Assembly: GCA_964488475.1 (NCBI GenBank)
Contig: CAZAUK010000003.1
Coordinates: 46,592 to 110,591 of the forward strand
Length of the DNA: 64,000 nucleotides
DNA from: an uncultured bacterium
GTDB lineage: Bacteria > Krumholzibacteriota > Krumholzibacteriia > Krumholzibacteriales > WJIX01
Direction: 5' to 3'
In this document: positions 1-64,000 of the stretch, in pieces
Layout: each line of letters starts with the position of its first letter
Numbering within the stretch: position 1 is the first letter of the stretch
Made by a program: the position numbers and the translations under genes
The notes under the pieces: generated by a model
Told to the model about the DNA's origin: nothing
Database searches by the model: none
Seen by the model: the letters and a program-made list of their open reading frames with translations, nothing else

Positions 1-2
1 TG

Positions 3-209
3 GCGGTTGCGGAGGAGACCATAGACCAGGCTAATGAAGAAGTCAGGCTGGCGGAAGAGCGTTACCGGGTGGGCGCGGGAACGATGCTCGAGACCATCGA
101 AGCACACGTCGCTCTGACCACTGCCAAGGGGGATCTTATTCGGGCCAAATGTGACTATCTGGTCGCCAGGGCTGATCTTGAGAGGGCGACCGGGAAGATG
201 ACCAGGTAA
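3..209 (+). CDS. C-terminal fragment of a TolC-like outer membrane efflux protein; the 5' end lies outside the window
   Basis: The open frame runs from the window edge to TAA at 207-209 and ends ...[35 protein letters not shown], which resembles an OEP/TolC C-terminal helix. It sits directly upstream of the MacB-type ATPase and an HlyD-family protein. Confidence 0.55.
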
Positions 210-231
210 AGGGGAAGGCAAGGAGCACGAA

Positions 232-912
232 ATGTTGATAATGGCAAGAGGGCTGAAGAAGATATATCAGGTCGGCGTTCAGAAGATAGAGGCGGTAGCG
301 GGCGTGGATGTGGATATAGAAGTCAATGAATATGTTTCTATAATGGGGCCTTCCGGTTCGGGCAAATCCACTTTGATGAATATCCTGGGATGCCTGGACA
401 CTCCCACAGAGGGAAGTTATTTCCTCAACGAATCAGAAGTCAGTAACATGAAAGACGACCAGCTCGCCCGTATAAGGAACAGGGAGATCGGATTTGTCTT
501 TCAGACCTTCAATCTCCTCCCCCGGGCCAGTTCGCTTCAGAACGTCGAGCTTCCTCTGGTTTACGCCGGCGTGCCGGCCAGAAAGAGAGCGGCCAGAGCG
601 ATGGAGGCTCTTGAGATGGTAGGGCTCGGCGACCGGGCCACTCACAGGCCCAACGAGCTTTCCGGGGGTCAGAGACAGAGAGTGGCGATCGCCCGGGCCC
701 TGGTTAACAGGCCGTCAATAATTCTGGCCGACGAGCCTACCGGAAATCTTGATAGCAGGACCGGCGAAGAGCTGATGGATGTTTTTAAGGATATACACGA
801 ATCGGGTAATACCATTATAATGGTCACCCACGAGGAGAGCGTGGCTGCTCATTCCCAAAGGATAATCCGGCTGCGCGACGGTATGATCGAGTCGGATGAC
901 ATTACCGGCTAA
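232..912 (+). CDS. ABC transporter ATP-binding protein, MacB/LolD type
   Basis: Walker [13 protein letters not shown] signature [15 protein letters not shown] and Walker [12 protein letters not shown] are present. The 226 aa length and context with an HlyD protein and FtsX permeases fit this call. Confidence 0.9.
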
Positions 913-1054
913 CTCATAATAATATGCACTTAGGGACTTGAGGCTCAGCCAGTAATCGACATATCAACCAGGCCAGAGCGAAAAAAAGGATGGGTAAGAC
1001 AATCAGGGTTCTTTTTATTCCGTAATTCGAAATCGTGTTTCGGCGGGAGGATTA

Positions 1055-2263
1055 ATGAAAAGGAAATACTGGATTTTATTGGGGGTGGCCGTGGTGGCGG
1101 CTGTACTGGTAATCGTTAATATAAGAGCCAGAAGGGGAAAGGCGGTCGATGTCCAGGTGGAAGAAGTTCAGAGGAGGGATCTATCGATGGTCATCTCCGC
1201 TTCCGGCAGCATCAGACCCAAGAGGCAGATCGATGTAAGTGCCAGCACCATCGGCAAGATAACCCGGGTCGCGGTGGAAGAGGGGGACCAGGTGGAGAAG
1301 GGGCAGTTCCTTCTGCAGATCGATCCCGAGGAGCTCAAATCAAGTGTGATGAGGATTCAGGCCGCGTTGGCGTCCGCCAGAGCGGCCAGAAAGCAGGCCG
1401 AATCACAGATGAAGCAGGAGAAAAAAAACCTGGAAAGGATGGAGAGACTCTACGAACAGGGATTTCGAACCGATGAAGACGTGGAATCAGCAATAACAGC
1501 CTACCAGGTGGCGGTTTCCAGCTTTGAAGCTGCTGAGCAGAGGGTGATTGAACAGAAAGCCCTTCTAAAGAGCGCCCGGCATAATCTCAAGGAGGTTACC
1601 ATCGAGGCGGGAATGGATGGAGTGGTGACCAGGCTCAACGTGGAGGAGGGTGAGACCGCGATAATGGGGACCATAAACAATCCAGGAACGGTTTTGATGA
1701 CCATCGCAGACCTTTCCAGAATAGAGGCGGAGGTCGAGGTGGACGAGACAGAAGTAGTCTATATAAAGATCGGGCACAGGGCCGAGGTAACCCTGGATGC
1801 TTTTCCTGATACAACCTATATAGGTGAGGTGACCGAAATAGGAAACAGCCCTATATTATCCTCCTCGGTGACCGGACAACAGGGAGTCGATTTCAAAGTG
1901 GTTATCACCATTACAGATACCATTCCGGACGTAAGACCGGGACTATCCGCTGACGCGGATATAGTGGTCGCGGAAAAAGACAGCGCGGTAAGTATTCCCA
2001 TACAGAGCCTTACAGTGAGGCGGAAAAAGCAACTGAATCTCGATTCAGCTGCCGGTTCGACTTTATCGAAAGACGGAGACGTGGAAGGGGTATTTGTCGT
2101 AAAAGAGGGTGAAGCTTTCTTCAGGCCCGTGGATATAGGCGTTTCCAGCAGCAGGTATTTCGAGGTCCTCTCAGGTCTGAAAGCGGGTGAGACGGTGGTA
2201 AGCGGTAATTACCGGGCTGTTCGGGAGCTGAAGGACGGCCAGAGGATCGATATAAAGAAATGA
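1055..2263 (+). CDS. HlyD/MacA-family periplasmic adaptor (membrane fusion protein)
   Basis: It has an N-terminal transmembrane anchor, coiled-coil segments and a C-terminal beta-domain with a lipoyl-like fold. It lies between the MacB-type ATPase and the permeases. Confidence 0.8.
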   Translation: MKRKYWILLGVAVVAAVLVIVNIRARRGKAVDVQVEEVQRRDLSMVISASGSIRPKRQIDVSASTIGKITRVAVEEGDQVEKGQFLLQIDPEELKSSVMRIQAALASARAARKQAESQMKQEKKNLERMERLYEQGFRTDEDVESAITAYQVAVSSFEAAEQRVIEQKALLKSARHNLKEVTIEAGMDGVVTRLNVEEGETAIMGTINNPGTVLMTIADLSRIEAEVEVDETEVVYIKIGHRAEVTLDAFPDTTYIGEVTEIGNSPILSSSVTGQQGVDFKVVITITDTIPDVRPGLSADADIVVAEKDSAVSIPIQSLTVRRKKQLNLDSAAGSTLSKDGDVEGVFVVKEGEAFFRPVDIGVSSSRYFEVLSGLKAGETVVSGNYRAVRELKDGQRIDIKK

Positions 2264-2327
2264 CTGTACCCTCCTTTTTTAGTTACAGTGTTTGTCTATA
2301 AGAACTTAAATTTTCAGGAAAGGCTGT

Positions 2328-3554
2328 ATGGCTGTCGAAGGTATACTGATAGCTCTCAGGGCACTGGTTGAGAACAAGCTGAGGACTTTTCTCACCCTGC
2401 TGGGAAATATAGTCGGCACCATGTCCGTGATCGCGGTCGTTTCCCTGATAGGAGGAATAGATGATTACATCAGGGAGGAGGTTGCCAGAGAGGGGAGTAA
2501 TGTTTTCACCATAGAAAGGATAAACTTCCTGGAAGCGATCACCGACCTCAGTGAGTTTCTGGACGCTCTGGCAAGGAATAAGACGATTCGGCTTGAGGAC
2601 GTGGAGAACATCAGGGAATCCGTACCATCGGCTTCTGTTGTGGGCGCCGCCATAAGCGGGACTGATCGAATATCATACAGGAATGAGGGGGTCGCCGGAA
2701 TAAGAATACGCGGAAGGTCCAGCGAATACCCGCTTCTGGAGAACACCAGCCTTTTCTCCGGAAGGCACATATCACGCCTGGAGGTGGAGCGAAGCAACAA
2801 GGTGGCGGTCATTGGATGGGATATATACACCAGGCTGTTTGAAAACCGAAGCCCGTTGGGTCAGACCATGAAAATAGGTGATGAACACTATCGGGTCATC
2901 GGAGTGATAGAGGATCAGGGGACTGTTTTCGGAGAATCCCGTAACCGCTTCGTATTTATTCCGATTACCAGATTCCTCAAGAAGTACGGATCCAGAAGGT
3001 CGATAGGCATAAAGGTCAAGGCGGAGGATGTCTCACTTCTTGAGAGGGCCGTGGATGAGGCGACCATAGCGATGAGGATAAGGCACCGGCTTCGGCCGAC
3101 CGAAGAGGATGATTTCAGTATATCGACCTCCAAGCAGCTGGTTTCGCTCTGGAAGAACATATCCGGATCTATATTCAAAGCGCTCATATTCCTGGTCTCG
3201 ATAGCACTGGTGGTAGGGGGAATAGTACTGATGAACGTAATGCTGGTATCGGTTACCGAGAGGACCAGGGAAGTAGGTATCAGAAAGGCGCTTGGCGCGA
3301 GGCGCGTCAACATAGTCTGGCAGTTCATAGTGGAATCTGTAACGCTGTCACTGGTGGGAGGCGTTATAGGCATAGTTATAGGGTTCACCATAGCCGCGAT
3401 TATCTCGATATTGTCCCCACTGCCCTATATAATCGCGCCCTGGTCCATCTTCGCCGGCCTGGCCGTGACCTTTATTATTGGAATTATATTCGGGACCTAT
3501 CCGGCCGGGAAAGCGGCAAAACTCGATCCGGTGGAGGCTCTTCATTATGAATAG
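2328..3554 (+). CDS. ABC transporter permease, FtsX/MacB family
   Basis: A 408 aa protein with a large periplasmic loop after the first transmembrane helix and a C-terminal FtsX-type four-helix bundle ending ...DPVEALHYE. Confidence 0.8.
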   Translation: MAVEGILIALRALVENKLRTFLTLLGNIVGTMSVIAVVSLIGGIDDYIREEVAREGSNVFTIERINFLEAITDLSEFLDALARNKTIRLEDVENIRESVPSASVVGAAISGTDRISYRNEGVAGIRIRGRSSEYPLLENTSLFSGRHISRLEVERSNKVAVIGWDIYTRLFENRSPLGQTMKIGDEHYRVIGVIEDQGTVFGESRNRFVFIPITRFLKKYGSRRSIGIKVKAEDVSLLERAVDEATIAMRIRHRLRPTEEDDFSISTSKQLVSLWKNISGSIFKALIFLVSIALVVGGIVLMNVMLVSVTERTREVGIRKALGARRVNIVWQFIVESVTLSLVGGVIGIVIGFTIAAIISILSPLPYIIAPWSIFAGLAVTFIIGIIFGTYPAGKAAKLDPVEALHYE

Positions 3555-3565
3555 GCGGAAGTGAA

Positions 3566-4858
3566 TTGGAAATGAACCGGAAAATAAACGATTACCGGGC
3601 CGGAAAGGGCGATGCTCACCGGGGCAAGCAGATATGGCTGGCCAACTTCATGCAGGCCCTGGAGGTGATAAGGACTCACAAGATGCGTTCCGGGCTTCTC
3701 ATAGTGGGAGTTGCGATAGGGGTAACGACCGTGCTGGCGATAGTCACGGTCATGTCGGGTCTGGGAAAGAGGGTGCAGCAGGATATAGTCTCGGTAAACA
3801 AGCCCTACCTTCTCATCAGCAGGTTCGATCCCTTTTCCGACGCCCGTGACAGAAGGGATCTTCTCAGAAGAGAGAAGCTGTCCAGCCGGGATGCCCGGGC
3901 TATCGAGGAAAAATGCCAGACGGCCGACCGGGTCGACCTTCAGATAAGCTCGGAAGGCAGGATGAGCGTTCTTCGTTTCGGTAACCAGAGAACAGATCTT
4001 ATTCAGATAGTGGGAGCGACTCACAGCTTCGGGGAGATGTTCAGTTTCTCAATAGAGCGGGGAAGGTTCTTTACCCAGTTCGAGCAGGATCACAGGACCA
4101 GGGTCATCGTACTTGGATTCGGCCCTGCCGAGGATCTTTTTCCCCTCAGGGATCCGATAGGCAAACGAATAAAGATCGGCAATAATCGATACGAGGTGGT
4201 AGGGACGATGGAGTCCAGGGAAAATATAATGGGAAGTATAACGGATAATTACGCTGTTATTCCTTACACCACTTTCGAGAAGGACCGCTCCAGCGAGACA
4301 GGCGCCTACCAGATAGCTGTTACGATTCGCGGCGGCTATACTCTCGAGGAGGGCAGGGAAGAGATAGCGGCCCTGCTCAGGAAAAGGCGGGGGGTGAAAC
4401 CCGGCGAGGAGGATAATTTTCACATCACCACCTCGGATACCTTCAGGGAGATGATAGGAAATATAACCAGGTATATAGGACTGATTCTCGTCGTAATATC
4501 ATCTATCGGTCTGATGGTGGGAGGAATAGGAGTGATGAACATAATGTTGATCTCGGTAACCGAAAGGACCAGGGAGGTCGGTATAAGGATGGCTATGGGC
4601 GCCAAGAAGACCGATATAATGCAGCAGTTTCTGATAGAAGCGGCTACTCTTACCGGAACAGGGGGAATCATCGGAATAGTTCTGGGGCTCTTCGCCGCGC
4701 AGGGAGTATCCAAGCTGATAAGTTTTCCCTATTCTGTTCCGGCATTCTGGATAGTCCTCGCTTTCCTGTTTTCCGCTTCAATCGGACTGATATTCGGCCT
4801 CTACCCGGCCAACAGGGCCGCTGATATGGATCCGATTGTCGCGCTTCGCTATGAATGA
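3566..4858 (+). CDS. ABC transporter permease, FtsX/MacB family (second copy)
   Basis: A 430 aa paralogue of the previous gene with the same architecture, ending ...DPIVALRYE. Confidence 0.8.
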   Translation: MEMNRKINDYRAGKGDAHRGKQIWLANFMQALEVIRTHKMRSGLLIVGVAIGVTTVLAIVTVMSGLGKRVQQDIVSVNKPYLLISRFDPFSDARDRRDLLRREKLSSRDARAIEEKCQTADRVDLQISSEGRMSVLRFGNQRTDLIQIVGATHSFGEMFSFSIERGRFFTQFEQDHRTRVIVLGFGPAEDLFPLRDPIGKRIKIGNNRYEVVGTMESRENIMGSITDNYAVIPYTTFEKDRSSETGAYQIAVTIRGGYTLEEGREEIAALLRKRRGVKPGEEDNFHITTSDTFREMIGNITRYIGLILVVISSIGLMVGGIGVMNIMLISVTERTREVGIRMAMGAKKTDIMQQFLIEAATLTGTGGIIGIVLGLFAAQGVSKLISFPYSVPAFWIVLAFLFSASIGLIFGLYPANRAADMDPIVALRYE

Positions 4859-4955
4859 CATTTCCGGCTATAGCTTCGATGACGGTAATTCATCGTTGCC
4901 GTACCGGTCTTCCGGCGGTATACTGGTACAGATCCGTAAATCCGAGGTCTTTTGT

Positions 4956-6287
4956 ATGATTAGGTCTATGTGTAAGTATATCACGAAGATAGCAGTTTTG
5001 GTCTCCCTGGTTGCGGGCGGCTTATCGAATTCACCGGGGGTGATCTCGGCCCAGCCGTATTCCCAGGCCAAACCGTTCGAGCTCAGCCTGTCCTATGAAT
5101 ATGACGATTCTGGAAAGGTTTACATGGACCTGGGAATAGCAATAGAGTATAACAGGCTGGTATTTTTCAGGAAAGAGGATCTGTTCAGAGCCCAGTACAG
5201 GATTATAATGCAGGCTTTCGATGATGATTCCGGCAGACTGGAGAATGGAAATGTATGGGGCGAGGTCGTTTATTCTTCCGATTACAGTGAGACCAGAAGT
5301 TCCGGCAGGATTTCCGAAACAAGGAAAAAAGTCTTTCTGGATCCAGGCAAGTATAAGGTGCAGGTTAAGATAGAGGTGGAAGGAACCACGATAGAGTACC
5401 GGCGCGAGAGCCGAATGGAAATACCAGGCGAAGTATCGGGAGCCGCGTTTCTTTCAGAACCGGTCTTTTCTACCCCGAAGGTTTCAAGACTGGGTGAAAA
5501 ACCCCCTTGGGGAGAGATCAGATTTTCTCTCTGCAGTACGAGAGTATCCAGTGGTTTCAGGCTGAACTCGAGCGGAACATACGCTGATTTCGATTCCTGG
5601 CTCAGAGTTACATGCACACTTTCACTGCCGCTCTCCGAAGAGGAAAGGAGTGAGGGGCTGGTGTCGATGAAAATAACAGACCGGGACAGGGAGATAGTAT
5701 TATACAACCGAAAGTCAGCGCCGGTGGGTGACAGGGGCGCCTCGATGTTATGCGTGGATATTAATGTCGATTCGATGCAGATCGGAAATTACACCCTCAG
5801 GATGAGCGCAAAGAGCCCGGAATCGGAAAAGAGGCATGAGATCAAGAAAGATTTCACCGTGGTTCTGAACAGCGCTTCCATGGGAAAGGATTTCGATGAA
5901 ACAGTAGAGCTCCTCGCACTGATCGCCAGCGGTGAAGCGCTTGATTTTCTGGAAAACGCTTCTTCCGATCGAAGAGTGGAGGCCTGGAATGAATTGTGGG
6001 ACAGTTACGCCGGAACGCCCGATCTTAACAATTACGGGAAAGGGGAGTTTATTGAAAACGTAGCCTACGCTATAAAGGAATTTTCCGGCGCTGTTGCTGG
6101 ATGGAAGAGCGACATGGGAAGGATATTCATAAAAAACGGCAAGCCCGAAAGGGTCGAAGAGAGGCAAGGCGGCAGGTATGGAACATATTATAAGTTGTGG
6201 TATTATTATTCAAAGGGTATGGTCTACATTTTTTCCGACAGGTTCGGCACTGGAGAGTACAGGCTGGTCTCTTCCAGGCCCATTTAA
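4956..6287 (+). CDS. Secreted GWxTD-domain protein of unknown function
   Basis: It has a signal peptide (MIRSMCKYITKIAVLVSLVAGG). The C-terminus carries GWKSDMGRIFIKNGKPERVEE...YYKLWYYYSKGMVYIFSDRFGTGEYRLVS, which resembles the GWxTD domain signature (TIGR04514). The start was taken at the ATG at 4956 because the upstream portion of the ORF overlaps the permease. Confidence 0.5.
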   Translation: MIRSMCKYITKIAVLVSLVAGGLSNSPGVISAQPYSQAKPFELSLSYEYDDSGKVYMDLGIAIEYNRLVFFRKEDLFRAQYRIIMQAFDDDSGRLENGNVWGEVVYSSDYSETRSSGRISETRKKVFLDPGKYKVQVKIEVEGTTIEYRRESRMEIPGEVSGAAFLSEPVFSTPKVSRLGEKPPWGEIRFSLCSTRVSSGFRLNSSGTYADFDSWLRVTCTLSLPLSEEERSEGLVSMKITDRDREIVLYNRKSAPVGDRGASMLCVDINVDSMQIGNYTLRMSAKSPESEKRHEIKKDFTVVLNSASMGKDFDETVELLALIASGEALDFLENASSDRRVEAWNELWDSYAGTPDLNNYGKGEFIENVAYAIKEFSGAVAGWKSDMGRIFIKNGKPERVEERQGGRYGTYYKLWYYYSKGMVYIFSDRFGTGEYRLVSSRPI

Positions 6288-6294
6288 ACGATAA

Positions 6295-7860
6295 ATGAGA
6301 TTCCGAGGCATAAGAACCTTTTTGATATCGATCATTCCGGTCCTGCTGGTTCCGGCCTGCTCCGGCGAAGGCCCTCCTCCCTTTTTAAGAATGGCTATGG
6401 AGACCGAACCATCCACCCTGGATCCGGTCGCGGCAGTTGACTATTCTTCCGGAATGATAACATCACTGATCCATTCCAACCTGGTGAGGATAGATTCGAA
6501 TGGCCGAATCACCCCGGACGCCGCGGAAAGCTGGAAGCTCTCGAATGACGGCCTGACTTACCGGTTTAATCTTGGAGTTTCACGCTTTTCCAACGGCAGA
6601 AGGTTAGTGGCGGATGATGTTCTATATTCCTTCAGGCGTCTTATTTCACCCGGTTCGCTTTCTTCCAGATGGTGGGTGCTGGAACCCCTGAAAGGAGCGG
6701 CTTCTTTTAATTCGGGCGGACAGTGGAATCCTGAGGCCGTGGAAGTGGTTGATGATTCGACGGTTATAATCGGTCTTGAAAAGCCCGCCGCGCACTTTCT
6801 AAGTCTCCTTTCCATGCCGTCGGCGGGGATAGTATGCCGCGAAGAGGTGGAAAAACAGGATAGAGCTTACGGAAGGCAGCCCTGCGGCAGCGGACCCTGG
6901 ATGCTGGGAAGATGGACCCGCGGGGAGAGCATATTTCTTCAGCCCAATCCGTATTTCTCCGGTGAGGAGCCTGAGATAGAAGGAATATCGATCAGATTCT
7001 TGCCGGTAGCTATGACCAGGATCGCCGAATTCGAGGTGGGAAACCTGGATATACTGGATATACCCGAAGCCGAGCTGAACAGATGGCGCAGCGGCGCAGC
7101 GGTACTCAAAGAGACTGAAGAACTGAGGGCAGTGTATATCGGCCTTAATGTAGAAAGAAAACCCTTTGATGATCCACTGGTAAGAAGGGCGCTGAACCTG
7201 GCGGTCGACGTGGAGGCGATAATAGCCCGGGTACTGTTCGGCGCGGCCTTAAAGGCTAAAGGTGTCATGCCTCCGGGTCTCAGAGAGGGGGCGGCTGCCC
7301 CGAATCCCTACGGGTACGATCCGGAAGAAGCCAGAAAACTTCTATTGAGGGCTGGGCTGGAAGGGGGATTCTCCATGGAAATCTGGCAGAGAGAGAGCCC
7401 GGAAGGAGGAAGGATACTTCAGAGTGTCCAGGCCTACCTGGGGGAGGTGGGAATAGAGGCCAGGCTGGTCACCAGGGACTGGAGCGCTTTCAAGGAGGCT
7501 GTTAACCACCGAACGCCTGACGCTTTCTACCTGGACTGGTTCGCCGATTATCCCGATCCGGAGAATTTCATAGCCCCCCTGTTTCATTCATCCAACACCG
7601 GAGGTGGTGGAAACAGGACGGGATATTCGAATAGAAGGGTCGATTCGCTGGTGGAGGCGGCTTCCACGCTTACCGGCGAGGAAAGGCTGGAGCTTCTGCT
7701 CCAGGCCGAGAGAATAATCTATAGAGACGCCCCCTGGATATTTCTGTGGTTTCCAAAGAGGTACGAAGCGGTATCCGGCAGGTTGAAGGGTTATGAAATC
7801 CCGCTGATATTCAACGGGCAGCGCTATCTTGACGTTCACTTCCAGAAGGATAGATTATAA
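6295..7860 (+). CDS. ABC transporter substrate-binding protein, family 5 (peptide/nickel, DppA/OppA-like)
   Basis: A 521 aa protein with a lipoprotein-type signal (LVPACSG) and SBP_bac_5-like motifs. It is followed by DppB and DppC-like permeases. Confidence 0.8.
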   Translation: MRFRGIRTFLISIIPVLLVPACSGEGPPPFLRMAMETEPSTLDPVAAVDYSSGMITSLIHSNLVRIDSNGRITPDAAESWKLSNDGLTYRFNLGVSRFSNGRRLVADDVLYSFRRLISPGSLSSRWWVLEPLKGAASFNSGGQWNPEAVEVVDDSTVIIGLEKPAAHFLSLLSMPSAGIVCREEVEKQDRAYGRQPCGSGPWMLGRWTRGESIFLQPNPYFSGEEPEIEGISIRFLPVAMTRIAEFEVGNLDILDIPEAELNRWRSGAAVLKETEELRAVYIGLNVERKPFDDPLVRRALNLAVDVEAIIARVLFGAALKAKGVMPPGLREGAAAPNPYGYDPEEARKLLLRAGLEGGFSMEIWQRESPEGGRILQSVQAYLGEVGIEARLVTRDWSAFKEAVNHRTPDAFYLDWFADYPDPENFIAPLFHSSNTGGGGNRTGYSNRRVDSLVEAASTLTGEERLELLLQAERIIYRDAPWIFLWFPKRYEAVSGRLKGYEIPLIFNGQRYLDVHFQKDRL

Positions 7861-8799
7861 ATGCTGCGGTTTGTCAGAAAAAGGCTGCTACAGCTCTTTC
7901 CGATACTTCTGGGGGTTGTTACCGTCACTTTCCTGATAATGTACGTAGTGCCCGGCGATCCGGTCCTTTCACTGGTCGGAGAGAGGTACGATGAAGATAC
8001 CATAAACCGGTTGAGAAGGGAACTGGGCCTGGATAAGCCGCTTTACCTTCAGTATCTGGATTACCTGGCCCGTGTTCTGAAACTTGATTTCGGCAGGTCT
8101 TTCGTCTCCGGCCGGCCGGTGCTCGATTCGATAAAGGAGTATTTTCCCAGAACCCTGCTACTTGCTTTCACCTCCATGGCGATAGCGACCGTGTTCGGCC
8201 TGGCCATTGGTGCCGTATCGTCTCTGGAACGGTTCAGGAGGCTGGGCCGTTTCCTGATGACTTTTTCTTTGGTGGGGGTGTCTATACCGGTATTCTGGCT
8301 GGGTCTTATCCTGATATACCTCTTTTCCATAAAGCTGTCCGTTCTGCCTCCTTCCGGGTACGGAAACGGTTCCCTGAGATATCTGGCGCTTCCCGCGGTA
8401 ACTCTTTCCTTCGCTTCGATGGCTACGGTGGCGAGGGTCTCACGCTCGAGTTTTCTGGAGATCGCTTCAGAGGATTTTGCCAGGACCGCCAGGGCCAAGG
8501 GCCTGAATGAAATGGTGGTTTACGGGAAGCATCTTTTCAGGAACGCGCTCATTCCGGTGGTGACCATAGTGGGAACTGATTTTGGAAGTTATCTCAGCGG
8601 CTCCGTGCTTACCGAATCCATTTTCGGCTGGCCGGGGCTGGGGCGACACATAGTGCAGGCGATACTGAAGAGGGATTTTCCGGTCATTCAGGGGGCGGTG
8701 CTTTTTATGGCGGTCCTTTTTGTAGCTGTAAACCTGATAGTTGACATAAGTTACGTATTAATTGACCCGAGAGTCAGAATAGACGAAAAAAAGGGGTGA
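7861..8799 (+). CDS. ABC transporter permease, DppB/OppB-like
   Basis: A 312 aa protein with six transmembrane helices and the BPD_transp_1 EAA-like loop (ASEDFARTARAKGLNEMVVYGKHLFRNALIPVVT). Confidence 0.85.
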   Translation: MLRFVRKRLLQLFPILLGVVTVTFLIMYVVPGDPVLSLVGERYDEDTINRLRRELGLDKPLYLQYLDYLARVLKLDFGRSFVSGRPVLDSIKEYFPRTLLLAFTSMAIATVFGLAIGAVSSLERFRRLGRFLMTFSLVGVSIPVFWLGLILIYLFSIKLSVLPPSGYGNGSLRYLALPAVTLSFASMATVARVSRSSFLEIASEDFARTARAKGLNEMVVYGKHLFRNALIPVVTIVGTDFGSYLSGSVLTESIFGWPGLGRHIVQAILKRDFPVIQGAVLFMAVLFVAVNLIVDISYVLIDPRVRIDEKKG

Positions 8800-8860
8800 A
8801 TTTGAGCTGAGCGAGACAGTCCGAATAACTAGGGGATTCTTCAGAAACCGGACGGCCGCT

Positions 8861-9697
8861 GTGTCCCTGTTTATCCTGGTAATTATAGTCGCGGGCGCTC
8901 TGGCCGCCGACCTGATAGCGCCCGCTTCGCGCCAGATGATAGACCTTGATAATTCCCTGAAGGCTCCGTCACTTTCCCATCCTTTCGGGACCGATTCTTT
9001 TGGAAGGGATCTCTTCACCAGGGTGGTGAGGGGATCCAGAATCTCCCTTTCCGTGGGATTTGTGGCCAGGACGATATCCCTTTTGATCGGAATGATTCTT
9101 GGGGTGATATCGGGATTTTACGGGGGAAGGGTCGATTCTGTGATTATGAGGCTCGCCGATATAACGTTCGCGTTTCCCACCCTGCTTCTTCTGGTGGCTA
9201 TCATGGCCGTGGTGACTCCTGGAATGATGACCCTTTTCACTGTCCTGGGGGTGGTCGGCTGGGCCGCGGTCGCCAGGCTGGTGAGGGCCCAGGTCCTGGC
9301 CGTAAGAGAGAGGGAATACGTGCAGGCGGCAAGGTCTTCAGGGACGGGAACCCTTTCACTGATCATGCGCCACATTCTGCCCCAGTGCGTTTCACCGGTG
9401 ATAGTGGTTTACACCATGGGCCTTGGTATGACTATAATGGCGGAGGCGAGTCTCAGTTTTCTGGGTTTGGGGGTCCAACCACCGGTTCCCAGCTGGGGAA
9501 GGATGATATCAGACGGTATAATCTTCATGAGGACCGCCTGGTGGCTTACCATATTCCCCGGATTCATACTGACCTTGACAGTATGTTCGCTGAACCTTGT
9601 GGGAGACGGACTCAGGGACGCGCTTGACCCCAGAAGCGCCGGCCCTAAGCGCAGCCGAAGCCGCGGCGGCGTGAGAGTGATCAGAGATGAGTTTTGA
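8861..9697 (+). CDS. ABC transporter permease, DppC/OppC-like; the true start is probably upstream and non-canonical
   Basis: The frame is open from 8783 and encodes a conserved DppC-type N-terminus (ITRGFFRNRTAAVSLFILVIIVAGALAADLIAP) before the first in-frame GTG at 8861. No ATG/GTG/TTG occurs between 8783 and 8861. The permease EAA loop is present. Confidence 0.75.
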   Translation: MSLFILVIIVAGALAADLIAPASRQMIDLDNSLKAPSLSHPFGTDSFGRDLFTRVVRGSRISLSVGFVARTISLLIGMILGVISGFYGGRVDSVIMRLADITFAFPTLLLLVAIMAVVTPGMMTLFTVLGVVGWAAVARLVRAQVLAVREREYVQAARSSGTGTLSLIMRHILPQCVSPVIVVYTMGLGMTIMAEASLSFLGLGVQPPVPSWGRMISDGIIFMRTAWWLTIFPGFILTLTVCSLNLVGDGLRDALDPRSAGPKRSRSRGGVRVIRDEF

Positions 9698-10760
9698 AAA
9701 AGGCATTCGGGATATAGGACTTGTTATAAACCAAGTGGTATCACGGTGCAATTACGCCAACCGCTTCGGATATTATTCGGTTGCTCCCGGCGAGGACGAT
9801 ACCATAGAGATTCAGGTGTGCGGAAAGAATATATGGCTCGAGTTGATCAAGGAATTCGGTCCATCCGTTGGGAATAAACCGCGATCCGGGTCAAGGGTCG
9901 AATTCCGTTTTTCCGGAATCGATATCGGAATGGAATGGCTGCGGGGCCAAGAGGATGCTCTTTTTATGATCAATGACAGCTTGGCCGATGTAAGGAGTGA
10001 ACCATGCGGGAAGGCCGAACTGGTGACTCAGGCTATTCTCGGTGATGAGGCGAGAGTATTCACCGAGAACAGCGGGTGGTCCCTGGTCCGGTTAGACGAC
10101 GGATATACCGGCTGGGTGGAGTCGGGAAATCTGAGCGGAATATCAAGACGGGACGCAGAGGAATGGAAGATAGAGGTCAATGCCATGATAGCAGAGCAGA
10201 TATCGAAATTCTATAATCTACCTGATACGGAGAGCGGCCCTTCCGGGGAATTGTTGGCGGGAACTCTTGTGCGAGTCGTAAATGCCGGAGAACGCTTTTC
10301 GAAGATAGCGCTGCCCGGCGGGGAGCATTTTTTTGTACAGAATGAAGATTTGGAGGGGATTCCTTCCGGCAGGCCGGATTCGGCGGGACTGGTTGGAAGG
10401 GGAAGGTGTTTCATCGGAATCCCCTATCTTTGGGGTGGTACCACCCCCAGGGGATTCGACTGCTCGGGGCTGGTCAAAAGGCTCTACCAGATGGAGGGCA
10501 TACAGCTACCAAGAGACAGCGACCTGCAGGCTGAGGCGGGAGAGCAGATCAGTCTGGAAGAAGCCCTGGGCAGCGGCGGTACGCTTCTGTTCTTCAGCGA
10601 GGGGGGAGAGAGGATCGATCACGTTGCGGTATCCACCGGCGAGGAGGGTTTTATTCACTCCAGCGGCAGGGTCCGCCCGGGTAGTATGAGCTCGAAGGCG
10701 GAGAGTTACGACCGTAAGCTTGCTGATTCCTTCTGCAGGGCGGTGAAGATCCTGGAGTAG
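9687..10760 (+). CDS. NlpC/P60 cell-wall endopeptidase with N-terminal SH3b domains (YkfC-like gamma-D-Glu-diamino acid endopeptidase)
   Basis: The C-terminal segment GIPYLWGGTTPRGFDCSGLVKRLY...IDHVAVSTG...IHSS gives a Cys-His-His catalytic arrangement, and SH3_3-like repeats lie upstream. It follows a dpp-like importer. Confidence 0.75.
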   Translation: MSFEKGIRDIGLVINQVVSRCNYANRFGYYSVAPGEDDTIEIQVCGKNIWLELIKEFGPSVGNKPRSGSRVEFRFSGIDIGMEWLRGQEDALFMINDSLADVRSEPCGKAELVTQAILGDEARVFTENSGWSLVRLDDGYTGWVESGNLSGISRRDAEEWKIEVNAMIAEQISKFYNLPDTESGPSGELLAGTLVRVVNAGERFSKIALPGGEHFFVQNEDLEGIPSGRPDSAGLVGRGRCFIGIPYLWGGTTPRGFDCSGLVKRLYQMEGIQLPRDSDLQAEAGEQISLEEALGSGGTLLFFSEGGERIDHVAVSTGEEGFIHSSGRVRPGSMSSKAESYDRKLADSFCRAVKILE

Positions 10761-10783
10761 GTTTTGAAAAAGTTTGAAGAACG

Positions 10784-10797
10784 AAAGTTTTTTGGGG
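10784..10797. repeat. Direct repeat copy 1 (AAAGTTTTTTGGGG) flanking the promoter of the outer membrane protein gene
   Basis: An exact 14-mer repeated at 10910-10923. Both copies are followed by a similar ..A.GGA..GG context. Confidence 0.6.
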
Positions 10798-10830
10798 TAA
10801 GGACAGGCCGCCAAGGGGGATTCCGGCGTG

Positions 10831-10887
10831 AAAAAAAATGAAAAAAAATTAAAAAAACAGTTGACAGGAGTTTTTGTCTGGTATAGT
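10831..10887 (+). promoter_or_regulatory. Sigma70-like promoter with a phased A-tract upstream element
   Basis: A8 (10831-10838), A8 (10841-10848) and A7 (10851-10857) occur at an exact 10-bp period. They are followed by TTGACA (10861-10866) and TATAGT (10882-10887) with a 15-nt spacer. The alternative -10 TAGTTT gives a 17-nt spacer. The predicted leader to the ATG at 11188 is about 290 nt. Confidence 0.55.
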
Positions 10888-10909
10888 TTCTCGCCCAAAT
10901 ATGGAAAGT

Positions 10910-10923
10910 AAAGTTTTTTGGGG
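10910..10923. repeat. Direct repeat copy 2 (AAAGTTTTTTGGGG), just downstream of the predicted -10
   Basis: Identical to the 14-mer at 10784-10797. It lies 126 bp downstream of copy 1. Confidence 0.6.
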
Positions 10924-11187
10924 CATGGAAGGGGGTTGTTCAAGACTGAATCTGCTAAAGCGCAAGGCTTAGGGATGCAAGAAAGGGTCTGGCGGGCAAA
11001 GCCGCGGGTGCCCTGGAGCTCAGAATTATTTGAAAGGGGGGATGCATAGTCTGAAGGATCTTAGGCGCTGACGGGCGCTCAATCTTAATTCGCATTTATT
11101 GGTACAATCCGCCGAAAAGCGGCGGTGATATAGAAAGCAGTTGTTCCTGGAGTTTTCCTTCGAGGAAATAGCTTGCAGGAGGTAAAA

Positions 11188-12486
11188 ATGAGAAAGTTTT
11201 TCGCAGTTACTCTGGCCGCCATCCTGGTCGCCTCAATGGCGATGCCGGCGATGGCAACTAACAGCAGACTCAGAGCGATGGGCGACGTCGACAGGTACAT
11301 AGAGGATGACGCCAACATCTTCATGTGGCCCGCCACGCTTCCCTCTTACGCCAATCTGCTGATAATGGACATCAATTACCATGGACCGGCGATGTACGGC
11401 ATGACCTACGCGCTGGGCGAATACGGAGACTACGGCGCGCTGGGCCTCTTCTTCATGGAAGATACCGAGGGCCCCAATATTATCGACTGGGAAGGCGAAA
11501 GCCCCATGGGCTGGGCCAAGAACGATATCTTCTCCCAGAATCTCTACAACAAATGGAACCTGATGTACGCCTACGAGATGGAGAAGATGTCCCTGGGTAT
11601 TCGGTTCGTCCGCGCCAGCAACATGGAGCTGACCGACACCACAGATCCAGGAATGAAGGGGGATTTCTCCGAATCGTACACCACTATCGGAGCGTCCTGG
11701 AGGATGGAGTTCAACGAGGAAGTCTATTTCGACCTGGGCTTCGATTACACCATGGCCTCATATTCTGATGAGTACAACGCGTCTTACGACGGCGTACCGC
11801 TCGATTCAAAGGTAAGCGACGACAAGGGAAGCGTCATCAACGCGATGGCCCGAATCTTCTTCGACTACAGCGAAGACCTCACCATAGTGCCCTACATCGG
11901 AGTGGGAATGGCCGAGTTCAATCTCACCTCTAATGATGAGAATTTCTGGATGTACTGGGATGGAATGGGTTACAGCATGGCCAGCGCTCACGGACTCAAG
12001 TGGATGAACTTCGACCTCGGCCTGGCCTTTGACTGGAATGTCAACGAGGACAACATGATCGTCCTGGGCATCGAGCCATTCAGCTATGTCAAGGTAGAGC
12101 CCAGCGAGTACCACGAGGATTTCGACGGAGAGTATCTTGGAAGCATGACCACCATGCCCCGCTTCCTTCTCGCTCTGGAGACGGATGTCAGGGACTGGCT
12201 GACCTTCCGCACCGGCTGCACCAAGGCCCTGACCAAGATGAAGTTCGAGTACAGCGACGGTACCACCGAGTACAATTACGAAGAGGACGAGGCTCCCTTC
12301 GAGTGGTTCCTGGGCCTGGGCTTCCACGTGGGCGATTTCGACATCGACTGCGTGCTGCAGAGAGACGTACCCTTCAAGATGGGTTACTGGCTGACCGGTT
12401 ATCAGACAAACGATTATATGTATCGTGATAACGGTTACGGATACGGCGCTCCCATCGGAAGGATCTCGGCTCTGTATCATTTCTAG
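11188..12486 (+). CDS. Predicted beta-barrel outer membrane protein (porin-like, likely abundant)
   Basis: AGGAGG lies 7 nt upstream of the ATG. The signal peptide is MRKFFAVTLAAILVASMAMPAMA. The mature protein is acidic and rich in aromatic, Asn and Asp residues, with alternating beta-strand character and a C-terminal ...ALYHF (terminal Phe). A strong promoter and terminator flank the gene. Confidence 0.6.
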   Translation: MRKFFAVTLAAILVASMAMPAMATNSRLRAMGDVDRYIEDDANIFMWPATLPSYANLLIMDINYHGPAMYGMTYALGEYGDYGALGLFFMEDTEGPNIIDWEGESPMGWAKNDIFSQNLYNKWNLMYAYEMEKMSLGIRFVRASNMELTDTTDPGMKGDFSESYTTIGASWRMEFNEEVYFDLGFDYTMASYSDEYNASYDGVPLDSKVSDDKGSVINAMARIFFDYSEDLTIVPYIGVGMAEFNLTSNDENFWMYWDGMGYSMASAHGLKWMNFDLGLAFDWNVNEDNMIVLGIEPFSYVKVEPSEYHEDFDGEYLGSMTTMPRFLLALETDVRDWLTFRTGCTKALTKMKFEYSDGTTEYNYEEDEAPFEWFLGLGFHVGDFDIDCVLQRDVPFKMGYWLTGYQTNDYMYRDNGYGYGAPIGRISALYHF

Positions 12487-12514
12487 GATTCAGGCCGAAA
12501 GTGTTTTGAATCGA

Positions 12515-12545
12515 GGGCGGGGTCATACCCCGCCCTTTCTTTATT
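12515..12545 (+). terminator. Rho-independent terminator
   Basis: GGGCGGGG-tcata-CCCCGCCC stem-loop followed by TTTCTTTATT. Confidence 0.8.
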
Positions 12546-12713
12546 CCAGCCTGAGTGAAGATTCACCGCCCGCCCCACCGGCGATGGCCTGCAAATTGCA
12601 ATGGTAATCAACAGTTAATATGACGGACAGGCGGCGTCATAGCGCGCCTTTCGAAGTAAATCCGGTAAAGCCGGCGGTCGAGCGCCGAACCATTGTAACA
12701 AAAAGGTTTCACT

Positions 12714-13955
12714 TTGTACTTCTTCTACTATATTCCCGTGGGGCTTGACATAAGGCCTGAGGGAAGGTCGGCTATAACGAAATTCCTGGCCGCGGTCTGT
12801 GTCCTGGTCTTCGTTCTCTACAATCATTTTCCGGTTGAAAGGTTCTTCAGCCCGGTGAGACTGGTGTTTTTCCCCTTCGCCCCGTCTGTCGCAGCGTCCT
12901 TGACCCACGCCTTCGTGCATACTGGATGGACTCATCTTCTGGGAAATATGGTTTATCTGTTGGTCTTTGGAAGGGCGCTTGAGGGAAGACTGGGGCCGGG
13001 AAGGTTCTTCGCGCTTTTCGCCGTTTCGGCTATGGGGGGAGCGTATACTCATCTTCTTTTGACCAGGCTGTTTATGCCGTCCTTTCTTGGTACGGCGGTG
13101 GCGGGAGCGTCAGGAGCCACCTCCGGTCTTCTGGGAGCCTTTCTGGTTAGATTCCATTACGGGCGCGTACGGGTTGCCTATTGGCTTTTCATGCCTCTTC
13201 AGGGGATAAACAGAGCGGGAAGGTCTTCCGTTCCGGTAATCCTGGCTGTACTTTTCTGGTTACTCTACCAGGGGGTCTACGCGGCCGTTCAGTTCGGAAC
13301 TCACTCTCTGTCGGTGGCTTACGGAGTCCACGTGGGAGGGTTCTTATTCGGCGCCCTGGCGGCGCTTATTTTCGGGGGGCATAAGAGAGCTTCGGAGGAG
13401 AAAAAAATTGAAAAGGCCAGGAGATATTTTAGAAAGGCCGACTGGTTTTCTTCCCAGGCTGAGTATATAAATTACCTTAACGAGTGTCCAGGTGACTCTG
13501 AAGCTCACGCGGAGGCTGCGAGAGCCTGCCTCTGCACCGGAGACGCCGCCACCGCGGGCGATCATTTTGCCGAGTCGATAAGGATATACAGGAAGAGGGG
13601 ACAGCCGGAGAGGGCCGTGGAGACCTTTATTCAGGCGGTGAGGAACGTTCCGCTATTCAGTATGAAGGAAGCAGAATACCTTGATATGGCCTTCGGCGCG
13701 GAAAGATCACTGCGGTATGCCATGGCCGCTGAGGCATATGGGAACTTCCTTAGCCTGTATCCTCTTTCTGGTGAGAGGTCTCTGGTGATGATGAGACTGG
13801 CCGGAATATACTCTGGAAGGTTTCAGGAGCGGGAACGGGCGATGGCGCTTTATCGCAAAGTGCTGACCGATTTTCCCCAGTGCCCGTGGGCGGAATTCGC
13901 AAAAATGAGACTTGCGGCTCTGAAGAGTGAGAATTGTTCCTGCGCCTGGGCCTGA
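12714..13955 (+). CDS. Rhomboid-family intramembrane serine protease fused to a C-terminal TPR-repeat domain
   Basis: Rhomboid motifs are present: GWTHLLGNMVYLLVFG, the catalytic GASGATSG, and the His-containing helix HVGGFLFGALAA. The C-terminal roughly 170 aa form TPR-like helical repeats. The gene starts at a TTG. Confidence 0.7.
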   Translation: MYFFYYIPVGLDIRPEGRSAITKFLAAVCVLVFVLYNHFPVERFFSPVRLVFFPFAPSVAASLTHAFVHTGWTHLLGNMVYLLVFGRALEGRLGPGRFFALFAVSAMGGAYTHLLLTRLFMPSFLGTAVAGASGATSGLLGAFLVRFHYGRVRVAYWLFMPLQGINRAGRSSVPVILAVLFWLLYQGVYAAVQFGTHSLSVAYGVHVGGFLFGALAALIFGGHKRASEEKKIEKARRYFRKADWFSSQAEYINYLNECPGDSEAHAEAARACLCTGDAATAGDHFAESIRIYRKRGQPERAVETFIQAVRNVPLFSMKEAEYLDMAFGAERSLRYAMAAEAYGNFLSLYPLSGERSLVMMRLAGIYSGRFQERERAMALYRKVLTDFPQCPWAEFAKMRLAALKSENCSCAWA

Positions 13956-14077
13956 AATTAAAATAATCCCGGGTATTCACGGGGTCCGCCCCCTGTGAAA
14001 ATTACCGATTAAAATATCTTGAATTAACCCTTTTGTTCTGCTAATTTCAGAAGCGATGAGGGGCGTGGAGGTGTGAT

Positions 14078-14758
14078 GTGGAAGATTATACAGGGCTGTC
14101 TCTGAGAGCGCTCAGAACGAAGCTGCGCTTTAGGGGACTGGACAGGATGAGTGACATCGACTTGGTCGCTCTCGTTCTGGGAAATGGAGCAGGAAGCCCG
14201 GCGGTGTCTATAGCGGGAAGGCTTTTCGAGCGATTCGGAGGACTTGAGGGGATAGTAACAGCAGGCCCGGACGAACTGGCCGGGTTCGCTGGGATAGGCG
14301 CCGCGACGGCGGTTCGTCTTATCGCCTCTTTTGAGGTGGGCCGAAGAAGCGTGCTTTCGGTCAGGGAGAAGGAGATAATCAGGGTCGGTTCTCCGGAGGA
14401 CGTGGCGCAGTTGATGATACCCGAGATGAGATTTCTGGACAGGGAGCATTTCAGGGCCATCCTGCTCAACACCAAGAACGGAATTCTGAAGATAGTAAAC
14501 GTGGCGGTCGGTTCGCTGAACGCCGCGCTGGTTCATCCTAGAGAGATATTCAAGGAGGCGGTGGCTTCCAGCGCCGCGGGTATAATTGTCGTCCATAATC
14601 ATCCCACCGGTAATCCCGAACCAAGCAGCGAGGACCGGGACCTTACGATGCGGTTCGCCGAGTGCGGGGATTTGATAGGAATAGACCTGGTGGATCACAT
14701 AATAATAGGCGGAAACAGTTTCGTCAGCATGAGAGAAAGAGGCGTCTTATCTTTTTGA
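14078..14758 (+). CDS. radC: RadC-family JAMM/MPN-domain protein (UPF0758)
   Basis: HhH-like N-terminus, plus the JAMM motif HNHPSGNPEPSxED and the conserved C-terminal pattern. Confidence 0.85.
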   Translation: MEDYTGLSLRALRTKLRFRGLDRMSDIDLVALVLGNGAGSPAVSIAGRLFERFGGLEGIVTAGPDELAGFAGIGAATAVRLIASFEVGRRSVLSVREKEIIRVGSPEDVAQLMIPEMRFLDREHFRAILLNTKNGILKIVNVAVGSLNAALVHPREIFKEAVASSAAGIIVVHNHPTGNPEPSSEDRDLTMRFAECGDLIGIDLVDHIIIGGNSFVSMRERGVLSF

Positions 14759-14767
14759 AAGGACTTG

Positions 14768-15808
14768 ATGGTGTTTATCAATAATATAGGGAAATATCTT
14801 TCGAACGATATAGCGATAGATCTCGGAACGGCTAATACCCTATGTTTCCTCAAGGGCAGCGGCATAGTCCTGGACGAGCCCTCGGTAGTGGCGATGGACC
14901 AGAAGACCGGAAAGGTCCACGCGGTCGGAATCGAGGCTAAATCCATGCTGGGAAAGACCCCCGACCATATAGCCGCGGTAAGGCCCCTGAAGGACGGAGT
15001 GATAGCCGACTTTGAAGTCACCGAGATCATGCTTCGAGAGTTCATTCGAAAGTCTCTGAAGAAACGTTTTTTCATAAGGCCCAGAATAGTCATAAGCGTT
15101 CCTTCAGGAATCACGGAGGTGGAGAGAAGAGCGGTTATCGATTCCTGCAAGAACGCCGGAGCGAGGGCGGTCTACCTGGTGGCTGAGCCTATAGCGGCCG
15201 CCATAGGGGTGGGCCTTCCGGTGGACAAGCCGTCGGGAAACATGGTCATCGACATCGGGGGAGGCACCACCGAGATAGCGGTTATCGCCCTCAACGGCAT
15301 AGTGACCGATATATCGATCCGTATAGGCGGCGACAAGATGGACGAGATGATCGTCCAGCATATAAAAAAGGCCTACAATCTGCTGATAGGCGACCAGACC
15401 GCTGAAAATATAAAGAAAACCATAGGGGCCGCCGGCAAGACCAGTAAGGAGATGGAGATGGAGATCAAGGGGAGAGACCTTGTTTCAGGTATTCCCAAAA
15501 CGCTGAGGATCTCCAGCGTTGAGATATCCGATGCCCTCTCAGAGCCGCTGGGCAGGATAGTGGCGGCGCTCAAGACCGCCCTGGAACAGACTCCGCCCGA
15601 GTTGGCTGCGGATATAGTAGAGAGGGGTATTGTGATGATGGGAGGGGGAGCTCTGCTAAGGGACCTGGGAGCCCTGTTCAAGGAGGAGACCAATCTTCCC
15701 ATCAATGTGGTAGAGGATCCCCTGACCGCGGTGGTGCTGGGCTGCGGCAAGATACTGAGCGACATACAGAAATACGAAAAGATCATTATGAAGAGTACCC
15801 GGTTGTAA
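14768..15808 (+). CDS. mreB: Rod shape-determining protein MreB
   Basis: IAIDLGTANTLCF...DIGGGTTEIAV... actin-fold motifs, about 346 aa. Confidence 0.95.
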   Translation: MVFINNIGKYLSNDIAIDLGTANTLCFLKGSGIVLDEPSVVAMDQKTGKVHAVGIEAKSMLGKTPDHIAAVRPLKDGVIADFEVTEIMLREFIRKSLKKRFFIRPRIVISVPSGITEVERRAVIDSCKNAGARAVYLVAEPIAAAIGVGLPVDKPSGNMVIDIGGGTTEIAVIALNGIVTDISIRIGGDKMDEMIVQHIKKAYNLLIGDQTAENIKKTIGAAGKTSKEMEMEIKGRDLVSGIPKTLRISSVEISDALSEPLGRIVAALKTALEQTPPELAADIVERGIVMMGGGALLRDLGALFKEETNLPINVVEDPLTAVVLGCGKILSDIQKYEKIIMKSTRL

Positions 15809-15809
15809 G

Positions 15810-16655
15810 ATGGCGATATTCTCATTCCTTTTTGATAAGCACCGCGACAAGTCCGTTCTGGCCATAGCGATAATCCTTTCGATAGTCCTTCTTAACCTCA
15901 AGGAAGACAGCAGGCTGAGGACGGCCAGGGTGGTCAGCTCATTTCTGCTGGCTCCGGCAGAACAGCTGCAGAAGCGATTCGCAGACCTGGACAGCCTTCG
16001 AAGCGAGAACGAGCAGCTGAGAAAGCTCGTGGCGGTCCTCTATTATGAGCGGGGAAAGCTCCTTCAGTTCAGAAGGGATCGGGAAAGGATGAGGAAGCTG
16101 CTCGATTTCAGGGAGGATTCCCACTACCGTTTTCTTCCCTGTGAAGTCATCGCCATGTCTTCCAACCAGTTTCACCACGCCGTTACTATAGACAGGGGCA
16201 GTGTGGACGGCGTTCTCAGGGGAATGCCGGTCTCAGGCTACCGGGGCATAGTGGGCAGGGTGACCCAGGTTTTCCCTTCATCTTCCAGAGTTATTCTGAT
16301 AAGCAACCGGTCGGTGCCGGTCAGCTGCCGAAACCGCAGAAGCAGGGTGGTGGGGATTCTCAGGTGGGACAGGGGAAACCTCTTCACACTGGATTATGTG
16401 GGAAACGAGGAGGATGTGATGCCGGGAGACACCCTGGTGACCAGCGGCCTGGGCAAGGTCTTCCCCAAAGGGTTTCCAGTTGGGGTGGTCTTTCAGGTGA
16501 CTCAGGAAGAGGGAAGGATTTCGAGAAACGTCAGGGCGGTAAGCATGGCCGATCTAGGGACGCTGGAGGAGCTCTTTGTCATAGTCAGCGGCGAAAGATG
16601 GAATTACCGTGAAGTGGCGGATGAGATAGAAGAGATCAGAAGCGAGGCGGAATGA
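15810..16655 (+). CDS. mreC: Rod shape-determining protein MreC
   Basis: N-terminal transmembrane helix, a coiled coil (LRSENEQLRKL) and a C-terminal beta-domain. Position between mreB and mreD. Confidence 0.85.
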   Translation: MAIFSFLFDKHRDKSVLAIAIILSIVLLNLKEDSRLRTARVVSSFLLAPAEQLQKRFADLDSLRSENEQLRKLVAVLYYERGKLLQFRRDRERMRKLLDFREDSHYRFLPCEVIAMSSNQFHHAVTIDRGSVDGVLRGMPVSGYRGIVGRVTQVFPSSSRVILISNRSVPVSCRNRRSRVVGILRWDRGNLFTLDYVGNEEDVMPGDTLVTSGLGKVFPKGFPVGVVFQVTQEEGRISRNVRAVSMADLGTLEELFVIVSGERWNYREVADEIEEIRSEAE

Positions 16656-17164
16656 GAGAGCTCGGAATATACATAATGAGGCTTTTCTTTGTCTCCATTG
16701 TCGTTCTGGTGATCCAGCTGACTCTGGTAGGCCATATATGGCCCGGCAAGTCGTTACCGGACCTGATGTTAGTGGTAGTACTCATACTGGTCATCGACAG
16801 GGATCCGGTCTCTGCTGTTATGATAGGATTTCTTCTGGGATTCCTTCAGGACCTGGGCAACGCCCGGCTTCTTGGAATGAACGCCCTGGCCAATTCTGTG
16901 ACCGCGTACGGGGTTTCGAGGATAGGAAGGGATTATCTTCCGGACAATATAATATTCAAACTGGTCCTTTTTATAGCGGCCTGCCTGGTCAAGGAGCTCA
17001 TAGCGCTCAATATAGCTGAGTCATTCTCTCCTGGCGGGGTCATATCCCTCTTTTTCCGTTACTCTCTACTTTCGGCCCTGTATACCTCGTTAATAGCCGT
17101 CCTGGTGTGGAAAGTGATGGAGGCTGTCAGCGAAAGGGTGGTGTATCCTTATGGGAGACGCTAA
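16652..17164 (+). CDS. mreD: Rod shape-determining protein MreD
   Basis: A 170 aa polytopic membrane protein encoded downstream of mreC. Confidence 0.75.
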   Translation: MRELGIYIMRLFFVSIVVLVIQLTLVGHIWPGKSLPDLMLVVVLILVIDRDPVSAVMIGFLLGFLQDLGNARLLGMNALANSVTAYGVSRIGRDYLPDNIIFKLVLFIAACLVKELIALNIAESFSPGGVISLFFRYSLLSALYTSLIAVLVWKVMEAVSERVVYPYGRR

Positions 17165-19058
17165 GTTGCAGTCAAGGCCGACAGCAGGCCGCAGGATGTC
17201 TATCATTTATTTCGTCGTTCTGGCCGTATTCGCAATATTCATGCTCCGCCTGTTTTACCTGCAGGTGATAAGAAGTGATTATTACCAGAGGCTCGCTGTC
17301 TCGAACAGGATACGAAGGGAGCGGATCGTCGCTTCCAGGGGACTGATCAGGGATTCGGCCGGGAGGAAAGTGGTCATAGATATACCTCTCTACCAGATCA
17401 GTATTGAAAGCTCCAAGGTAAGCCCGAATGACCCGGAGCTCAAACTGGCCTGCAGGTGGTTTGAAGTTGAGGAGACCAGCTTCAACCAAAGGCTTCGGGC
17501 CTGGAAGGAAAAGTATCATGACGGAAGGGAAATAACTTTCATAGCCGACGCCGACAAGGAGCAGATCTCGATATTGATGGAAAACAGGGAGCTTTTTACC
17601 TTCTGCAAGTTGGTCATGAAGCACAGAAGGAAATATCCCTATGGGAGTCTGGCGGCCCACGTCCTGGGGCATATCGGAGAGGTGACCGATGAGGAGGTAA
17701 ACCGGTCGCGGAATATATTTCCGGGAGACGTTAAGGGCAGAATGGGTATCGAGTATGAGTATGACGAATATCTTAGAGGAAAGGACGGAGTAAAGATTGT
17801 AGAGATAAGCTCTGGTGGAACGCCCGTCGGGGAGTTCGACGGAATCTTCGAGGGAGGCGAGCCATGGCGCGGCATCGAACCACGGCTTCCCGTTCCGGGC
17901 AACGAAATTCATCTCACCCTCGATTTCAGCCTTCAGGAGGCGGTAGAGGATCTGCTTGACGGCAGAAAGGGTTCCATTATAATGATGAACCCTCAAAACG
18001 GGGAGATTCTCGCCGCGGCGAGCTGCCCCGCGTTCGATCCAAACATCTTTTCCGTGGAGATCTCAACTGAAAGATGGGACCGGGTGAACCGGGATCCCGA
18101 CAAGCCAATGTTTAACAGGTCGATTCAGGCCACATATCCTCCCGGATCGATACATAAGCTGGTAATAGCTTACGCGGCTCTGGAAAACTCGATTTCATCG
18201 CTGGAAAGGGAATTTCAGCCATGCTTCGGGGGGTACCAGTTTGGAAACAGGTTCTTCAGGTGCTGGAAGGAGGAGGGGCATGGAAGGTTAGATCTCACAG
18301 AGGCGATAGTCCAGTCCTGCGATACCTATTTTTACCAGATCGGGGAGATGCTTTCGGCCGACGATTTCGCGCGAGCGGGAAGGCTTTTCGGGCTGGGCAG
18401 AAAAACCGGGATCGACCTGCCGGGCGAGGCAAAGGGTATAATCCCCGATCATGATTATTTTGACTCCCGTTTCGGAAATGGAAAGTGGACCAGGGGACAC
18501 CTTCTCAATTATTCAATAGGGCAGGGCGAGGTTCTGGTGACCCCGATACAGCTATGTCTTATGACGTCTGTTATCGCCAACGGAGGCAGAATGATACATC
18601 CCCACCTGGTTAAAAAGATACTGGACGAGGAAAACAAGGTGGTTTTCAGGGGCAGCCGGGAGGCCTCTGGAGTCGCCGGATTCAAGGAAGGGTATCTGGA
18701 TTTAATAAAGAGGGCGATGGAAGGGGTTATCGCCGACCAGAACGGCACCGGAAGATACTCCAGGGTTCCCGGGGTAAAAACGGCGGGAAAAACCGCAACG
18801 GCGCAGAATCCCCACGGAGAAGACCACGCCCTGTTCGTTGCCTATGCTCCGGCCGAATCGCCGGTGCTTTCAATCGTCGTGGTCCTGGAGAACGCTGGGC
18901 ATGGGGGGGTGGAAGCCGGTCCTCTGGCCAGGGATATAATGAATTTTTATTTCAATTCCACGCTTGCCGGGCGGTGGTCCGGCGGCTGGGTTTCGATGAA
19001 TGGCTTCAACTCGCTTAAAGAGCCGGATAATGGTTGTCAACCTCCGGAAAACGGGTGA
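17151..19058 (+). CDS. mrdA: Penicillin-binding protein 2 (peptidoglycan D,D-transpeptidase MrdA)
   Basis: N-terminal transmembrane helix, a PBP dimerisation domain, and the transpeptidase motifs SxxK (STYP..SIHK region), SxN and KTG(T) (GKTATAQ). It lies between mreD and rodA. Confidence 0.9.
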   Translation: MGDAKLQSRPTAGRRMSIIYFVVLAVFAIFMLRLFYLQVIRSDYYQRLAVSNRIRRERIVASRGLIRDSAGRKVVIDIPLYQISIESSKVSPNDPELKLACRWFEVEETSFNQRLRAWKEKYHDGREITFIADADKEQISILMENRELFTFCKLVMKHRRKYPYGSLAAHVLGHIGEVTDEEVNRSRNIFPGDVKGRMGIEYEYDEYLRGKDGVKIVEISSGGTPVGEFDGIFEGGEPWRGIEPRLPVPGNEIHLTLDFSLQEAVEDLLDGRKGSIIMMNPQNGEILAAASCPAFDPNIFSVEISTERWDRVNRDPDKPMFNRSIQATYPPGSIHKLVIAYAALENSISSLEREFQPCFGGYQFGNRFFRCWKEEGHGRLDLTEAIVQSCDTYFYQIGEMLSADDFARAGRLFGLGRKTGIDLPGEAKGIIPDHDYFDSRFGNGKWTRGHLLNYSIGQGEVLVTPIQLCLMTSVIANGGRMIHPHLVKKILDEENKVVFRGSREASGVAGFKEGYLDLIKRAMEGVIADQNGTGRYSRVPGVKTAGKTATAQNPHGEDHALFVAYAPAESPVLSIVVVLENAGHGGVEAGPLARDIMNFYFNSTLAGRWSGGWVSMNGFNSLKEPDNGCQPPENG

Positions 19059-20332
19059 TATCGTTGGACAGCAAGTATCTGCAGAATTTTGACTGGATTC
19101 TCCTGATAGCAGTCCTGGCCCTGATGGGCATAGGACTTCTGACCCTGTATTCTATAGAACACCTTCCCTCCAATCTGGAGGGAACCTTTGTCTCCGGCAG
19201 GTACGATTTCCTGGAAAGGCAGCTGGTATGGGCGCTGGCCGGGCTCTTTGTAATAGCAGTAGCCGCCGTCATACCATTCAAATACTACGAAGCCGCTTCC
19301 TACGCGTTCTACCTCGCGGGCCTGGGGCTGCTTCTGGCGGTGCTGTTGATTCCTTCCGCACGGGGTTCGAACCGATGGCTCCAACTGGGAGGTCTGAGAA
19401 TACAGCCCAGTGAATTCATGAAGATAGCCACTATATTTCTGCTGGCTAAATTCCTGGAAGCCAAAGCCAGGAATCCCAACAGGTTGAAAGTCATGGCGGT
19501 CTCAGTCGCGATCGCTGCGCTGCCCCTTTTCCTGATAATGAAACAGCCCGACCTGGGAACGGCGATAGTCTTTCCCGCCCTTCTTCTGCCGGTTCTATAC
19601 TGGAGAGGGCTTGACGAGGGTATAATGTTGTTATTCCTTACGCCGGTTATCAGCGCTTTTCTGACTATTTACAGCGAAAGATCTATAAGCGAGGGGTCTT
19701 ATCCCTTTACCCTGCTGGTTTTCTTTGTTCTGATATTGATCATTGCCTATAGAAGAAGGGAGAGGATAATCCAGAGCCTGCTTCTGGTAGGGGTTAATCT
19801 TTCCGTAATGCTTATGGTGCCGACCCTGATCTCCAGGCTTAAGCCATACCAGCAGCAGCGGGTTCTCGCCTTTCTTCGTCCCGAGTCCGATATCCTCGGT
19901 ATGGGCTGGCAGGTCTACCAGTCCAAGGTCGCGATAGGAAGCGGAGGCTTTGCCGGCAAGGGGTTCCTCAAGGGAACACAGAAGATGCTTGACTTTCTTC
20001 CGGAGAGGCATTCGGACTTTGTTTTTTCAGTTCTTTCCGAGGAGTCGGGGTTTTTGGGGAGCATGCTGGTGGTGGTGCTCTATGCCATACTGATATACCG
20101 GGTTCTTTATATAGCCGCCAGGTCCAAGAGCAGGTTCGCTTCTGTAGCGGCGGTGGGGGCCGCTTCATATTTTATATTTCACGCTGTGATCAATATCGGT
20201 ATGACCATAGGCCTGGCCCCGGTAACAGGCCTTCCGCTTCCATTGATAAGCTATGGCGGGAGTTCGATGTTTACCAGCTGTTTTCTGGTGGGGGCGGTCC
20301 TCAGCTTTGGAATGAGATTCTATGAATACTAG
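19034..20332 (+). CDS. rodA: Peptidoglycan glycosyltransferase RodA (SEDS family)
   Basis: FtsW/RodA/SpoVE-family polytopic protein. Motifs include QPDLGTA and the C-terminal GLPLPLISYGGSSM. Confidence 0.9.
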   Translation: MSTSGKRVISLDSKYLQNFDWILLIAVLALMGIGLLTLYSIEHLPSNLEGTFVSGRYDFLERQLVWALAGLFVIAVAAVIPFKYYEAASYAFYLAGLGLLLAVLLIPSARGSNRWLQLGGLRIQPSEFMKIATIFLLAKFLEAKARNPNRLKVMAVSVAIAALPLFLIMKQPDLGTAIVFPALLLPVLYWRGLDEGIMLLFLTPVISAFLTIYSERSISEGSYPFTLLVFFVLILIIAYRRRERIIQSLLLVGVNLSVMLMVPTLISRLKPYQQQRVLAFLRPESDILGMGWQVYQSKVAIGSGGFAGKGFLKGTQKMLDFLPERHSDFVFSVLSEESGFLGSMLVVVLYAILIYRVLYIAARSKSRFASVAAVGAASYFIFHAVINIGMTIGLAPVTGLPLPLISYGGSSMFTSCFLVGAVLSFGMRFYEY

Positions 20333-21674
20333 AAGGATCGAGGAATTGATCGAAGGGGTGGAATACATTATCGGCCTGACCGAAGGAGACCGGTTGGAGT
20401 GCGAGGTCTTCGGTGAAGATACCGCCGGGATGGATGTAGAGATCCACAGGGGTGCCGCCGAATCGATCGAGAGATTCATAGAGAGAGGAATAGGGATCCG
20501 GGTGGTGGATGGAAACAGAGCGGGTTATTCTTTTACCAGTGATCTTTCAGAATTATCTCTTCGAAACGCTTTCGGGGAAGCGGCTGATATATCAAAAAGC
20601 AGTTCGCCTTCGGCAAGGGACGTGCTGGCCGACCCTCTCGATTCGCAGGGGGCCGCTGAAAATAGAGAAGATATCGAACTTGCCACCGGAACGGGGGTAA
20701 TCTTGAAAGCCCTCGCCGAGATGGAGGATGCGGCTTTATCACACAGCGCCGAAATCGTAAATACCCAGAATGTATCCTACACCGAGAGGCGCTCTTCGGT
20801 CACCGTAGGTAGCAGCAGGGGATTTATTAGATCAGAGGCAAGGGGTTACGCTTCTTTCTCGATGTCCGCCATATCAAAAAAAGGTAACGAGTCGCGTTCC
20901 GACTGGTACCAGGGCCAGGCGCCCGATTTTTCGGCCATCGACTGGGTGGGTGTGGGAAGAGAGGCCGCCCGCAGGTCGGCCTCTCTTCTGGGAAGCAGGA
21001 AGATTCCGGGAGGGAGGTACCAGATAGTCTTTGACAGCATGGCTTTCATCGATATACTCGAATTCATCGAGGAAATAATTTCCGCGGAGATGGTGATAAG
21101 GGGGATATCGGTACTGGAAGGCAAGGTGGGGGGGCGGGTAGCTTCGAAAGAATTTGATCTGGTCGACGATCCCGAGATGAAGGAGGGGTTATTCAGTTCA
21201 ACTTTCGATGATGAAGGAGTTCCAAGAAGAAAGTACCGGCTGATAAATAGAGGCGTTTTGATGGGATATCTTCATAACTCCATGACCGCCAGGTGGATGG
21301 ATGTTGAGCCAACGGGCAACGCGACCCGTTCATCTTTCAAGGTATCTCCAGTCCCCGGAGGCACGAACCTTTACCTTCAAGCGGGGAAGAGTACTTCGAA
21401 GGACCTTGTTTCTTCAATTGATGAGGGTATTTTAGTTCAGGATATAATGGGAATGCACACAGCTGACAGTGTTTCGGGAGATTTCTCGGTGGGAGTCAGC
21501 GGGCACTATGTCAGGTCGGGTAGTTTGATCCACCCCGTATGCGAGGTGACAGTCAGCGGAAACATTCTGGATCTGCTTGGCGGCGTAACCGGAGTTGGTG
21601 ACGAGGTGCTGTTTGTGGGAGGAACGGGTTCGCCCGCTGTATTGATAGAGGGGTTGAGCCTGAGCGGTAAGTAG
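20322..21674 (+). CDS. TldD/PmbA-family metalloprotease-like protein
   Basis: A 450 aa protein whose C-terminal region GGTNLYLQAG...SGDFSVGVSGHYVRSG...VSGNILDLL is typical of PmbA/TldD. Confidence 0.8.
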   Translation: MNTRRIEELIEGVEYIIGLTEGDRLECEVFGEDTAGMDVEIHRGAAESIERFIERGIGIRVVDGNRAGYSFTSDLSELSLRNAFGEAADISKSSSPSARDVLADPLDSQGAAENREDIELATGTGVILKALAEMEDAALSHSAEIVNTQNVSYTERRSSVTVGSSRGFIRSEARGYASFSMSAISKKGNESRSDWYQGQAPDFSAIDWVGVGREAARRSASLLGSRKIPGGRYQIVFDSMAFIDILEFIEEIISAEMVIRGISVLEGKVGGRVASKEFDLVDDPEMKEGLFSSTFDDEGVPRRKYRLINRGVLMGYLHNSMTARWMDVEPTGNATRSSFKVSPVPGGTNLYLQAGKSTSKDLVSSIDEGILVQDIMGMHTADSVSGDFSVGVSGHYVRSGSLIHPVCEVTVSGNILDLLGGVTGVGDEVLFVGGTGSPAVLIEGLSLSGK

Positions 21675-21684
21675 AGGAGGGCTA

Positions 21685-22473
21685 TTGCATTCGGTACTGG
21701 TAGAGATAGGAAAGCTTAAGATTTATTCTTACGGTTTCATGCTGGCCCTCAGTTTCATGGCCGGGATAATACTTGCCTCGGCCAGGGCGAAAAAGAGAGG
21801 TGTTGCGCCCGGTATAATATATGATATGAGCATACTGCTGATAATAGCCGCTATCGTGGGTTCCCGGGGGCTGTACATACTAACCCATCTTGATCACTTT
21901 CATGGAATCGTCGATATATTCGCTCTATGGCAGGGTGGAGCCACCTATTACGGGGGGCTTGCGCTGGCGGTTATTGCCGCGGTTGTCTACCTTAGGGTCA
22001 AGAAGCTGTCATTTCTGGCAATCGCCGATATCTGCTCGCCCTCTATAGGGCTGGGCATTTTCTTTACAAGGATAGGCTGCTTTCTCAGCGGGTGCTGTTT
22101 CGGCCACCCAACCGGTTGCTCGCTCGGTGTGGTATTCCCAGAGGGTTCTCCCGCGGCTTATCAGTATTCCGAAACCAGCATTCACCCCACTCAGCTTTAT
22201 TCTTCGGCTTACGGTGCGGCTATATTCATTCTTCTTATGCTGATAGACAGAAAAGATCTTCCCAGGGGCGTGTTATTCGCCTTTTTGTGTGTTTTTTACG
22301 GAATAGCCAGATTCGTCATAGATTTCTTCAGGTTTTACGAGGGGTCGGACATGATGGGGCCATTGACTTTGAATCAGATTGTGAGTATCGGTCTTATCGC
22401 CGCTGGAGCGGTCCTGATTCTGGACAGGGGTTTGAGGGAGAAAAGACTCAGGATTCTCGATAAAGAAGAGTGA
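21685..22473 (+). CDS. lgt: Prolipoprotein diacylglyceryl transferase
   Basis: Lgt signature region (HPTQLYSSAY), multiple transmembrane helices, 262 aa. Confidence 0.85.
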   Translation: MHSVLVEIGKLKIYSYGFMLALSFMAGIILASARAKKRGVAPGIIYDMSILLIIAAIVGSRGLYILTHLDHFHGIVDIFALWQGGATYYGGLALAVIAAVVYLRVKKLSFLAIADICSPSIGLGIFFTRIGCFLSGCCFGHPTGCSLGVVFPEGSPAAYQYSETSIHPTQLYSSAYGAAIFILLMLIDRKDLPRGVLFAFLCVFYGIARFVIDFFRFYEGSDMMGPLTLNQIVSIGLIAAGAVLILDRGLREKRLRILDKEE

Positions 22474-23309
22474 CTTTAATCAGACCGAGTTTATTCACGG
22501 AGTGTGGTGATCTGGGCGGTGATGGGCTGATGGGATTAAGGACCGGGTTTTTATCTTTCCTCATTTCCAATCTCTTCACCAGCAGGTGCCTGGCCTGCGG
22601 GGCCGATCTTGCCTTATGCAAAGATTACTCTCCTTCAATCATTCCCACGGGGTGGCCCCGGGGCACTCCCCGATTTTTTGAATTTTTACGCCGGAGGATT
22701 TCCGGAGGGGAAAAGTGCCGATTCGGCGTTCTGTGCCCTTTTTGCTGGCTTAAGATGGAGCCCCGTCCGGGTTACCTGGAATACAACGTCGAAGGCGTGC
22801 CGGCGGTCTCTCCTTTCAGGACGGATGAAATTCTCTTGAAGGTCATAAGATATATTAAATTCCAGAATGGACGGGCGGCGGCCGGTCCGCTGTCCTGGTG
22901 GATGGCCTTAGCATTAAGCTCATACCTTGACGCCGCCGGCCTATACGAATCAAGCAAGCTGGTCCTTATTCCCGTTCCACTTCACGGTTCCAGAAAAAGA
23001 AAGCGGGGATACAATCAATCCGGCCTTCTGGCTTCGGGCGTGTCGGAAATGACCGCAATCCCCGTTCTTGATAGATTTCTGTTCAGGGTAGTCAAGACCA
23101 AGAGCCAGTCAAACCTGGATCTTGAAGAGAGGAGAAGGAATGTCTTCGAAGCCTTTCAAATCAATTATCCGGCAATCGCGCCGCCGGGAGGGGTGATACT
23201 GGTGGATGACCTGGTGACCACCGGAGAGACCGCCGCAGAATGCGTAAGGGTCCTTTCCAAGAGCGGTTGTCTGGTACGGGCGGTCCTTTCAGCGGGAGTC
23301 TCATTATAG
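22470..23309 (+). CDS. ComF-family protein (double zinc ribbon plus phosphoribosyltransferase domain)
   Basis: N-terminal CxxC...CxxC pairs and the C-terminal PRTase motif VILVDDLVTTGETAAE. The N-terminal start is uncertain. Confidence 0.7.
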   Translation: MTLIRPSLFTECGDLGGDGLMGLRTGFLSFLISNLFTSRCLACGADLALCKDYSPSIIPTGWPRGTPRFFEFLRRRISGGEKCRFGVLCPFCWLKMEPRPGYLEYNVEGVPAVSPFRTDEILLKVIRYIKFQNGRAAAGPLSWWMALALSSYLDAAGLYESSKLVLIPVPLHGSRKRKRGYNQSGLLASGVSEMTAIPVLDRFLFRVVKTKSQSNLDLEERRRNVFEAFQINYPAIAPPGGVILVDDLVTTGETAAECVRVLSKSGCLVRAVLSAGVSL

Positions 23310-23525
23310 ATCCCGGCCTTTGATAAAATCAGGGGGGCTTGTTAAATAATATGTTGATGATAAGCTTCTGCTGTGTTTCAATAATAACGGCCGACCTGGT
23401 ATATTCCGGGCCGCCGGGATCTTAACAAATCTAAAAACACGCTCCGGGGCGGAATCCGGAGTGGAATCGCCGGGCGGCTGGCAACGGGCTGGACCGGAAA
23501 CCGGTTTTAAAGAAGGGGGAGATGA

Positions 23526-24449
23526 TTGATTGTAACAAACAGTGAGCTTCTCGACGCGGCCAGGCAGAGTGAATACGCCGTTGGCGCTTTCAATATAAAC
23601 AACATGGAATTCATACAGGCGATATCGGCAGCGGCTGTGGAGCTTAAAAGCCCTGCTATACTTGCTGTTTCGGAAGGTGCTCTAAAGTACGGCGGCTTTG
23701 ACAACCTGGTTGCCATGGTGAGGATAGCGGCTGAGAAAAAAGGAGCGCTGTTCTCCCTTCACCTCGATCACGGAAGGGACATGGAAGTAATCGAAAACTG
23801 CATAGAAAACGGATTTACTTCGGTAATGATAGACGGCAGCCATCTTCCATTCGACAAGAATGTGGAAGTAACCCTGGAAGTGGTAAAGAAGGCGAGGAAG
23901 AAAGGGGTGTCTGTAGAAGGGGAACTGGGAAAACTGGCCGGAATCGAGGATAATGTCTCGGTTGATCAGCAGGACGCCAAATTCACCGACCCGGGTGAAG
24001 CGGAGGAATTCGTTGAAAGAACGGGAGTGGATTCTCTGGCGGTCGCCGTGGGCACTTCGCACGGCGCGTACAAGTTCAAGGGAGAGCCCCGGCTCGCCAT
24101 GGACATACTGAGCGAAATAGCTTCCAGAGTGGAAATACCTCTGGTTCTTCACGGAGCCTCCGGAGTAAATGAGGAGCATGTGGAAATAGCCAACCGGTTC
24201 GGGGCGGATCTGAGGGATGCCAGAGGGGTTCCCGATGATGCGATAAAAGAGGCGGTGAAAAGGGGTATATGCAAAGTAAATATCGACACAGACATGAGAA
24301 TAGCCTTTACCGCTTTTATGAGGAAGAAGCTGAATGATGATCCCGGCGTGTTTGATCCGAGGAAGTATCTCGGGGCGGGCAGGGATGGAGTCATGGATGT
24401 CGTAAAAACCAAGATAAAACTGTTCGGCAGCGAAGACAGGTTGACCTGA
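23526..24449 (+). CDS. fba: Class II fructose-bisphosphate aldolase
   Basis: FNINNME, HLDHG, GTSHGAYKF and VLHGASG motifs. It starts at TTG, with GGGGGAG upstream. Confidence 0.9.
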   Translation: MIVTNSELLDAARQSEYAVGAFNINNMEFIQAISAAAVELKSPAILAVSEGALKYGGFDNLVAMVRIAAEKKGALFSLHLDHGRDMEVIENCIENGFTSVMIDGSHLPFDKNVEVTLEVVKKARKKGVSVEGELGKLAGIEDNVSVDQQDAKFTDPGEAEEFVERTGVDSLAVAVGTSHGAYKFKGEPRLAMDILSEIASRVEIPLVLHGASGVNEEHVEIANRFGADLRDARGVPDDAIKEAVKRGICKVNIDTDMRIAFTAFMRKKLNDDPGVFDPRKYLGAGRDGVMDVVKTKIKLFGSEDRLT

Positions 24450-24481
24450 GGGTCACCGGAAATATCTTAAGGAGGCTAAGT

Positions 24482-25486
24482 ATGGCGATCAAGTTAGCCA
24501 TAAACGGGTTCGGAAGAATAGGCAGGCTGGTAATGAGGGGAATCGCCAGTGACAAGAGGTTCAATCTCGTCGCCGTGAATGATCTCATGACCCCTGAAAC
24601 CATGGGGCACCTCTTGAAATATGATTCCGTCCACGGGAAGTTTCCCGGCGATGTGAAGGTGCTTAAGAGCGGACATATCAGGGCGGGACGTCACAAGTTC
24701 AAGGTATACTCGGAAAAGGATCCCGGTAATCTGCCATGGAAGAAGCACAGGGTCGATTTCGTAGTGGAGTCCACGGGATTGTTCCGCAAGAGGGAAGACG
24801 CCGCCAGGCACCTGGAAGCGGGAGCCAAGAAGGTGATTATCTCGGCGCCCTCTTCAGACGCCGATATCATGATCGTGATGGGGGTAAATCACAAGCTATA
24901 CAGAAAGAGCAGGCATGACGTCATATCAACCGCCTCCTGCACCACGAACTGCCTCGCTCCTGTCGCCAAGGTCCTGAACGACAAATTCGGAATCGCGAAC
25001 GGTCTGATGACTACGATTCACGCCTATACCAACGACCAGAACGTTCTCGATTCGCCCCACAAGGACCTTCGAAGGGCAAGAGCCTGCGCGGTTTCGATGA
25101 TTCCCACCACAACCGGAGCGGCCAGGGCGGTGGGGGTGGTAATGCCTGCCCTGAAAGGAAAATTGAACGGGATAGCGGTAAGGGTCCCGACATCCGATGG
25201 GTCCCTTGTCGACCTGACCGTTACTCTCAAGAAGAACGCCACCGTCGAGAAGGTGAATCAGGAGATGAAGAAGGCCTCCGCCCGGTCACTGAAAGGGATT
25301 CTGGAGTACTGTGAAGATCCTATCGTCTCAGTAGACGTTATCGGTAATCCGTACTCGTCGATCTTTGATGCGGCTTCGACCATGAGCATCACTCCCAGAG
25401 TGTTCAAGATACTCTCATGGTATGACAATGAAACGGGGTATGCCCTAAGAATGGTCGATATGATGAGGTACATAGCGAAGAAGTAG
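24482..25486 (+). CDS. gap: Glyceraldehyde-3-phosphate dehydrogenase
   Basis: INGFGRIGR Rossmann motif and the catalytic ASCTTNCLAP. Confidence 0.95.
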   Translation: MAIKLAINGFGRIGRLVMRGIASDKRFNLVAVNDLMTPETMGHLLKYDSVHGKFPGDVKVLKSGHIRAGRHKFKVYSEKDPGNLPWKKHRVDFVVESTGLFRKREDAARHLEAGAKKVIISAPSSDADIMIVMGVNHKLYRKSRHDVISTASCTTNCLAPVAKVLNDKFGIANGLMTTIHAYTNDQNVLDSPHKDLRRARACAVSMIPTTTGAARAVGVVMPALKGKLNGIAVRVPTSDGSLVDLTVTLKKNATVEKVNQEMKKASARSLKGILEYCEDPIVSVDVIGNPYSSIFDAASTMSITPRVFKILSWYDNETGYALRMVDMMRYIAKK

Positions 25487-25542
25487 CGCGAAGAGGAACC
25501 GGGCCGTCCAATCCGGCCGGCCCGGAATCTCAAATCCGCCGA

Positions 25543-26784
25543 ATGATTGCGAAAACTGGAGAAATCGAAGGAGCCGGAGTGGATCGGAAGACGCTTAAAG
25601 ATGTAAAGCTGCAGGGCAAAAAAGTGCTTATGAGAGTCGATTTCAATGTGCCCCTGTCAAAGGATGGAGATATCCTTGATGATACAAGGATAAGGGCCGC
25701 GATTCCCAGCATAAACCACATAACAGGCCGGGGGGGCAGCGCCGTCTTGATGTCTCACATGGGAAGGCCCGGCGGCCGGAAGGATGCCTCAATGAGCCTT
25801 AAGATAGCTGCTTACAGGCTTGGGGAGTTGATCCAGTCCCCCGTGAAGTTCGCGGAGGACTGCGTAGGGGAAGAGGTCGAAGAGAAAGTGAAAGACCTCA
25901 AGAACGGGGAAGTCCTTCTGCTCGAGAATCTGAGATTTTACCGGGAGGAGAAGGAAAACGACCCGGATTTCTCCAGGCGGCTGTCGAAATGGGGGGATAT
26001 ATACGCGAATGACGCTTTTGGGACCGCTCACAGGGCTCACGCGTCCACGGTGGGGGTTACCAGTTATTTCGAGAGAAGAGTGGCCGGTTTTCTCATGGAG
26101 AAGGAGCTGACTGAGCTGGGAAGTCTTTTGAACGATCCGGAAAGGCCCTTTGTGGCCATCCTGGGAGGAGCGAAGATAGCCGGAAAGATAGATCTAATAA
26201 AGAATCTGCTGAATCACGTGGACAGGATCGTAATAGGCGGCGGCATGGCTTTCACCTTTCTAAAGGCGGCGGGCCTGGAAACTGGCAACTCTCTGGTAAA
26301 CGACGATTACCTTAAGATGTGCAGTGAGTTGATCAAGACCGATGGTAAGGGGAAGGATAAAAGGATATTTTTACCGGTAGATTGCGTGGTCGCAACAGAG
26401 ATCGACGAACTCGCAGAGCACAAAACGGTTTCCACGGCAGATATTCCCGAGGGATGGTCCGGAGTCGATATAGGTGAAAAGACGGTGGAGTTGTTCAATG
26501 GGGAAATAGAAAAGGCACGGACCATTTTCTGGAACGGCCCCATGGGCGTTTTTGAGATAGAAGACTTTGCTTCCGGGACAAGGAAAATCGCCAAAAAGCT
26601 CGCCGGTATGACCTCTTCCGGAGCCAGAACAGTCGTGGGCGGTGGAGACAGCGTCTCCGCTCTTACTCAGGCGGGGCTGGCCGGCAAGATTTCCCATATC
26701 TCCACTGGAGGGGGGGCATCGTTGACCTTACTGGAAGGAACGCTTCTTTCGGCGGTGGAAGCGCTGGAAAAGGCGGGAGAATGA
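25543..26784 (+). CDS. pgk: Phosphoglycerate kinase
   Basis: RVDFNVP, GGGDS and other PGK motifs, 413 aa. Confidence 0.95.
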   Translation: MIAKTGEIEGAGVDRKTLKDVKLQGKKVLMRVDFNVPLSKDGDILDDTRIRAAIPSINHITGRGGSAVLMSHMGRPGGRKDASMSLKIAAYRLGELIQSPVKFAEDCVGEEVEEKVKDLKNGEVLLLENLRFYREEKENDPDFSRRLSKWGDIYANDAFGTAHRAHASTVGVTSYFERRVAGFLMEKELTELGSLLNDPERPFVAILGGAKIAGKIDLIKNLLNHVDRIVIGGGMAFTFLKAAGLETGNSLVNDDYLKMCSELIKTDGKGKDKRIFLPVDCVVATEIDELAEHKTVSTADIPEGWSGVDIGEKTVELFNGEIEKARTIFWNGPMGVFEIEDFASGTRKIAKKLAGMTSSGARTVVGGGDSVSALTQAGLAGKISHISTGGGASLTLLEGTLLSAVEALEKAGE

Positions 26785-26813
26785 TTTTTCTATAGTTGTA
26801 AGGGGGGATTCCA

Positions 26814-27572
26814 ATGCGACGGAATATTATCGGGGGAAACTGGAAAATGAACAAGAATCAGATAGAAGGGTCCGAGACGGCCTTTGAGATAGCCGAGGGA
26901 TTAAAGGACACAGAACCCCCCTGCGAAGTATTACTGTTTCCACCCTTTACCGCCATTTACGCAGTAATAGAAGCTATAGACGGTTCCAGAGTGAGATGCG
27001 GCGGGCAGAATATGCATTACGAGGATAAGGGAGCCTTTACCGGAGAGATCTCGGGCGGAATGCTCAAGAGTATAGGTTGCGAATACGTCCTGGTGGGCCA
27101 CTCGGAGAGAAGACATATCTTCAACGAAGGTTCGAAGATACTGGAGAAAAAGATCAAAGCCGCCCTGAAAAGCGGCCTTTCGCCGGTATATTGCGTAGGG
27201 GAACTACTCGGCGACAGAGAGCAGGGTAAAGCCGGCGAAGTAGTCGAGAGACAGCTCAGAGAAGTCCTCTCGAGTCTGAAGGAGGATCAGGCGGATGATC
27301 TTATTCTGGCTTACGAGCCGGTATGGGCGATCGGAACCGGGGAAACGGCAAGCGCCTCGGACGCTGAAAAAATGCATTCGTTTATAAGGGAAGTGCTGGA
27401 GAGTATTTTCGGCAAATCCAGATCGGATGAAACGACCATCATGTACGGGGGGAGCGTTAAACCGGATAATGCCGCCGGACTGCTGAGCGAAAAGAATATA
27501 GACGGCGCCCTGGTCGGCGGGGCCTCCCTGGATGCGGGTTCCTTTCTTGAAATCATATTCGCTCTATCTTAA
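26814..27572 (+). CDS. tpiA: Triosephosphate isomerase
   Basis: GGNWKMN, VGHSERR and AYEPVWAIGTG motifs. Confidence 0.95.
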   Translation: MRRNIIGGNWKMNKNQIEGSETAFEIAEGLKDTEPPCEVLLFPPFTAIYAVIEAIDGSRVRCGGQNMHYEDKGAFTGEISGGMLKSIGCEYVLVGHSERRHIFNEGSKILEKKIKAALKSGLSPVYCVGELLGDREQGKAGEVVERQLREVLSSLKEDQADDLILAYEPVWAIGTGETASASDAEKMHSFIREVLESIFGKSRSDETTIMYGGSVKPDNAAGLLSEKNIDGALVGGASLDAGSFLEIIFALS

Positions 27573-27620
27573 TGCGCGCGGAGAGTGGTCCAGCCAGGCC
27601 CGAAGATGAGAATCGAAGGG

Positions 27621-27645
27621 CCGCCCGCCTTTGAGGGCGGGATTT
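27621..27645 (+). terminator. GC-rich hairpin between tpiA and secG; possible weak terminator or attenuator
   Basis: CCCGCC-tttgag-GGCGGG stem-loop followed only by ATTT. The T-tract is poor. Confidence 0.3.
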
Positions 27646-27729
27646 CACATTCAAGTACACATCCGCATATTTTATTTGACTGAAGCTTCCGTATTAATTA
27701 AAATTATCCTTTGAGAAAGTTGGTGAATA

Positions 27730-28128
27730 ATGCTTTTTAGTATATTTGTGGCAATTCACGTTTTAGCATGCGTGCTTCTGATTGTCGCGGTTCTTATGCA
27801 GTCCAGCAAGGGTGGAGGGTTGTCCGGCGCGTTTGGTGGTATGGGAAGCCAAGCTATTATGGGCGGACGTGAAGCGGCTACTTTTCTAAGCAGGGCTACT
27901 ACGTACCTGGCCGTCATATTCATGGTTACTTCACTCTCCCTCGCTTTTCTCTCCGCTAACAGGGGGGGAGCGGAGCAGGAGAGTGTCCTTAAGAAGGCCG
28001 CTGAAAGACAGGATATGGGTACCATTGTTCCCCAGGAGCAGAAGAATATCGAGGACGTACTGGAAGGGGTACCCGGGGCGGAGGGAGGAGCAGAGTCAGA
28101 ACCCGGCCCGGCGGATACTTCCAGCTAA
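27730..28128 (+). CDS. secG: Preprotein translocase subunit SecG
   Basis: MLFSIFVAIHVLACVLLIVAVLMQSSKGGGLSGAFGG is the classic SecG N-terminus. Gene order is the conserved tpiA-secG-tRNA-Leu. Confidence 0.85.
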   Translation: MLFSIFVAIHVLACVLLIVAVLMQSSKGGGLSGAFGGMGSQAIMGGREAATFLSRATTYLAVIFMVTSLSLAFLSANRGGAEQESVLKKAAERQDMGTIVPQEQKNIEDVLEGVPGAEGGAESEPGPADTSS

Positions 28129-28146
28129 AATATTTGACAATCTAAT

Positions 28147-28231
28147 TGCCGAGGTGGTGGAACTGGTAGACACGCCACTTTGAGGGGGTGGTGAGCGAAA
28201 CGCTTGTGCGGGTTCGAGTCCCGCCCTCGGC
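28147..28231 (+). tRNA. tRNA-Leu, anticodon GAG
   Basis: GCCGAGG...CCTCGGC acceptor stem, anticodon stem CCACT/GGTGG with loop TTGAGGG (anticodon GAG, G37), a long variable arm, GGTTCGAGTCC T-arm and discriminator A. CCA is not encoded. Confidence 0.85.
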
Positions 28232-28239
28232 ATATTATT

Positions 28240-28260
28240 CGGGCCTTCGGGTCCTTTTTT
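28240..28260 (+). terminator. Rho-independent terminator after tRNA-Leu
   Basis: GGGCC-ttcg-GGTCC hairpin followed by T7. Confidence 0.75.
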
Positions 28261-28478
28261 TGTGTGTTACGGTGCTGGCCAGGGATATGTCCAAGAGCCC
28301 TGGCGCGTTTGAACTCCAATTATTAAGGGGTGCGATTTACATGTCAACTTATTCTGATAAAAAGCTGTTGCCGATTGAATGGAACGAGCGTTCCGGGAGC
28401 CGCATTTAATTCTTTACATGATAACAGGGTTTGTCCTATCATTTCTTTCCAATGAAATAAAGTGGGGAGGTTGTCGAA

Positions 28479-28982
28479 TTGGATACTCTTATCGGGCCGA
28501 ATGGCAGTTCGCTTATTCTCGTGTCCATTATCCTGGGCGCTGTGGCGGTTTGTGTTTCATCGGTATTGTTATTCAGATTTAAAAAACTCGCCGGGCCTTT
28601 AAACGCCATGACCAAGCTTCACCAGGATCTTAGATCGGGCGGGAACCTCGCCGAGCTGCTGAGGGCGGTGGACAAAAACAGCGAACGCATAGAAACGCAG
28701 GAAGAAAAGATACGGGGTATCATCGAGAAACTCGGCGACTGCTACTCTGGTACGGGAATCGTCAAGTACAACGCGTTTGAGGATATCGGCGGTAATCAGA
28801 GTTATTCAATATGCCTTCTTTCCTCGAACAGGGATGGATTCATAATCTCCAATCTGGTAGCCAGAAACTCCGCCCGGGGTTATTCGATAGAGGTGAAAAG
28901 CGGAGCTCCTTCCAGGCAGCTCAGCAATGAGGAAGGGGAAGCCCTTCAGCAGGCTATCCGTTCTCTTACTATTGGAAATTAA
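28479..28982 (+). CDS. DUF4446-family protein
   Basis: N-terminal transmembrane helix, then the conserved GIVKYNAFEDIGGNQSYSICLLSSNRDGFIISNL...LSNEEGEAL block typical of DUF4446. Confidence 0.55.
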   Translation: MDTLIGPNGSSLILVSIILGAVAVCVSSVLLFRFKKLAGPLNAMTKLHQDLRSGGNLAELLRAVDKNSERIETQEEKIRGIIEKLGDCYSGTGIVKYNAFEDIGGNQSYSICLLSSNRDGFIISNLVARNSARGYSIEVKSGAPSRQLSNEEGEALQQAIRSLTIGN

Positions 28983-29008
28983 TTCAGAGCGTAAAGATCT
29001 ATTAGGGC

Positions 29009-29824
29009 CTATTTGTCTTCATTCTCGTCAGAGTATTTTTCCAGAATCCTCTTTTCAGTCTCCGTGAGGTTCTGGTAACCCTTTTCCGATATCTTATCAA
29101 GAATGGAATCTATCTTGCTTTCCCCTTCCCCTCCGGCCTTCTTGCCGGTCTTTTCGTCTTTCTCAAAACTTATTTTAAAGGGCAAAGCATCAAAAAGCCC
29201 CCTGACCTTACGCCAGAATCTACCCATCCGGTGGTCGGTACGCATGTAGATCAATCCGGTGGCCATACCACCCAGGTGAGCGAAGTGCGCGATGCCGTCC
29301 TGCCGTCCAAGGCCGCTGAGGAACTCGAAGGCGGCCAGTATAATAACCAGAGTCCTGGCTCTTACAGGAAACAGTCCCATTATGTATATCTGGTTGTAAG
29401 GAAATAGAATAGCGTATGCCAGAAGAACGCCGTATACAGCAGCGGACGCGCCGATAACAGAGGCGTTGAAGGAAAATACAAAACTGAAAAGGGCCCCTCC
29501 GATTCCACAGACGAAATAGTATTTAAGAAAACGTTCGCTTCCCCATATCCTTTCCAGCTGTGAACCGAACATCCAGAAGATCAGCATGTTGAAGCCGATA
29601 TGAATGATATCACCATGAAGGAACATATAGGTGACCAGCTGCCAGACGAAACCTCTCAAAACCAGCCTCGGCCTCAGGGCTAATATGTAATTAAACCCGG
29701 TTCGCATAAGGATTATCTGCAAGATGAATACAATAACGTTGGCCGCTATGATCTTGTTGACCACGCTTCTACCCAGGAACCGCTTGACTGGATTTGAATC
29801 GTATCCTCCGTAGTAACCGGGCAT
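29009..29824 (-). CDS. Rhomboid-family intramembrane serine protease (second copy)
   Basis: GASAAVYGVLLAY (catalytic Ser) and HFAHLGGMATGL (catalytic His), six or seven transmembrane helices, and an acidic C-terminal extension. Confidence 0.8.
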   Translation of the reverse strand: MPGYYGGYDSNPVKRFLGRSVVNKIIAANVIVFILQIILMRTGFNYILALRPRLVLRGFVWQLVTYMFLHGDIIHIGFNMLIFWMFGSQLERIWGSERFLKYYFVCGIGGALFSFVFSFNASVIGASAAVYGVLLAYAILFPYNQIYIMGLFPVRARTLVIILAAFEFLSGLGRQDGIAHFAHLGGMATGLIYMRTDHRMGRFWRKVRGLFDALPFKISFEKDEKTGKKAGGEGESKIDSILDKISEKGYQNLTETEKRILEKYSDENEDK

Positions 29825-29954
29825 ACTCTACTCCCATGCTAAATCTTTCTTATAATAACTGATGCAATAAATATGAGCAACCCTCATAATGAATGTGTTC
29901 GTTAAATTCAGTTTCAGTTGGCTTTTAGAGAAGAAGCCGCTTTCTTCATAAAGC

Positions 29955-31580
29955 TTGGCGGCAAAAGGAATACCGGGTTTGAGAAGGTTATTTTATAACG
30001 GAAAAATAGTTACGATGAATCCAGGCTGGCCTGTAGGGGAGGCTTTGCTGACCGCAGGGGCCAGGATAGAGGCGGTGGGCGACAAGAGAGGTCTTGAGGC
30101 TCTGGTTGATAGTGATACTCTTAGATTCGACCTGAGGGGAAGGACTGTCATACCCGGGCTGATAGATTCGCATACCCATCTGTTTTCTTACGCTATGGGC
30201 AAGGAATGGCTGGATCTTAAAGGAGCGGAAAGCTTCCGGAAAATCTCCTCGGATATCCTGGCCGGTTCGGGTCCCGGTGAAGAAGGCCGCTGGATACTGG
30301 GCCGGGGCTGGGACGAGAATTCAATGAGGGACGGGGAATACCCCGGCATTGCTTTTTTCGATCAGGCGAGCCGGGGCAGGCCTATGTACCTGGAGAGAAT
30401 TTGTTCCCACGCGGCCGTGGTGAACTCAGAGGCTCTAAAGCTGGCGGGCCTGGACCGGACAGGTTCTGGCCCGGAAGGAGGCATCGTCTCCAGAGACGAG
30501 TCGGGTAAGCCTACCGGCATGATCTTTGACAGGGCGCTGGATTCTGTCAGGTCTCTTTTGCCGTCTCCCGGTCCCTCCATGGTGAGAGAGCTTCTGGAAG
30601 AAGCGGCTGGTGACTGTATGGAGGCTGGTTTGACCGGGGTGTGCGAGATGGGGCTCGGGATGGAGGAACTGAATGCCTGCGCCGATACCATAGAGCGGGG
30701 GTTTTTCCCTGTCCGGCTTGCCGCCTACCTTGTATCAGAGGGGGGCACTGGAATGTTTGTGGAAGCCCGGGAAAAGTTTGATGATCTGAAGGATAATCTT
30801 AAAATAGCGGGGATGAAATTCTTTTCCGACGGATCTGTCGGCGCGGGAACAGCCGCGATGCTTGAAGATTACACCGATGAGCCTGGTAACAGGGGACTTT
30901 TGGTGGAGAATCCTGAAATTCTCGCCGGAAAGCTTCTCGATTGCCACACGAAGGGCGTTCAGACGGCTGTTCACTCGATAGGAGACAGGTCAGCAAGGAT
31001 TCTGCTCGATATCTTTGAGAAAACAGGATTCGAAGGGGAGTGGCCCAGGCACAGGATAGAGCACGCTCAGATAATAGACAGATCGGACGTGAAACGTTTC
31101 GGGCGCCTGGGGCTTATTCCCTCCATGCAGTTTATCCACTGTGTGTCCGATTATCCCTGGGTAGTCGAAAGAATCGGTGGAAGGCGGGCGGAGGACTCAT
31201 ACTCCTGGAAGAGCCTGCTTTCATCCTCGGGCGTGATCGCGGCGGGATCGGATATGCCTATAGAACCCATGAATCCTTTTTGGGGGATTCACGCGGCGGT
31301 TACAAGGCGTAATATAGAGGGAAAGCCGCCCGAAGGCTGGCACCCGGAGCAGAGGCTCAGTTTAAGAGAAGCCTTGCAAGCGTATACCGCTTGGGCCTCT
31401 TACGCGGAGGGAAGGGAAAGAGAGGTGGGGACTCTGGAAAAGGGCAAGTTCGCCGACTTCATCGTTTTATCCGATGATATATTCAATGTTCCCGAAAGCA
31501 GGATACCGGAGTTGAAGGTCCTCGCTACGATAATAGGGGGGGAAGTAGTATTCTCCCGGGCCGACTCACCGATTCACTGA
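29955..31580 (+). CDS. Amidohydrolase-family protein (Amidohydro_3 / YtcJ-like metal-dependent hydrolase)
   Basis: A 541 aa protein with the N-terminal composite-domain pattern (NGKIVTMNP...GLIDSHTHL) and the C-terminal GSDMP...H of the amidohydrolase TIM barrel. Confidence 0.75.
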   Translation: MAAKGIPGLRRLFYNGKIVTMNPGWPVGEALLTAGARIEAVGDKRGLEALVDSDTLRFDLRGRTVIPGLIDSHTHLFSYAMGKEWLDLKGAESFRKISSDILAGSGPGEEGRWILGRGWDENSMRDGEYPGIAFFDQASRGRPMYLERICSHAAVVNSEALKLAGLDRTGSGPEGGIVSRDESGKPTGMIFDRALDSVRSLLPSPGPSMVRELLEEAAGDCMEAGLTGVCEMGLGMEELNACADTIERGFFPVRLAAYLVSEGGTGMFVEAREKFDDLKDNLKIAGMKFFSDGSVGAGTAAMLEDYTDEPGNRGLLVENPEILAGKLLDCHTKGVQTAVHSIGDRSARILLDIFEKTGFEGEWPRHRIEHAQIIDRSDVKRFGRLGLIPSMQFIHCVSDYPWVVERIGGRRAEDSYSWKSLLSSSGVIAAGSDMPIEPMNPFWGIHAAVTRRNIEGKPPEGWHPEQRLSLREALQAYTAWASYAEGREREVGTLEKGKFADFIVLSDDIFNVPESRIPELKVLATIIGGEVVFSRADSPIH

Positions 31581-31609
31581 GTATTCCAACACCAGCACCA
31601 GGCATCAAG

Positions 31610-33361
31610 TCATTCGAAATATATGTCTTTTATGAAGGAAATGGGCAGGGCCGGGTGAGAATTGATGATCTCTAAAGTCTTTTTGCTTCTTAGCTCGAGG
31701 TCTTTTGATTTACGCAAATTGTCGCTGATGTCATCTGTTATAAGTCTGGACAGGCCTGGATAGGCAACGGCCGGTGAGATCAGAGCCGAATGCACGTTTT
31801 CGATAGCCTCTTCCTTTCTCAGGCCCGCTGTGCTCATAAAGAAGCCGGCGGCCGATTCGACTGAATAATTTCCTCCATGAAGCCTGAAGACCGCCACCAT
31901 TCTGGCCAGGTCCAGAATGGCTTCGTCTATGGAGCGAAGACGGATATTCAGGCTACCCGGATTGTGGCTGAGCCTTTGGCTTAAAATCTCTGACAGGCAG
32001 CTGTATACATGGGTTTCCCCGCAGAATATTACCCTTAAAGTATCGGAGAGGGGAAAAGACCGGAAGCATTCTTCCTTCATCAAGAGAGCTTTGATGATCT
32101 GGTACTGCAGAAGGGAAAGCTCTTCGGCGGGGTGTCCGTCAGAATCCCCTTCAGCTCTTTCTCTTCTCCTCCAATGGGCTGTATTCACGTTTATAAAACC
32201 CCTGTTCTTGTCTCCGCTGTCAAGAAGAGAGGGCGTCCATTGGGCTATTCTTCTTCCGCCGCAGGGAAAGGAAAGGAAGCTGTTTTCGCGAAAGCTGTCG
32301 AAACAGCCCGGATTCCGGCTCAAAATAATATCCGGATGGCTTCGCATCGGCCCCTGGCGAACGGAACCGGTTTTTATACGATTCAATATATTTTCTGCTA
32401 TTTCGGCTGACTCGCCTATAAGATCAAAACTGGAATCTGCTCTATTATTCCCGGAATCCTTCGAGCCGGTCGATCCTTCCATGCTTTTATTGATGGTCCT
32501 TCTGCTTACCAGAAGCTTTCTTATCTTCTTGTCAGCTTCTTGAAGGATGTTATTCGGATTTTCCATCAGATGCTCGTCGTATTCGAATATCTTGGCGAGG
32601 TTTTCCGATCCGAGGATTATCCTTCCATGGGAACGTTTGGACAGGTCGTACCTTATGTAGTTTCGAAAGCCGCTGATTATTTCCACTACCGGATCCAGCC
32701 AGGCGGTGTCGCTACTGTAGCGCCCTTGAACCAGGTTCTTTAGTTCTCCGGTTGATTCCAGAAGCCGGTCCAGCATTTCCAGAGAGAGCCTGATGTGCAG
32801 TTGAGACGGTTTCCGGCACAGGATTTTGGCGTTTTCCATCAGAACCGGCAGTTTTCCGACTCTCGCTCTGTAATCTTCAAGCTCATTATCCCCCGGCGGG
32901 TATCCCCTGGAGGGAATCCCCCAGAGGGCTTCGTTGATCATCCAGCAGTAAAGCATGGGGTTTATTTCGTGGAGCCGAAGATCAGCCAGCCCGAACCTTT
33001 GGCCTCTCAGCCAGCCCAGAACCAGCTGGGAGTCGTAAATATCCTTTTGCCCCAGTCCTTCCGTTGTCAGCACCGAGGTTCTTTCAAGGAGCCTGTCCAA
33101 CCTTCTGAGCCCCGCTTCTATTTCTCCTTCGGAATATGTGAACAGGGATGAATCAGCTTTCAGTAAGCCTATTCTGGAGCATCGCAGCGGGTGCAGGAAG
33201 TTATATAATTCGATCGCATCGGTTTTGACCCTCCTGTATTCTGCCAGGTTTTCGGGGGTCCCGGATTCCTTTGAGCAACCCCAGGCGAGAAAGACCGGCA
33301 GGAATAGCGAAACCCAGAGAGGCAAGATATTTTGAATTGTCTTCGAAAAGCGTTTTATCAT
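31610..33361 (-). CDS. Hypothetical lipoprotein, 583 aa
   Basis: The long ORF has a signal peptide and a lipobox-like LAWGC. Antisense ORFs on the + strand are short. No family was recognised with confidence. Confidence 0.5.
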   Translation of the reverse strand: MIKRFSKTIQNILPLWVSLFLPVFLAWGCSKESGTPENLAEYRRVKTDAIELYNFLHPLRCSRIGLLKADSSLFTYSEGEIEAGLRRLDRLLERTSVLTTEGLGQKDIYDSQLVLGWLRGQRFGLADLRLHEINPMLYCWMINEALWGIPSRGYPPGDNELEDYRARVGKLPVLMENAKILCRKPSQLHIRLSLEMLDRLLESTGELKNLVQGRYSSDTAWLDPVVEIISGFRNYIRYDLSKRSHGRIILGSENLAKIFEYDEHLMENPNNILQEADKKIRKLLVSRRTINKSMEGSTGSKDSGNNRADSSFDLIGESAEIAENILNRIKTGSVRQGPMRSHPDIILSRNPGCFDSFRENSFLSFPCGGRRIAQWTPSLLDSGDKNRGFINVNTAHWRRRERAEGDSDGHPAEELSLLQYQIIKALLMKEECFRSFPLSDTLRVIFCGETHVYSCLSEILSQRLSHNPGSLNIRLRSIDEAILDLARMVAVFRLHGGNYSVESAAGFFMSTAGLRKEEAIENVHSALISPAVAYPGLSRLITDDISDNLRKSKDLELRSKKTLEIINSHPALPISFIKDIYFE

Positions 33362-33618
33362 TACTGGAAACTCCCGCCTCCGCCGGTGTCCGGTCCGAAT
33401 AACGCAAAAGCAGATTTACACTTTATCCATTGTAACACTCAGACTGTTGTTGCGCCTCAGGCACATACAGTTATATAATTCAGTCCAGCCTTGATGTAAA
33501 ATATATTTTAACAGAACGCGCCCGATGCAGCATTACAAAATCAATCTAACCTGGAGCTTGGAAAGGATCGCCCGGCGGGCTGAATCCTGATCTGCCGGCC
33601 GGCTCAAGAGAAGCGGTT

Positions 33619-35103
33619 ATGAATGGAATCGGGAAAAGGAAGCGCCGAGGAAAGATCGTTTCGGGCAGAACAGCGGTCATTGTTCTGGCCATACTCACTA
33701 TAGCCAGTACCGCCGGCTGGATTTTTACCGAGATAATTCCGGGCGATATAGGTTTAAAGGAAGAGGTCTACAGAGAGAGGTGGGGAGACTTCAAGTTCAG
33801 CCTGATAGAGCGTTTCAGGCTTCACGATCCTTTTCACTCTTTCTGGTACAGAAGCGTCCTGGCGGTCTTCACAATCACCCTCCTTCTCTGTAACCTCACC
33901 GGATGGAAAGGCTATTTGACCCGGTCTTTCAGGTTTTCCACACCTTCCGGCGTCAGAAAACCTCCAGCCGGAAAGCCTTATATAGAGATGAGCTGGAGCG
34001 AACCGGCCCGGGCCGAACCGGAAAGAGGGGATATCCTCACCGAGCATCTGAGGAAGTACGCCGGCAAGATTAAGATCGAGCCGGAGAAATTACTTTTTAT
34101 TTATTCAGGGATATCGTCCTACCTTTCGGGAAAGGGTTACGCTGTAAGGGACTCGATAGATGAAGGCAAAATATTCTTTTCCGCGCTTTCAGGGAGGTGG
34201 CATTATCCGGGGAATATGATCTTCCACATCGGCATACTGGTGATAGCGATAGGAGGGATGTTGGGTAGTTTCAAGGGCAGCAGAGAGATGGCTTATGGCC
34301 GAAAGGGTGACGTGATTCCTCTGAGGCGCACTGATAACTCGGTAAAGGTGGAGGATTTTACCATAATGCAAACCCCCCGCGGTGATGTTTCCCAATACGT
34401 AACCGATCTTACCCTCCTTGATTCAGGCGGGGACAGCACGGGCTCGGCCAGGGTGAGGGTGAACCACCCTGTAAGTTACTCCGGTCTTGATATCTACCAG
34501 AGCTCGTACTACATGGAAGAGGGGGAAATCGCGTGGGCCAGAATAACGTGCCGGAATGAAGGCGAAGCTGGCAAGGAGACGGTCGTCATCGAACCCGGGG
34601 GATCGGCGAAGCTGCCGAAGAGGGGTTGGATCATTAACCTTGTCGATTTCAAACCGGACTTCAGGATGGGCTCGAGGGGAGCTTACACCGCCAGTGACAG
34701 GATGCTCAACCCGGCCCTGCTTTTGAAGGTGGAGGGGCCTTTCGGCAGCAGGACAGGCTGGCTTTTCCTGAAGCACCCTTCATTCAGTTCCGATTTCGAT
34801 CTCCCGGTGAAATTTACAGTGGAGCATCTGGAGCCGGTCTATTACACCGGATTGCAGATAAGCTCCAGCCCAGGCGCGGAATCGATAATCACTGGTATAG
34901 TGATGTGTGCGGTCGGGCTTTTCATGATGTTCACCTGGAGGTACCGTCTTATAAGGGGCATGCTGGATTCTGAAGGAATCATCATAGTGGGAGCCGGCGA
35001 AGGTGGAGACGCGTACTTGAAGGAACGGGGCGATGCTGTGAGGCGGGATATTCTTGATATTTTCCGAAAATCAGTAGCGGAAGACCCTGAAGGAGGGAAT
35101 TAG
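33619..35103 (+). CDS. ccsB: Cytochrome c biogenesis protein CcsB/ResB (System II)
   Basis: ResB-like architecture: N-terminal transmembrane helices, a large periplasmic domain and a C-terminal transmembrane helix. The gene lies immediately upstream of ccsA. Confidence 0.7.
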   Translation: MNGIGKRKRRGKIVSGRTAVIVLAILTIASTAGWIFTEIIPGDIGLKEEVYRERWGDFKFSLIERFRLHDPFHSFWYRSVLAVFTITLLLCNLTGWKGYLTRSFRFSTPSGVRKPPAGKPYIEMSWSEPARAEPERGDILTEHLRKYAGKIKIEPEKLLFIYSGISSYLSGKGYAVRDSIDEGKIFFSALSGRWHYPGNMIFHIGILVIAIGGMLGSFKGSREMAYGRKGDVIPLRRTDNSVKVEDFTIMQTPRGDVSQYVTDLTLLDSGGDSTGSARVRVNHPVSYSGLDIYQSSYYMEEGEIAWARITCRNEGEAGKETVVIEPGGSAKLPKRGWIINLVDFKPDFRMGSRGAYTASDRMLNPALLLKVEGPFGSRTGWLFLKHPSFSSDFDLPVKFTVEHLEPVYYTGLQISSSPGAESIITGIVMCAVGLFMMFTWRYRLIRGMLDSEGIIIVGAGEGGDAYLKERGDAVRRDILDIFRKSVAEDPEGGN

Positions 35104-35910
35104 GTGGAATCTGGTATTGATAACGGCTTGTTTTGGGTAGCTTTCTGGATATACCTGTCCTCTTTTCTTCTGTTTATCTTGTTTTCCGCCACTAAAAACA
35201 GGATGCTGGGCAGATCAGCGAAGATGGTGTTTCTGGTCTCCCTGGCGTTCCATACGGCCGGTTTGATAGCCAGGTGGAACATCAGCGGCCACCTGCCCCT
35301 GGCCACCATGTATGAGTACGCCGTATCTCTGTCCTGGGTGATAGCGGCCTCTTTCATCATACTGCTGCTCAAGTTTTCCCTGACCATCTCGGGGGTCGTA
35401 ATATCCCCGATAGTAATAATAATAATGGTGATAGCTTCTTTTCTGCCCAAAGAGGCTTCCAGGCAGTTGATGCCGGCCCTGCAGAGTTACTGGTTCTATA
35501 TCCATATCACTCTGGCCGCGCTGGCGGAGGGCGCTTTCCTGGTGGCCGCCGGAGGCGGAGGCTATTATCTTCTAAAAAGGGCAAGAGGCGGCGCTGGTTT
35601 TGAGGGCAGGGATTCTCTTGAAGAGCTTATGATCAAGTCGATTCGAATCGGCTATCCGCTGTTCACCGTGGGGGCCCTCTTCGCCGGAGCACTGTGGGCG
35701 TGGAAGGCATGGGGAAGATTCTGGAGCTGGGATCCCAAGGAAACGGGAGCTTTCGTTGTCTGGCTTTTCTACACCCTTCTCCTTCACCAGTACAGCAGGG
35801 GTAAGTGGAGGGGAACGGCACTCGCCGCTCTGTCGATAGTCGGTTTCCTGATCATACTTATCTCATTTTTGGGTAACATGTTTTTCGGCGGCCTGCACGC
35901 CTATATATAG
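35104..35910 (+). CDS. ccsA: Cytochrome c-type biogenesis protein CcsA/ResC (heme-handling WWD-domain protein)
   Basis: WWD motif region WAWKAWGRFWSWDPKETGA and conserved His residues, 268 aa. Confidence 0.85.
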   Translation: MESGIDNGLFWVAFWIYLSSFLLFILFSATKNRMLGRSAKMVFLVSLAFHTAGLIARWNISGHLPLATMYEYAVSLSWVIAASFIILLLKFSLTISGVVISPIVIIIMVIASFLPKEASRQLMPALQSYWFYIHITLAALAEGAFLVAAGGGGYYLLKRARGGAGFEGRDSLEELMIKSIRIGYPLFTVGALFAGALWAWKAWGRFWSWDPKETGAFVVWLFYTLLLHQYSRGKWRGTALAALSIVGFLIILISFLGNMFFGGLHAYI

Positions 35911-35988
35911 TCCGTTTAAGGTAACCGGCGGCTCATTCCTGGTAAATCAGGCCAAGTCGACTGATTTCATAAGCCCCGATCGGCGCTT

Positions 35989-36004
35989 TGACAGGGCTGG
36001 CACG
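35989..36004 (+). promoter_or_regulatory. Sigma54-like -24/-12 promoter element
   Basis: TGGCACG-ctag-aTGCT matches the consensus TGGCACG-N4-TTGCW at 10 of 11 positions. It lies about 60 nt upstream of the ATG at 36063. Confidence 0.4.
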
Positions 36005-36062
36005 CTAGATGCTTAAATAATAACGGGATAGTATTGGAAGAAGCAAAAAAACGGAGTTCATT

Positions 36063-37748
36063 ATGAAGTGCTGTAACCGTCTGCCGGTTATACTCTTAGC
36101 CTTTTGCGTCCTGATTTCGGCCTGTTCGAGTGAGGAGAAAGCTCATACGGACAGGGACGGTACAGAACCGCTATTCGAGCAGCCAGGGCCCAGCGGAACG
36201 CTCATAATCGGCCTTCAACAGGAGCCCGATATTCTGAACGAAGCGATAAGCAGCATGGTTTCAGGCATATACGTATGCAATCTGATCTTCAGCAAATTCG
36301 TAAAACACAATGACAGGATGGAACTGGTACCGGATCTTATTACCGAAGTCCCCACATTGGAAAATGGAAGGATTGCCCCGGATTATCTGACCTACAGGTA
36401 CAGCATCAGGAAAGACGCCCTATGGCATGACGGGACTCCGGTGACCAGCGCTGATGTCAAATTTACCGCCGAACTTATGTTGAATCCCGATATAAATGTC
36501 GGCACCAGGCAGGGCTGGAATGTAATAGATACGGTTGAGACTCCGGATTCTCATACAGTTGTTTTTCACCTCAAAGAGGTGTACGCCAATTTTACAGGGG
36601 ACTGTTTCTACGATGAATCGGTTCTTCCCCGCCATCTCCTGAAGGATGACGCGGGTAAAGGTTTCATCGGGGCGGATTTTCACAAGCACCCGGTGGGAAG
36701 TGGTCCTTTCATGTTCTCCGGCTGGAAGGCCGGTTCCCATATCGAGCTTGAATCGAACGCAGATTACTACGGGGAGGGTCCTTACCTGGAAAGAATAATC
36801 ATCAGGTTTATCCTGGAAGGAAATTCACTGGTTATGCAGCTGGAGAGCGGTGAAATAATGGGAGCCGATAACATTCCCGGCAATATGCTTGACATCGTGT
36901 CCTCAATCGGGGGAATGAGAATATATAAGACGCCGGCTCTATTTCTGGAGCATCTGGATGTAAACTGCCGGAGAAGCCCCTTGGATGATTCCCGACTCAG
37001 GCGGGCCATCTCCATGGCGATAGACCGCAAGGAAATATCAGAGAAGATATATAACGGGATCTGGATTCCGGCTTACAGTGACGAGCATCCCGATTCTCCA
37101 TACCACACCGGAGCGGGCCTGAAATATAATGCTCATGATCCCCGCCGGGCTGGGGCGATACTTTCAAAGGCGGGGTGGAGGGACCTGGATGGCGATGGTA
37201 TCAGGGAAAAGGAGGGGAAGAGACTGGCGCTCGAGATATCCACAACCACCGGCAGGGCCAACAGGGAGAGAACCCAGTCAGTCCTGGCGCAGCAACTCAG
37301 GGATATAGGAATAGATCTTAGGATAAAGAATTATCATCCCGGGATAATGTTCGCAAGTTACGATGACAGAGGGATTCTCAGCGGAGGGAATTACGACCTG
37401 GCCCTTTACGCGTTCATGGCTCCACCAGATCCTTCAACCAAAGAGACCAGCTATTCGGGTGAATTTATACCGCCTTTAGGCCAGAACTATTCCTACTTCG
37501 ATAACGATACTCTCACATCCCTTCTTTCCAGGGGCAGCTCCGCCGTTTCCCCCCTCGAGAGAAAAGAACTGTACGCTGAAATAATGGAGATACTGGCCAG
37601 GGAACTTCCAGTCATTCCGCTTCTGTGGATAACCCAGATCGACGCCATGCCCGTGTCGCTTAAGAATTACAGGCCCAATCCCACCCAGTCGGGCGATACC
37701 TGGAACGCGAACATGTGGCGTCTTGATAAGGGCTCACCAGGAAGGTGA
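36063..37748 (+). CDS. ABC transporter substrate-binding lipoprotein, family 5 (peptide/nickel type)
   Basis: Lipoprotein signal (LISACSS) and SBP_bac_5 architecture, 561 aa. Confidence 0.8.
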   Translation: MKCCNRLPVILLAFCVLISACSSEEKAHTDRDGTEPLFEQPGPSGTLIIGLQQEPDILNEAISSMVSGIYVCNLIFSKFVKHNDRMELVPDLITEVPTLENGRIAPDYLTYRYSIRKDALWHDGTPVTSADVKFTAELMLNPDINVGTRQGWNVIDTVETPDSHTVVFHLKEVYANFTGDCFYDESVLPRHLLKDDAGKGFIGADFHKHPVGSGPFMFSGWKAGSHIELESNADYYGEGPYLERIIIRFILEGNSLVMQLESGEIMGADNIPGNMLDIVSSIGGMRIYKTPALFLEHLDVNCRRSPLDDSRLRRAISMAIDRKEISEKIYNGIWIPAYSDEHPDSPYHTGAGLKYNAHDPRRAGAILSKAGWRDLDGDGIREKEGKRLALEISTTTGRANRERTQSVLAQQLRDIGIDLRIKNYHPGIMFASYDDRGILSGGNYDLALYAFMAPPDPSTKETSYSGEFIPPLGQNYSYFDNDTLTSLLSRGSSAVSPLERKELYAEIMEILARELPVIPLLWITQIDAMPVSLKNYRPNPTQSGDTWNANMWRLDKGSPGR

Positions 37749-39259
37749 TATTTATGCGCGGGCGATTCAGGATATGCATGATAGCGCTTGCGGCAATAAC
37801 CGCTTTGGCCGCCCTCCGGCTGCTGAAAGATTTTACGGGCGGCGCCGGTTACCCCGCTGTTCAGTTCTGCGGGGGGGCCCGTGAGGTCGGGGGGTCATGT
37901 TATCTGGTGGAGACAGGAGAGACCAGGTTTATAGTCGATTGCGGGATCTTTGGTGAAGCGGGGAAAGATATCCTTCCTCCGGAGCCGGAGAAACTGGATT
38001 TCGCGGTTTTGACTCACGCGCACAGTGACCACTGCGGCCTGTTGCCGGAGCTGTTCGCGGCCGGGTTCAATGGTACTGTGTACTGCACCGAACCCACCGC
38101 GAAACTCGCTTCTGTGATGCTTTCCATGGCCCGGAGTTTCAAGAGAGACAGGGTGGCCAGGGATGATTACACTCGGGCCCTGGCCGGATTCCAGGGTGTG
38201 GAATTCAATGAGCCGGTCTCGGTGGATGATGTAAGATTCGAGTTTTCCAGGACGGAACACCTTCTGGGCGCCGCTTTCGTCGAAATATTCATTCGGCGGG
38301 AGGGTGGTGATAACCTGAAACTGGTCTTTTCGGGGGATCTGGGTGACGGCAATTCGGTTCTTCTTCGTTCCCTATCTGAATGCGGGCACGCTGACTTCGT
38401 TGTGATGGAGTCGACTTATGGAGGAACCGGGAGGGGAACCCCCCATGAGGATCCGGTCCGCCGCCACGCTCCTTTCGCCCGAGCGGTCGCCCAAGCGCTT
38501 CGAAGAGGGGGAGACGTACTTATACCGGCGTTCACCCTGGGAAGGACCCAGGAGGTGATAGCGGTTATCGATTATTATCAGGAAAAGGGCGTGATCCCAG
38601 AAGGCGCTCTGGTATACACTGACAGCCCCACCGCTGAAAAGATAACCTCGATATACCGGGAGTTTGAGGAAGAGCTTTCCAGCCGGGCTCGCAACTTTTA
38701 CAGGGGAACGGTCCTAAAAAGATCAACCCTCAGGGAAGTCAAGAGCAGGTCTTCCTTGAAAGTACACGATAGAAAGCACAGGCCTTCCATATTTATTTCA
38801 TCAAGCGGCGATCTTAATCACGCTAATTCGCCGAGACACCTTATGAAGATGTTTGGCAACGAGTTAAATCTTCTCTGCATCGTTGGTTGGCAGGCTCCCG
38901 GGTCAGTCGGCAGAAGGCTTTCTGAAGGCGCCGAAGCCGTCCGAGTGAGGTACAGAAGGGGAAGAAAAATGATCAACGAATGGATATCCCCATCCATCGA
39001 GGTCAGGACATTCGATTCCTTCTCGGGGCACGCGGACAGCGTGACACTGCTTGAATGGGTAAGCGGAATAGAGGGAACCCGGAGTATCTTCCTGGTACAC
39101 GGAGAAATCGATCAGGCGGAGGCGCTGAAAAAATCGATAAGGGAGAACCTGGGAATCGAAACCCGAATACCGCAGAGGGGCGAAAGAATCGTTCTGAATA
39201 TGAGCCGTATGAAAAATGAAGCGTTCCCGCGGATTAAAGCAGGAGAGCCGATTCGATGA
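37745..39259 (+). CDS. Beta-CASP-family metallo-beta-lactamase-fold nuclease with an N-terminal signal anchor
   Basis: HAHSDHCG (HxHxDH) and D/H motifs with a beta-CASP-like C-terminal region (RNase J / CPSF-like fold). The N-terminus MRGRFRICMIALAAITALAALRLL is a hydrophobic anchor. The GTG start overlaps the TGA stop of the binding-protein gene. Confidence 0.7.
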   Translation: MIFMRGRFRICMIALAAITALAALRLLKDFTGGAGYPAVQFCGGAREVGGSCYLVETGETRFIVDCGIFGEAGKDILPPEPEKLDFAVLTHAHSDHCGLLPELFAAGFNGTVYCTEPTAKLASVMLSMARSFKRDRVARDDYTRALAGFQGVEFNEPVSVDDVRFEFSRTEHLLGAAFVEIFIRREGGDNLKLVFSGDLGDGNSVLLRSLSECGHADFVVMESTYGGTGRGTPHEDPVRRHAPFARAVAQALRRGGDVLIPAFTLGRTQEVIAVIDYYQEKGVIPEGALVYTDSPTAEKITSIYREFEEELSSRARNFYRGTVLKRSTLREVKSRSSLKVHDRKHRPSIFISSSGDLNHANSPRHLMKMFGNELNLLCIVGWQAPGSVGRRLSEGAEAVRVRYRRGRKMINEWISPSIEVRTFDSFSGHADSVTLLEWVSGIEGTRSIFLVHGEIDQAEALKKSIRENLGIETRIPQRGERIVLNMSRMKNEAFPRIKAGEPIR

Positions 39260-40245
39260 GAAGATATCTGGCAATAAGATTGGCGAGAGCCGTCCCGATG
39301 GTGATTCTGATATCAGTTTTGACCTTTTTCCTGCTGCATCTGGCCCCGGGCGGGCCGGTGGGAGTTTTTTCAAGGAGTCCTCGAATGACTCAGCAGGATG
39401 TTTTCAGAATAAAGGAGAAATACGGCTTGGACCAGCCCCTTCCCGCTCAGTACCTGAAATGGTTCAAAACGACTTTTATCAAGCTTGATTTTGGACGCAG
39501 TTATATAACCGGCCGGCCGGTCTCGGAGATGATACTGGAACGATTACCGGCCACGCTCGAGCTTATGGGTACGGCCTTTCTTATAGCTATACTGCTGAGT
39601 CTTTTGATAGGTGTGCTGTCCGCTCTCAACAGGGGCGGTTTCTTCGATCAGCTATTTTCCATAGTATCGGTGGCGGGGATGTCTGTTCCGGTTTTCTGGT
39701 TTGGATTGATGGCCATACTGGTTTTCTCGGTAAAACTGGGAATCGCTCCCGGCGGTGGCAGAGAGACGTTGTCGGAGACCTCATCCCTGGCCGGCCGGCT
39801 GGGCCATCTGGTCCTGCCCTCCTGTGTATTGGCGGTGGCCTATCTGTCCACCTGGAGCCAGTACATCAGATCGGGCCTTATTGAGGCGGTGGACCAGGAT
39901 TTTATCAGGACGGCAAGGGCAAAGGGGCTCGCCGAGAAGTCGGTCATACTCAAACACGCGCTCAGAAGCGCGATCCTTCCTTTCGTGGCGGCTGTTTCCA
40001 TGCAGGTTTCAACCCTCTTTACAGGCGCGGTCATTACCGAGACCGTATTCTCATGGCCGGGAATGGGAACCATGTTTTACCAGGGAATACTCAGGCAGGA
40101 CTATACCAGGATCCTGGGAATAGTCGTGGTCGCCTCTCTCTGTATCATCCTTTTCAACGCCATAGGGGATATAGCCTGTTATATACTCGATCCCAGAGGC
40201 CGGGAAAGTCTGGAAAAAGGTTTCAGGGAAAGGGAACCGGTCTGA
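39256..40245 (+). CDS. ABC transporter permease, DppB/OppB-like
   Basis: Six transmembrane helices and the EAA loop (VDQDFIRTARAKGLAEKSVILKHALRSAILP). Confidence 0.85.
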   Translation: MRRYLAIRLARAVPMVILISVLTFFLLHLAPGGPVGVFSRSPRMTQQDVFRIKEKYGLDQPLPAQYLKWFKTTFIKLDFGRSYITGRPVSEMILERLPATLELMGTAFLIAILLSLLIGVLSALNRGGFFDQLFSIVSVAGMSVPVFWFGLMAILVFSVKLGIAPGGGRETLSETSSLAGRLGHLVLPSCVLAVAYLSTWSQYIRSGLIEAVDQDFIRTARAKGLAEKSVILKHALRSAILPFVAAVSMQVSTLFTGAVITETVFSWPGMGTMFYQGILRQDYTRILGIVVVASLCIILFNAIGDIACYILDPRGRESLEKGFREREPV

Positions 40246-41165
40246 TGATTACAGATACCGGACGCATAAAATACAAAAAGAATGGTATGGACTGGCGGAT
40301 CGATCCGGCCAGGGTTCCGGTCAAGGGCCCCAGGAGCGGGTTCTTGAGCCGGTTCATGTCAGACCGGGTGGCATTGATAGCTATAGCCTACATTGTTCTT
40401 ATCACGGTCGTCTCTTCTTTCGCGCCGGTCTTTACTCCCTACGGAAGGGATGAGATAGATTTAGAGAATATAGCCGCCCCCAGTTCCGCCACGCACGTTC
40501 TGGGGACCGACTACTTGGGAAGGGATCTGTTCACCCGCCTGATTTACGGCGCGAGGTATTCTCTATTTGTTGCCGTGGTCGCCGTGGCGGTAGCGACAGT
40601 GATCGGAGTGCTGCTGGGAACGGCGGCGGGCTATTTTGCGGGATGGGTCGACCGTGTGGTCACCGCCCTGGTTGATCTTCACCTTTCAATTCCACTTTTT
40701 CTCGTTCTCCTGGTCGCCTGTTCGGTTCTGGAAGGGGGTGTCCGGATTATTCCGCTGGTAATAGGAATGGTGTCGTGGATGGAAACCGCCAGGGTGTCCA
40801 GGGCCAGGATCCAGTCGATAAGGGAAGCCGTTTTCGTGCAGGCTTCTTTTACCATGGGGGAGAACAGCTTTCAGGTGGTCCTCAAGCATATCCTTCCATA
40901 CGCGGCGGCTCCCATCGCCGTTTCGGCGGCCATCGGTTTCGCCAACGCTATGCTGATAGAAAGCGCCCTGAGTTTTCTGGGGTACGGGGTGCCCCCACCC
41001 ATTCCCACCTGGGGAAATATGCTTGATAACGCCAGAACCGTCATGAGATCTTCCCCTATGGCGGCTTTTGCACCCGGATTCCTGATATTCATTACCTGCC
41101 TCTGTTTTAATCTTGTGGGAAGAAGTCTGAAAAACTCCCTTTCCTATACTCACCACAAAACTTAA
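40245..41165 (+). CDS. ABC transporter permease, DppC/OppC-like
   Basis: The ATG at 40245 overlaps the upstream TGA (ATGA). The protein begins MITDTGRIKYKK...; the longer ORF from 40053 overlaps the previous gene. A BPD_transp_1 EAA-like loop is present. Confidence 0.8.
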   Translation: MITDTGRIKYKKNGMDWRIDPARVPVKGPRSGFLSRFMSDRVALIAIAYIVLITVVSSFAPVFTPYGRDEIDLENIAAPSSATHVLGTDYLGRDLFTRLIYGARYSLFVAVVAVAVATVIGVLLGTAAGYFAGWVDRVVTALVDLHLSIPLFLVLLVACSVLEGGVRIIPLVIGMVSWMETARVSRARIQSIREAVFVQASFTMGENSFQVVLKHILPYAAAPIAVSAAIGFANAMLIESALSFLGYGVPPPIPTWGNMLDNARTVMRSSPMAAFAPGFLIFITCLCFNLVGRSLKNSLSYTHHKT

Positions 41166-41230
41166 ATTGATTACTGGAACCAAGGCTGTTTTTAGAAGGC
41201 ATTTTCAGACAGGCAGGTGACGGGCTGGCT

Positions 41231-42265
41231 ATGAGTAAGATAAAAGCGGTGGGATTCGTTTCGGGAGGCCTGGACAGTATCGTGTCCGTGGAGCTTATGA
41301 AAAGGCAGGATATCGATATCGTCGCCTATCATATTATAAACGGTTTCGGGCAGAGCACTCTTCGGATGAGAGCGGATGTTGATATTGACGAAAGCGGATG
41401 GTTAGCTGAAGAGCAAAAGAGGTTGAAGGAGATTCTGGGAGTGGAGGTCCATATCATAGACATGTCCGAGGAGTTTATAGAGATCGTCAAATCCCCCCGG
41501 TACGGGTATGGCAGGAACATGAACCCATGTATAGACTGCAAGATAGCTTTTTTCAGGAAGGGTTACGAGTTGATCAGAAGAGAGCAAGCAGACTTTGTAT
41601 TCACCGGGGAGGTCCTGGGTCAGAGGCCAATGTCGCAGAACAGGAGGATGATGGATCTCATAGAGAAGAAAAGCCTTCTGGGCGGCCTGATTCTAAGGCC
41701 GCTGAGCGCCAAGCTTTTGCCGGAGACTATTCCGGAGCGGAAGGGATGGGTGGACAGGAACAAGCTAATGGATATTCAGGGAAGATCCAGAAAGAGACAG
41801 ATAGCCCTGGCCGCTGAGTTTGGGGTCAAAGAATATCCAAACCCGGCGGGTGGCTGTATCCTTACCGACGAAAATTACAGCGCCAGGCTGAAGGATCTTC
41901 TGGAGGTTGAAGGGGGAAGCGGGTTTTCGATTAAGGAAGCGGTACTCCTTTCCGTGGGAAGGCATTTCAGGTTTTCTTCCTCACTTAAGATAGTGGTGGG
42001 CAGGAACGAGTCCGAAAACGACTATCTCGAGGAAGTATGGAAGGATAGCTGGCTGGTCAGAATGAAGGAGTTCGCCGGCCCTACCGTTCTGCTGCGAGGA
42101 GTTGCGGAGAGGGACGATCTGGAGAGGGCGGGCGCTATTGCGGCCAGATACAGCAAGGCGAGGGACCTTGAAAAGGTCGATGTCATTGCCGGTCGGCCGG
42201 ATTCCAATATCGAGATGACCGTAAATCCCGCCCTGGGGAAAAACCTCGAGGACAAACTGGTTTAG
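41231..42265 (+). CDS. PP-loop superfamily ATP pyrophosphatase, ThiI/TtcA-like tRNA-thiolation-type enzyme; exact function unassigned
   Basis: SGGLDS PP-loop motif near the N-terminus and a CxxC pair (NPCIDCK). 344 aa. Confidence 0.55.
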   Translation: MSKIKAVGFVSGGLDSIVSVELMKRQDIDIVAYHIINGFGQSTLRMRADVDIDESGWLAEEQKRLKEILGVEVHIIDMSEEFIEIVKSPRYGYGRNMNPCIDCKIAFFRKGYELIRREQADFVFTGEVLGQRPMSQNRRMMDLIEKKSLLGGLILRPLSAKLLPETIPERKGWVDRNKLMDIQGRSRKRQIALAAEFGVKEYPNPAGGCILTDENYSARLKDLLEVEGGSGFSIKEAVLLSVGRHFRFSSSLKIVVGRNESENDYLEEVWKDSWLVRMKEFAGPTVLLRGVAERDDLERAGAIAARYSKARDLEKVDVIAGRPDSNIEMTVNPALGKNLEDKLV

Positions 42266-42789
42266 GGCAGGATGCTCCTCTTCTCTATCGATCTGGCTAT
42301 CAATTCCCTGTGGCTTTCAAAAGCCAGTTCGGGAAGCTCGGACAGGTGGAAGAAGTCAGCTTCCCTGGCGTCGTCCCGGGCCTCGGGCTCACCCTTATAT
42401 TCCATGAAATTGTAGCCTATGATCAGCAGGGAGGTATTGTAGAAATCACTCTCCTGGTAGATTATGTCCACCAGCTCGGATCGAGAGACCACCAGGCCGG
42501 TTTCTTCCAGCAGCTCCCTGCGTGCGGCCTGTTCCGGACTTTCCCCGGTCTCCACGAAACCTCCCGGCAGTCCCCACTTGTTTTCGCCAGGTTGTCTTCC
42601 CCTGAGGACCAGTAGTATTCTGTCTTCCCCGTCGAAAATAAGGCCGGTGGCAGCGGGGATGGGATTCTGGTAAACGAATATTTCCTCAGACGGGCAGTAG
42701 AGCCTGCTGCGCCCTTCGCTTCGCTTCAGGACAAGCTTTTTCCCGCAGAAAGGGCAGTATTTTCTGTTATCTTCCAACTTTTCCACCAA
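42262..42789 (-). CDS. NUDIX hydrolase with an N-terminal zinc ribbon (NudC-like)
   Basis: CPFCGKKL...C zinc ribbon followed by the Nudix box GLPGGFVETGESPEQAARRELLEETGL. Confidence 0.85.
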   Translation of the reverse strand: MVEKLEDNRKYCPFCGKKLVLKRSEGRSRLYCPSEEIFVYQNPIPAATGLIFDGEDRILLVLRGRQPGENKWGLPGGFVETGESPEQAARRELLEETGLVVSRSELVDIIYQESDFYNTSLLIIGYNFMEYKGEPEARDDAREADFFHLSELPELAFESHRELIARSIEKRSILP

Positions 42790-42930
42790 GCCTTTCTATT
42801 TTTCAAAGATAATCCAACCGGTCACCGGCAGGCAAGCTCTTTAAACAAAATCCGCTCAAAGCTTGATTTTGCCTGACAATCATGTATAAGTTAATATCAT
42901 AACCACCTTATGGTGAAAGGAGTTCAAGAG

Positions 42931-44589
42931 ATGAACGCTCTTGCCGTCGCTCTGATCACTCTGGCCGGATATATTATAGCCTATCGATTTTACGCCCGGT
43001 ATTTCAGCGGAAGAGTACTCTCTCTTCAGCCTGAGAGGAAGACTCCAGCCCATGAGTTCGAGGACGGGGTTGATTTCGTTCCGACCCGGCCGATTATTCT
43101 GTTCGGCCATCATTTCGCTTCAATAGCAGGATTGGGCCCGATTCTGGGGCCGGCGATAGCGGTGATATGGGGATGGCTTCCCGCAGTGATCTGGATCTTC
43201 TTCGGATCTATATTCATAGGTGCGATCCATGATCTGTCGGCCCTGTTCATCTCGATGCGGAACAGGGGGCGGTCCATAGGGGATGTCACCAGGGGTTTGG
43301 TGGGACGCAGGGCTCATATACTTTTTCTGGTTCTCATATTTTTCACATTGTCTCTTTGCATGGGGACTTTCGTCAGAGTAATAGCGAGCCTCTTTTCCGA
43401 TAACATGCATCCTGAATCGGTGATTCCGGTGGCGGCTCTCATTATACTGGCGGTCATGGTCGGGTTCCTGGTTTACAGGAGAGGATATAGCCTCGCCGCG
43501 CTCACCGTAGTCGCGCTGATCCTGATGTTCCTTTCGATATGGTTTGGCCTGAGCAATCCCGTGTCGCAAATCAGTTCTAACTGGTGGGTATACCTGCTTA
43601 TGGGCTACGCTTTCATAGCTTCCGTCCTGCCGGTATGGCTTCTACTTCAACCCCGGGATTACCTTAACGCCTACCAGCTGGTAATAGGGATGGTGCTTAT
43701 GTACGCGGGCCTTCTGGTATTCAGGCCTGAGATTTCCGCTCCGGCGGTAAACAGTTCGGCCCAGGGGCTGCCCCCACTCTTTCCATTCCTCTTCATCACG
43801 GTCGCCTGCGGCGCGATTTCGGGCTTTCACAGCCTGGTGGCTACCGGAACGACCTCGAAACAGATAGACAGGGAGAATCACGCAACGCCGATCGGATACG
43901 GTGGCATGCTGGCAGAAGGCCTGCTGGCCATGGTGGTAGTCCTGGCCTGCACTTCCGGTATCAGCAGAGGGGAATGGTTTTCACACTATTCTTCATGGCA
44001 GGAGGCTTCCGGATTAGCGGACAAGATGGAGGCTTTTGTCTCAGGGGCGGGAATGTTCGTTTCCAAGACAGGTGTTCCCATAAAGATAGCCGGAAGCTTC
44101 ATCGTGGTGATGGCGGTCGGGTTCGCGATGACCACCCTGGATTCGGGAACCAGGCTTCTGAGGTACAACCTTCAGGAACTGGGGGAAGGCTTGAATATCC
44201 GGCTCCTCAGGAACAGGTTCGTATCGTCTCTCGCGGCGATAATCGGAATAGGTTACTTCAGCCTTATGACAGTGGACGGCAAACCGGTGGGCCTGGCGCT
44301 GTGGGAATTGTTCGGAACCACAAACCAGGTTCTGGCTTCTCTGGGCCTACTGACAGTTTCACTGTATCTCTACAGGAAAGGAAAACCGATTTTCTACACC
44401 GTTATTCCTATGATTGCCATGCTGATAATGACGGGTACCGCGATGATAACCCGCCTGGTCAATAATTTCTCAGCCGGCCACTGGGCGCTTTTCGTTGTGG
44501 GGGGGATAATTATCGTTCTGGTATTCTGGCTGCTGGTGGAATCGGTGATAGCTTTCAGGAAGCACACGATGACAGATGGCAAATCCTGA
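42931..44589 (+). CDS. cstA: Carbon starvation protein CstA (peptide/pyruvate transporter family)
   Basis: A roughly 550 aa polytopic membrane protein with the CstA-like N-terminus (ALAVALITLAGYIIAYRFYARYF). AAAGGAG lies 9 nt upstream of the ATG at 42931. Confidence 0.85.
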   Translation: MNALAVALITLAGYIIAYRFYARYFSGRVLSLQPERKTPAHEFEDGVDFVPTRPIILFGHHFASIAGLGPILGPAIAVIWGWLPAVIWIFFGSIFIGAIHDLSALFISMRNRGRSIGDVTRGLVGRRAHILFLVLIFFTLSLCMGTFVRVIASLFSDNMHPESVIPVAALIILAVMVGFLVYRRGYSLAALTVVALILMFLSIWFGLSNPVSQISSNWWVYLLMGYAFIASVLPVWLLLQPRDYLNAYQLVIGMVLMYAGLLVFRPEISAPAVNSSAQGLPPLFPFLFITVACGAISGFHSLVATGTTSKQIDRENHATPIGYGGMLAEGLLAMVVVLACTSGISRGEWFSHYSSWQEASGLADKMEAFVSGAGMFVSKTGVPIKIAGSFIVVMAVGFAMTTLDSGTRLLRYNLQELGEGLNIRLLRNRFVSSLAAIIGIGYFSLMTVDGKPVGLALWELFGTTNQVLASLGLLTVSLYLYRKGKPIFYTVIPMIAMLIMTGTAMITRLVNNFSAGHWALFVVGGIIIVLVFWLLVESVIAFRKHTMTDGKS

Positions 44590-45532
44590 CAAGAGAGGAT
44601 CCTTGAAGAATTCTTCCAGTTTCGACGCCGTCGCCGTTGGCTACTCCGCTATCGATTTTCTGGGCGTTGTGCCTCATTATCCGGTTGAGAATCTCAAACT
44701 GGAGCTGGAGGAGTTCGAGATTCAGGGAGGAGGGCCGGCTGCCACCGCTATGGCGACAGTTTCCAGGCTGGGACTCAGAGCCGCATACATGGGTGTGATG
44801 GGGGACGATATATTCGGGGTAAGGGCTCTGAGAGAGCTGACCAGCGAAAATGTCGATACTTCATCGGTGGTCATAAAAAAGGGCGGAAAATCTCAATTCG
44901 CCTTCATAATGGTGAACAAAAAGACCGGGAAGAGGACTATCCTGTGGTCGCGAGGCGATCTTCCCAATATGAAGGGAGAGTGGATAAACCCTAAGATGAT
45001 AAGTTCCTCCAAAGCGCTTTTGATCGACACTCTGGAGCCTGTGGCCGCTCTGCGAGCCGCCCGAATCGCCCGCGAATCCGGCGTGCCGGTTTTAATAGAC
45101 GCGGGTACTTTGAGAGACGGGGTGGAAGAACTCCTGCCCCTCTGCGATTACATAGTGGCAAGCGAAGTCTTCGCTTCGCAGATATCGGATTCTGAAAGTG
45201 CTGACAGGGCTCTCGATATACTTTTCTCTTACGGGCCCAGGGAGGCGGTCGTAACTCTGGGGGAAAGAGGGTGCGCGGCGGTGGACCGGGACGGCAGCCT
45301 CCGGTTCGAAGGATTCGAGGTTGAGTCAGTTGACACGACCGGTGCCGGGGATGTATTTCACGGAGCTTATCTCTACGCGGTCCTGCAGGGTTGGGATATC
45401 ACCAGAAAGTGTGTTTTTTCAAACGCTGTCGCCGCTCTGAAATGCGGAAAGCTGGGGGGGAGGGCAGGGATTCCAAATATAGGCGAAGTCCATAAATTTC
45501 TTAGGCGAAGGCGGCGGGAACTGCACTTCTGA
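44576..45532 (+). CDS. PfkB-family carbohydrate kinase (ribokinase-like)
   Basis: N-terminal GG dipeptide region and the C-terminal DTTGAGDVFHGAY anion hole. The start overlaps the end of cstA. Confidence 0.85.
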   Translation: MANPDKRGSLKNSSSFDAVAVGYSAIDFLGVVPHYPVENLKLELEEFEIQGGGPAATAMATVSRLGLRAAYMGVMGDDIFGVRALRELTSENVDTSSVVIKKGGKSQFAFIMVNKKTGKRTILWSRGDLPNMKGEWINPKMISSSKALLIDTLEPVAALRAARIARESGVPVLIDAGTLRDGVEELLPLCDYIVASEVFASQISDSESADRALDILFSYGPREAVVTLGERGCAAVDRDGSLRFEGFEVESVDTTGAGDVFHGAYLYAVLQGWDITRKCVFSNAVAALKCGKLGGRAGIPNIGEVHKFLRRRRRELHF

Positions 45533-45891
45533 GTCTTCCCGCGAGCGTGGATTTGAAGGCCGGAATGAGGAGCCGGCGAAACGAAGCATGCCATCATAAT
45601 GAGCGCCGTTCAAAATCTTTATCAACCGGATCGAGGAACAGCCACCCCGGAGTTTCAATCAGGCCGGGAATACCGCTGATTACCGCTGAATTCATTATAC
45701 CTGCCTGCCTTTGGAAGGAAAAGGGCAGCAGCCCGGCTCGTCCCTTTCAAAAAAAGCGCCCGCCTGGGCGGGCCGAAAGCCCGGATTATCTTCAAATTCT
45801 TTTGACATGTTACACGGTTTTTAATTAATCTCCAATAAAGGATTCCATCGGCAGGTGAACCGTTTCCATATAACAGAGAGGAACAGGTGTC

Positions 45892-46728
45892 ATGAAGAAT
45901 TCTGTCGTGGCGGTTCTTACGGATTTTGGATGGAGCACCTGGTACACGGGGGTCATGAAAGCCGTGATTCTGGACATAAATCCGTCCGCCAGGATAATCG
46001 ACCTCTGCCATGATATATCCAAGCAGGATATAAGGGAAGCCTGTTTTGTCATAGGTACGAGTTTCGGCTACTTTCCAAAAGGTACCACTTTTGTGTGTGT
46101 AATAGATCCGGGAGTTGGGGGAAAAAGAAAGAATATTATAGTAAAGACGGAAGATTATTTTTTCGTGGCGCCGGATAACGGTGTGTTGAGCAGTATTTAT
46201 GAAAAATCCCGGGTGGAGGGTGTCTTTGAGGTATTTCCCGGCGAGTATACAGGGAATCTTAAAGGGTCGACATTTCTGGGAAGAGATCTTTTCTCTCCGA
46301 TAGGAGCTCATTTGAGTTTGGGCGTTTCACCTTCCGAAATGGGTGAGCCGGTTGAGTCGATCATGACCATTTCCCCGGACAGGCCTTTTATCGACAGGGC
46401 CGGCCGAATAGTGGGGCGAGCCGCTTATGTGGATTCCTACGGTAACATAATCACCAATATAAGCAATGACTACCTGATGAAGGTTTTCCGGGGCGCGGTT
46501 CCCTGGAAAGACATCAAGATAACTATCTCGGGGAGGGAGCTGGGGAAAATACGGAGGTATTACGCGGAGGGGAAAAGGGGTGAACTCATGGCTCTGGTGA
46601 ACAGCTGGGGACATCTGGAGGTTGCGGTTAACTGCGGCAGCGCATTCGTTTACCTCGGGTACAGCGACAAGGAATCGATAGTTGTTAATCTATCATCGAG
46701 CGGCTTGGCCGGGGGAAAGTCAGGGTAA
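45892..46728 (+). CDS. SAM hydroxide adenosyltransferase family protein (DUF62; fluorinase/chlorinase-like fold)
   Basis: The conserved N-terminus VAVLTDFGWSTWYTGVMKAVIL...DPGVGGKR matches the DUF62/SalL-like family. 278 aa. Confidence 0.7.
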   Translation: MKNSVVAVLTDFGWSTWYTGVMKAVILDINPSARIIDLCHDISKQDIREACFVIGTSFGYFPKGTTFVCVIDPGVGGKRKNIIVKTEDYFFVAPDNGVLSSIYEKSRVEGVFEVFPGEYTGNLKGSTFLGRDLFSPIGAHLSLGVSPSEMGEPVESIMTISPDRPFIDRAGRIVGRAAYVDSYGNIITNISNDYLMKVFRGAVPWKDIKITISGRELGKIRRYYAEGKRGELMALVNSWGHLEVAVNCGSAFVYLGYSDKESIVVNLSSSGLAGGKSG

Positions 46729-47497
46729 TGTCCTTTGAAGTCACCGTCCTGGGGTCCGGTACCATAATTCCCGACGCGCAAAGAAGGGCCACTTCACTTC
46801 TGGTGGATGCGGGTGGAAAGATCCTTCTATTGGACTGCGGCCCCTGTATTCCGAACGCTCTGGTGGAAAATGGCTTTTCCCCTATTCTCCTGAATCTATT
46901 TTCATAACTCATCTGCATCCGGATCACACCCTGGGTCTGGGGCATCTGATAGCTTCCGCGGTTAACGACAGCTCGTTTCCGGACACCGGTACGATCGATG
47001 TCTACGGGCCGAATGGGATTGAGGATTTTATTGAAGAATGGTACAATCTCTACCCGTCACTTGAGAAATCCCGGCGGTTTTTAAGGGTTAAGAAGGTCTC
47101 GGTAAACGAAGAGATAAGGTGTTCGGGCGTCGCAGTGGATGTGGGGCGGGCATTTCACGGCGATATCGAAGCTCACGCGTTCCGGCTCCGTTACGCCGGT
47201 TCGATCTTCTGTTTCACCGGCGATACATCTTACTCAGAACGGCTGGCGGATTTTGCCAGGGGCGCTGACCTTCTGGCGGCGGAGTGTTCCTTCCCGGACG
47301 GCAGCGATTCGAAAGGGCATATGACACCTTCACAGGCTGGAACCCTGGCTTCAAGAAGCGGCGCGGGAAAACTGCTCTTAGTGCATATGTATCCTTCCGT
47401 GGAGCCGAGGCGGGCAGAAGAGTCAGCCCGAGAAAAATTCGAGGGAACGGTAATCGCGGCCCGGGACGGAATGACCATGGAGATTGGAAAAGGTTAA
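46728..47497 (+). pseudogene. MBL-fold metallo-hydrolase (RNase Z/ElaC-like) interrupted by a -1 frameshift at a T4C4 homopolymer (about 46875-46886)
   Basis: The ATG at 46728 overlaps the upstream TAA (TAATG). Frame A encodes MSFEVTVLGSGT...LLDCG... and stops at 46905-46907. The -1 frame continues ...SPESIFITHLHPDHTLGLGH... through to 47497. The shift falls at the tract ttttcccct. Confidence 0.6.
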
Positions 47498-47542
47498 GTA
47501 TCCTCTGTGTCTGATTAGTTTCTAGCTGAAAAGGAGGAGGCC

Positions 47543-48640
47543 ATGAAAATTACTCTTAGTGTGATAAAGGCCGATATAGGTTCTATCGGAGGGCATATCA
47601 AGCCGGGCGAGAAGCTCCTGGACAGGGTGCGGAAATTCGTGAGCGATAACGCGGTCAAGCTCGCGTATGACTGGTATATCAGCTCCACGGGTGATGACAT
47701 AGCGATACTTTTAAGCCACGGCAGGGGAGTGGGCGATAAAGATATTCACGCCCTGGCCTGGAACGCATTCACCGAAGGTACCGAGCTGGCAAAAGAAATG
47801 GGTCTTTACGGAGCGGGGCAGGATCTGCTCAAGGACGCCTTCAGCGGAAACGTCAAGGGAATGGGGCCCGCGGTCGCGGAGATGGAATTCGAGGAGCGCC
47901 CTAACGAACCGTTCCTGTTCTTCGCCGCCGACAAGACAGATCCAGGCGCCTACAACCTTCCCCTTTACCTGTCCTACTGTGATCCCATGTACTGCAGCGG
48001 CCTCATTCTGGCACCCAAGATGTCGGATGGTTTCAGGTTCGATATCATGGACGTTTCCTATACCGAGGGAGACAGGGTGGTATCTCTTGACTCTCCGGAA
48101 GAGCTGTACGAGATAGCGGCCCTTCTAAGAGACAATCAGAGGTTCGTGGTGGAAAAGGTCGTTTCAAGAAAAACCGGAGATATCGCTGCGGCCGTAAGCA
48201 CCACCAGGCTTCATAATATCGCCGGTAAATACACCGGCAAGGACGATCCGGTCATGCTGACGAGGGTTCAGGGCAACTTTCCCGCAACCGGCGAGATGCT
48301 GGCACCCTATTCCAAAGGCCATCTGGTGGCTGGATTTATGAGAGGAAGTCATAACGGCCCGCTGATGCCGGTGAAGCTGAATTCCCCTATTTCCTATTTC
48401 GACGGGCCGCCGATCGTCAGTTGCGCCGCTTTCTGCGTCCACGAAGGGAAGCTGACCGAAGCGGCGGATGTATTCGATCACCCTCTCTGGGAGCACGTAA
48501 GGGACAAGGTTTCCGGAAAGGCCCTGGATATCAGGGAACAGGGTTTCAGCGGGGCGGCGATGCTGGGATACGAAGAGCTCGAATACGGTGGAATAGTGGA
48601 GATCATGAATAGAATAGAAAGTAAATTCAAAATAAGGTAA
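47543..48640 (+). CDS. fbp: Bifunctional fructose-1,6-bisphosphate aldolase/phosphatase (class V FBPase, archaeal type)
   Basis: The N-terminus MKITLSVIKADIGSIGGH matches the archaeal FBP aldolase/phosphatase signature (MK.T.SVIKADIGS..GH). 365 aa, with a strong SD (GGAGGAGG). Confidence 0.8.
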   Translation: MKITLSVIKADIGSIGGHIKPGEKLLDRVRKFVSDNAVKLAYDWYISSTGDDIAILLSHGRGVGDKDIHALAWNAFTEGTELAKEMGLYGAGQDLLKDAFSGNVKGMGPAVAEMEFEERPNEPFLFFAADKTDPGAYNLPLYLSYCDPMYCSGLILAPKMSDGFRFDIMDVSYTEGDRVVSLDSPEELYEIAALLRDNQRFVVEKVVSRKTGDIAAAVSTTRLHNIAGKYTGKDDPVMLTRVQGNFPATGEMLAPYSKGHLVAGFMRGSHNGPLMPVKLNSPISYFDGPPIVSCAAFCVHEGKLTEAADVFDHPLWEHVRDKVSGKALDIREQGFSGAAMLGYEELEYGGIVEIMNRIESKFKIR

Positions 48641-48658
48641 GACCAATAAAAGAAGAAC

Positions 48659-49498
48659 TTGAGAACTTATTCCAGCGAGAATCAAGGGGGTTTTGTGAAA
48701 AAGCGCGCTATATTCCTTCTGGCTGCAATCCTGTTCATTCCTCTGGGTTCCTCATCACGGGCCTATATCCTAAGGAGAGAAGTCACCCGTAATATTGATC
48801 CCGAAGGTCGGTCGAAACTGGCGGTGATCAATAAATTCGGATCTTTCAGGATTGAATCTTCATCCGGTTCTAAGATGGGCATAACGGTCCGGTTGAAGAT
48901 TCGCGCCCCTTCAAAGTTCAATGCTCTTAAGATATTCAGGGATACGGTGCTGGATATTTCCCGGGGAAAGGATTCGGTTCTGGCCCAAGTTAAGACACCG
49001 CCTCTCAGAGATACCGGGATTTTCAGTCTTGCCGGTACAGTCAGGACTACTGTAAAGGTCGATTACGAGATTGCTCTTCCTTCCGGTACCGGTGTGATCG
49101 TAGATAATCTGGACGGCGACATATATCTTAAAGGGATCGATTCATCTTTTGATATCGAGAACGGAAAAGGGGTGGTGACTATATCAGATTCGAGACCGGT
49201 CTCAGGAAAGGTGGAACTTTCCAGAGGGTCGATAGAATATGATTTCAAGAGTGATGGTTGGAAAGGAGAGCTGAGCCTTGAATGCGGATCGGGTGATATA
49301 GTCTTTCGGCCGCGGGGGGGCATAGATGCAGTGTTAAGCGCTGAATCTAGAAAAGGAAGAATCGAAACAGATCTGGCGGAAGATCATAGGGTCATGGAAA
49401 GAGATGGGCGGCGGACTGAAATCATGATTGGCGAAGGTTTGGGAAAGGTCTCGCTAATTAACGTCAAAGGTGTTATAAAAATAAATTCAAGCCGGTAG
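48659..49498 (+). CDS. Secreted all-beta repeat protein (DUF4097-like putative adhesin domain)
   Basis: Signal peptide followed by repeated G-D-I/V beta-strand units (GDIYLKGIDSSFDIENGKGVVTISDS). 279 aa. Confidence 0.45.
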   Translation: MRTYSSENQGGFVKKRAIFLLAAILFIPLGSSSRAYILRREVTRNIDPEGRSKLAVINKFGSFRIESSSGSKMGITVRLKIRAPSKFNALKIFRDTVLDISRGKDSVLAQVKTPPLRDTGIFSLAGTVRTTVKVDYEIALPSGTGVIVDNLDGDIYLKGIDSSFDIENGKGVVTISDSRPVSGKVELSRGSIEYDFKSDGWKGELSLECGSGDIVFRPRGGIDAVLSAESRKGRIETDLAEDHRVMERDGRRTEIMIGEGLGKVSLINVKGVIKINSSR

Positions 49499-49505
49499 AA
49501 TCTTT

Positions 49506-49895
49506 TTGGAGGTCAAGATGGAAGAAGATAAATTCAGCGATAAAAGTGAAAGACCGGAAGTGGATATCGAAGCTGATATACCGCTTCCCATTGGAATAGC
49601 CGGGGCGCTGGCCTACTTTATTCCGGTATTCGGAGGTGTTTTCTTTCTTTTCGCAGAGAGGCGCAACAGGTTTCTCAGGTTCCATTGTGTCCAGTCTATA
49701 CTATTCTGGGTATTCTTCGGACTCTGTTTCGCGCTGTCCGTAATCCTGGGGTCTTACATTTTGAGAAAACTTGTCTGGATCGCGCTTTTTATTTCCTGGG
49801 GTATTATTATCTACAAAGCGATTAACAGAGAGTCCTACAAGCTGCCCGTCATCGGCGATATAGCCCATGGCCAGATTGATTCAGAACGGAGATAG
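49506..49895 (+). CDS. Small membrane protein (DUF4870-like)
   Basis: A 129 aa protein with an acidic N-terminus and two or three transmembrane helices. It carries the conserved ...RNRFLRFHCVQSILFW... pattern. Confidence 0.5.
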   Translation: MEVKMEEDKFSDKSERPEVDIEADIPLPIGIAGALAYFIPVFGGVFFLFAERRNRFLRFHCVQSILFWVFFGLCFALSVILGSYILRKLVWIALFISWGIIIYKAINRESYKLPVIGDIAHGQIDSERR

Positions 49896-49910
49896 GGGAG
49901 GAGAGCGCCT

Positions 49911-50756
49911 ATGGTACTGGGAGAATTTACACTGAAGCCGGTTACGGCGGGAACCCTTCTTCTGGACGGGGGAGCGATGTTCGGGGTTGTGCCAAAAGCC
50001 TTATGGAGCAAGACCAATCCAGCCGACGACAGGAACAGGATCTCAATGCATATGAGAACTCTTTACATCGAGGGAAGAGAGCGCAGAATACTGATTGACA
50101 GCGGGGCTGGAACCAAGCTTGACCAGAAAATGCTGGATAATTATGGAATCGAATGCGAAGATTTCGGAACAGTCCTTCGAAGAGAAGGCATTGACCCGGA
50201 ATCAATTACCGATGTTGTTTCGACCCATCTTCACTTCGACCATGCCGGGGGCCTGACCCACTATGATTCCGGCGAAGAGTTGAAGTTGACCTTCCCGGAC
50301 GCCGTTCACCATATTCAGAGGAAGCAATGGGAAGCGGCGGTCAATCCCAATGAAAAGGACAGGGCCAGTTTCTTCCAGGAAAATTTTGTTCCGGTCCGCG
50401 AGGCAGGCAAGCTTTCCCTGGTCGAGGGAGAGAAGGATATAGCCCCCGGCGTAAGGGTATTGCCGACAGAAGGCCACACTCCGGGACACCAGGTCGTCCT
50501 GCTTGAGACAGCAGAAGGAAACCTGCTCTACTGTGGCGACCTCATTCCGCTGGCTTCCCATGTAAACCTTCCTTACATAATGGCCTACGATCACTTTCCA
50601 CTGAAGACCCTTCAGGAGAAGAAAAGGATACTCGCCAAGGCCGCCGATGAAAACTGGATACTTTTCTTTGAGCATGACCCCTTCATGGCAGCTTGCCGGG
50701 TAAGGCGTGATGACAGGGGAAGGTTCGAGATCTCCCAGCAGATCGATATGGAGTAA
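49911..50756 (+). CDS. MBL-fold metallo-hydrolase
   Basis: The HLHFDHAGG motif and downstream His/Asp ligands (TEGHTPGH). Confidence 0.8.
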   Translation: MVLGEFTLKPVTAGTLLLDGGAMFGVVPKALWSKTNPADDRNRISMHMRTLYIEGRERRILIDSGAGTKLDQKMLDNYGIECEDFGTVLRREGIDPESITDVVSTHLHFDHAGGLTHYDSGEELKLTFPDAVHHIQRKQWEAAVNPNEKDRASFFQENFVPVREAGKLSLVEGEKDIAPGVRVLPTEGHTPGHQVVLLETAEGNLLYCGDLIPLASHVNLPYIMAYDHFPLKTLQEKKRILAKAADENWILFFEHDPFMAACRVRRDDRGRFEISQQIDME

Positions 50757-50760
50757 AAGT

Positions 50761-51327
50761 TTGAATGACGCCGAGTTGATGAGACGCACAGCAGCCGGTG
50801 ACACCGAATCCTTCCGAGTCCTGGTAGAGAGGTACCAGCGGAACATATTTAATTTTTTTCTCAGATCCACTGGAAACACCGAAGACGCAGAGGATCTTTC
50901 CCAGACACTTTTTCTGAATCTTTTCAAAAGCGCGGCCAGATACCGGGAAACAGCGTCATTCAATACATACATATTCAGGATAGCCGCGAATATCGCCGCC
51001 AGTTTTGCCAGAAAAGGTGGATCGGTAAAGGTGTTTTCTCTGGAAGAGGAATCCGGTGAAACGATGGAATTGGAAGACCTTAGAACGCCTGATCCTGTAA
51101 CAGGGGTAGAAACGAGTGAACTTGAAAAACGATACTTGGAAGCCTTGTCCCGGCTTCCCGCGGACATGAAGATAGCCATGGAATTGAGAGTGGCGGAGGG
51201 TTTTACCTACAAGGAGATAGCCGGCATAATGGGGAAGAGCGTACCAGCTGTGGAGTCTATAATATTCAGGGCGAGGAAGAGGTTGGCAGCCGCTCTCGCA
51301 GACCTTGCCAGAGGCTCGAATGAGTAG
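50761..51327 (+). CDS. RNA polymerase sigma factor, ECF (sigma-70 family group 4)
   Basis: Region 2 (LVERYQRNIFNFFLRSTGNTEDAEDLSQTLFLNLF) and region 4 helix-turn-helix (GFTYKEIAGIMGKSVPAVESIIFRARKRL). The TTG start at 50761 was chosen after the stop of the upstream gene; the ATG at 50779 is an alternative. Confidence 0.8.
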   Translation: MNDAELMRRTAAGDTESFRVLVERYQRNIFNFFLRSTGNTEDAEDLSQTLFLNLFKSAARYRETASFNTYIFRIAANIAASFARKGGSVKVFSLEEESGETMELEDLRTPDPVTGVETSELEKRYLEALSRLPADMKIAMELRVAEGFTYKEIAGIMGKSVPAVESIIFRARKRLAAALADLARGSNE

Positions 51328-51399
51328 TGAAATGAAAAAACACAATTTTTTATGCAAGTTTTTTGTTTTTGCCGCGTTTGTAATAAACAGAAGGAGTTA

Positions 51400-51852
51400 A
51401 TGGTGAATTGTAAAGATTTCAAGAAGCTGATCTCCAGGGAAATCGACGGAGAGATCACAGAGCGACAGAGAGATTCACTCAACCGGCATCTTAAGACCTG
51501 CCGGTCATGCTCTCTCTTCAGAGAATCGCTGCGATCTATCAGCCGGATCCATGCCGGGTTACCTGATCAAAAACCGCCTGATTCGATGACTGACGTCATC
51601 ATGCGCAGAGTCCAGAGGGTGGAACGCGGTAACCGGTTTGCCGGTTGGGCGAGGGCGGCGGTAGCAGCCGCGGCAGTGCTGGTTATGATCGCCGGCGCCG
51701 GTGTAGGGAATTTCATCGCTCAGAGGTCCGCGGACATTTTCTTCCATGAACAGGAGAGCATCTTCGGTGTCGAATACCTGGGGGTTCATCCTCCCGATTC
51801 GATGGGCGATGTCCTGCTGGCGGCGATGGAGGAGTACGAAAATGACCAGTAG
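51400..51852 (+). CDS. Anti-sigma factor, zf-HC2 type (putative zinc-finger anti-sigma with transmembrane helix)
   Basis: N-terminal CKDF...H...CRSC (HxxxCxxC-type) motif, a central transmembrane segment (AAVAAAAVLVMIAGAG), AAGGAG upstream of the ATG, and a position directly after the ECF sigma gene. Confidence 0.7.
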   Translation: MVNCKDFKKLISREIDGEITERQRDSLNRHLKTCRSCSLFRESLRSISRIHAGLPDQKPPDSMTDVIMRRVQRVERGNRFAGWARAAVAAAAVLVMIAGAGVGNFIAQRSADIFFHEQESIFGVEYLGVHPPDSMGDVLLAAMEEYENDQ

Positions 51853-52351
51853 AAGCCTGAAGTTCGTTCTGATCATTTCGCTGGCCTTCAATATCGCTGT
51901 TTTCGCTGTTTTTTCAATTCTCTTTTTCTCTCAGCGGGTCACCTCGGAAGAGAGTGAAGCCCTTGACGGAAAGAGAGTATGCGATCCAAGCAGGTGCGTT
52001 GAGTTCGCGAGAAGATTTGGGCTTAAACCCGGGAAAGCCGAAAGATTCGCCAGCGAGATGTCCGGTTTCGGTGAGGAGGAGAGGGCGATAAGGATAGCAA
52101 TCATCGAGGCTCGCGGTCAGCTTATGGATCTTCTACGAGAAACACCGCAGAATGAAGATGAGATCATGAAGAAGGTGGACCGGATCTCATCTCTTCAGGG
52201 CCGGATGGAAAGAATGCTGGTCAGAAGGCTCCTTCGGGTTAATTCGGTTCTCAGCGAATCTGAGAGAGAGAGATTGCACAGGCATCTAATGCACAGAATG
52301 GGGAGAGGCCCGCGGCGCGAAGGCTGTCAGCGGAGAATTCCCCGAAGATAG
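51842..52351 (+). CDS. Membrane-anchored periplasmic CpxP/Spy/ZraP/CnrX-like (LTXXQ / Metal_resist-type) helical protein
   Basis: The ATG overlaps the anti-sigma stop. It has an N-terminal transmembrane helix and a helical charged domain with LxxxxRxxL repeats (LSESERERLHRHL). Assignment is by architecture only. Confidence 0.45.
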   Translation: MTSRSLKFVLIISLAFNIAVFAVFSILFFSQRVTSEESEALDGKRVCDPSRCVEFARRFGLKPGKAERFASEMSGFGEEERAIRIAIIEARGQLMDLLRETPQNEDEIMKKVDRISSLQGRMERMLVRRLLRVNSVLSESERERLHRHLMHRMGRGPRREGCQRRIPRR

Positions 52352-52366
52352 AAATGGAGGATAAAA

Positions 52367-52924
52367 ATGACCAAGAGCAGGATTCTCGCGGCGGTTGTAG
52401 TTCTGATTGTTCTAACATCAATTCCTCTGGCCGCCCGGCAAAGGGGAAGAATGACATCAAGAGATCATGATTGCATGGCGACGTGGATGAAGGATCTCAC
52501 TGAAGAGCAGATGGATAAGATGGCGAAGATGAAGTTGAAACACCGTCAGGAGCTGGTTGATCCTAAGGCTGACGCGAAAAAAATTCATCTTAAGATCAAG
52601 GAAGAGTTGATGGCCGATAACCCGGATCGTAAAAATCTGGAAAGGCTTTTCAATAAGTTGTCCGACGCCAAGGAAAGCATTCACATGAAGAAGATCGGGT
52701 TCATGCTGGATTCGAGGGAAATACTTGGGGAGAAGCACTGGAAGGTGTTCCTGAAGCATCATCTGGACGGTTATGGAGGCATGGGCCATTGTGGACACAC
52801 CGGTATGAACAAAGGATGTATGGGTGGAAAGGGAATGAAAGGCTGCGGGGGTGGACGGGGGACAAAAGGCGGTTGTTCAAGGTCTGGAATGGGAATGAAG
52901 GGTAGAATGAGGGCCGGCCGGTAA
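52367..52924 (+). CDS. Periplasmic LTXXQ-motif (CpxP/ZraP-like) protein with a C-terminal Cys/Met/His/Gly-rich putative metal-binding tail
   Basis: Signal peptide and the LTEEQMDKM motif. The C-terminus is GHCGHTGMNKGCMGGKGMKGCGGGRGTKGGCSRSGMGMKGRM. Confidence 0.6.
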   Translation: MTKSRILAAVVVLIVLTSIPLAARQRGRMTSRDHDCMATWMKDLTEEQMDKMAKMKLKHRQELVDPKADAKKIHLKIKEELMADNPDRKNLERLFNKLSDAKESIHMKKIGFMLDSREILGEKHWKVFLKHHLDGYGGMGHCGHTGMNKGCMGGKGMKGCGGGRGTKGGCSRSGMGMKGRMRAGR

Positions 52925-53020
52925 AATCGGATGCGCCCGCGGGGCCGGCGCCCGATGTGTCGATTAGGTCCGAGGTGTTACCGCAATCTTTGATAAGGGG
53001 GAGAAATTTTTCTCCCCCTT

Positions 53021-54346
53021 CTATTTTAAGAGGTATCTGATAAGTATATATCCGGTGGCGACCGCAATCGAGATGATCATGAGAGGGAAACCGTATCTGA
53101 AGTAATTTCTGAAATTCAGAGGGGTACGGGTTTTTTCGCTGAATCCGGCTACCACCACGTTTGCCGAAGCGCCCAACAGGGTTCCGTTTCCTCCCAGGCA
53201 GGCTCCCAGCGCCAGACTCCACCACAGCGGGAGAGACTGCTGAATATAGTAGGCATGATAGGCGGTTTCCTCCAGTCCCTGAGTATTTGGAAAAAGGCGT
53301 GTGCTGATACTGGCCAGAAGAGGGATCATGGCCGCAACGAATGGAATGTTGTCCAGGAAGGCAGAAGCGATCGCCGATATCCAGAGCAGGGCCATGCAGA
53401 GGACCGTAATATTGTCGCTGATGTTGACCACTGATTCGGCCAGCCATAGAAGAATGCCCGTTTTCTCCAGTCCTCCCACCAGAACGAACAGTCCCATAAA
53501 GAAGAACAGAGCAGTCCATTCGATCTCCTTAAGATGTTTCTCTATATCCACTCCGCTCCAAACCATCAGTGCCCCGCCGCCTCCCAGCGCGACTGTAGCC
53601 GGCTTGAGATGAAGGAGGTCATGAAAAAGGAACCCCGCTATAGTCAGGGAAAGCATTATTACGCTTTTTCTCAGAATTGACCGGTTTTTAATTACCTTGC
53701 TTTCATCCATCTCGGAAATAACGCGGTCATAGTCTTCTCCCGATTTATGAAGCTCTTTCCTGAATATTATCCCCAGGGAAGCCATGGTCACTCCCAGGAT
53801 CAGAAGGGAAACCGGCCCCAGGTGATAGAGGAAATCCACGAATGGGATATCGGTGGCGCTTCCGATTAGAATGTTAGGGGGGTCGCCCACCAGAGTCGCC
53901 GTTCCTCCGATGTTGGAAGCCAGTATCTCCGAGATCAGGAAGGGGAAGGGAGATATGCTCAACATGTCGGCGATCAGTATGGTAATGGGAGCTATCAGCA
54001 GAACAGTGGTGACGTTGTCGAGAAAGGCTGAAGCCACCGCGGCAAACAGGGAAAACCAGAGTAGTATTTTCCATCTGCTGCCACCGGTCTTCTTGGTGAT
54101 TCGAATAGCGATATAGGTGAAGGCCCCGGTTTCCTTGATCACGCTGACAAGCAGCATCATTCCCAGCAGCAGGCCGATGGTGTTAAAATCAATAAAGGAA
54201 AAAGCCTCGCTCTGGGTCAGAACATGAAACCCTACCAGCAGAACCGCTCCCAGAATAGCGACTTTAGTCCTGTGTATCCTTTCCGAGATAATAAGTATAT
54301 AGGAGGCGACGAAGATCGCGATGGCGGTAATAATCGCGGGTGTCAT
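53021..54346 (-). CDS. ArsB/NhaD-superfamily anion permease (CitMHS/YbiR-like transporter)
   Basis: A 441 aa polytopic membrane protein with an internal-repeat architecture typical of the ArsB/NhaD permease superfamily. Confidence 0.65.
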   Translation of the reverse strand: MTPAIITAIAIFVASYILIISERIHRTKVAILGAVLLVGFHVLTQSEAFSFIDFNTIGLLLGMMLLVSVIKETGAFTYIAIRITKKTGGSRWKILLWFSLFAAVASAFLDNVTTVLLIAPITILIADMLSISPFPFLISEILASNIGGTATLVGDPPNILIGSATDIPFVDFLYHLGPVSLLILGVTMASLGIIFRKELHKSGEDYDRVISEMDESKVIKNRSILRKSVIMLSLTIAGFLFHDLLHLKPATVALGGGGALMVWSGVDIEKHLKEIEWTALFFFMGLFVLVGGLEKTGILLWLAESVVNISDNITVLCMALLWISAIASAFLDNIPFVAAMIPLLASISTRLFPNTQGLEETAYHAYYIQQSLPLWWSLALGACLGGNGTLLGASANVVVAGFSEKTRTPLNFRNYFRYGFPLMIISIAVATGYILIRYLLK

Positions 54347-54348
54347 GG

Positions 54349-54798
54349 CTAACCTTTGCTTTCGTAGATCCCTCTGCAGACGTCATTCAGGGCTATCATT
54401 CCCACCAGTTTTTTACCGCTTACCACGGGGATTCTGGATAGGCCGTGTCTATGCAGTGTCGCTATAGCTTTAAGCAGGCTGTCATTTTCCTCCAGGTAAG
54501 GAGGGTCGGCCACCATCAGGTCTTCGGCTACGAACAGCAGCTCTTCTATGGTGAAGGACATCTTCTCCAGAGCCCCGAAACTATGAACGAAATCAACATC
54601 CTTTATCATGTCGATATAGTCGGGAAGGAATATCAGCATGAAGTCATCGATGCTTATGATTCCACGAAGGTTACGGTCCTCGTCCACCACGGGAATAACC
54701 GATTCGCCCGTTTCAAAGAATAACCTGGCGATATCCTTCATGGAAGTTTCCGCCAGGACCGTGTCCGCGTTTCTGTTGACGTAGTTTGAGATCTCCAA
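54349..54798 (-). CDS. CBS-domain pair protein
   Basis: Two CBS motifs (…IPVVD…, …IPVVSGKKLVGMIALNDV…). 149 aa. Confidence 0.8.
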   Translation of the reverse strand: MEISNYVNRNADTVLAETSMKDIARLFFETGESVIPVVDEDRNLRGIISIDDFMLIFLPDYIDMIKDVDFVHSFGALEKMSFTIEELLFVAEDLMVADPPYLEENDSLLKAIATLHRHGLSRIPVVSGKKLVGMIALNDVCRGIYESKG

Positions 54799-54821
54799 AG
54801 GCCGTTCTCCAGGCTAGAGGA

Positions 54822-55286
54822 TCAAAGTAATCTTCTCTCAAAATCCTTCACGGTCTTGATAAATTCTTTGACTGTCCGGCAGCCGATTATCGATGTTCTG
54901 AATTCTTCGTTCTTTATCAGCCGTGAGATACCGGCCAGGGCTTTTATATGGGGCCCGGAGACGTTTATTGGTGAGACAAGCAGGAAGAAGATATGTGTTT
55001 TTTCGCCGTCCACCGAGTCAAATTCTATTCCGCGGGGTGAAAGGGCCGCGCAGATATAAAGTCTATCCACCACAGGGGTTTTTGCGTGCGGAACGGCCAA
55101 TCCCATTCCAACGCCGGTGCTCTGCCGAGCTTCTCTTCTCAGAATCGCCTCCAGTATCTTTTCACGATCCTTCAGCTTGTGCGAATCGCATAGAAGATGA
55201 ACAAGCTCTTCTAACACCGCGTTCTTTTCATAAGACTCGATTGAGAGCTTGATCGATGATTTTTTAATCTCGTCAGAAAGTTTCAT
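54822..55286 (-). CDS. PTS EIIA-type protein (PTS_EIIA_2; PtsN / nitrogen-regulatory IIA-like)
   Basis: GVGMGLAVPHAKT carries the phosphorylatable His region. 154 aa. Confidence 0.75.
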   Translation of the reverse strand: MKLSDEIKKSSIKLSIESYEKNAVLEELVHLLCDSHKLKDREKILEAILRREARQSTGVGMGLAVPHAKTPVVDRLYICAALSPRGIEFDSVDGEKTHIFFLLVSPINVSGPHIKALAGISRLIKNEEFRTSIIGCRTVKEFIKTVKDFERRLL

Positions 55287-55485
55287 TCTATTCTCTCTTC
55301 TATCGACCAGCGGCCGGCCGTCTGGATCTTATTAAACTGTTCGATGGACCCGGAAGAGATCACCGCCCTATTTGTCATACGGAGAAAATAAACGCGGGAA
55401 ACTGTTTTTGTCAAATCATAAAGAAATTTAATATCAGATAGTCAGCCGACCGGGCTGGGAGCAGGGGCTTCAGCGGATGTATCAT

Positions 55486-56634
55486 TCAAGCGATACCCTC
55501 TTTAATGTAATTTTCAAGCCTGCGGGCTCCCTCGGCAAGGTTTTCCATCGAATTGGCGTAGGAGATACGGAGGTATCCTTCGCCCTGTTCGCCGAAATCG
55601 ATTCCCGGCGCCAGGGCGACGCCGGCCTTTTCCAGTATGTCGAAAGCAAGTTCGTAGGAGTTTGAGCTGATGTGCCCGGCGTTTACGAATATATAGAACG
55701 CCCCCCTGGGTTCCACCTCGGTTTCGAGCCCCAACGCCTCGAGCCTTTTCAGCATGAACTTTCTTCTCTGGTCGTATCTTTCAATCATCTCCTTAACTTC
55801 GGGGTGCTCCCCACGGAGCGCGCTGACACCGCCGCGCTGTACAAAGGAATTGGGGGATATGAAGAAGTTCTGTTGAATCACGTGGATATCTCTGGCCGCG
55901 TGTTCCGGCACGATCGCGTATCCCAGGCGCCATCCGGTCATCGCGAAGAGTTTTGAGAAGCCGTTCAGAACAAAAGAGTCTTCGGAGAACTCTAGAGCCG
56001 ATCTTTCCTTTTCTCCATAGACCAGCCCATGATATATCTCGTCGCTTATTACGGGCACTTCCAGTCCACAGAGCTCTGAGAGGTCGTTCTCCGGAATGAT
56101 GGTGCCGACTGGGTTTGACGGCGAGTTTACAATTATCGCTCTGGTCTTTTCCCCCATAGCTTTCTTTACGTCGAACGGCTTCAGGTGAAAACCATCTTCG
56201 GCTCGGGTTTCCACGAATCGGCACCTTCCTCCCAGGTGCCTTATAAAGTTGGGATAGCAGGGGTAATAAGGGTTTGCCAGTATGATCTCATCGCCGGGAT
56301 CCTCAATCACGACTGAAAGTACGGCAAGCAGTGCGGGTGAGACCCCCATGGTGATGAAGACCCTGTCTTCAGGGAAATCAACCCTGTACCGGCTGCTGTA
56401 ATGCTCCGATACGGCTTTTCGCAGTTCCGGGATTCCCCGGCTGTCCGTGTAATGGGTCTCTCCCTTTTGAAGAGATTCTACCGCCTCCCGGACGATAGCG
56501 CGGGGCGTGTCGAAATCAGGTTCGCCTATTTCCATGTGTATGATCGATCTTCCCTGCCGCTGCAGTTCCATGGCTCTTTCCAGGACGTCCATTACCAAAA
56601 AGGGTTTGATCTTTTCCGAGGGACTGATATTCAT
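55486..56634 (-). CDS. Pyridoxal phosphate-dependent aminotransferase, class I (aspartate aminotransferase-like)
   Basis: Aminotran_1_2 architecture; the SKLFAMTGWRLGY segment carries the Lys-containing region. 382 aa. Confidence 0.85.
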   Translation of the reverse strand: MNISPSEKIKPFLVMDVLERAMELQRQGRSIIHMEIGEPDFDTPRAIVREAVESLQKGETHYTDSRGIPELRKAVSEHYSSRYRVDFPEDRVFITMGVSPALLAVLSVVIEDPGDEIILANPYYPCYPNFIRHLGGRCRFVETRAEDGFHLKPFDVKKAMGEKTRAIIVNSPSNPVGTIIPENDLSELCGLEVPVISDEIYHGLVYGEKERSALEFSEDSFVLNGFSKLFAMTGWRLGYAIVPEHAARDIHVIQQNFFISPNSFVQRGGVSALRGEHPEVKEMIERYDQRRKFMLKRLEALGLETEVEPRGAFYIFVNAGHISSNSYELAFDILEKAGVALAPGIDFGEQGEGYLRISYANSMENLAEGARRLENYIKEGIA

Positions 56635-56752
56635 CCTGGGCGCCTTTCTTTCGAGTTAAACATTGACAGGATAAGCTTCTGCCGGCAGAAAAGTCAAATA
56701 CTTCATTAATATCGGAGAAACGGTGGATAAAAGGGTGTTCAATCCTGCCGCT

Positions 56753-57523
56753 TCAGGGAGTATTTATTCTCGCCAGGGTCCAATGCCGGCCGGTTACTCC
56801 ATTGTCACGCCGATATGAGAAGCAGAGATCCTCCCGGCAGTTGGTGCAGACTTCCGAATCATAAATATTCCGCTTCCTCAGCCCGCAGCCGGCAAGTTCG
56901 CGTTTTATGAATTTCAGAAGGTCCAGGTGATAGCAGCCGTTCCTCCCTGCTGTCACTTCCCGCGGGAATTTCCGTGCTATCGAATTATCAACCCTGTAAC
57001 ATTCAGCGCAGATGCCGGGCCCTATCAGCGCTATGGCATATTCTGTCGCGATCCTGAACTCTGACCTGAGAATTCCAATGGCTGCGGTTATTATTCCTTT
57101 CGCCGCGCCGCTTCTTCCCACATGAAGAACGGCTAGAGTATTTTCCGGAGGTGAGTATACGACAACCGGATAACAGTCAGCCGTGCTGATGGCAAGGGCC
57201 AGGCCTTCCCGGCCGGTGATGAGGCCGTCGGTATCTGCGTATTTCCCGCCTCTATTCACCACCGCGATATTCGTTCCGTGGACCTGACCGCACCTGGCCA
57301 GTCCGCCGCCCGGTATCTGCAGGGATTTGAGAAGCCTTTTTCTGTTTGTACGGATCCTATTGAGTTCCGCGCCCCCCTCTCCTCCCAGGTCAAGCGACTG
57401 GTAGGGATGGCAGCTGATTCCACCCGTTCTGGTCGCGAAATAAAACTCAAGATTGGGCGCTAAGATCTTGAGGACCGGGAAAACACCCAAATTGAAACCA
57501 TCCTTTGAGATTAGATCCATCAT
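56753..57523 (-). CDS. YfiH/PgeF-family (DUF152, Cu-oxidase_4) purine nucleoside phosphorylase / peptidoglycan editing factor
   Basis: QVHGTNIAVV...ADTDGLITG...ISTADCYPVVVY...LHVGRSGAAKGI motifs. Confidence 0.8.
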   Translation of the reverse strand: MMDLISKDGFNLGVFPVLKILAPNLEFYFATRTGGISCHPYQSLDLGGEGGAELNRIRTNRKRLLKSLQIPGGGLARCGQVHGTNIAVVNRGGKYADTDGLITGREGLALAISTADCYPVVVYSPPENTLAVLHVGRSGAAKGIITAAIGILRSEFRIATEYAIALIGPGICAECYRVDNSIARKFPREVTAGRNGCYHLDLLKFIKRELAGCGLRKRNIYDSEVCTNCREDLCFSYRRDNGVTGRHWTLARINTP

Positions 57524-57767
57524 TCGTCTGTTCCTTTGAAGCGGGTTGGCATTCGACCGGCGGTTTTTTCGAGACTAAACCACCATTAGGATAATTCTAT
57601 ATTTAAGGATGAGCGTTTTCAACAAATGTTTAGGCGGACTGATATATTTAAAGCGGTGTTTGAGACTGGTCAGGCGGATAAGCCTCCAGCGGCGGATGAG
57701 TAAAATGGTTAAATAAACCAACCGAACCGCCGGGAAAAAGGGTCACAGCCTGGACCCGAGCACGATT

Positions 57768-59624
57768 CTAATGCCGGCCGCGTCCTCCACTCGATCTTCT
57801 GGAAGAGCCTCCCGAAGAACTCCCCGAAGACCGTCCCGATGAACGGGACCTTCCGCTTCCGGAGCTTCCCCTGGAGCGGGTTGTTCTAGAGCTCTTTCCC
57901 GCGCTGCTTCCGGAGCTTCTTCTGGAGCGGGTTGTTGTGGAGCTCTTTTCCGGACTTTTCCTTCTTTGAGTTGATCTAGTACTGCGGGTTGGACGGCTTC
58001 TGGAATCATCGTCCCGGCTTTTTCTTACCGACCGGGATTTGTCCTTCCCTGACGTTTTTCTTTGGATTATTCTGTCCGATCTCCCGCTTCTGGGCCGGAC
58101 CACCGAACGGTTATCCGATTTTCTGTCGTAATTTCTGTCTCTTCGATAGCTGGTCCGGGAATCTCTGGTGGCTCTGCGGGTTCTATCTACAGTTCCTGCC
58201 GACCTTTTCGATCCACTCCGCACCGATGACCCCCGGCGGTCTCCGTATATGACCCTGGTCCTGGGATTGTATCTTGTCCTTGTGTTTGAGGACGTTTTTC
58301 TGACATATCCGCGGGCTGATCCCGATCCCCGGGAGGATAGAGACCTGGAAAGCCTGGAGTCTTGGCTGCGTCTACGAACCGCACTGGCTATACGTTTTCG
58401 GGCAAGCCTGCTGCCCCTCAGGGATTTTTCTTTCCTGTTCCTGCTGAGGGTGGCGTAGTAGTTAAGGGTGCGTCTTCTGAAATTCCTTCCCGCGTATAAT
58501 GACCTGGAATTGTAATGATGATCCCGCCACCAGTAATTATAAGGATGGTGCCAGGCATAGTATGGATAGTAGCCATACCAGCCGTAGTGATTCCAGTTGC
58601 TCCAGCCTATTCCGAAACCCCAATAGTAGGAGTCACCGTAGTGATAAGAAGGATACCAGTAGCTGTATCCGAACCCATGATGGGGGTAAAGGTATCCATG
58701 GTAGGGATAGTAGCCGTGATTCCAGTAGCTTATGGACAGGTGAACATCGGTTTCGTCGGTTTCAAATAGCTCATCGTCCCAGTCGTTGGAAAGATTATCC
58801 TCGTAGTAAGTAGTCGAAGAGTAATAGTCATCATCACCTGTAGCCGAGGAGTAATACTCTTCGGCTGATACCTCATCCACGTGGACTATGTTGTAAAGCG
58901 GAGGGTAGGGGTAATCCAGCTTGGTATCGTAATAATTCTTTTCGATACTTATCTCTGAGCATTGTTCAGCATAGGGGTCCGTGAACTTATCCGCGCCGTG
59001 GCATTCGGCGCAAAGGTATGAAGGATATTCCACCATCCTATTGACAAAGAAGTAGGTATGATCCGTGGCCGGCGGGGTTTCTTCGATATCTTCCACCAGG
59101 CTCTCATCTATCATATTGAACGCCAGGTAGGGGTCCAGATCGGTTCTGAATCTTTTTTCCCTGGGGAGTTGATAATTTTTGCTGAGGAAATAGAGTTCCT
59201 GCTCGTCGATCGAGCCCCGGTTCTCTACAGCTATGGCGTGTATATACTCGATACCCGTTTTGCCACCCGCCTCAAGCCTCAGATCGCTTCCCCTTTCGGG
59301 TACTGTATAGACCTTGTTGCCTTCAGCTGTTCTCAGTTTTCCATCCGACGGATAGAGAAGGTTCACAAAACCTTCACTGTCTATATTGTAAATAACCACG
59401 TAGGAATTACGGTTTGCCTTGAAACTCAGCCCTATATTTTTACCCGGGAATAAAATCTCCCCGTCTCCCCCTATAAGGCGTACCGAGACGCCCAGCCCGG
59501 TTTCACTGTAGGGCTCATTGGAAGCTCCTCTGGTAAACTCTACCGCGCTTGAGGCCGATGCTATCAAAAGTGAAACGAGTAAAAGGAGAGAAACGGTTGA
59601 ATATCTCTTTTTCATTTTAACCAC
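57768..59624 (-). CDS. Secreted protein with an N-terminal DUF4384-like domain, a Tyr/Trp/His-rich block and a roughly 250 aa Arg/Ser-rich basic low-complexity tail
   Basis: Signal peptide MKKRYSTVSLLLLVSLLIASASSA. DUF4384-like segment LGVSVRLIGGDGEILFPGKNIGLSFKANRNSYVVIYNIDSEGFVNLLYPSDG. A CAECHG motif. The aromatic block YYPYHGYLYPHHGFGYSYWYPSYHYGDSYYWGFGIGWSNWNHYGWYGYYPYYAWHHPYNYWW. The remainder is RS/SR/RR repeats down to ...SSGGRGRH. SD AAGGGAG and a -35/-10 lie upstream. Confidence 0.7.
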   Translation of the reverse strand: MVKMKKRYSTVSLLLLVSLLIASASSAVEFTRGASNEPYSETGLGVSVRLIGGDGEILFPGKNIGLSFKANRNSYVVIYNIDSEGFVNLLYPSDGKLRTAEGNKVYTVPERGSDLRLEAGGKTGIEYIHAIAVENRGSIDEQELYFLSKNYQLPREKRFRTDLDPYLAFNMIDESLVEDIEETPPATDHTYFFVNRMVEYPSYLCAECHGADKFTDPYAEQCSEISIEKNYYDTKLDYPYPPLYNIVHVDEVSAEEYYSSATGDDDYYSSTTYYEDNLSNDWDDELFETDETDVHLSISYWNHGYYPYHGYLYPHHGFGYSYWYPSYHYGDSYYWGFGIGWSNWNHYGWYGYYPYYAWHHPYNYWWRDHHYNSRSLYAGRNFRRRTLNYYATLSRNRKEKSLRGSRLARKRIASAVRRRSQDSRLSRSLSSRGSGSARGYVRKTSSNTRTRYNPRTRVIYGDRRGSSVRSGSKRSAGTVDRTRRATRDSRTSYRRDRNYDRKSDNRSVVRPRSGRSDRIIQRKTSGKDKSRSVRKSRDDDSRSRPTRSTRSTQRRKSPEKSSTTTRSRRSSGSSAGKSSRTTRSRGSSGSGRSRSSGRSSGSSSGGSSRRSSGGRGRH

Positions 59625-59680
59625 TCCCTTGCAGGGAAAATCCAGACCCTGCTGTAATTAACACAGGGACACACATTTCA

Positions 59681-59709
59681 AGTATAATCATTTTTCGCTT
59701 TTTTTACAA
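59681..59709 (-). promoter_or_regulatory. Sigma70-like promoter for the DUF4384/RS-tail gene
   Basis: On the minus strand: TTGTAA (-35; + coordinates 59704-59709), a 17-nt spacer, and TATACT (-10; 59681-59686). It lies about 55 nt upstream of the start codon. Confidence 0.45.
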
Positions 59710-60116
59710 GGTCTTAAAGCTTTGCCCTCCGTATTATTATACTCCTAACAGCTTAATATAGTTTCAATTAGTTTAATATCTCCGCCCGGCTCAGAAAAAG
59801 CCGGCCGGCCGGTTCACAGCATCGGCGCGATCTTAGAAACAGCCGCCTCGCTCAGCGCGATACTCATGCCGGCCGGACGGGAATATAGATCTACCCGGCC
59901 CGCTCTCAGATATTTCCTAATTTCCCTCTTGCATTTTCAACCCCCAACATCTTCTATTAGTAAAAGCAGTTTCAGGTTCAGCCGTCCAGCGGGCGGTCTG
60001 GATTCTGAAATCGCGGCACCCGGGGTAAAAACCGGATATATGGCTGAAACTATTTGGCCCTTCGAAGAGTAAAATGAATAAACTCTGTAAAAGATTACCG
60101 AATGAGGAGGATGTAC

Positions 60117-60800
60117 ATGGGTTTTGACGGGATACCGATATTCCTGCAGATAGCTGAAAGTTTCGTGGAGCTGATATCCCGAACCGGGGTTTTAGCCAAA
60201 TCGGTTTTAGCCCTGCTTCTTATCCTTTCGGTGGTATCTTGGACCATAATTGTAGAGAAGATAAGGTACTTCAGACGGGCATCAAAACAGGGAAAGGGTT
60301 TCAGAAAGGAGTTCTCGGAGGAATCCTCTCTGAACAGACTCAGCGAAAAAGCCGGCCGGCATCCAGACAGCGCGGAAGCCCAGCTGGTCACTCTGATTGG
60401 CAGGGAGGTCGGGAGGGGGGAACTGGGGGACATGAAATTTCTTGATAAATACCTGGACTCCGGAATGGATTCGATTATAGCGGAGTGGGAGGGTTACCTG
60501 ATATTCCTTTCGACCACGGCCACTATTTCTCCGTTTCTGGGGCTTCTCGGGACTGTCTGGGGTATAATGAGTTCCTTCATAAGCATGGGAGCCAGGGGTT
60601 CGGCGGATCTTTACGTTGTAGGCCCTGGTATCGCGGAGGCTCTTATAACCACGATCTTCGGCCTGGGGGCGGCTATACCGGCTGTTATCGGATATAATTA
60701 TATCCTCAGGATAATACGCAGGAAGGAGGATGATCTCTCATCCTTCATGGTACGTTTCAGAAGCCGGCTGTTGGACCGAAGATACCAGGAGTTGAAGTAG
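60117..60800 (+). CDS. tolQ: Tol-Pal system protein TolQ (MotA/TolQ/ExbB proton channel family)
   Basis: The GLLGTVWGIMSSF motif and three transmembrane helices. GAGGAGG lies 6 nt upstream of the ATG at 60117. It is first in a tolQRAB-pal cluster. Confidence 0.85.
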   Translation: MGFDGIPIFLQIAESFVELISRTGVLAKSVLALLLILSVVSWTIIVEKIRYFRRASKQGKGFRKEFSEESSLNRLSEKAGRHPDSAEAQLVTLIGREVGRGELGDMKFLDKYLDSGMDSIIAEWEGYLIFLSTTATISPFLGLLGTVWGIMSSFISMGARGSADLYVVGPGIAEALITTIFGLGAAIPAVIGYNYILRIIRRKEDDLSSFMVRFRSRLLDRRYQELK

Positions 60801-60839
60801 GCCGGGTCAAACTCAATAGATTTGCGCTGGAGAGATATA

Positions 60840-61238
60840 ATGAAAAGGCAAAGATATTCATCGCTGGCCGAGATAAATATAACCAATCTTGTTGACGTGA
60901 TGATGGTCCTTCTTATCGTTTTTATGCTGACAGCTCCCTTTCTGCAGGCGGGAGTGAGGCTGAACCTTCCCAAAGCCGAAGCTAAAGTCATAGAGGAACG
61001 GGAAGGTGTGACAGTATCGGTAGACCGGGAGGGAGATATCTTTATCAGCAAGAAGAAAGTCGAATGGGAGGAATTCTCCGGTGTTCTCCGCCGGGAACTC
61101 GATGCAGGAGCTCCCAGGGTGTTCTTGAGAGCCGATACCAAAACTGAATACGGCAAAGTTATGAAGGTTCTCGCCAGGATCAAGATGATGGGAATCGAAG
61201 ATGTGGGGCTTATCGCCGAACAGGAGAAGGAAGACTAA
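60840..61238 (+). CDS. tolR: Tol-Pal system protein TolR (ExbD/TolR family)
   Basis: EINITNLVDVMMVLLIVFM transmembrane segment with the conserved Asp, and an ExbD periplasmic domain. Confidence 0.85.
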   Translation: MKRQRYSSLAEINITNLVDVMMVLLIVFMLTAPFLQAGVRLNLPKAEAKVIEEREGVTVSVDREGDIFISKKKVEWEEFSGVLRRELDAGAPRVFLRADTKTEYGKVMKVLARIKMMGIEDVGLIAEQEKED

Positions 61239-61259
61239 AAATACTCGGGCTCGGTCAAC

Positions 61260-61901
61260 ATGAGGCTATCGGTTTTAATATCAATATTGATTCACCTTGT
61301 AATATTCTATCTCGTTCTGACGTTTTTCAACATCGTACCCCGGGTCAATCTTCCAGACAGGGTTTATTCGGTAAGGATTTTTTCTCCCTCCAGGCCGGAA
61401 CCGGAAAAGGCGCCGGAACAGGAGGTAAAGGTCGAGGAAAGTAAACCCGAGCCGGTGGTGGAGAAAAAACCCGTACCAGAGCCGAAGGAGAGTAAACCGG
61501 AGAAGAAACCAGAAGAAAAACCGGCGAAGGAGCCGGAACCGGAGAAAGATGAGTCCGTGGATGTTACCGTGGATGAAGGAACGAAGGAGGAAACGTCGGT
61601 CGCTGTAGACGCTCCCAAGTTCCCCTTTTCCTATTATCTTTCAGCCATCGAGAGGAAAGTATCGTCAAATTGGTTTTCAGGCTCGGTGGAGCACGGGACC
61701 AGCCGTTCCTGCCTGGTTTTCTTCAGGCTTGACAGGAGCGGGCGTATATCGGGTCTGAGGGTCGAGGAGAGTTCGGGGGATTCATATTTCGACAGGGCGG
61801 CTCTGAGAGCGGTCAGAAGTTCTGCTCCTTTTCCGCCTCTTCCGGGCGCATTCGACGAACCTTCACTGGGAATACATTTTAAATTCTTGCAGAGGGATTG
61901 A
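61260..61901 (+). CDS. tolA: TolA (TonB-family energy transducer with Pro/Glu/Lys-rich linker and TonB_C-like domain)
   Basis: N-terminal transmembrane helix, a PEPEKAPEQEVKVEESKPEPVVEKKPVPEPKESKPEKKPEEKPAKEPEPE linker, and a C-terminal domain (YYLSAIERKVSSNW...FFRLDRSGRISGLRV...). It lies between tolR and tolB. Confidence 0.75.
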   Translation: MRLSVLISILIHLVIFYLVLTFFNIVPRVNLPDRVYSVRIFSPSRPEPEKAPEQEVKVEESKPEPVVEKKPVPEPKESKPEKKPEEKPAKEPEPEKDESVDVTVDEGTKEETSVAVDAPKFPFSYYLSAIERKVSSNWFSGSVEHGTSRSCLVFFRLDRSGRISGLRVEESSGDSYFDRAALRAVRSSAPFPPLPGAFDEPSLGIHFKFLQRD

Positions 61902-63145
61902 TTATGCCAGAGAGAGTCATCGTTTTTCTTTTAGGGTTGCTTCTAATCTCAAATCCGGTCCTGGGCCAGACGGACGTACACCTTAAGGTCGAGAGGGCTG
62001 GAAGGGGCCGCATCCCGATCGTAGTCAGAAGAATCGATTACGGTTCGGAGGCGCTGTCTGCTTCCGCGGATTGCGTATACCGGGTCCTTAAAAACGATCT
62101 CAGGCTTACCGGAATTTTCGAGCCGATCGAGCTGGAGGCTGAATCAGACACTCTGCCGGGCGGGCGGATAGCAGCGGCGATCTTTGAGGGAAGTATAGAC
62201 TTGGACGTGGAGAGGTACGCCCTTAATGCCAGGCTTCTGGATTATTCGAGCGGGGGCGTGATATTTGAAAAGATCTACAGGTTCAGAAAGGGTACATGCA
62301 GGTCCGCCGCGCACCACCTGAGTGACGAGATCACCTATTTTCTTACAGGGGAGAACGGTGTAGCGACCACCAGAATACTTTTCGTAAGAGGAAAAAAGGG
62401 GGCAAAGGACCTTTATATGATAGATTACGACGGACATGGAGAAAGAAGGCTTACCGAGGGGGAACTGGTGGTATCCCCGCTCTGGCTGGAAAGTGGAAGG
62501 TTCTGCTACACCTCTTACAAGAGGGGTAACCCCGACTGTTATATGGTGGATCTCAGAAAAGGGTTGAGAAAACTTCTCTCTTACAGAAAGGGTCTTAACA
62601 TGGCGGGTGGATACTATCCCCGCCGGGACGATATCCTGATGACCCTGAGCGTGAGCGGAAACAGCGAGCTTTTCGTAATAGATTCCGAAGGAGAAATAAA
62701 GAGGAAGCTTACCAGAAACCGGGCTATAGACTGTTCGCCGACCTGGGCTCCCAACGGAAGAGAGATAGCTTTCGTTTCTGACAGGACCACTGTACCGCAG
62801 ATATACATAATGGATGCTTACGGGGGGAACCTCAGAAGGTTGAGCGTCACCGGACCCTACAACACTTCTCCGGACTGGTCGCCCCAGGGGGATCTGATTG
62901 CTTATGTTTCAAGACAGGGCGGTCTCTACCGGCTGAAACTGATCTCACCTGACGGCCTGTGGGAGGATACTGTCTTTCAGGATTATCTGAGTTACGAGGA
63001 TCCGTCCTGGGCTCCGAACGGAAGCCATCTCGCCGTAACCGTTAATTACGGTGGAGAAAACTGGATTGTCATCGTGAATGTGGATAGCGGAGCAAAGAGG
63101 CGCCTCGCGAGGGGAGAATCTGCATGCTGGTCGCCGTCCAGATAG
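61898..63145 (+). CDS. tolB: Tol-Pal system beta-propeller protein TolB
   Basis: N-terminal TolB_N-like domain plus WD40-like PD40 repeats (SPTWAPNGREIAFVSDR..., SPDWSPQGDLIAYVS..., PSWAPNGSHLA...). Confidence 0.85.
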   Translation: MIMPERVIVFLLGLLLISNPVLGQTDVHLKVERAGRGRIPIVVRRIDYGSEALSASADCVYRVLKNDLRLTGIFEPIELEAESDTLPGGRIAAAIFEGSIDLDVERYALNARLLDYSSGGVIFEKIYRFRKGTCRSAAHHLSDEITYFLTGENGVATTRILFVRGKKGAKDLYMIDYDGHGERRLTEGELVVSPLWLESGRFCYTSYKRGNPDCYMVDLRKGLRKLLSYRKGLNMAGGYYPRRDDILMTLSVSGNSELFVIDSEGEIKRKLTRNRAIDCSPTWAPNGREIAFVSDRTTVPQIYIMDAYGGNLRRLSVTGPYNTSPDWSPQGDLIAYVSRQGGLYRLKLISPDGLWEDTVFQDYLSYEDPSWAPNGSHLAVTVNYGGENWIVIVNVDSGAKRRLARGESACWSPSR

Positions 63146-63348
63146 GGTTTTGAAAGGGATTTCTTCAGCTGGGCGCCTGAAATTCCTCTTGGATGGGATG
63201 TGAGGCGGGGAAGCGGTCAAATAATTTAGCGAGAAAGACGAAATTATTTATTTGCAAATTCCGGCATTACCGTTATTATGCAGCATTAGGAAGAGACAAT
63301 CAGGAAAATGATTGCAGGGATGCGTTTAACTGAACTGGAGGTGTTCTA

Positions 63349-63864
63349 ATGACGCGATTTGGTTATACTGGCCTGGTCTTCATTATTATTCTGTTATCTA
63401 TCCTTCCGGCTTGTTCTAAGAAGGAAGCTCCTCCTATTGAAGAGGTGAAGCCGGCGGAAGAGGAGATACCACCTCCGCCGCCCCCCATCGAAGAAGAGGT
63501 GCTGGAGGAGATTGAAGAGGTTGAGCCGGAGCCGATAGTACTGGCCGACGTATTTTTTGATTTTGATAAATACAATATCAAGGATCAGTACAAGAACGAC
63601 CTGATCAAAAACGCCGATCAGATAATGACTAGAGATGATGTAAAAGTCGTAATAGAAGGACATTGCGACGAGAGAGGAACCAAAGAATACAACCTTGCCC
63701 TGGGCGAAAAGAGGGCCAAGGCAGTAAGGGATTTCTACACCGCCTACGGTGTCGCTCCCGCAAAACTGGAAATAATCAGCTACGGCGAAGAAAAGCCATT
63801 CGCCATGGGTCATAACGAGGAGGCCTGGGCCAAAAACCGAAGAGCGCACATGGTGGTCAAGTAA
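63349..63864 (+). CDS. pal: Peptidoglycan-associated lipoprotein Pal (OmpA-family C-terminal domain)
   Basis: Lipobox LPACS and an OmpA-like domain (FDFDKYNIK...VVIEGHCDERGTKEYNLALGEKRAKAV...). A Pro/Glu-rich linker is present. Confidence 0.85.
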   Translation: MTRFGYTGLVFIIILLSILPACSKKEAPPIEEVKPAEEEIPPPPPPIEEEVLEEIEEVEPEPIVLADVFFDFDKYNIKDQYKNDLIKNADQIMTRDDVKVVIEGHCDERGTKEYNLALGEKRAKAVRDFYTAYGVAPAKLEIISYGEEKPFAMGHNEEAWAKNRRAHMVVK

Positions 63865-63885
63865 GCCAGTCTGAAAGAGTAGTTA

Positions 63886-64000
63886 ATGTTCTGGAAGTCG
63901 ATCAAATTCGCGCCTCTGCCTTTGTTGGTGGTGTTATTCGCCGGCTGCTGGGGCGCAAAGTTCATCGAAATGCCGCAGAGGTCGATAGATACCTCTGCGG
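63886..64000 (+). CDS. N-terminal fragment of a putative lipoprotein (possibly CpoB/YbgF-like); the 3' end lies outside the window
   Basis: Signal peptide with lipobox LFAGC immediately downstream of pal. Only about 38 codons fall within the window. Confidence 0.3.
   Translation, partial: MFWKSIKFAPLPLLVVLFAGCWGAKFIEMPQRSIDTSA

Follow-up and report, generated by a model that had tools for sequence, protein, structure and literature searches.

The stretch of DNA analysed here (the window, 64,000 nt) comes from a Krumholzibacteriota bacterium, and all of the features discussed below lie on its forward strand. A gene at 11188-12486 encodes a 432-aa beta-barrel outer membrane protein (OMP) with a signal peptide, from a family without a Pfam domain. 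A preliminary description of the locus had already called the product an outer membrane protein, and the AlphaFold model (pLDDT 81, pTM 0.80) bears this out, with a beta-barrel whose best PDB match by Foldseek is 9gf0, the pentameric OmpA of Bdellovibrio (E = 1.5e-11). The length of 437 aa given there was counted from an upstream TTG (11173) that overlaps the Shine-Dalgarno sequence (SD); the conserved ATG at 11188 gives 432 aa. That SD, CAGGAGG at 11176-11182, is conserved 6-9 nt before the conserved ATG in all loci and had been read correctly, as had the intrinsic terminator downstream of the gene (12513-12547), in which an 11-bp G+C-rich stem (12513-12537) is followed by a T-run. Upstream of the gene lie a promoter and a 5' leader of ~291 nt (10897-11187), in agreement with the ~290 nt first estimated. 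The best explanation of the locus is a cassette of promoter, leader and gene for a major beta-barrel OMP; the product is probably a major outer membrane protein of Krumholzibacteriota and Latescibacterota.

Relatives were found by scanning genome contigs with a protein alignment (a scan of genome contigs with a single protein returned none), and the comparison set comprises ~85 homologous loci from Krumholzibacteriota and Latescibacterota MAGs and from metagenome contigs. Promoter columns were counted over 62 distinct upstream regions, whose proteins are as little as 27% identical. The window was aligned with its five closest homologous intergenic regions (alignment A1), and the leader alignments A3 and A4 hold 40-53 sequences.

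The promoter begins with three in-phase A-tracts at 10-bp spacing, A8 at 10831-10838, A8 at 10841-10848 and A7 at 10851-10857, followed by a -35 hexamer TTGACA (10861-10866) that is invariant in ~60 loci, a 17-nt spacer, a -10 hexamer TAGTTT (10884-10889) and a G+C-rich discriminator CTCGCCC (10890-10896). The tracts, the TTGACA and a TATAGT at 10882-10887 had all been read from the sequence as they stand. The TATAGT is present, but its assignment as the -10 is 2 nt off and leaves only 15 nt to the -35, and it is TAGTTT that the homologues keep, with T in 50/62, A in 41/62, A in 39/62, any base, T in 38/62 and T in 53/62 upstream regions at offsets 23-28 from the -35. Near-consensus hexamers separated by 16-18 bp are the mark of a sigma-70 promoter, and TTGACA-N17-TAnnTT occurs at a single site in the whole window. 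Phased A-tracts, TTGACA and the 17-bp spacing are kept in every locus compared. The distance from TTGACA to the ATG is 277-406 nt across ~60 loci, and mostly 320-340 nt. Within the discriminator, CGCCC is conserved at offsets 31-35 and precedes A-rich positions, the first A of which, at ~10896-10898, is the transcription start predicted from spacing rules. Pairing of this CGCCC with the GGGGG of an SD-like block in the leader (block 1, below) was considered and rejected, because the motif, placed 3' of the -10 and 5' of the predicted start, is a discriminator and probably untranscribed.

The preliminary description had also taken the A-tracts for curved DNA or an UP element, a view that the homologues support: across the 62 upstream regions A-enrichment peaks at -10 to -4, -20 to -15 and -31 to -24 relative to the invariant TTGACA, and the tracts of the window occupy -30 to -4. 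At 10825-10865 the 10-11 bp periodicity of A-tracts has a power of 3.02, the strongest in the window (runner-up 1.38), and a wedge model predicts a curvature of 51.7 degrees per 30 bp for the same segment, the 99.9th percentile of the window. The tracts supply A/T-rich DNA at about -40 to -60 adjoining the -35, as in an UP element. On its pattern of sequence conservation I regard this as a genuine UP-element-type promoter, whose A-tracts, as their conservation suggests, would act as an UP element or as curved DNA that touches the alpha subunit of RNA polymerase.

UP elements and phased upstream A-tracts are reportedly a feature of strong sigma-70 promoters, E. coli rrnB P1 above all, in work credited to Ross, Gourse, Estrem and Aiyar. 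The window shares with them A-rich DNA at -39 to -65 that adjoins a consensus -35, the helical phasing of the tracts and a proximal tract, AAAAAAACA, that fits the proximal subsite consensus AAAAAARNR; the G+C-rich discriminator is a further likeness, to rRNA promoters. It departs from the A-then-T consensus of the rrnB UP element in having three pure A-tracts on one strand and, unlike rrnB P1, it serves a protein gene, in an uncultured phylum of the FCB group. The -10 of the window's family, TAnnTT(t), also resembles the -7 motif of Bacteroidetes. By analogy, an architecture so close to that of a ribosomal RNA promoter predicts very strong transcription, and its activity is possibly tied to growth rate.

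Two exact copies of a 14-mer, AAAGTTTTTTGGGG, flank the promoter at 10784-10797 and 10910-10923, as the preliminary description had it, and were proposed there to be operators through which a regulator loops or occludes the promoter. The repeat lengthens to an imperfect 24-mer (10784-10807 against 10910-10932, 21/24 matching with one gap) whose local alignment score of 31 exceeds the maximum of 27 in 2000 shuffles. It is thus exact, significant and confined to two places in the window, and its copies lie on either side of the promoter, near -113 and +14; the 126 bp between the copies equal 12 turns at 10.5 bp per turn, a spacing that would suit looping and has no other support. The 14-mer, however, is not palindromic; the 64 kb of the window contain no further copy even when 2 mismatches are allowed, the 94 fetched loci contain it only in the same genome (L001), and every homologous locus lacks it despite a conserved promoter and leader. 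The upstream copy sits, together with a AAGGGGGAT motif, in an insert of ~50 nt (10779-10830) that is specific to the source genome, being absent from the five closest intergenic regions and without counterpart in any homologous one. The downstream copy (10910-10932) begins ~14 nt into the predicted transcript, overlaps the segment that forms the 5' strand of helix P1 in relatives and runs into block 1, and relatives carry unrelated sequence at its AAAGTTTTTT part. Because the repeat is found in no other locus, its upstream copy in an insert and its downstream copy within the transcript, an operator or looping role is unsupported, and I consider it highly improbable. The 24-nt similarity that extends into block 1 resembles a duplication of sequence, and the insert looks like a partial duplicate of the leader start. 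To judge from these comparisons, the repeat is a local, genome-specific partial duplication of the leader start and no conserved control site.

What the homologues do conserve is the leader. Its predicted 5' end, for which the start position is inferred, is an A-rich stretch of ~12-20 nt without conserved pairing. A long-range helix, P1, then probably closes a 5' domain; its 3' strand in relatives, located by RNAduplex in each sequence, is a conserved GGGAAC segment whose counterpart in the window is UUGGUACAAU (11099-11108). RNAalifold places two hairpins between its strands, P3 or H3 (GGGUCUGGCGGGC...GCCGCGGGUGCCC, 10985-11013; 7/10 pairs with changes on both sides) and H5 (GGCGCU-GACG-GGCGCU, 11064-11079; 4/6). 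There follow hairpin H6 (CCGCCG-AAAAG-CGGCGG, 11109-11125; 98% of cells paired, 2/4 modelled pairs changed on both sides), a near-invariant single-stranded junction UGAUAUAGAA (11126-11135), the columns of which are invariant or at least 90% conserved in A3 and A4, and hairpin H7 (UUUCCU-UCG-AGGAAA, 11154-11168; 5/5 pairs changed on both sides), which lies inside a helix between the SD and an anti-SD. Of these, H6 had been noticed before; the hairpin is real and covaries, but it had been placed ~3 nt too far downstream and given a loop of aaaa instead of AAAAG. RNAalifold run on the whole MAFFT alignment recovers the anti-SD:SD helix only, and the other helices were found per module and per clade.

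The raw MAFFT alignment has 77% of its cells paired, a share that falls to 40-50% when the partners are slid, and double changes in 101 cells where shuffles have 49; in the model-fitted alignment 94.5% of cells are paired. P1 is supported by an alignment-free duplex test, in which cognate strands outperform non-cognate ones (P < 1e-4), and the same test supports the basal extension of P3 (P = 0.004). A fixed-offset pairing matrix and an alignment of mini-constructs gave no single clean register for P1, and the register differs by 1-3 nt among clades, with 63% of P1 cells pairing in the raw alignment. The P1 of the window itself is weak (-4 kcal/mol). The fixed distance from promoter to ATG, the conserved blocks and hairpins, their covariation and the duplex tests for P1 and the base of P3 together argue that the leader is a real conserved RNA. 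Rfam searches found no family in 10600-11400 with E as high as 10, none in the whole window at the gathering score and none in 20 homologous loci, and a literature search found no description of the element. On the alignments (A1, A3 and A4) and pair counts, the leader is a previously undescribed conserved structured RNA. The preliminary description missed that the leader itself is a conserved, structured and probably regulatory element.

Searched with a covariance model, each Krumholzibacteria-type locus yields a single copy, as does the window. Scanning metagenomes with the leader pattern gave 27 matches, 24 of which are followed by homologues of the OMP; the remaining three, without the gene (L071, L083 and L087), are likely chance matches, and the covariance model found no leader there. 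That the leader always stands ahead of one and the same gene bears on whether it might be an independent small RNA, or the source of one, with the protein gene transcribed from another start. A strong promoter ~290 nt before the gene and a highly structured RNA would both fit, yet the stretch from promoter to SD lacks a terminator (H5 and H6 have no U-tracts), a search for a second promoter-like site found none, the SD is part of the conserved structure, and its distance to the ATG is fixed. I therefore think it very unlikely that the leader is a separate transcript. A transcription attenuator is also unlikely, because the leader hairpins are not followed by a U-tract.

The anti-SD, UUGUUCCUG (11141-11149), pairs through its core UCCUG with the CAGGA of the true SD. 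Its conserved UUCCUG is paired in 94-97% of cells, the helix emerges from RNAalifold even in the raw global alignment, and in partition functions the anti-SD is the dominant partner of the SD. The high pairing and this dominance argue that the SD is sequestered, and across leaders its median unpaired probability is 0.002-0.003, as expected of a hidden ribosome-binding site (RBS). The window's own SD is partly open through a competing helix (unpaired probability 0.29).

A conserved anti-SD:SD helix behind a large domain closed by P1, with a possible three-way alternative pairing, recalls the platforms of riboswitches and RNA thermometers, and the leader may switch translation in the manner of a riboswitch or in response to a protein. 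P1 would be stabilised by a ligand, a protein or some other signal; with P1 closed, the GGGAAC segment would be tied up and the anti-SD would sequester the SD (off), and with P1 open GGGAAC would pair with the GUUCC of the anti-SD and free the SD (on), the purine-rich SD-like blocks forming part of a binding pocket or protein site. The fold is conserved with covariation in P1, P3, H5 and H6, as in an aptamer (P1 varying in register by clade), and its long-range helix closes a multi-helix domain that contains invariant single-stranded nucleotides (GAAAGGGGGU twice, GGGAAC and UnAUAUAGAA). Three of its elements are mutually complementary, and the GGGAAC:GUUCC helix of 6 bp reaches -8 to -10 kcal/mol in most clades; the window keeps the alternative helix through other bases (GGUACAA:UUGUUCC), and pairing of the segment with the anti-SD flank is stronger for cognate than for non-cognate partners (P = 0.007). 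Including the GGGAAC segment raises the predicted accessibility of the SD in 43/55 leaders, an effect that is detectable but tiny. Against this, no construct is predicted to open the SD appreciably (median unpaired probability at most 0.003), which makes the in-silico switch weak, and several clades, L008, L011, L026 and L012 among them, have a weak alternative helix or none. Unlike known riboswitches, the leader matches no aptamer class in Rfam, and the gene suggests no ligand, its product being a structural barrel protein, neither an enzyme nor a known transporter. The blocks, moreover, match the 16S tail too exactly for a binding pocket, including a GGUGAU extension in distant clades. A switch of this kind is a possibility to be taken seriously, and on balance I consider it unlikely.

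The two SD-like blocks, which share the invariant GAAAGGGGGU, lie ~150 and ~260 nt before the start codon. Block 1, UGGAAGGGGGU (10926-10936), has the family consensus uGAAAGGGGGU and lies at -255 to -265 from the ATG in Krumholzibacteria leaders; block 2, GAAAGGGGGGAUG (11032-11044), reads AAGGAGGUGAU in distant clades, lies at -127 to -184 and is present across both phylum-level groups. Neither the window nor the fetched loci contain an rRNA gene, and a canonical (AUCACCUCCUUUC-like) 16S 3' tail is assumed in all that follows. With that tail, block 2 is the strongest pairing site in nearly every one of 61 leaders (-13.9 to -21.9 kcal/mol), and in Krumholzibacteria block 1 is predicted to pair at -15 to -17 kcal/mol, compared with -10 to -14 kcal/mol for the true SD. 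The AAGGAGGUGAU of distant clades complements the assumed tail beyond the purine core, and the middle base of the core is only ever A or G, either of which pairs with U. Most blocks read GGGGG and not the perfect GGAGG, which counts against ribosome docking. Complementary 13-mers at or below -14 kcal/mol are common by chance in the window (74 in 2 x 64 kb), so the case for the blocks rests on their positional conservation. Folded as single sequences, the leaders leave the blocks mostly paired (median unpaired probability 0.004-0.015, as against a background of 0.077). No conserved cis partner was found for block 1 or block 2, and this is the ground on which their accessibility is argued. A CsrA-type GGA site was also considered and is unlikely, the conserved core being GGGGG or GGAGG and not a GGA in a hairpin loop.

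If the blocks bind ribosomes, they could be the real RBSs of short upstream ORFs (leader peptides or start-stop elements) that control the downstream gene. Leaders of the window's clade have an AUG right against block 2, from which 2-codon ORFs start, that of the window itself running to 9 codons (11042-11071), and distant clades carry GGAGGUGAUG. These AUGs, however, abut the core at 0-2 nt, too close for SD-directed initiation by established spacing rules; AUG, GUG or UUG at 4-12 nt 3' of either block is absent in most leaders, start codons within 12 nt of block 1 or block 2 are missing from the majority of Krumholzibacteria leaders, and the ORFs are conserved neither in length nor in sequence. 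Upstream ORFs are accordingly a rather remote prospect. The best reading of the sequences is that blocks 1 and 2 are decoy ribosome-binding sites.

There are precedents for SD sequences that stabilise mRNA without translation and for ribosome standby. One is the STAB-SD of Bacillus thuringiensis cry3A (Agaisse and Lereclus, 1996), according to the summaries in PMC12970973 and PMC7509114. The leader's blocks likewise complement the 16S 3' end, given the assumed tail, far from the start codon (about -150 and -260) and with no start codon at a functional distance. Unlike cry3A, the leader has two copies, set within a conserved multi-helix structure in which the true SD is also sequestered, and it belongs to a diderm lineage, in which stabilisation is predicted by analogy. 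STAB-SDs are known from Firmicutes that have RNase J1, and this counts against the docking of ribosomes at the blocks. A second precedent is E. coli ompA, where an SD-bound ribosome is summarised as protecting the mRNA without translation (Emory and Belasco; Chen et al., 1991; Arnold et al., 1998; PMC7509114). Both are long structured leaders ahead of a major OMP gene, but they share no sequence or structural similarity: the ompA leader, of 133 nt, needs a stem-loop at its very 5' end, whereas the leader studied here is more than twice as long and has a predicted unstructured, A-rich 5' tail. A third is the ribosome standby site ~100 nt upstream of a sequestered RBS, described for the MS2 coat gene and the tisB +42 mRNA in the accounts of PMC5934652 and PMC7708055. 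As in those systems, the RBS of the leader is stably sequestered, an upstream element at least ~100 nt away could hold a 30S subunit, and the predicted 5' tail is unstructured; known standby sites, however, are unstructured and bound non-specifically or via protein S1, whereas the blocks are conserved complements of the SD type.

With moderate confidence I propose that the locus is a high-expression cassette, in which an UP-type promoter is combined with a leader that has a sequestered SD and decoy SDs that dock 30S subunits. Transcription would start near 10897 from the sigma-70-type promoter with its phased A-tracts, TTGACA, 17-bp spacer, TAGTTT and discriminator. The leader would then fold into the P1-closed 5' domain, with P3 and H5 (in relatives), followed by H6, the junction UGAUAUAGAA, the anti-SD, H7 and the SD, and the anti-SD helix would hold the true SD. 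The blocks may dock 30S subunits without initiating translation; a docked subunit would shield a long-lived mRNA from 5'-end-dependent decay, in the manner of a STAB-SD, and, on standby, would seize the true SD whenever the helix around it opens briefly. The outcome would be stable, high and ribosome-coupled expression. A bolder version, which I consider improbable, makes the leader a ribosome-sensing element. A gap of 1-3 nt separates block 1 from the 5' strand of P1, and a free 30S subunit that bound the decoy SDs would pry P1 open, whereupon GGGAAC would capture the anti-SD and expose the true SD. If that were true, synthesis of an envelope protein would track spare translational capacity, with an rRNA-like, growth-rate-controlled promoter, and the leader would be a new class of control element conserved across two candidate phyla.

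Next to nothing is known about promoters or post-transcriptional control in uncultured phyla of the FCB group, Krumholzibacteriota and Latescibacterota included. The promoter described here is footprinted across ~60 species (UP-type A-tracts, TTGACA, 17-bp spacer, TAnnTT and CGCCC discriminator) and could be a reference from which to predict promoters and build expression tools in these lineages. The leader, for its part, has both a sequestered SD and internal super-SD sequences that are conserved. If the blocks do dock 30S subunits as in the proposed cassette, they would extend the STAB-SD and standby idea from a few model mRNAs of Firmicutes and E. coli to a conserved element of diderm bacteria, and the leader would be a compact system in which to test how ribosome binding without initiation bears on the fate of an mRNA.

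The barrel-protein gene begins at an ATG at 11188 (+ strand), where its homologues also begin, which gives a product of 432 aa; the 437 aa of the preliminary description were counted from an earlier TTG overlapping the SD. The SD itself (CAGGAGG, 11176-11182, +) and a strong terminator (12513-12537, +) can both be read from the sequence, as that description had it. The product carries a signal peptide and a C-terminal Phe, contains no Pfam domain above threshold, and has 176 database relatives, all of them unnamed proteins from Candidatus Krumholzibacteriota and Latescibacterota MAGs. Supporting its earlier assignment as an outer membrane protein, AlphaFold2 (32-sequence alignment) confidently predicts a beta-barrel (pLDDT 81, pTM 0.80); among solved structures, it is matched best by the pentameric Bdellovibrio OmpA (9gf0, E = 1.5e-11) and next by FadL. 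The gene order oppB, oppC, NlpC/P60, a ~400-bp intergenic region, the barrel gene, a rhomboid-TPR fusion, RadC and MreB is kept, spanning 7861-15808 of the window and the homologous loci L001 (the same genome), L003 and L005-L007, from Krumholzibacteria MAGs. In L002 and L008 the NlpC/P60 gene and the promoter are separated by an Alginate_exp-family barrel gene on the opposite strand.

Judged from sequence comparison, the promoter of this gene is real and ancient. The proposed elements are all in place on the + strand: A8, A8 and A7 tracts starting at 10831, 10841 and 10851, the -35 TTGACA at 10861-10866, and TATAGT at 10882-10887. A-tract periodicity at this site (3.02) is the highest in the 64-kb window, the runner-up scoring 1.38, and a wedge-model estimate of curvature places the site at the 99.9th percentile. 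TTGACA-N17-TAnnTT has a single occurrence in the window, at the promoter. Wedge-model curvature also reaches 56.8 degrees per 30 bp, among the window's highest peaks, around the start codon (~11175-11215, GGTAAAAATGAGAAAGTTTTTCG).

Homologous loci came from individual homologue look-ups, from a GTDB genome scan with protein alignment (61 loci) and from metagenomes searched with a leader DNA pattern (27 loci). In every locus with sufficient sequence 5' of the gene, an invariant TTGACA precedes the start codon by 277-406 nt (mostly 320-340); chance would put about 0.1 TTGAC[AT] per locus into the 230 nt searched. Across 62 distinct upstream regions, A-content peaks at -10 to -4 (65-100%), -20 to -15 (50-71%) and -31 to -24 (44-71%) relative to the hexamer, with T-rich troughs between the peaks; thus, the A-tracts are phased every 10-11 bp. 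The conserved hexamer and phased tracts lend good support to the promoter as first interpreted, with one amendment: TATAGT is present, but the hexamer conserved among homologues is TAGTTT (10884-10889, +) after a 17-nt spacer, and TATAGT lies 2 nt upstream with a spacer of only 15 nt. The consensus at the 17-nt position is T-A-a-n-t-T (T in 50/62, A in 41/62, final T in 53/62). Farther 3', a conserved CGCCC precedes an A-rich stretch, which fits a G+C-rich discriminator with transcription predicted to start near 10896-10898. The proximal UP subsite has the consensus AAAAAARNR, with which the proximal A-tract, AAAAAAACA, agrees. The promoter type is already known, and this one adds a new, very well footprinted example. 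In the window (10861-10891) and in homologous promoters the -10 region reads TAnnTTt(t/g). The Bacteroidetes-type -33/-7 consensus is TTTG ... TAnnTTTG, and the promoter's TTG-N20-TA spacing is also compatible with it, which may place the promoter grammar of this FCB-group phylum between that of E. coli and that of Bacteroidetes.

An exact 14-mer, AAAGTTTTTTGGGG, does occur at 10784-10797 and 10910-10923 (+), and had been read as two regulator sites acting by looping or occlusion. I found no further copy in the window with up to 2 mismatches allowed. The similarity continues past the 14-mer to give an imperfect 24-mer (10784-10807 against 10910-10932, 21/24 matching), well above shuffled controls. 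When the window is aligned with the five closest intergenic regions, none of them matches 10779-10830, the segment with the upstream copy; their A-tracts directly follow the end of the preceding gene. This copy therefore sits in a genome-specific insert. The downstream copy lies ~14 nt inside the predicted transcript, where the AAAGTTTTTT part is unrelated in relatives and the GGGG running into a conserved block is all they share. Among the fetched loci the 14-mer is absent except from L001. The extended similarity, together with AAGGGGGAT farther along the insert, would indicate a partial duplication of the leader start. Because the 14-mer is not conserved and looks like such a duplication, the operator or looping reading is disfavoured and unsupported, although in this one strain such a role is conceivable.

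Although the homologous proteins are just 27-57% identical, the leaders that precede them (~10897-11187 in the window) are alike in length and blocks. From 5' to 3', a Krumholzibacteria leader comprises an A-rich tail; the 5' strand of a long-range helix, P1; an SD-like block 1 (uGAAAGGGGGU; window 10926-10936); at least one variable hairpin; a long hairpin, P3, with the conserved tip GG.CUUGCGG...CCGCAAG..CC; an SD-like block 2 (GAAAGGGGG(gau); window 11032-11044); a purine-rich stretch; hairpin H5; the P1 3' strand including a conserved GGGAAC; hairpin H6; a near-invariant junction, UnAUAUAGAA; an anti-SD, GUUCCUG; hairpin H7; and the SD CAGGAGG. In the window H6 is CCGCCG-AAAAG-CGGCGG (11109-11125, +), the hairpin already noted, its position corrected by ~3 nt upstream and its loop to AAAAG. 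Rfam holds no family for the leader (window at gathering score; 10600-11400 at E up to 10; 20 homologous loci), and a literature search found no prior description. The sole gathering-score Rfam match in the window is an 85-nt tRNA gene (28148-28232, +), probably with a long variable arm.

Covariation argues that the leader is a conserved structured RNA. Of the cells at 38 proposed pairs in a raw MAFFT alignment (40 leaders), 77% are standard pairs, against 40-50% with slid partners, and double-change cells number 101 against 49 ± 7 in shuffles (kinship ignored). A covariance model of the 3' domain (R1) finds exactly one match per Krumholzibacteria-type locus; its window match, 11084-11193, remains the sole one when filters are switched off. 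Once the leaders are aligned to this model, 94.5% of cells pair, and all five H7 pairs show compensatory changes. P1 emerges from per-sequence duplex predictions, with compensatory strands specific to each clade (GUGUGUUC:GGAACAUAU, GGGGUUC:GAAUCUC, AUUGCG:CGCAAU, UUGUGU:ACACAA, GUAGC:GCUAC). Its cognate strands average -8.2 against -6.5 kcal/mol for non-cognate ones (permutation P < 1e-4), and the same test supports the P3 base (P = 0.004), kinship being ignored in both; P1 varies in register among clades and is weak in the window's own sequence. An independent small RNA is disfavoured: 24 of the 27 metagenome pattern matches precede barrel-protein homologues, which argues that the leader is tied to the barrel gene. 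The other three (L071, L083, L087) have no barrel gene 3', the covariance model finds no leader in them, and they are probably chance matches. Latescibacterota-type leaders (L041-L066) keep the promoter and a central AAGGAGGUGAU block and otherwise have their own conserved G+C-rich structures, an example being CCAUUCCCACCAGAGGAGGUCA, invariant at the clade G SD; such leaders probably belong to one or more sister RNA families.

The true SD pairs with the conserved anti-SD across H7, in a helix that RNAalifold recovers even from a crude global alignment and that is 94-97% paired. In partition functions the anti-SD is the dominant SD partner (2.6/5 core bases), and the SD core has a median predicted unpaired probability of 0.002-0.003 across leaders. 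In L003 and L009, where the anti-SD diverges, pairing moves to GGCUAAA adjoining the SD; therefore, start-region occlusion is maintained. In the window a competing helix (GCAGUUGUUCCU with AGGAAAUAGCUUGC, 11137-11176) displaces anti-SD:SD from the minimum-energy fold, and the SD there has an unpaired probability of 0.29 against the family median of 0.003. A riboswitch-like alternation of GGGAAC between the P1 5' strand and the anti-SD GUUCC seems unlikely. The arrangement is that of a riboswitch expression platform, in most clades the GGGAAC:GUUCC helix comprises 6 bp at -8 to -10 kcal/mol, its cognate test gives P = 0.007, and the window keeps it with different bases (GGUACAA:UUGUUCC). However, predicted SD opening is negligible, the alternative helix is missing from several clades, and the gene points to no ligand.

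For 61 leaders, complementarity to the canonical 16S 3' tail was scanned, an assumed sequence that may differ from the organism's own. Under this assumption the strongest site in nearly all is block 2 (-13.9 to -21.9 kcal/mol; ATG-relative position -127 to -184); the Krumholzibacteria leaders have a second site in block 1 (-15 to -17 kcal/mol; -255 to -265), and the true SD reaches just -10 to -14 kcal/mol. L064, with a run of N at the block 2 position (~1330-1345), was left out of block 2 counts. The distant Latescibacterota-type leaders carry AAGGAGGUGAU(G/C), the only sequence they have in common with the window, and it complements the assumed tail past the purine core. The central base of the block core is only A or G, both of which pair with U. 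Neither block has a conserved cis partner, and single-sequence folding predicts both as mostly paired. Because strong 16S-complementary 13-mers are common by chance in this G+C-rich window (74 sites), the decoy-SD case rests on positional conservation. Upstream ORFs at the blocks are disfavoured, neither block having a usable start codon. An AUG directly abuts block 2 in the window and in L008, L009, L003, L011 and L005, opening a 9-codon ORF in the window (11042-11071) and 2-codon ORFs in its closest relatives (AUG GAU UAG; AUG AAU UAA; AUG GCC/GCU UAA); it resembles a start-stop element and is not conserved outside the window's clade.

The best-supported explanation is that the blocks may dock 30S subunits without initiation. 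The cry3A STAB-SD, GAAAGGAGG ~125 nt 5' of the start, stabilises its mRNA (PMC12970973), and a strong SD stabilises ompA and ermC mRNAs without translation (PMC7509114); docking on the blocks would likewise stabilise this mRNA. Such docking could also provide the sequestered RBS with a standby site, like the tisB landing site ~100 nt upstream (PMC7708055, PMC5934652). The leader's function is best filed as a variation on known 5' UTR devices, predicted to join SD sequestration with STAB-SD- or standby-like docking. It is unusual in its size, in its conservation across two candidate phyla and in its two predicted decoy SDs that are stronger than the real one. Coupled to an rRNA-like promoter, a docking leader would make the locus an expression cassette that yields an envelope protein stably and at very high levels.

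Follow-up and report, generated by a model that had tools for sequence, protein, structure and literature searches.

A predicted membrane-tethered beta-CASP family enzyme in a peptide-type ABC importer operon of an uncultured Krumholzibacteriota bacterium

Results

Organization of the locus

The window, that is, the whole stretch of 64,000 nucleotides that was analysed, stems from an uncultured Krumholzibacteriota bacterium and contains a peptide-type ABC importer operon that includes a membrane-tethered beta-CASP family enzyme (Table 1). The order reported in the first-pass annotation (substrate-binding protein (SBP), beta-CASP, DppB-like and DppC-like permeases, PP-loop gene) agrees with the open reading frames and their Pfam domains; taken as a whole, that description is partly confirmed, with corrections.

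Table 1. Features of the importer/beta-CASP locus, with positions in the window
Feature	Position	Strand	Remarks
Sigma54-type -24/-12 element TGGCACGCTAGATGCT	35998..36013	+	50 nt upstream of the SBP start codon
SBP_bac_5 family-5 (Opp/Dpp/Nik-type) binding lipoprotein	36063..37748	+	561 aa; lipobox LISAC (L-I-S-A-C); Pfam E 3e-78
Beta-CASP metallo-beta-lactamase-fold hydrolase, predicted signal-anchored	37754..39259	+	501 aa from ATG 37754; alternative GTG 37745
Predicted export/anchor signal of the beta-CASP	37754..37825	+	MRGRFR n-region, hydrophobic ICMIALAAITALAAL (nt 37772-37816), RLLKD, Gly-rich linker
DppB/OppB/NikB-like permease	39256..40245	+	329 aa; Pfam BPD_transp_1_N + BPD_transp_1
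DppC/OppC/NikC-like permease	40245..41165	+	306 aa; Pfam OppC_N + BPD_transp_1
ThiI-like PP-loop ATPase fused to NFACT-R_2/DUF814	41231..42265	+	Pfam tRNA_Me_trans/ThiI + NFACT-R_2, also NCBIfam; probably outside the module
NUDIX hydrolase gene, convergent	42262..42789	-	Pfam NUDIX E 2e-22; overlaps the PP-loop stop and closes the transcription unit

The beta-CASP gene most likely starts at ATG 37754 and not at GTG 37745, because the ATG is preceded by the Shine-Dalgarno motif GGAAGGTGA and the resulting N-terminus, MRGRFR, is the counterpart of MRKRFR in a 78%-identical homologue; the length of 504 aa given earlier is thereby corrected to 501 aa. With this start the SBP/beta-CASP junction is a 5-nt spacer instead of a GTGA overlap. 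The claim that all junctions overlap by 1-4 nt is thus wrong in its generality, also since a 65-nt gap separates the DppC-like gene from the PP-loop gene, but it holds for beta-CASP/DppB (ATGA) and DppB/DppC (TGATG, 1 nt). The start of the DppC-like gene at 40245, rather than the longest-ORF start at 40053, follows the gene call of the source contig.

The PP-loop gene, counted earlier as an operon member, lies downstream in all ten Krumholzibacteriota loci examined. Its family is widespread (all 8000 scored candidates had E <= 1e-10, some of them named from Patescibacteria and Bathyarchaeia), and the ThiI+DUF814 family has been described as a predicted tRNA 4-thiouridine synthase (PMC4075521). 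As a widespread, predicted tRNA thiolase of the housekeeping type, it is probably a neighbour of the module rather than part of it.

Conservation of the four-gene core and of its promoter element

In 10 of 10 loci the SBP, beta-CASP, DppB and DppC genes directly follow one another; identity is 51-60% for the beta-CASP and, across the nine related loci, 56-70% for the SBP. Variable genes (a nitroreductase, an FlgD_ig protein) occur between CcsA and the SBP, and the four-gene core is never interrupted, which supports the view that the embedding of the beta-CASP in an importer operon is conserved and not a one-off. It should be noted that a wider synteny is common to all ten loci, with ResB/CcsA upstream and NUDIX and PfkB genes downstream, so that the loci are to some degree dependent observations. 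Three exported beta-CASPs from sister clades were examined, and none adjoins an importer, these genes of other phyla standing alone; the linkage is thus lineage-specific and could be historical.

The sigma54-type element has one mismatch to TGGCAC-N5-TTGCW and is the sole such match within the 64-kb window, a number that taken alone is not above chance (1 match versus 1.13 expected). In 9/9 loci scanned (the window and eight related loci), an element of the form TGGCAY-N5-NTGC precedes the SBP gene by 26-143 nt, and the intergenic sequence around it has otherwise diverged. A putative sigma54-type promoter upstream of the SBP gene is therefore supported by conservation; the element had been noticed before, at 35989-36004, a position that was off by 9 nt (35998-36013).

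A complete beta-CASP enzyme with a probable export or anchor signal

The beta-CASP assignment was borne out by the HMM search, in which Lactamase_B, Beta-Casp (E 8e-21) and RMMBL (E 2e-14) all scored above the gathering score. Motifs 1-4 and A-C are complete in an alignment that covered TTHA0252 and aCPSF: HAHSDH, H169, D195, E219, H426 and H449 are all invariant, in positions that match the catalytic motifs of TTHA0252, and the Ser-Gly-His segment (motif B) aligns with its residues S378/H380. The AF2 model (pLDDT 86) matched TTHA0252 in Foldseek with a TM score of 0.91 (normalised to TTHA0252). Motifs and predicted fold thus support a complete beta-CASP enzyme. TTHA0252 of Thermus thermophilus and the archaeal aCPSF1 and aCPSF2, CPSF73-type beta-CASP ribonucleases, have the same order of MBL, beta-CASP insert and RMMBL. 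They share its catalytic motifs, FSGHA and LVHGE among them, at a sequence identity of about 30% (E 5e-50). However, these enzymes are cytoplasmic and begin straight at the MBL core, whereas the window protein, a predicted enzyme, has a 35-residue N-terminal signal or anchor and lacks the KH domains of aCPSF1.

The architecture of this N-terminus, a K/R-rich stretch followed by about 17 hydrophobic residues, recurs in 117 of 118 scorable homologues, in line with the hydrophobic anchor proposed before. Across homologues the N-terminal flank of the hydrophobic run carries 3.1 K/R (mean, about six residues) and the C-terminal flank 2.1 K/R plus 1.9 D/E; the net charge is higher on the N side in 102/117, and the K/R count alone in only 73/117. 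AF2 predicts one helix from residue 2 to residue 28 and, after it, a linker modelled with low confidence; in some clade members a canonical A-X-A site comes immediately ahead of the domain. In the clades that are next in similarity (31-40% identity), the proteins begin with either a Sec signal peptide that has an AXA site or a twin-arginine motif, and canonical Tat signal peptides occur in Planctomycetota clades among the nearest relatives; of 10 proteins tested, 4 reached the curated cut-off of TIGR01409, and one further match has a recorded PF10518 domain. In a neighbour-joining tree of the catalytic core alone, the anchored, Sec and Tat proteins are set apart from unsignalled cytoplasmic beta-CASPs in 59/60 bootstraps. 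That the N-terminal segment serves for export or as an anchor, and is conserved as such, is thus supported, and the predicted extracytoplasmic location is well supported by the grouping of the core with the Tat and Sec clades. As the first-pass annotation had it, the enzyme most likely faces the periplasm, a topology that is read from the net charge and from these nearest clades. A literature search found no account of an exported beta-CASP.

An importer with no ATPase gene at the locus

The nearest solved structure to the SBP is AppA of Bacillus subtilis (E 1e-54), and the closest models and binders are of the peptide and nickel type for the SBP (AppA, Opp4A, NikA) and the permeases (Opp/Nik). 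The SBP reached no NCBIfam equivalog cut-off that would assign a substrate to the importer, and the DppB-like permease is Opp2B/NikB-like below the cut-offs. The agrocinopine-binding protein 4ra1 is among the PDB matches of the SBP (E 7e-16); we know of no family-5 binding protein with recorded nucleotide binding.

The oppABCDF, dppABCDF and B. subtilis app operons (PepT family) likewise combine a family-5 SBP with OppB-like and OppC-like permeases that carry EAA loops; here these loops read DFIRTARAKGL...AILP (DppB-like) and EAVFVQASFTMG...HILP (DppC-like). In contrast to canonical Opp/Dpp/Nik operons, which have OppD/OppF ATPase genes in cis, neither this locus nor the second dpp-like locus (6295-9697) contains an ABC ATPase gene, and an enzyme gene is inserted between SBP and permease genes. 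Both absences had been claimed before and held: the sole ABC_tran gene in 64 kb (232-912) is MacB/FtsX-associated, and no NBD-like ORF was found in the ten loci, searched over 7-10 kb around in the nine related ones. ATPase genes just beyond the locus in the same operon are excluded, because the convergent NUDIX gene bounds the unit downstream.

Discussion

The explanation that we favour, with modest confidence, is a sigma54-controlled nutrient-scavenging operon of Krumholzibacteriota in which a tethered periplasmic beta-CASP nuclease works beside a PepT-family importer. The operon, specific to this phylum and under sigma54 control, would supply the extracytoplasmic and membrane parts of the importer (binding lipoprotein and two permeases), while the signal anchor would hold the metallo-nuclease, with its full two-metal catalytic site and the retained Ser-Gly-His of the TTHA0252 motif-B segment, on the periplasmic surface of the inner membrane. 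There it would most likely cut RNA, single-stranded DNA or another phosphodiester polymer arriving in the periplasm, and the adjacent importer may take up the small products, handed over to the binding protein, or peptides that are scavenged in the same situation. Genes at other places in the genome would provide the two ATPase subunits that the EAA loops of the permeases require.

The closest analogue is the MAG_5030 (P80)/MAG_5040 (SNase)/ABC operon of Mycoplasma agalactiae, together with mhp379 of M. hyopneumoniae. In M. agalactiae the genes for a binding lipoprotein, a surface SNase nuclease and an ABC transporter are co-transcribed, and the operon has been read as a system in which the nuclease supplies nucleic-acid precursors for import (PMC3585158). 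The order, binding lipoprotein, surface or membrane nuclease and ABC genes, is the same and is conserved across the lineage. However, the nuclease is a staphylococcal SNase and not a beta-CASP MBL, the transporter is of the sugar type with its own ATPase gene whereas the PepT-type one here lacks it, and Mycoplasma is a wall-less monoderm. The host of the window is presumably diderm, so that a substrate must first cross the outer membrane.

Another comparable system is ComEC, the nuclease domain of which is located on the external face of the cytoplasmic membrane. This C-terminal beta-lactamase-like domain is an MBL-fold nuclease, part of a membrane protein, and breaks down nucleic acid next to a membrane import machine, but it lacks the beta-CASP insert and has an OB fold for DNA binding (PMC12455585). 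It is also fused to its own channel, whereas the window enzyme is encoded as a protein of its own within an ABC importer operon.

Several observations speak against the favoured explanation: the SBP is most like peptide and nickel binders, K/R comes straight after the hydrophobic run in many clade members, sister exported beta-CASPs occur without importers, and the ten loci have a wider synteny in common. It is conceivable, if rather unlikely, that the genes are co-regulated without substrate coupling: the importer would take in a metal chelate or oligopeptides, while the breakdown of extracellular or periplasmic nucleic acid would be a separate task of the exported beta-CASP, and one sigma54 promoter would answer the same limitation, just as the Ntr regulon of E. 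coli takes in the opp, dpp and ddp operons. The conserved sigma54-type element, the similarity to AppA and to Opp/Nik models and the stand-alone genes of other phyla suit this possibility. However, the position of the nuclease exactly between SBP and permeases, with overlapping or near-abutting codons in all ten loci, is tighter than co-regulation needs, and a membrane tether instead of free secretion suggests action beside the transporter.

We consider it improbable that the helix lies N-out/C-in and tethers an RNase for housekeeping RNA decay at the inner membrane face, comparable to the membrane-held RNase Y of Bacillus, with the operon position a lineage accident. To our knowledge every characterised beta-CASP works inside cells, K/R follows the hydrophobic run directly in many clade members (with more K/R on the C side in 18/117), the neighbours ThiI+DUF814 and NUDIX are RNA-related, and the database gene call starts at M12, which would drop the positive n-region. 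Yet almost every homologue has a strong positive charge ahead of the hydrophobic run, the MRGRFR start is backed by Shine-Dalgarno motif and homology, and both the core tree and the A-X-A sites of some members argue for export. Just as improbable is an exported hydrolase with a substrate other than nucleic acid, for example a small molecule or polymer that is phosphodiester-linked or conjugated to a nucleotide, the freed moiety of which would be the SBP ligand: family-5 ligands are very diverse, AccA-type systems take up the sugar phosphodiester agrocinopine, the binder of which is among the PDB matches, and tight genetic coupling suits a ligand-preparing enzyme, but the RMMBL and beta-CASP motifs, including Ser-Gly-His, are conserved, and all characterised beta-CASP enzymes that we know of cleave RNA or DNA.

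The interpretation offered in the first-pass annotation is thus partly supported: the complete enzyme, its signal segment, the lack of ATPase genes in cis, the promoter and the conserved embedding are borne out, whereas the idea that its products feed the transporter is an inference and the PP-loop gene falls outside the module. A predicted periplasm-facing nuclease in an importer operon suggests that these bacteria may scavenge nutrients from extracellular nucleic acids.

Organization and conservation of the operon

The gene order proposed for the operon by the first-pass annotation, from the family-5 binding lipoprotein (SBP) through the beta-CASP protein and the DppB-like and DppC-like permeases to a PP-loop protein, was confirmed by the open reading frames and by Pfam domains (see the table), and genes for the cytochrome c assembly proteins ResB and CcsA are the upstream neighbours. 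All junctions had been described as overlapping; this is true for beta-CASP/DppB (ATGA) and DppB/DppC (TGATG), but a 5-nt spacer separates the SBP stop codon from the beta-CASP gene, and a 65-nt gap precedes the PP-loop gene. The spacer follows from a start at ATG 37754, which has GGAAGGTGA just ahead of it and yields the N-terminus MRGRFR, to be compared with MRKRFR in a homologue with 78% identity; the GTG at 37745, previously taken as the start, is probably unused. Simple scans for terminators and promoters gave no signal above the shuffled background, and an Rfam scan revealed no riboswitch upstream of the operon; a tRNA gene elsewhere is the sole Rfam or ARAGORN match in the window.

Features of the operon, the second dpp-like locus and other regions of the window
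Feature	Coordinates	Strand	Domains and remarks
ABC-type ATPase	232-912		ABC_tran; part of a MacB/LolCDE-type ABC exporter at 232-4858
MacB_PCD/FtsX permease	3566-4858		same exporter
GWxTD-domain protein	4836-6287		follows the exporter
Second-locus SBP5	6295-7860		
Second-locus permease	7861-8799		
Second-locus permease	8861-9697		
NlpC/P60 + SH3 peptidase	9687-10760		begins with a small overlap after the permeases
tRNA-Leu(GAG)	28147-28233		
583-aa protein	31610-33361	-	weak DUF885 match; lipoprotein-like start (...AWGCSKE)
Sigma54-like element	35998-36013		TGGCACGCTAGATGCT; one mismatch to TGGCAC-N5-TTGC; GG-N10-GC core
SBP	36063-37748	+	SBP_bac_5, E 3e-78, 264 bits; 561 aa; lipoprotein signal ...VLISAC|SS
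Beta-CASP	37754-39259 (alternative start 37745)	+	Lactamase_B, Beta-Casp, RMMBL
DppB-like permease	39256-40245	+	BPD_transp_1_N + BPD_transp_1
DppC-like permease	ATG 40245 to 41165	+	OppC_N + BPD_transp_1; 306 aa, source-contig gene call
PP-loop gene	41231-42265	+	tRNA_Me_trans/ThiI + NFACT-R_2
NUDIX gene	42262-42789	-	closes the transcription unit downstream
CstA-like transporter and PfkB (ribokinase-like) kinase	42910-45532		same positions in related loci

The order of the five genes is intact, with overlapping or short junctions, in the source contig and in nine other loci, in which the beta-CASP proteins are 51-60%, the SBPs 56-70% and the permeases 45-72% identical to the window proteins. 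Among the matches listed in a profile search of genome contigs, there was one close relative (locus L003), while the other 79 loci were 27-34% identical and most of these distant matches begin near query residue 36. As these matches contributed little on synteny, the loci for comparison were taken from exact-protein look-ups.

The wider synteny is common to all Krumholzibacteriota loci, and the immediate neighbourhood varies: at some loci a nitroreductase gene (182 aa; L085, L089, L090) or an opposite-strand gene for a FlgD_ig protein of about 500 aa (L086, L088, L090; with a faint Por_Secre_tail match in one) separates CcsA from the SBP, and CstA occurs downstream in some loci but not in others. 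The gene for the 583-aa protein is conserved in divergent orientation upstream of ResB/CcsA in related loci with a long enough flank, having been seen in eight of them, and its Pfam match is weak or absent in some. A small Metallophos phosphoesterase gene recurs downstream in related loci; together with the CstA and PfkB neighbours, a nucleoside or ribose theme is conceivable, though it may only reflect synteny.

The PP-loop protein belongs to the ThiI+DUF814 family; it has the GRxRxxQ motif of this family (GRSRKRQ) and a CxxC motif. This family was predicted by Burroughs and Aravind to replace THUMP-ThiI as tRNA 4-thiouridine synthase (PMC4075521). At least 8000 candidate homologues were scored, all with E <= 1e-10, and the best 120 of them are 44-85% identical and include some named Patescibacteria and Bathyarchaeia. 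The gene lies directly downstream of the permeases in 10 of 10 loci. Nevertheless, its membership in the module was rejected, because the family is widespread and of a predicted housekeeping type and because of the 65-nt gap ahead of the gene; it is better regarded as a neighbour that is possibly read through from the operon.

The sigma54-like element that had been placed at 35989-36004 exists upstream of the first gene, but it is displaced by 9 nt from that position. In the window alone such an element is at chance level (1 found versus 1.13 expected). However, in all nine loci scanned a TGGCAY-N5-NTGC match lies 26-143 nt ahead of the SBP start codon, within intergenic DNA that is otherwise unalignable, and by our own arithmetic the chance of a match is about 0.002 per locus, so that the conservation supports a sigma54-type promoter. 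A cognate activator was sought by its GAFTGA and Walker (GESGTGKE) motifs, neither of which was detected in any reading frame across the 64 kb.

The predicted beta-CASP hydrolase

The beta-CASP family of MBL-fold nucleases was reportedly described by Callebaut et al. in 2002. In the window protein, Pfam Beta-Casp and RMMBL score well above their cut-offs (75 versus 27.7 bits and 54 versus 21.6 bits, respectively), bearing out the family assignment of the first-pass annotation, and the residues of all motifs are invariant in 25 homologues: D62, H88-A-H90-S-D92-H93, H169 and D195 of MBL motifs 1-4, and E219 (VMESTYG), H426 (FSGHAD) and H449 (LVHGE) of beta-CASP motifs A-C (numbering from ATG 37754). 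These motifs align with those of the Thermus thermophilus CPSF73-type RNase TTHA0252 and of archaeal aCPSF, and the FSGHA segment of the alignment includes S378 and H380 of TTHA0252. Among solved structures, aCPSF and TTHA0252 are the closest in sequence (E about 1e-50). In the AlphaFold2 model (pLDDT 86, pTM 0.84), a single helix at the N-terminus (residues 2-28) is joined to a compact domain by a linker of low confidence, and Foldseek gave target-normalised TM scores of 0.91 to TTHA0252 and of 0.61-0.63 to the longer aCPSF1 chains. Sequence and model thus identify the protein as a complete CPSF73/TTHA0252-type beta-CASP hydrolase, of predicted activity. An identity as RNase J was rejected, since no RNase J NCBIfam model matched at E <= 1e-5 and the nearest structures are of the CPSF73/TTHA0252 type; the best NCBIfam models, of the Cas14-MBL and aCPSF1 types, score below their own cut-offs. 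The closest matches outside the clade of anchored homologues include a 946-aa protein (P0128) with its beta-CASP module at 468-922, after an N-terminal region of about 467 residues.

Predicted export signal and topology

The window protein starts with the n-region MRGRFR and the hydrophobic h-region ICMIALAAITALAAL. A short K/R-rich start followed by a hydrophobic run (median, 17 residues across the clade) is found in 117 of 118 scorable homologues, which are 51-78% identical and include several named Krumholzibacteriota; a Gly/Ser/Asp-rich linker follows, about 35-40 residues ahead of the GGAREVGGSC segment. The stretch before the run carries 3.1 K/R and 0.4 D/E residues, the 15 residues after it 2.1 K/R and 1.9 D/E, and in 102 of 117 homologues the N-side exceeds the C-side in net positive charge, as expected for an N-in signal or type II anchor. 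Ahead of the domain, ASA or ALA sites are clear in some homologues and absent in others; the window protein has ALA-AL within the h-region with an Arg directly behind. It contains no twin-arginine motif, the n-region reading RGRFR without an RR pair.

In an exhaustive search of representatives at 50% identity, the whole clade was reduced to one full-length representative, and most of the next-best full-length matches (31-40% identical) start with a classical Sec signal peptide or with a twin-arginine signal, for example SRRDFLQ, TRRDFV and TRRQFV. A profile of these matches led to a large Planctomycetota clade that includes the cultured Alienimonas californiensis and in which almost all proteins have RRxFL starts (at least 50 of 117 by the strict pattern); TIGR01409 scored at or above its curated cut-off in four of ten proteins tested. 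In a neighbour-joining tree of the catalytic core with the signals removed, a simple method in which the cytoplasmic proteins were sampled from the top-scoring homologues only, the anchored, Sec and Tat proteins were split from the unsignalled homologues in 59 of 60 bootstraps. The sequences thus give good support to a broader superclade of beta-CASPs whose members bear a Tat signal, a Sec signal or a signal anchor.

The Planctomycetota Tat proteins (P0279-P0361; for example, 7001-8524 of locus L091, A. californiensis CP036265.1) are of about 500-520 aa and are encoded by stand-alone genes outside importer operons, one of which is named 'Ribonuclease' in UniRef. At another locus (L092, 3446-8551), the gene for P0273, a beta-CASP with a Sec signal, is downstream of an HxsD-like and two radical SAM genes, at a distance of about 600 nt and with a 95-aa ORF between; the arrangement resembles a His-Xaa-Ser-type peptide-modification cluster.

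Three lines of evidence therefore agree in supporting export, namely the family-wide segment, the charge asymmetry and the relatives with export signals, and the beta-CASP domain probably faces the periplasm, as the first-pass annotation had proposed.

Importer components and the lack of ATPase genes at the two loci

The operon encodes these parts of a PepT-family importer: a family-5 SBP with a lipobox and OppB-type and OppC-type permeases. That nucleotide-binding genes are missing from both dpp-like loci was upheld when all six frames were searched for Walker A and LSGGQ motifs, together with Pfam: no OppD/OppF-type ATPase gene was found in the 64 kb. Likewise, no NBD-like ORF was found around the source-contig copy and nine related loci, in flanks of about 6-10 kb (7 kb on each side for most) where the contigs allow. 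The sole ABC_tran gene in the 64 kb lies upstream of a MacB_PCD/FtsX permease gene and thus belongs to an exporter-type system. EAA-type coupling loops, read by eye in the translations, are kept in both permeases (DFIRTARAKGL...AILP and EAVFVQASFTMG...HILP), so ATPase partners are to be expected and would have to come from genes at other sites. The second locus, with its NlpC/P60 + SH3 peptidase gene, resembles another arrangement of importer plus enzyme, possibly for cell-wall peptides.

The nearest structure to the operon SBP is the Bacillus subtilis peptide binder AppA (E 1e-54), the SBPs of the two loci are 24% identical, and the NCBIfam matches, to Opp4A/NikA-type and Opp2B/Opp4C-type models, are all under cut-off. 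In OppA and DppA, the Asp of a W-x-A-D-Y-x-D-P segment anchors the peptide amino group. The lack of this Asp was considered as a sign of a non-peptide binder, but the argument was dropped because AppA, a bona fide peptide binder, also lacks it in the aligned segment.

Discussion

The comparisons support a periplasm-facing beta-CASP within an ATPase-less importer operon. The best explanation, which we regard as somewhat probable, is a scavenging operon: under sigma54 control, a beta-CASP nuclease would be tethered to the inner membrane on its periplasmic side, next to the binding lipoprotein and the permeases of a PepT-type importer, the ATPases of which would be supplied in trans. That the products of the nuclease feed the transporter is possible but doubtful. 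More specifically, the system might be dedicated to the uptake of nucleic-acid fragments, a tethered exonuclease cutting RNA or single-stranded DNA at the mouth of the transporter and the SBP and permeases importing nucleotides or short oligonucleotides, which we consider rather unlikely.

It might also be that the beta-CASP protein is merely co-regulated with a peptide importer, an unlikely reading of similar standing to substrate feeding. The intact gene order in ten loci is a closer association than co-regulation would require. Three exported beta-CASPs of the sister clades (that of Alienimonas, a member of the Sec-signal clade and another) are encoded outside importer operons, which counts against a general functional link, as does the wider synteny common to all Krumholzibacteriota loci. 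A tethered RNase facing the cytoplasm is improbable given the evidence for export, even though an Arg stands right behind the hydrophobic run in many members of the clade. A substrate other than nucleic acid is just as improbable.

Beta-CASP enzymes, such as RNase J, CPSF73, Integrator-11, Artemis and aCPSF, are regarded as intracellular RNA- and DNA-processing enzymes. The MBL-fold domain of ComEC is extracytoplasmic. ComEC likewise has an MBL-fold nuclease domain, which lacks the beta-CASP insert (PMC12455585). In a published survey of nucleases predicted to be secreted, the types named are endonuclease, NUC, SNc and HNHc, and MBL-fold enzymes are nowhere mentioned (PMC11495043). Our literature search combining beta-CASP with export (periplasm, signal peptide, twin-arginine, secretion) returned ComEC and unrelated papers only; its coverage was incomplete, so that 'undescribed' is a provisional term.

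The closest functional analogue is a conserved Mycoplasma operon, in which the genes for the binding lipoprotein P80, the SNase-type surface nuclease MAG_5040 and an ABC transporter are co-transcribed, and which was read as a system for importing nucleotide precursors that the nuclease supplies (PMC3585158). The Krumholzibacteriota operon differs from it in nuclease fold, transporter class and cell envelope, and has no ATPase gene.

The operon is thus a variation on known kinds of system, namely beta-CASP nucleases, PepT importers and operons that pair a nuclease with an importer, and the added finding is the wider exported superclade, one branch of which is fixed in an importer operon across Krumholzibacteriota. 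If the uptake of nucleic-acid fragments were true, this would be the first PepT-family importer for such substrates and the first physiological role for the Tat/Sec-exported beta-CASP superclade (Planctomycetota, Krumholzibacteriota and others), which is apparently undescribed. Enzyme-coupled ABC import, and the dependence of PepT-type permeases on ATPases encoded elsewhere, could be tested directly with this operon. If active outside the cytoplasm, the exported beta-CASPs would add another class to the nucleases of the periplasm and the extracellular space, with a bearing on how extracellular DNA and RNA are turned over in sediments and sludge.

Follow-up and report, generated by a model that had tools for sequence, protein, structure and literature searches.

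At positions 57768-59615, on the minus strand of the window (the whole 64,000-nucleotide stretch of DNA from an uncultured bacterium that was analyzed), lies a real, conserved gene that encodes an exported envelope protein of a design unusual for bacteria. The gene diverges from a tolQ-tolR-tolA-tolB-pal cluster; its divergence from tolQ had been noted in a preliminary description of this DNA. The features of the locus are listed below, with residues in the 618-residue numbering, which counts from an in-frame GTG, in segment coordinates.

57740..57757, minus strand: GC hairpin with a trailing T-run, resembling a terminator, 10 nt past the stop codon (consensus match)
57768..59615, minus strand: coding sequence, 615 aa from the ATG at 59615
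57771..58214, minus strand: variable polycationic Arg/Ser/Thr/Gly low-complexity tail, aa 471-618, ending in GGRGRH
57855..57952: 51-nt (17-codon) tandem repeat, 1.9 copies, 89% identical, encoding KSSTTTRSRRSSGSSAG / KSSRTTRSRGSSGSGRS
58215..58508, minus strand: conserved proximal tail, aa 373-470, with predicted helices at 389-430
58509..58730, minus strand: aromatic/Pro block, aa 299-372, 57% Y/W/F/H (composition and alignment)
58731..58859, minus strand: acidic Tyr/Ser/Thr/Asp linker, aa 256-298, net charge -14 (composition)
58875..59507, minus strand: folded N-terminal module, aa ~40-250, a DUF4384 Ig/macroglobulin-like beta-sandwich with a conserved alpha/beta extension
58959..59012, minus strand: C205-A-E-C208-H209 ... 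D216-P-Y218 ... C222, candidate covalent heme c or Cys3His metal site
59544..59615, minus strand: predicted Sec-type signal peptide MKKRYSTVSLLLLVSLLIASASSA, read from the sequence, with an AF2 helix at 6-25
59624..59628, minus strand: Shine-Dalgarno sequence GGGAG, read from the sequence, 8 nt 5' of the ATG
59681..59709, minus strand: sigma-70-like promoter TTGTAA-17-TATACT (consensus match)
60102..63864, plus strand: divergent tolQ-tolR-tolA(TonB_C)-tolB-pal cluster, adjacency kept in orthologous groups

The gene had been placed at 57768-59624 on the minus strand, which corresponds to a 618-aa reading frame from the GTG at 59624. The reading frame is real but its start has to be moved: because the Shine-Dalgarno sequence precedes the ATG at 59615 by 8 nt and every homolog begins with MKK or MKR, we take this ATG as the true start and the product as a 615-aa protein. 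A 100%-identical database protein, P0001, has the same length. Of the promoter and Shine-Dalgarno sequence that the gene had been credited with, the latter is present while the former stands at the level of a consensus match. A regulatory RNA was also sought in the region between the gene and tolQ, and was rejected for lack of an Rfam match at E<=1.

The protein comprises, in order, a signal peptide, a DUF4384 Ig-like domain, an extension with CxxCH and a downstream Cys, an acidic linker, a Tyr/Trp/Pro block, and a basic tail. It is a block polyampholyte in which an acidic folded head (net charge -18 for aa 28-255) stands against a basic C-terminal half, with a pI of 4.25 for the N-terminal half and 12.0 for the tail. 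Within the window it is by far the most extreme ORF, both in charge (+53 per 200 aa, compared to at most +26 in any other ORF) and in aromatic content (58% per 60 aa, compared to at most 37% elsewhere), in agreement with the earlier view that this charge-segregated layout is highly unusual. The same layout is present in 53 full-length homologs, and the whole of it recurs in at least 207 clusters (50% identity, E<1e-10). The composition of the segments is conserved family-wide, and dN/dS is 0.05 to 0.25 in every segment. The aromatic and basic regions are kept in all 53 full-length relatives and down to ~30% identity, which disposes of the concern that homologs might stop before them. No description of the architecture was found in the literature searched, in which DUF4384 is mentioned only in passing. 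Altogether, this is a previously undescribed architecture family, and its carriers are Krumholzibacteriota, an uncultured phylum, and related FCB-group bacteria.

The signal peptide, recognized already in the preliminary description, is inferred from the layout of its n-, h-, and c-regions, from ASA and SSA cleavage motifs, and from the retention of this layout in all homologs; signal peptidase I probably cleaves after ASA or SSA. Three other fates were considered. First, a lipobox Cys is absent from the signal peptide, ruling out a lipoprotein. Second, past the signal peptide the maximum 19-residue Kyte-Doolittle mean is 0.62, and it stays below 1.6 in nearly all relatives screened in this way; no segment is hydrophobic enough to span a membrane, ruling out a bitopic membrane protein. 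Third, neither the protein nor its paralog P0119 matches the C-terminal sorting domain of type IX secretion (T9SS) substrates (Por_Secre_tail, TIGR04183/PF18962), ruling out T9SS cargo. We assume that the tail is exported in full. Moving a tail of +63 through SecYEG against the membrane potential is energetically unfavorable, and this counts against the tether model favored below; an exported tail raises the question of how SecYEG transports about +60 charges against this potential.

DUF4384 is the sole Pfam domain of the protein. PF14326 matches aa 60-132 (59229-59447; E=1.5e-11, 44.6 bits compared to a cutoff of 27), bearing out the domain assignment made earlier, and all 53 homologs carry it. 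To our knowledge, the domain has no known function. Other proteins with PF14326 include the C-termini of some type III-E CRISPR Csx30 proteins, orthocaspases, bacterial Ser/Thr kinases, and fusions to OmpA peptidoglycan-binding or PEGA domains. What they share with the protein described here is a beta-sandwich of ~80 residues, in many cases located outside the cytoplasm and joined to protease domains or to domains that bind the envelope; however, the described architectures lack the CxxCH...C extension, the aromatic block, and the polycationic tail. A role in anti-phage defense, considered because DUF4384 occurs in Csx30, was rejected, as neither the protein nor its paralog has a PADLOC match. 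Sequence searches of the PDB, started from the single protein and from the family profile, gave no match for the head. Its structural neighbors, at 10 to 15% identity, are the matrix- or surface-type Ig domains of Vibrio cholerae RbmA and the MG domains of macroglobulins; the match is to a generic fold and says nothing specific on function.

The linker and the aromatic block agree with what had been reported of them, i.e., an acidic Tyr-rich stretch followed by a run of about 70 residues, almost all of them Tyr, Trp, His, Gly, or Pro. The linker carries a net charge of -4 to -14 across all 53 family members, with a dN/dS of 0.05. The block contains 22 Tyr, 9 Trp, 10 His, 10 Gly, and 5 Pro among its 74 residues and has a dN/dS of 0.25. 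What had been overlooked is that these seemingly low-complexity regions are conserved at specific positions: L296, P307, Y308, P314, Y315, W335, G338, W341, Y350, P354, W358, and W365 are conserved in and around the block, and P307 is invariant even superfamily-wide. Pfam has no match to aa 256-470 at E<=10, and this includes the aromatic repeats that bind cell walls (choline-binding CW_binding_1 and GW modules). AF2 models were built from a 53-sequence alignment for the protein and from a 24-sequence alignment for the more conserved paralog; in both, the block has a pLDDT below 40, and the lack of a predicted structure in either paralog is a point against a tether.

The tail (aa 373-618) contains 64 Arg, 61 Ser, and 13 Lys residues and has a net charge of +63. 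Its first ~90 residues are, like the aromatic block, conserved position by position, with motifs R..LYA.R.F.KR.L.Y..T, SRL, RSRL, and R.(V/I)YG, at least 80% conservation at R374, R380, K/R384, R385, Y389, S405, L407, S423, L425, and G461, two conserved basic helices (AF2 pLDDT 56-78), and a dN/dS of 0.13. The distal part evolves fast, is prone to repeats, and has a dN/dS of 0.24. In the family, tails are 210 to 304 aa long with 20 to 35% Arg and Lys and a net charge of +27 to +68, and nearly all relatives end in Lys/Arg; endings are of the type ...SSRGRR, ...SRSRGRR, or ...GGRGRH. The tail had been likened to those of eukaryotic SR proteins and protamines, and it does share their high Arg and Ser content and very high pI. 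However, RS and SR dipeptides are not enriched over composition (35 observed compared to 31.8 +/- 4.5 in shuffled sequences, z=0.7; the longest run is SRSR), Pfam finds no RRM or other RNA-binding domain, and the protein is exported and bacterial. The shuffle test rules out a true RS-dipeptide domain, and the SR-like reading fails.

The gene is divergent from tolQRA-tolB-pal-cpoB in every ortholog examined, down to 34 to 43% identity of the N-terminal part. In the closest group, synteny extends over the entire region and takes in genes for an ECF sigma factor, Metal_resist, and an aminotransferase, and the adjacency to tolQ may therefore partly be inherited gene order rather than functional coupling. 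The link to Tol-Pal consists of this conserved divergent adjacency only: family searches return only DUF4384 and no homology to TolQ, TolR, TolA, TolB, Pal, CpoB, or YbgC, and the lack of homology to any Tol-Pal component speaks against a tether. The paralogous group has a different setting, a four-gene cluster found in about 80 species genomes together with an acidic, FN3-like lipoprotein (net charge -17 to -28), an acidic M6-like protein, and a barrel of the PorV/PorQ family. For the M6-like protein, the nearest NCBIfam model is a T9SS-dependent M6-like family, below the cutoff of the model, and its matches to Por_Secre_tail are weak and sub-threshold (23.6 bits compared to 27, and 22.6 compared to 23). 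This fixed place of the paralog among lipoprotein, M6-like protein, and PorV/Q barrel offers an entry to an undescribed T9SS-associated module. Polyanion binding, phase separation, and biomineralization, the roles proposed in the preliminary description, are physically plausible. Genomic context, with Tol-Pal genes in one case and T9SS-type outer-membrane genes in the other, favors the cell envelope over nucleic acid or polyphosphate.

We tentatively favor a model, well short of a firm conclusion, in which the protein resides in the periplasm, associated with the outer membrane, as a scaffold or tether that binds anionic polymers of the envelope. In this model, Sec export and processing by signal peptidase I would place the protein in the periplasm or at the inner face of the outer membrane, and its C-terminal half would serve as a multivalent anchor. 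The guanidinium groups of the tail would bind phosphates or carboxylates, the candidate ligands, which we infer, being LPS or lipid A, anionic phospholipids, peptidoglycan, or acidic partner proteins. Further contacts, at the membrane interface or with sugars by stacking (CH-pi and cation-pi), would come from the Tyr/Trp/Pro block. The folded head would contact a specific partner and probably carry heme or a metal. In this way, the protein would tether or scaffold the outer-membrane/peptidoglycan layer beside Tol-Pal, while the paralog would do an equivalent job in a T9SS-type surface-attachment gene cluster. Tail length, charge, and the Lys/Arg end are conserved while sequence and repeats turn over, suggesting that function depends on charge and valency. 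The envelope gene neighborhoods, export with no membrane span, the fusions of DUF4384 to OmpA and PEGA domains, and the RbmA/MG-like fold are consistent with such a role. If correct, the model would represent a new, phylum-wide way of holding the diderm envelope together, in which a polycationic disordered "glue" beside Tol-Pal replaces the Lpp- or OmpA-type links known from Proteobacteria, and the protein would be among the clearest bacterial cases of an exported long Arg-rich disordered region.

The best-conserved feature of the family, also overlooked earlier, is the CxxCH...C motif, and it hints at a redox or cofactor role that a pure tether would not need. The motif suggests that the head probably binds heme or a metal. 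A less probable alternative to the tether, although one with which it could coexist, is that the protein is a c-type redox protein to which periplasmic maturation attaches a covalent heme at CxxCH, with His209 as the proximal ligand and Cys222 or Tyr218 as the distal ligand; it would act in envelope electron transfer or in redox or gas sensing, and the Tyr/Trp block and tail would position the protein or relay radicals. CxxCH motifs are typical of Sec-exported proteins, and here the motif does occur in a protein with a signal peptide. It recurs at the same place in 147 of the 174 relatives that could be classified, in each case with the His directly after the second Cys, and 146 of the 174 also have the downstream Cys. 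The three Cys residues of the motif are the only ones in the mature protein, an odd number that would be unusual for disulfides in an exported protein. His and downstream Cys co-vary: the 15 of the 174 relatives that have lost one have lost the other as well (15/15), as expected if both serve one cofactor. AF2 confidence also falls locally at the motif (pLDDT ~49-53). SoxA and TsdA are His/Cys-ligated c-type cytochromes, and the likeness to monoheme c-type cytochromes consists of CxxCH in a Sec-exported protein with a conserved Cys as a possible axial ligand. However, family, PDB, and structure comparisons revealed no cytochrome c fold or family, one whole subgroup that still adjoins tolQ has CxxC with no His, and in P0008 the motif is missing altogether. 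Moreover, in 11 of the 174 relatives the His is replaced by an extra Cys to give CxxCxxC with the downstream Cys, a swap typical of Cys4 or Cys3His zinc sites or of paired disulfides. A weaker counterargument is that neither cytochrome maturation genes nor multi-heme (multi-CxxCH) ORFs were found in the window or in ~1.5 Mb of related loci, which are local samples. Maturation systems exist in the phylum, given that genes for Cyc2-like cytochromes and for cytochrome c oxidase have been reported from Krumholzibacteriota MAGs (PMC9769843). The CxxCH...C motif could define a new heme- or metal-binding extension of the widespread and uncharacterized DUF4384.

We consider it unlikely that the protein is instead a secreted extracellular adhesive, matrix protein, or mineral binder whose tail attaches to silica or clay, extracellular DNA, or acidic exopolysaccharide as a biofilm cement or in biomineralization. 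The idea, which goes back to the preliminary description, draws on the carrier organisms, which come from sediments, mats, and sludge, and on the composition of the tail, which resembles cationic silica-binding peptides from Bacillus cereus CotB1, i.e., CotB1p (SGRARAQRQSSRGR) and SB7 (RQSSRGR) (PMC11818168). The likeness to CotB1 and to diatom silaffins, all with Arg/Ser-rich cationic C-termini, is purely compositional and a lead only; the CotB1 tail has 14 to 30 residues compared to about 250 here, and the genomic context has no hints of mineralization. Both conserved contexts consist of envelope machinery rather than of exopolysaccharide or mineral genes, and surface cargo in these bacteria uses T9SS sorting domains, to which the protein has no match and its paralog's M6-like neighbor a weak one. 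Also comparable are the Bacillus spore-coat proteins CotB (SKR-B region) and CotG, substrates of the kinase CotH and, as here, structural proteins of an envelope layer with long, repeat-derived disordered regions rich in Ser and Arg/Lys (PMC7821199). By contrast, these coat proteins are assembled in the mother-cell cytoplasm, are not Sec-exported, are polyphosphorylated by a neighboring kinase, and have neither an aromatic block nor a DUF4384 domain; the locus described here has no kinase gene nearby, and sequence homology is lacking. In practical terms, tail and aromatic block might serve as natural tags that bind anionic surfaces.

Improbable in our view is a self-coacervating scaffold in which Tyr/Trp stickers pair with Arg by cation-pi contacts, and the acidic head attracts the basic tail, so that phase separation or gelation would yield a periplasmic or surface condensate that concentrates partners. 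Tyr-Arg pairing drives condensation in FUS-family proteins and would provide a precedent. Acidic, aromatic, and basic blocks are strictly segregated family-wide, the tail is disordered in the AF2 models of the protein and the paralog, and the operon partners of the paralog are strongly acidic, with net charges of -17 to -99. However, the position-by-position conservation and the invariant Pro and Trp residues argue for a defined structure or interface rather than for a generic sticker-spacer fluid. A more elaborate version, which we rate as a similarly long shot, has a heme-bearing, possibly His/Cys-ligated Ig-like head, the Tyr/Trp/Pro block, and the ~250-residue Arg-rich disordered tail forming, by cation-pi and charge-block interactions, a condensate or gel layer that works together with Tol-Pal. 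Such a layer would lie in the periplasm or at the inner face of the outer membrane, with the paralog in the T9SS-type attachment module, and possibly be hardened or regulated by heme-driven Tyr/Trp redox chemistry; diderm bacteria would then possess an envelope material of a new kind.

Very unlikely is a split topology, in which export is confined to the N-terminal half, the aromatic block serves as an unconventional stop-transfer or interfacial anchor, and a cytoplasmic tail binds nucleic acid, ribosomes, or polyphosphate. The positive-inside rule predicts just such an order of acidic linker, aromatic block, and polybasic tail about a membrane segment, such a topology would avoid the cost of exporting the tail, and a profile search of the PDB matched the tail to the basic tails of nucleolar and ribosomal proteins from eukaryotes, these being low-complexity matches only. 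Against this stand the hydropathy values given above, the abundance of Tyr, His, Gly, and Pro in the block, and the presence of Arg and Asp in the block of the paralogs.

Finally, the idea that the low-complexity, repeat-containing tail DNA reflects mis-assembly, frameshifted read-through, or a non-coding extension, as the preliminary description had cautioned, has a negligible probability and is refuted by a second assembly that is identical over 3,848 nt, conserved tails in more than 150 relatives, in-frame dN/dS values of ~0.2 (0.13 to 0.24 along the tail), a GC3 and Arg/Ser codon usage that are the same as in neighboring genes, and an in-frame indel relative to P0002. A tandem repeat in the tail-coding DNA had been described with a period of 48 nt; the repeat is there, but its period is 51 nt. 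In the closest homolog, P0002 (79% identical), the indel adds 12 residues in the repeat zone, and other family tails also contain tandem repeats and length variants, supporting the earlier suggestion that the tail evolves by repeat expansion.

The protein encoded at 57768..59624(-) is exported and is a block polyampholyte: its folded head is acidic and its C-terminal half basic (pI 4.25 for the N-terminal half and 12.0 for the tail). It belongs to a real, widespread and compositionally extreme family of envelope proteins with a directly testable candidate cofactor site and with a topology and a ligand that are also open to test. No other ORF of 150 aa or more in any of the window's six frames comes near it in charge or aromatic content. 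The composition of each segment agrees with the preliminary description (numbered from the GTG of the 618-aa version):

aa 28-255: N-terminal part, net charge -18
aa 256-298: Tyr-rich acidic linker, net charge -14
aa 299-372: aromatic block, 41 of 74 residues Y/W/H, plus 10 G and 5 P
aa 373-618: tail, 64 Arg, 61 Ser and 13 Lys, net charge +63
57771-57800, minus strand: C-terminus, ...SSRRSSGGRGRH

Pfam recovered the proposed N-terminal DUF4384 domain over aa 60-132 with a score that exceeds the gathering threshold (E=1.5e-11), making the protein a member by HMM test; searches of NCBIfam, PADLOC and PDB sequences with the protein gave no match. The tail had been likened to eukaryotic SR proteins. 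Its 35 RS/SR dipeptides are what composition predicts (31.8 +/- 4.5), ruling out an RS domain as its identity.

This is a genuine coding sequence under selection. The ORF is present as described, and the GC3 of the tail (0.55) and its Arg/Ser codon choice are like those of neighbouring genes. DNA identical over 3,848 nt, repeat included, occurs in the Logan assembly of run SRR7048220, which may share its reads with the source genome. Against P0002, the 79%-identical closest homologue (DNA from contig L093; dS 0.5-1.3), dN/dS is 0.08 in the head, 0.05 in the acidic linker, 0.25 in the aromatic block, 0.13 in the proximal tail and 0.24 in the distal tail, and all indels are in frame. The originally assigned GTG at 59624 is probably not the true start. 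The likely start is the ATG at 59615, giving 615 aa: a GGGAG Shine-Dalgarno lies right on the GTG and 8 nt 5' of the ATG (window 59615-59624), the database protein with 100% identity has 615 aa, and every homologue begins with MKK or MKR. The gene is flanked by a promoter-like site and by a hairpin resembling a terminator, both consensus matches only. Between tolQ and the DUF4384 gene, small ORFs of 40 aa are found on the closest homologue's contigs (L093:1237-1359 and L094:614-736), and a 17-codon ATG ORF is visible in the window at about 59813-59866 (-).

A database search returned 53 full-length homologues of 471-682 aa at 34-100% identity. Each has PF14326, and those with names are from Candidatus Krumholzibacteriota MAGs. 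Their alignments conserve the whole layout: the aromatic block spans 70-101 aa, of which 43-63% are Y/W/F/H, the net charge of the acidic linker ranges from -4 to -14, and the tail, one truncated sequence excepted, spans 210-304 aa with 20-35% R+K, about 22% Ser and a net charge of +27 to +68, almost always ending K/R-rich (RGRR, SRRK, GRKR). When aa 25-265 were compared by exhaustive phmmer with 1.84 billion cluster representatives, 563 matches had E<1e-3, of which 207 had E<1e-10. Even remote matches, with head identity as low as ~30%, combine a signal peptide and DUF4384 with the Cys motif, a block rich in Y/W/P and an extended basic tail. The results therefore count against an artefactual or wrong-frame tail and against homologues that stop before the aromatic and RS regions.

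Conservation is unevenly distributed along the C-terminal half. L296, P307, Y308, P314, Y315, W335, G338, W341, Y350, P354, W358 and W365 in the aromatic region, and R374, R380, K/R384, R385, Y389, S405, L407, S423, L425 and G461 over the first ~90 residues of the tail, are 80-100% conserved; AF2 predicts helices in the latter stretch (pLDDT 56-78). Judged from these alignments, the "low-complexity" regions are partly sequence-specific, and only aa ~471-618 is a truly variable polycation. A tandem repeat is present as reported, with a period of 51 nt (17 codons) rather than 48 nt (57855-57952, 1.9 copies, 89% identity). One indel relative to P0002 is a 12-residue difference within the repeat zone, which supports the suggested repeat expansion, and contraction as well. 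Tandem repeats of 25-47 aa occur in the tails of the homologues P0095, P0102, P0151 and P0181, and length variants exist inside 90%-identity clusters (606/631/667 aa for P0095, 450-663 aa for P0151). Among very close relatives, differences in tail length appear to reflect the number of repeat copies. Charge, length and K/R terminus are kept, and the distal sequence turns over by repeats.

The gene and the tolQ-tolR-tolA(TonB_C)-tolB-pal cluster are transcribed divergently, as first noted for tolQ. The same divergent layout holds in every orthologue examined (P0002, P0008, P0041, P0053) and in a more distant CxxC-type group (P0075, P0089; head identity 34-43%); the downstream side varies among orthologues. 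The closest group also shares its gene order over the wider region (ECF sigma/anti-sigma/Metal_resist genes, aminotransferase, PTS-IIA), so the adjacency to tol-pal may in part be inherited order.

A paralogous DUF4384/CxxCH/aromatic/basic group (P0119, P0164, P0151, P0131) is present in 98 species-representative genomes, labelled mostly Krumholzibacteriia, with some Fibrobacteraceae, Gemmatimonadales, Latescibacterota or Bacteroidota. None of the retrieved loci places the group beside tol-pal. Essentially all 80 loci, from about 80 species genomes, have a four-gene cluster (L010:6066-13794; also L007, L013-L092, L095):

acidic ~300-aa lipoprotein with an FnIII-like region
DUF4384 protein, its start overlapping the lipoprotein stop in L010
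acidic ~1,150-1,200-aa protein, nearest NCBIfam model "T9SS-dependent M6-like inactivated metalloprotease" (E 1.6e-65, below the model cutoff), with a weak Por_Secre_tail match just under cutoffs
outer-membrane barrel of the PorV/PorQ family (164 bits; cutoff 90)

We know of no description of this module. A TPR/sigma-54 activator is often upstream.

Two fusions among the phmmer matches, by their predicted domains, place DUF4384 in the envelope: P0168 (874 aa) has three tandem DUF4384 modules with the same extension and then an OmpA peptidoglycan-binding domain, and P0149 (431 aa) has DUF4384 with that extension, an adjoining PEGA domain and a basic tail. All contexts, i.e., tol-pal, the paralogue cluster and the OmpA/PEGA fusions, point to the periplasm or outer membrane.

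We tentatively suggest that the protein is a tether. The C-terminal half would act as a multivalent anchor to anionic envelope material, whether phosphates of LPS or lipid A, anionic phospholipids, carboxylates of peptidoglycan or acidic partner proteins, with Arg providing electrostatics and the conserved Tyr/Trp/Pro block interfacial or sugar-stacking contacts. The head would bind a specific partner and probably hold haem or a metal and, alongside Tol-Pal, the protein may help to tether or organise the outer-membrane/peptidoglycan layer. The main weaknesses of this reading are the energetic cost of tail export and the Cys motif, which it leaves unexplained.

That motif, overlooked in the preliminary description, is the best conserved outside the sandwich: YP(R/S)YLC-x2-CH-x6-8-DPY-x3-C (C205, C208, H209, C222), which accounts for all three cysteines of the mature protein. 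In Sec-exported proteins, CxxCH is the canonical site of covalent haem c attachment. Among 174 classifiable relatives, 146 have CxxCH with the downstream Cys; in 15, the residue after CxxC is not His but E, D, Y or some other, and none of these 15 has the downstream Cys, implying that His and the third Cys act together. The odd number of conserved Cys argues against simple disulfides. The chances that this candidate site binds haem are about even. The alternative is a Cys3His/Cys4 metal site, in which His could be swapped for an extra Cys, as in the 11 relatives that have four Cys, CxxCxxC together with the downstream one. A haem protein with a primarily redox role, compatible with tethering, would account for CxxCH but is unlikely; similarity to any cytochrome family was not found.

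A secreted adhesive or mineral binder is improbable. In composition only, the family C-termini SSRGRR and SRSRGRR are similar to two silica-binding peptides, CotB1p (SGRARAQRQSSRGR) and SB7 (RQSSRGR), and Bacillus spore coat CotB/CotG (PMC7821199) and the CotB1 silica-binding tail (PMC11818168) are at most similar in working as cationic Ser-rich structural tails, with no homology, export route or kinase partner in common. A self-coacervating scaffold, which the block charge pattern might allow, seems distinctly improbable. A split topology with a cytoplasmic tail is hard to credit; a second hydrophobic segment is absent from all distant relatives examined. We give virtually no credence to an artefact. 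Overall, the original observation stands with minor corrections and its interpretation is partly supported. In the corresponding tests, the protein was not an SR protein, T9SS cargo, Tol-Pal component, known cytochrome fold or transmembrane protein. DUF4384 envelope proteins and cationic disordered tails are each of a known kind; no description of the combined architecture was found in the literature, where DUF4384 receives passing mentions only, in fusions with proteases, kinases or Csx30.

Window 50704-52921 encodes an ECF sigma factor, a zf-HC2 anti-sigma factor and two Metal_resist (Spy/CpxP-like) periplasmic proteins, and looks like an envelope-stress module. The block also lies near orthologues in L001, L002 and L004, indicating synteny of the entire region throughout the group. 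The next downstream gene, at 56753-57523 (-), encodes a Cu-oxidase_4 (YfiH/PgeF-type) protein and also follows orthologues in L001, L002, L093 and L096; an inserted PALP gene parts the two in L003 and L004, so the link is not strict. At 47519-48637 (+), there is a strong match to FBPase_3 (PF01950, E=1.8e-156), which corresponds to the class V type of fructose-1,6-bisphosphatase, most familiar from archaea and from bacteria that branch deeply.
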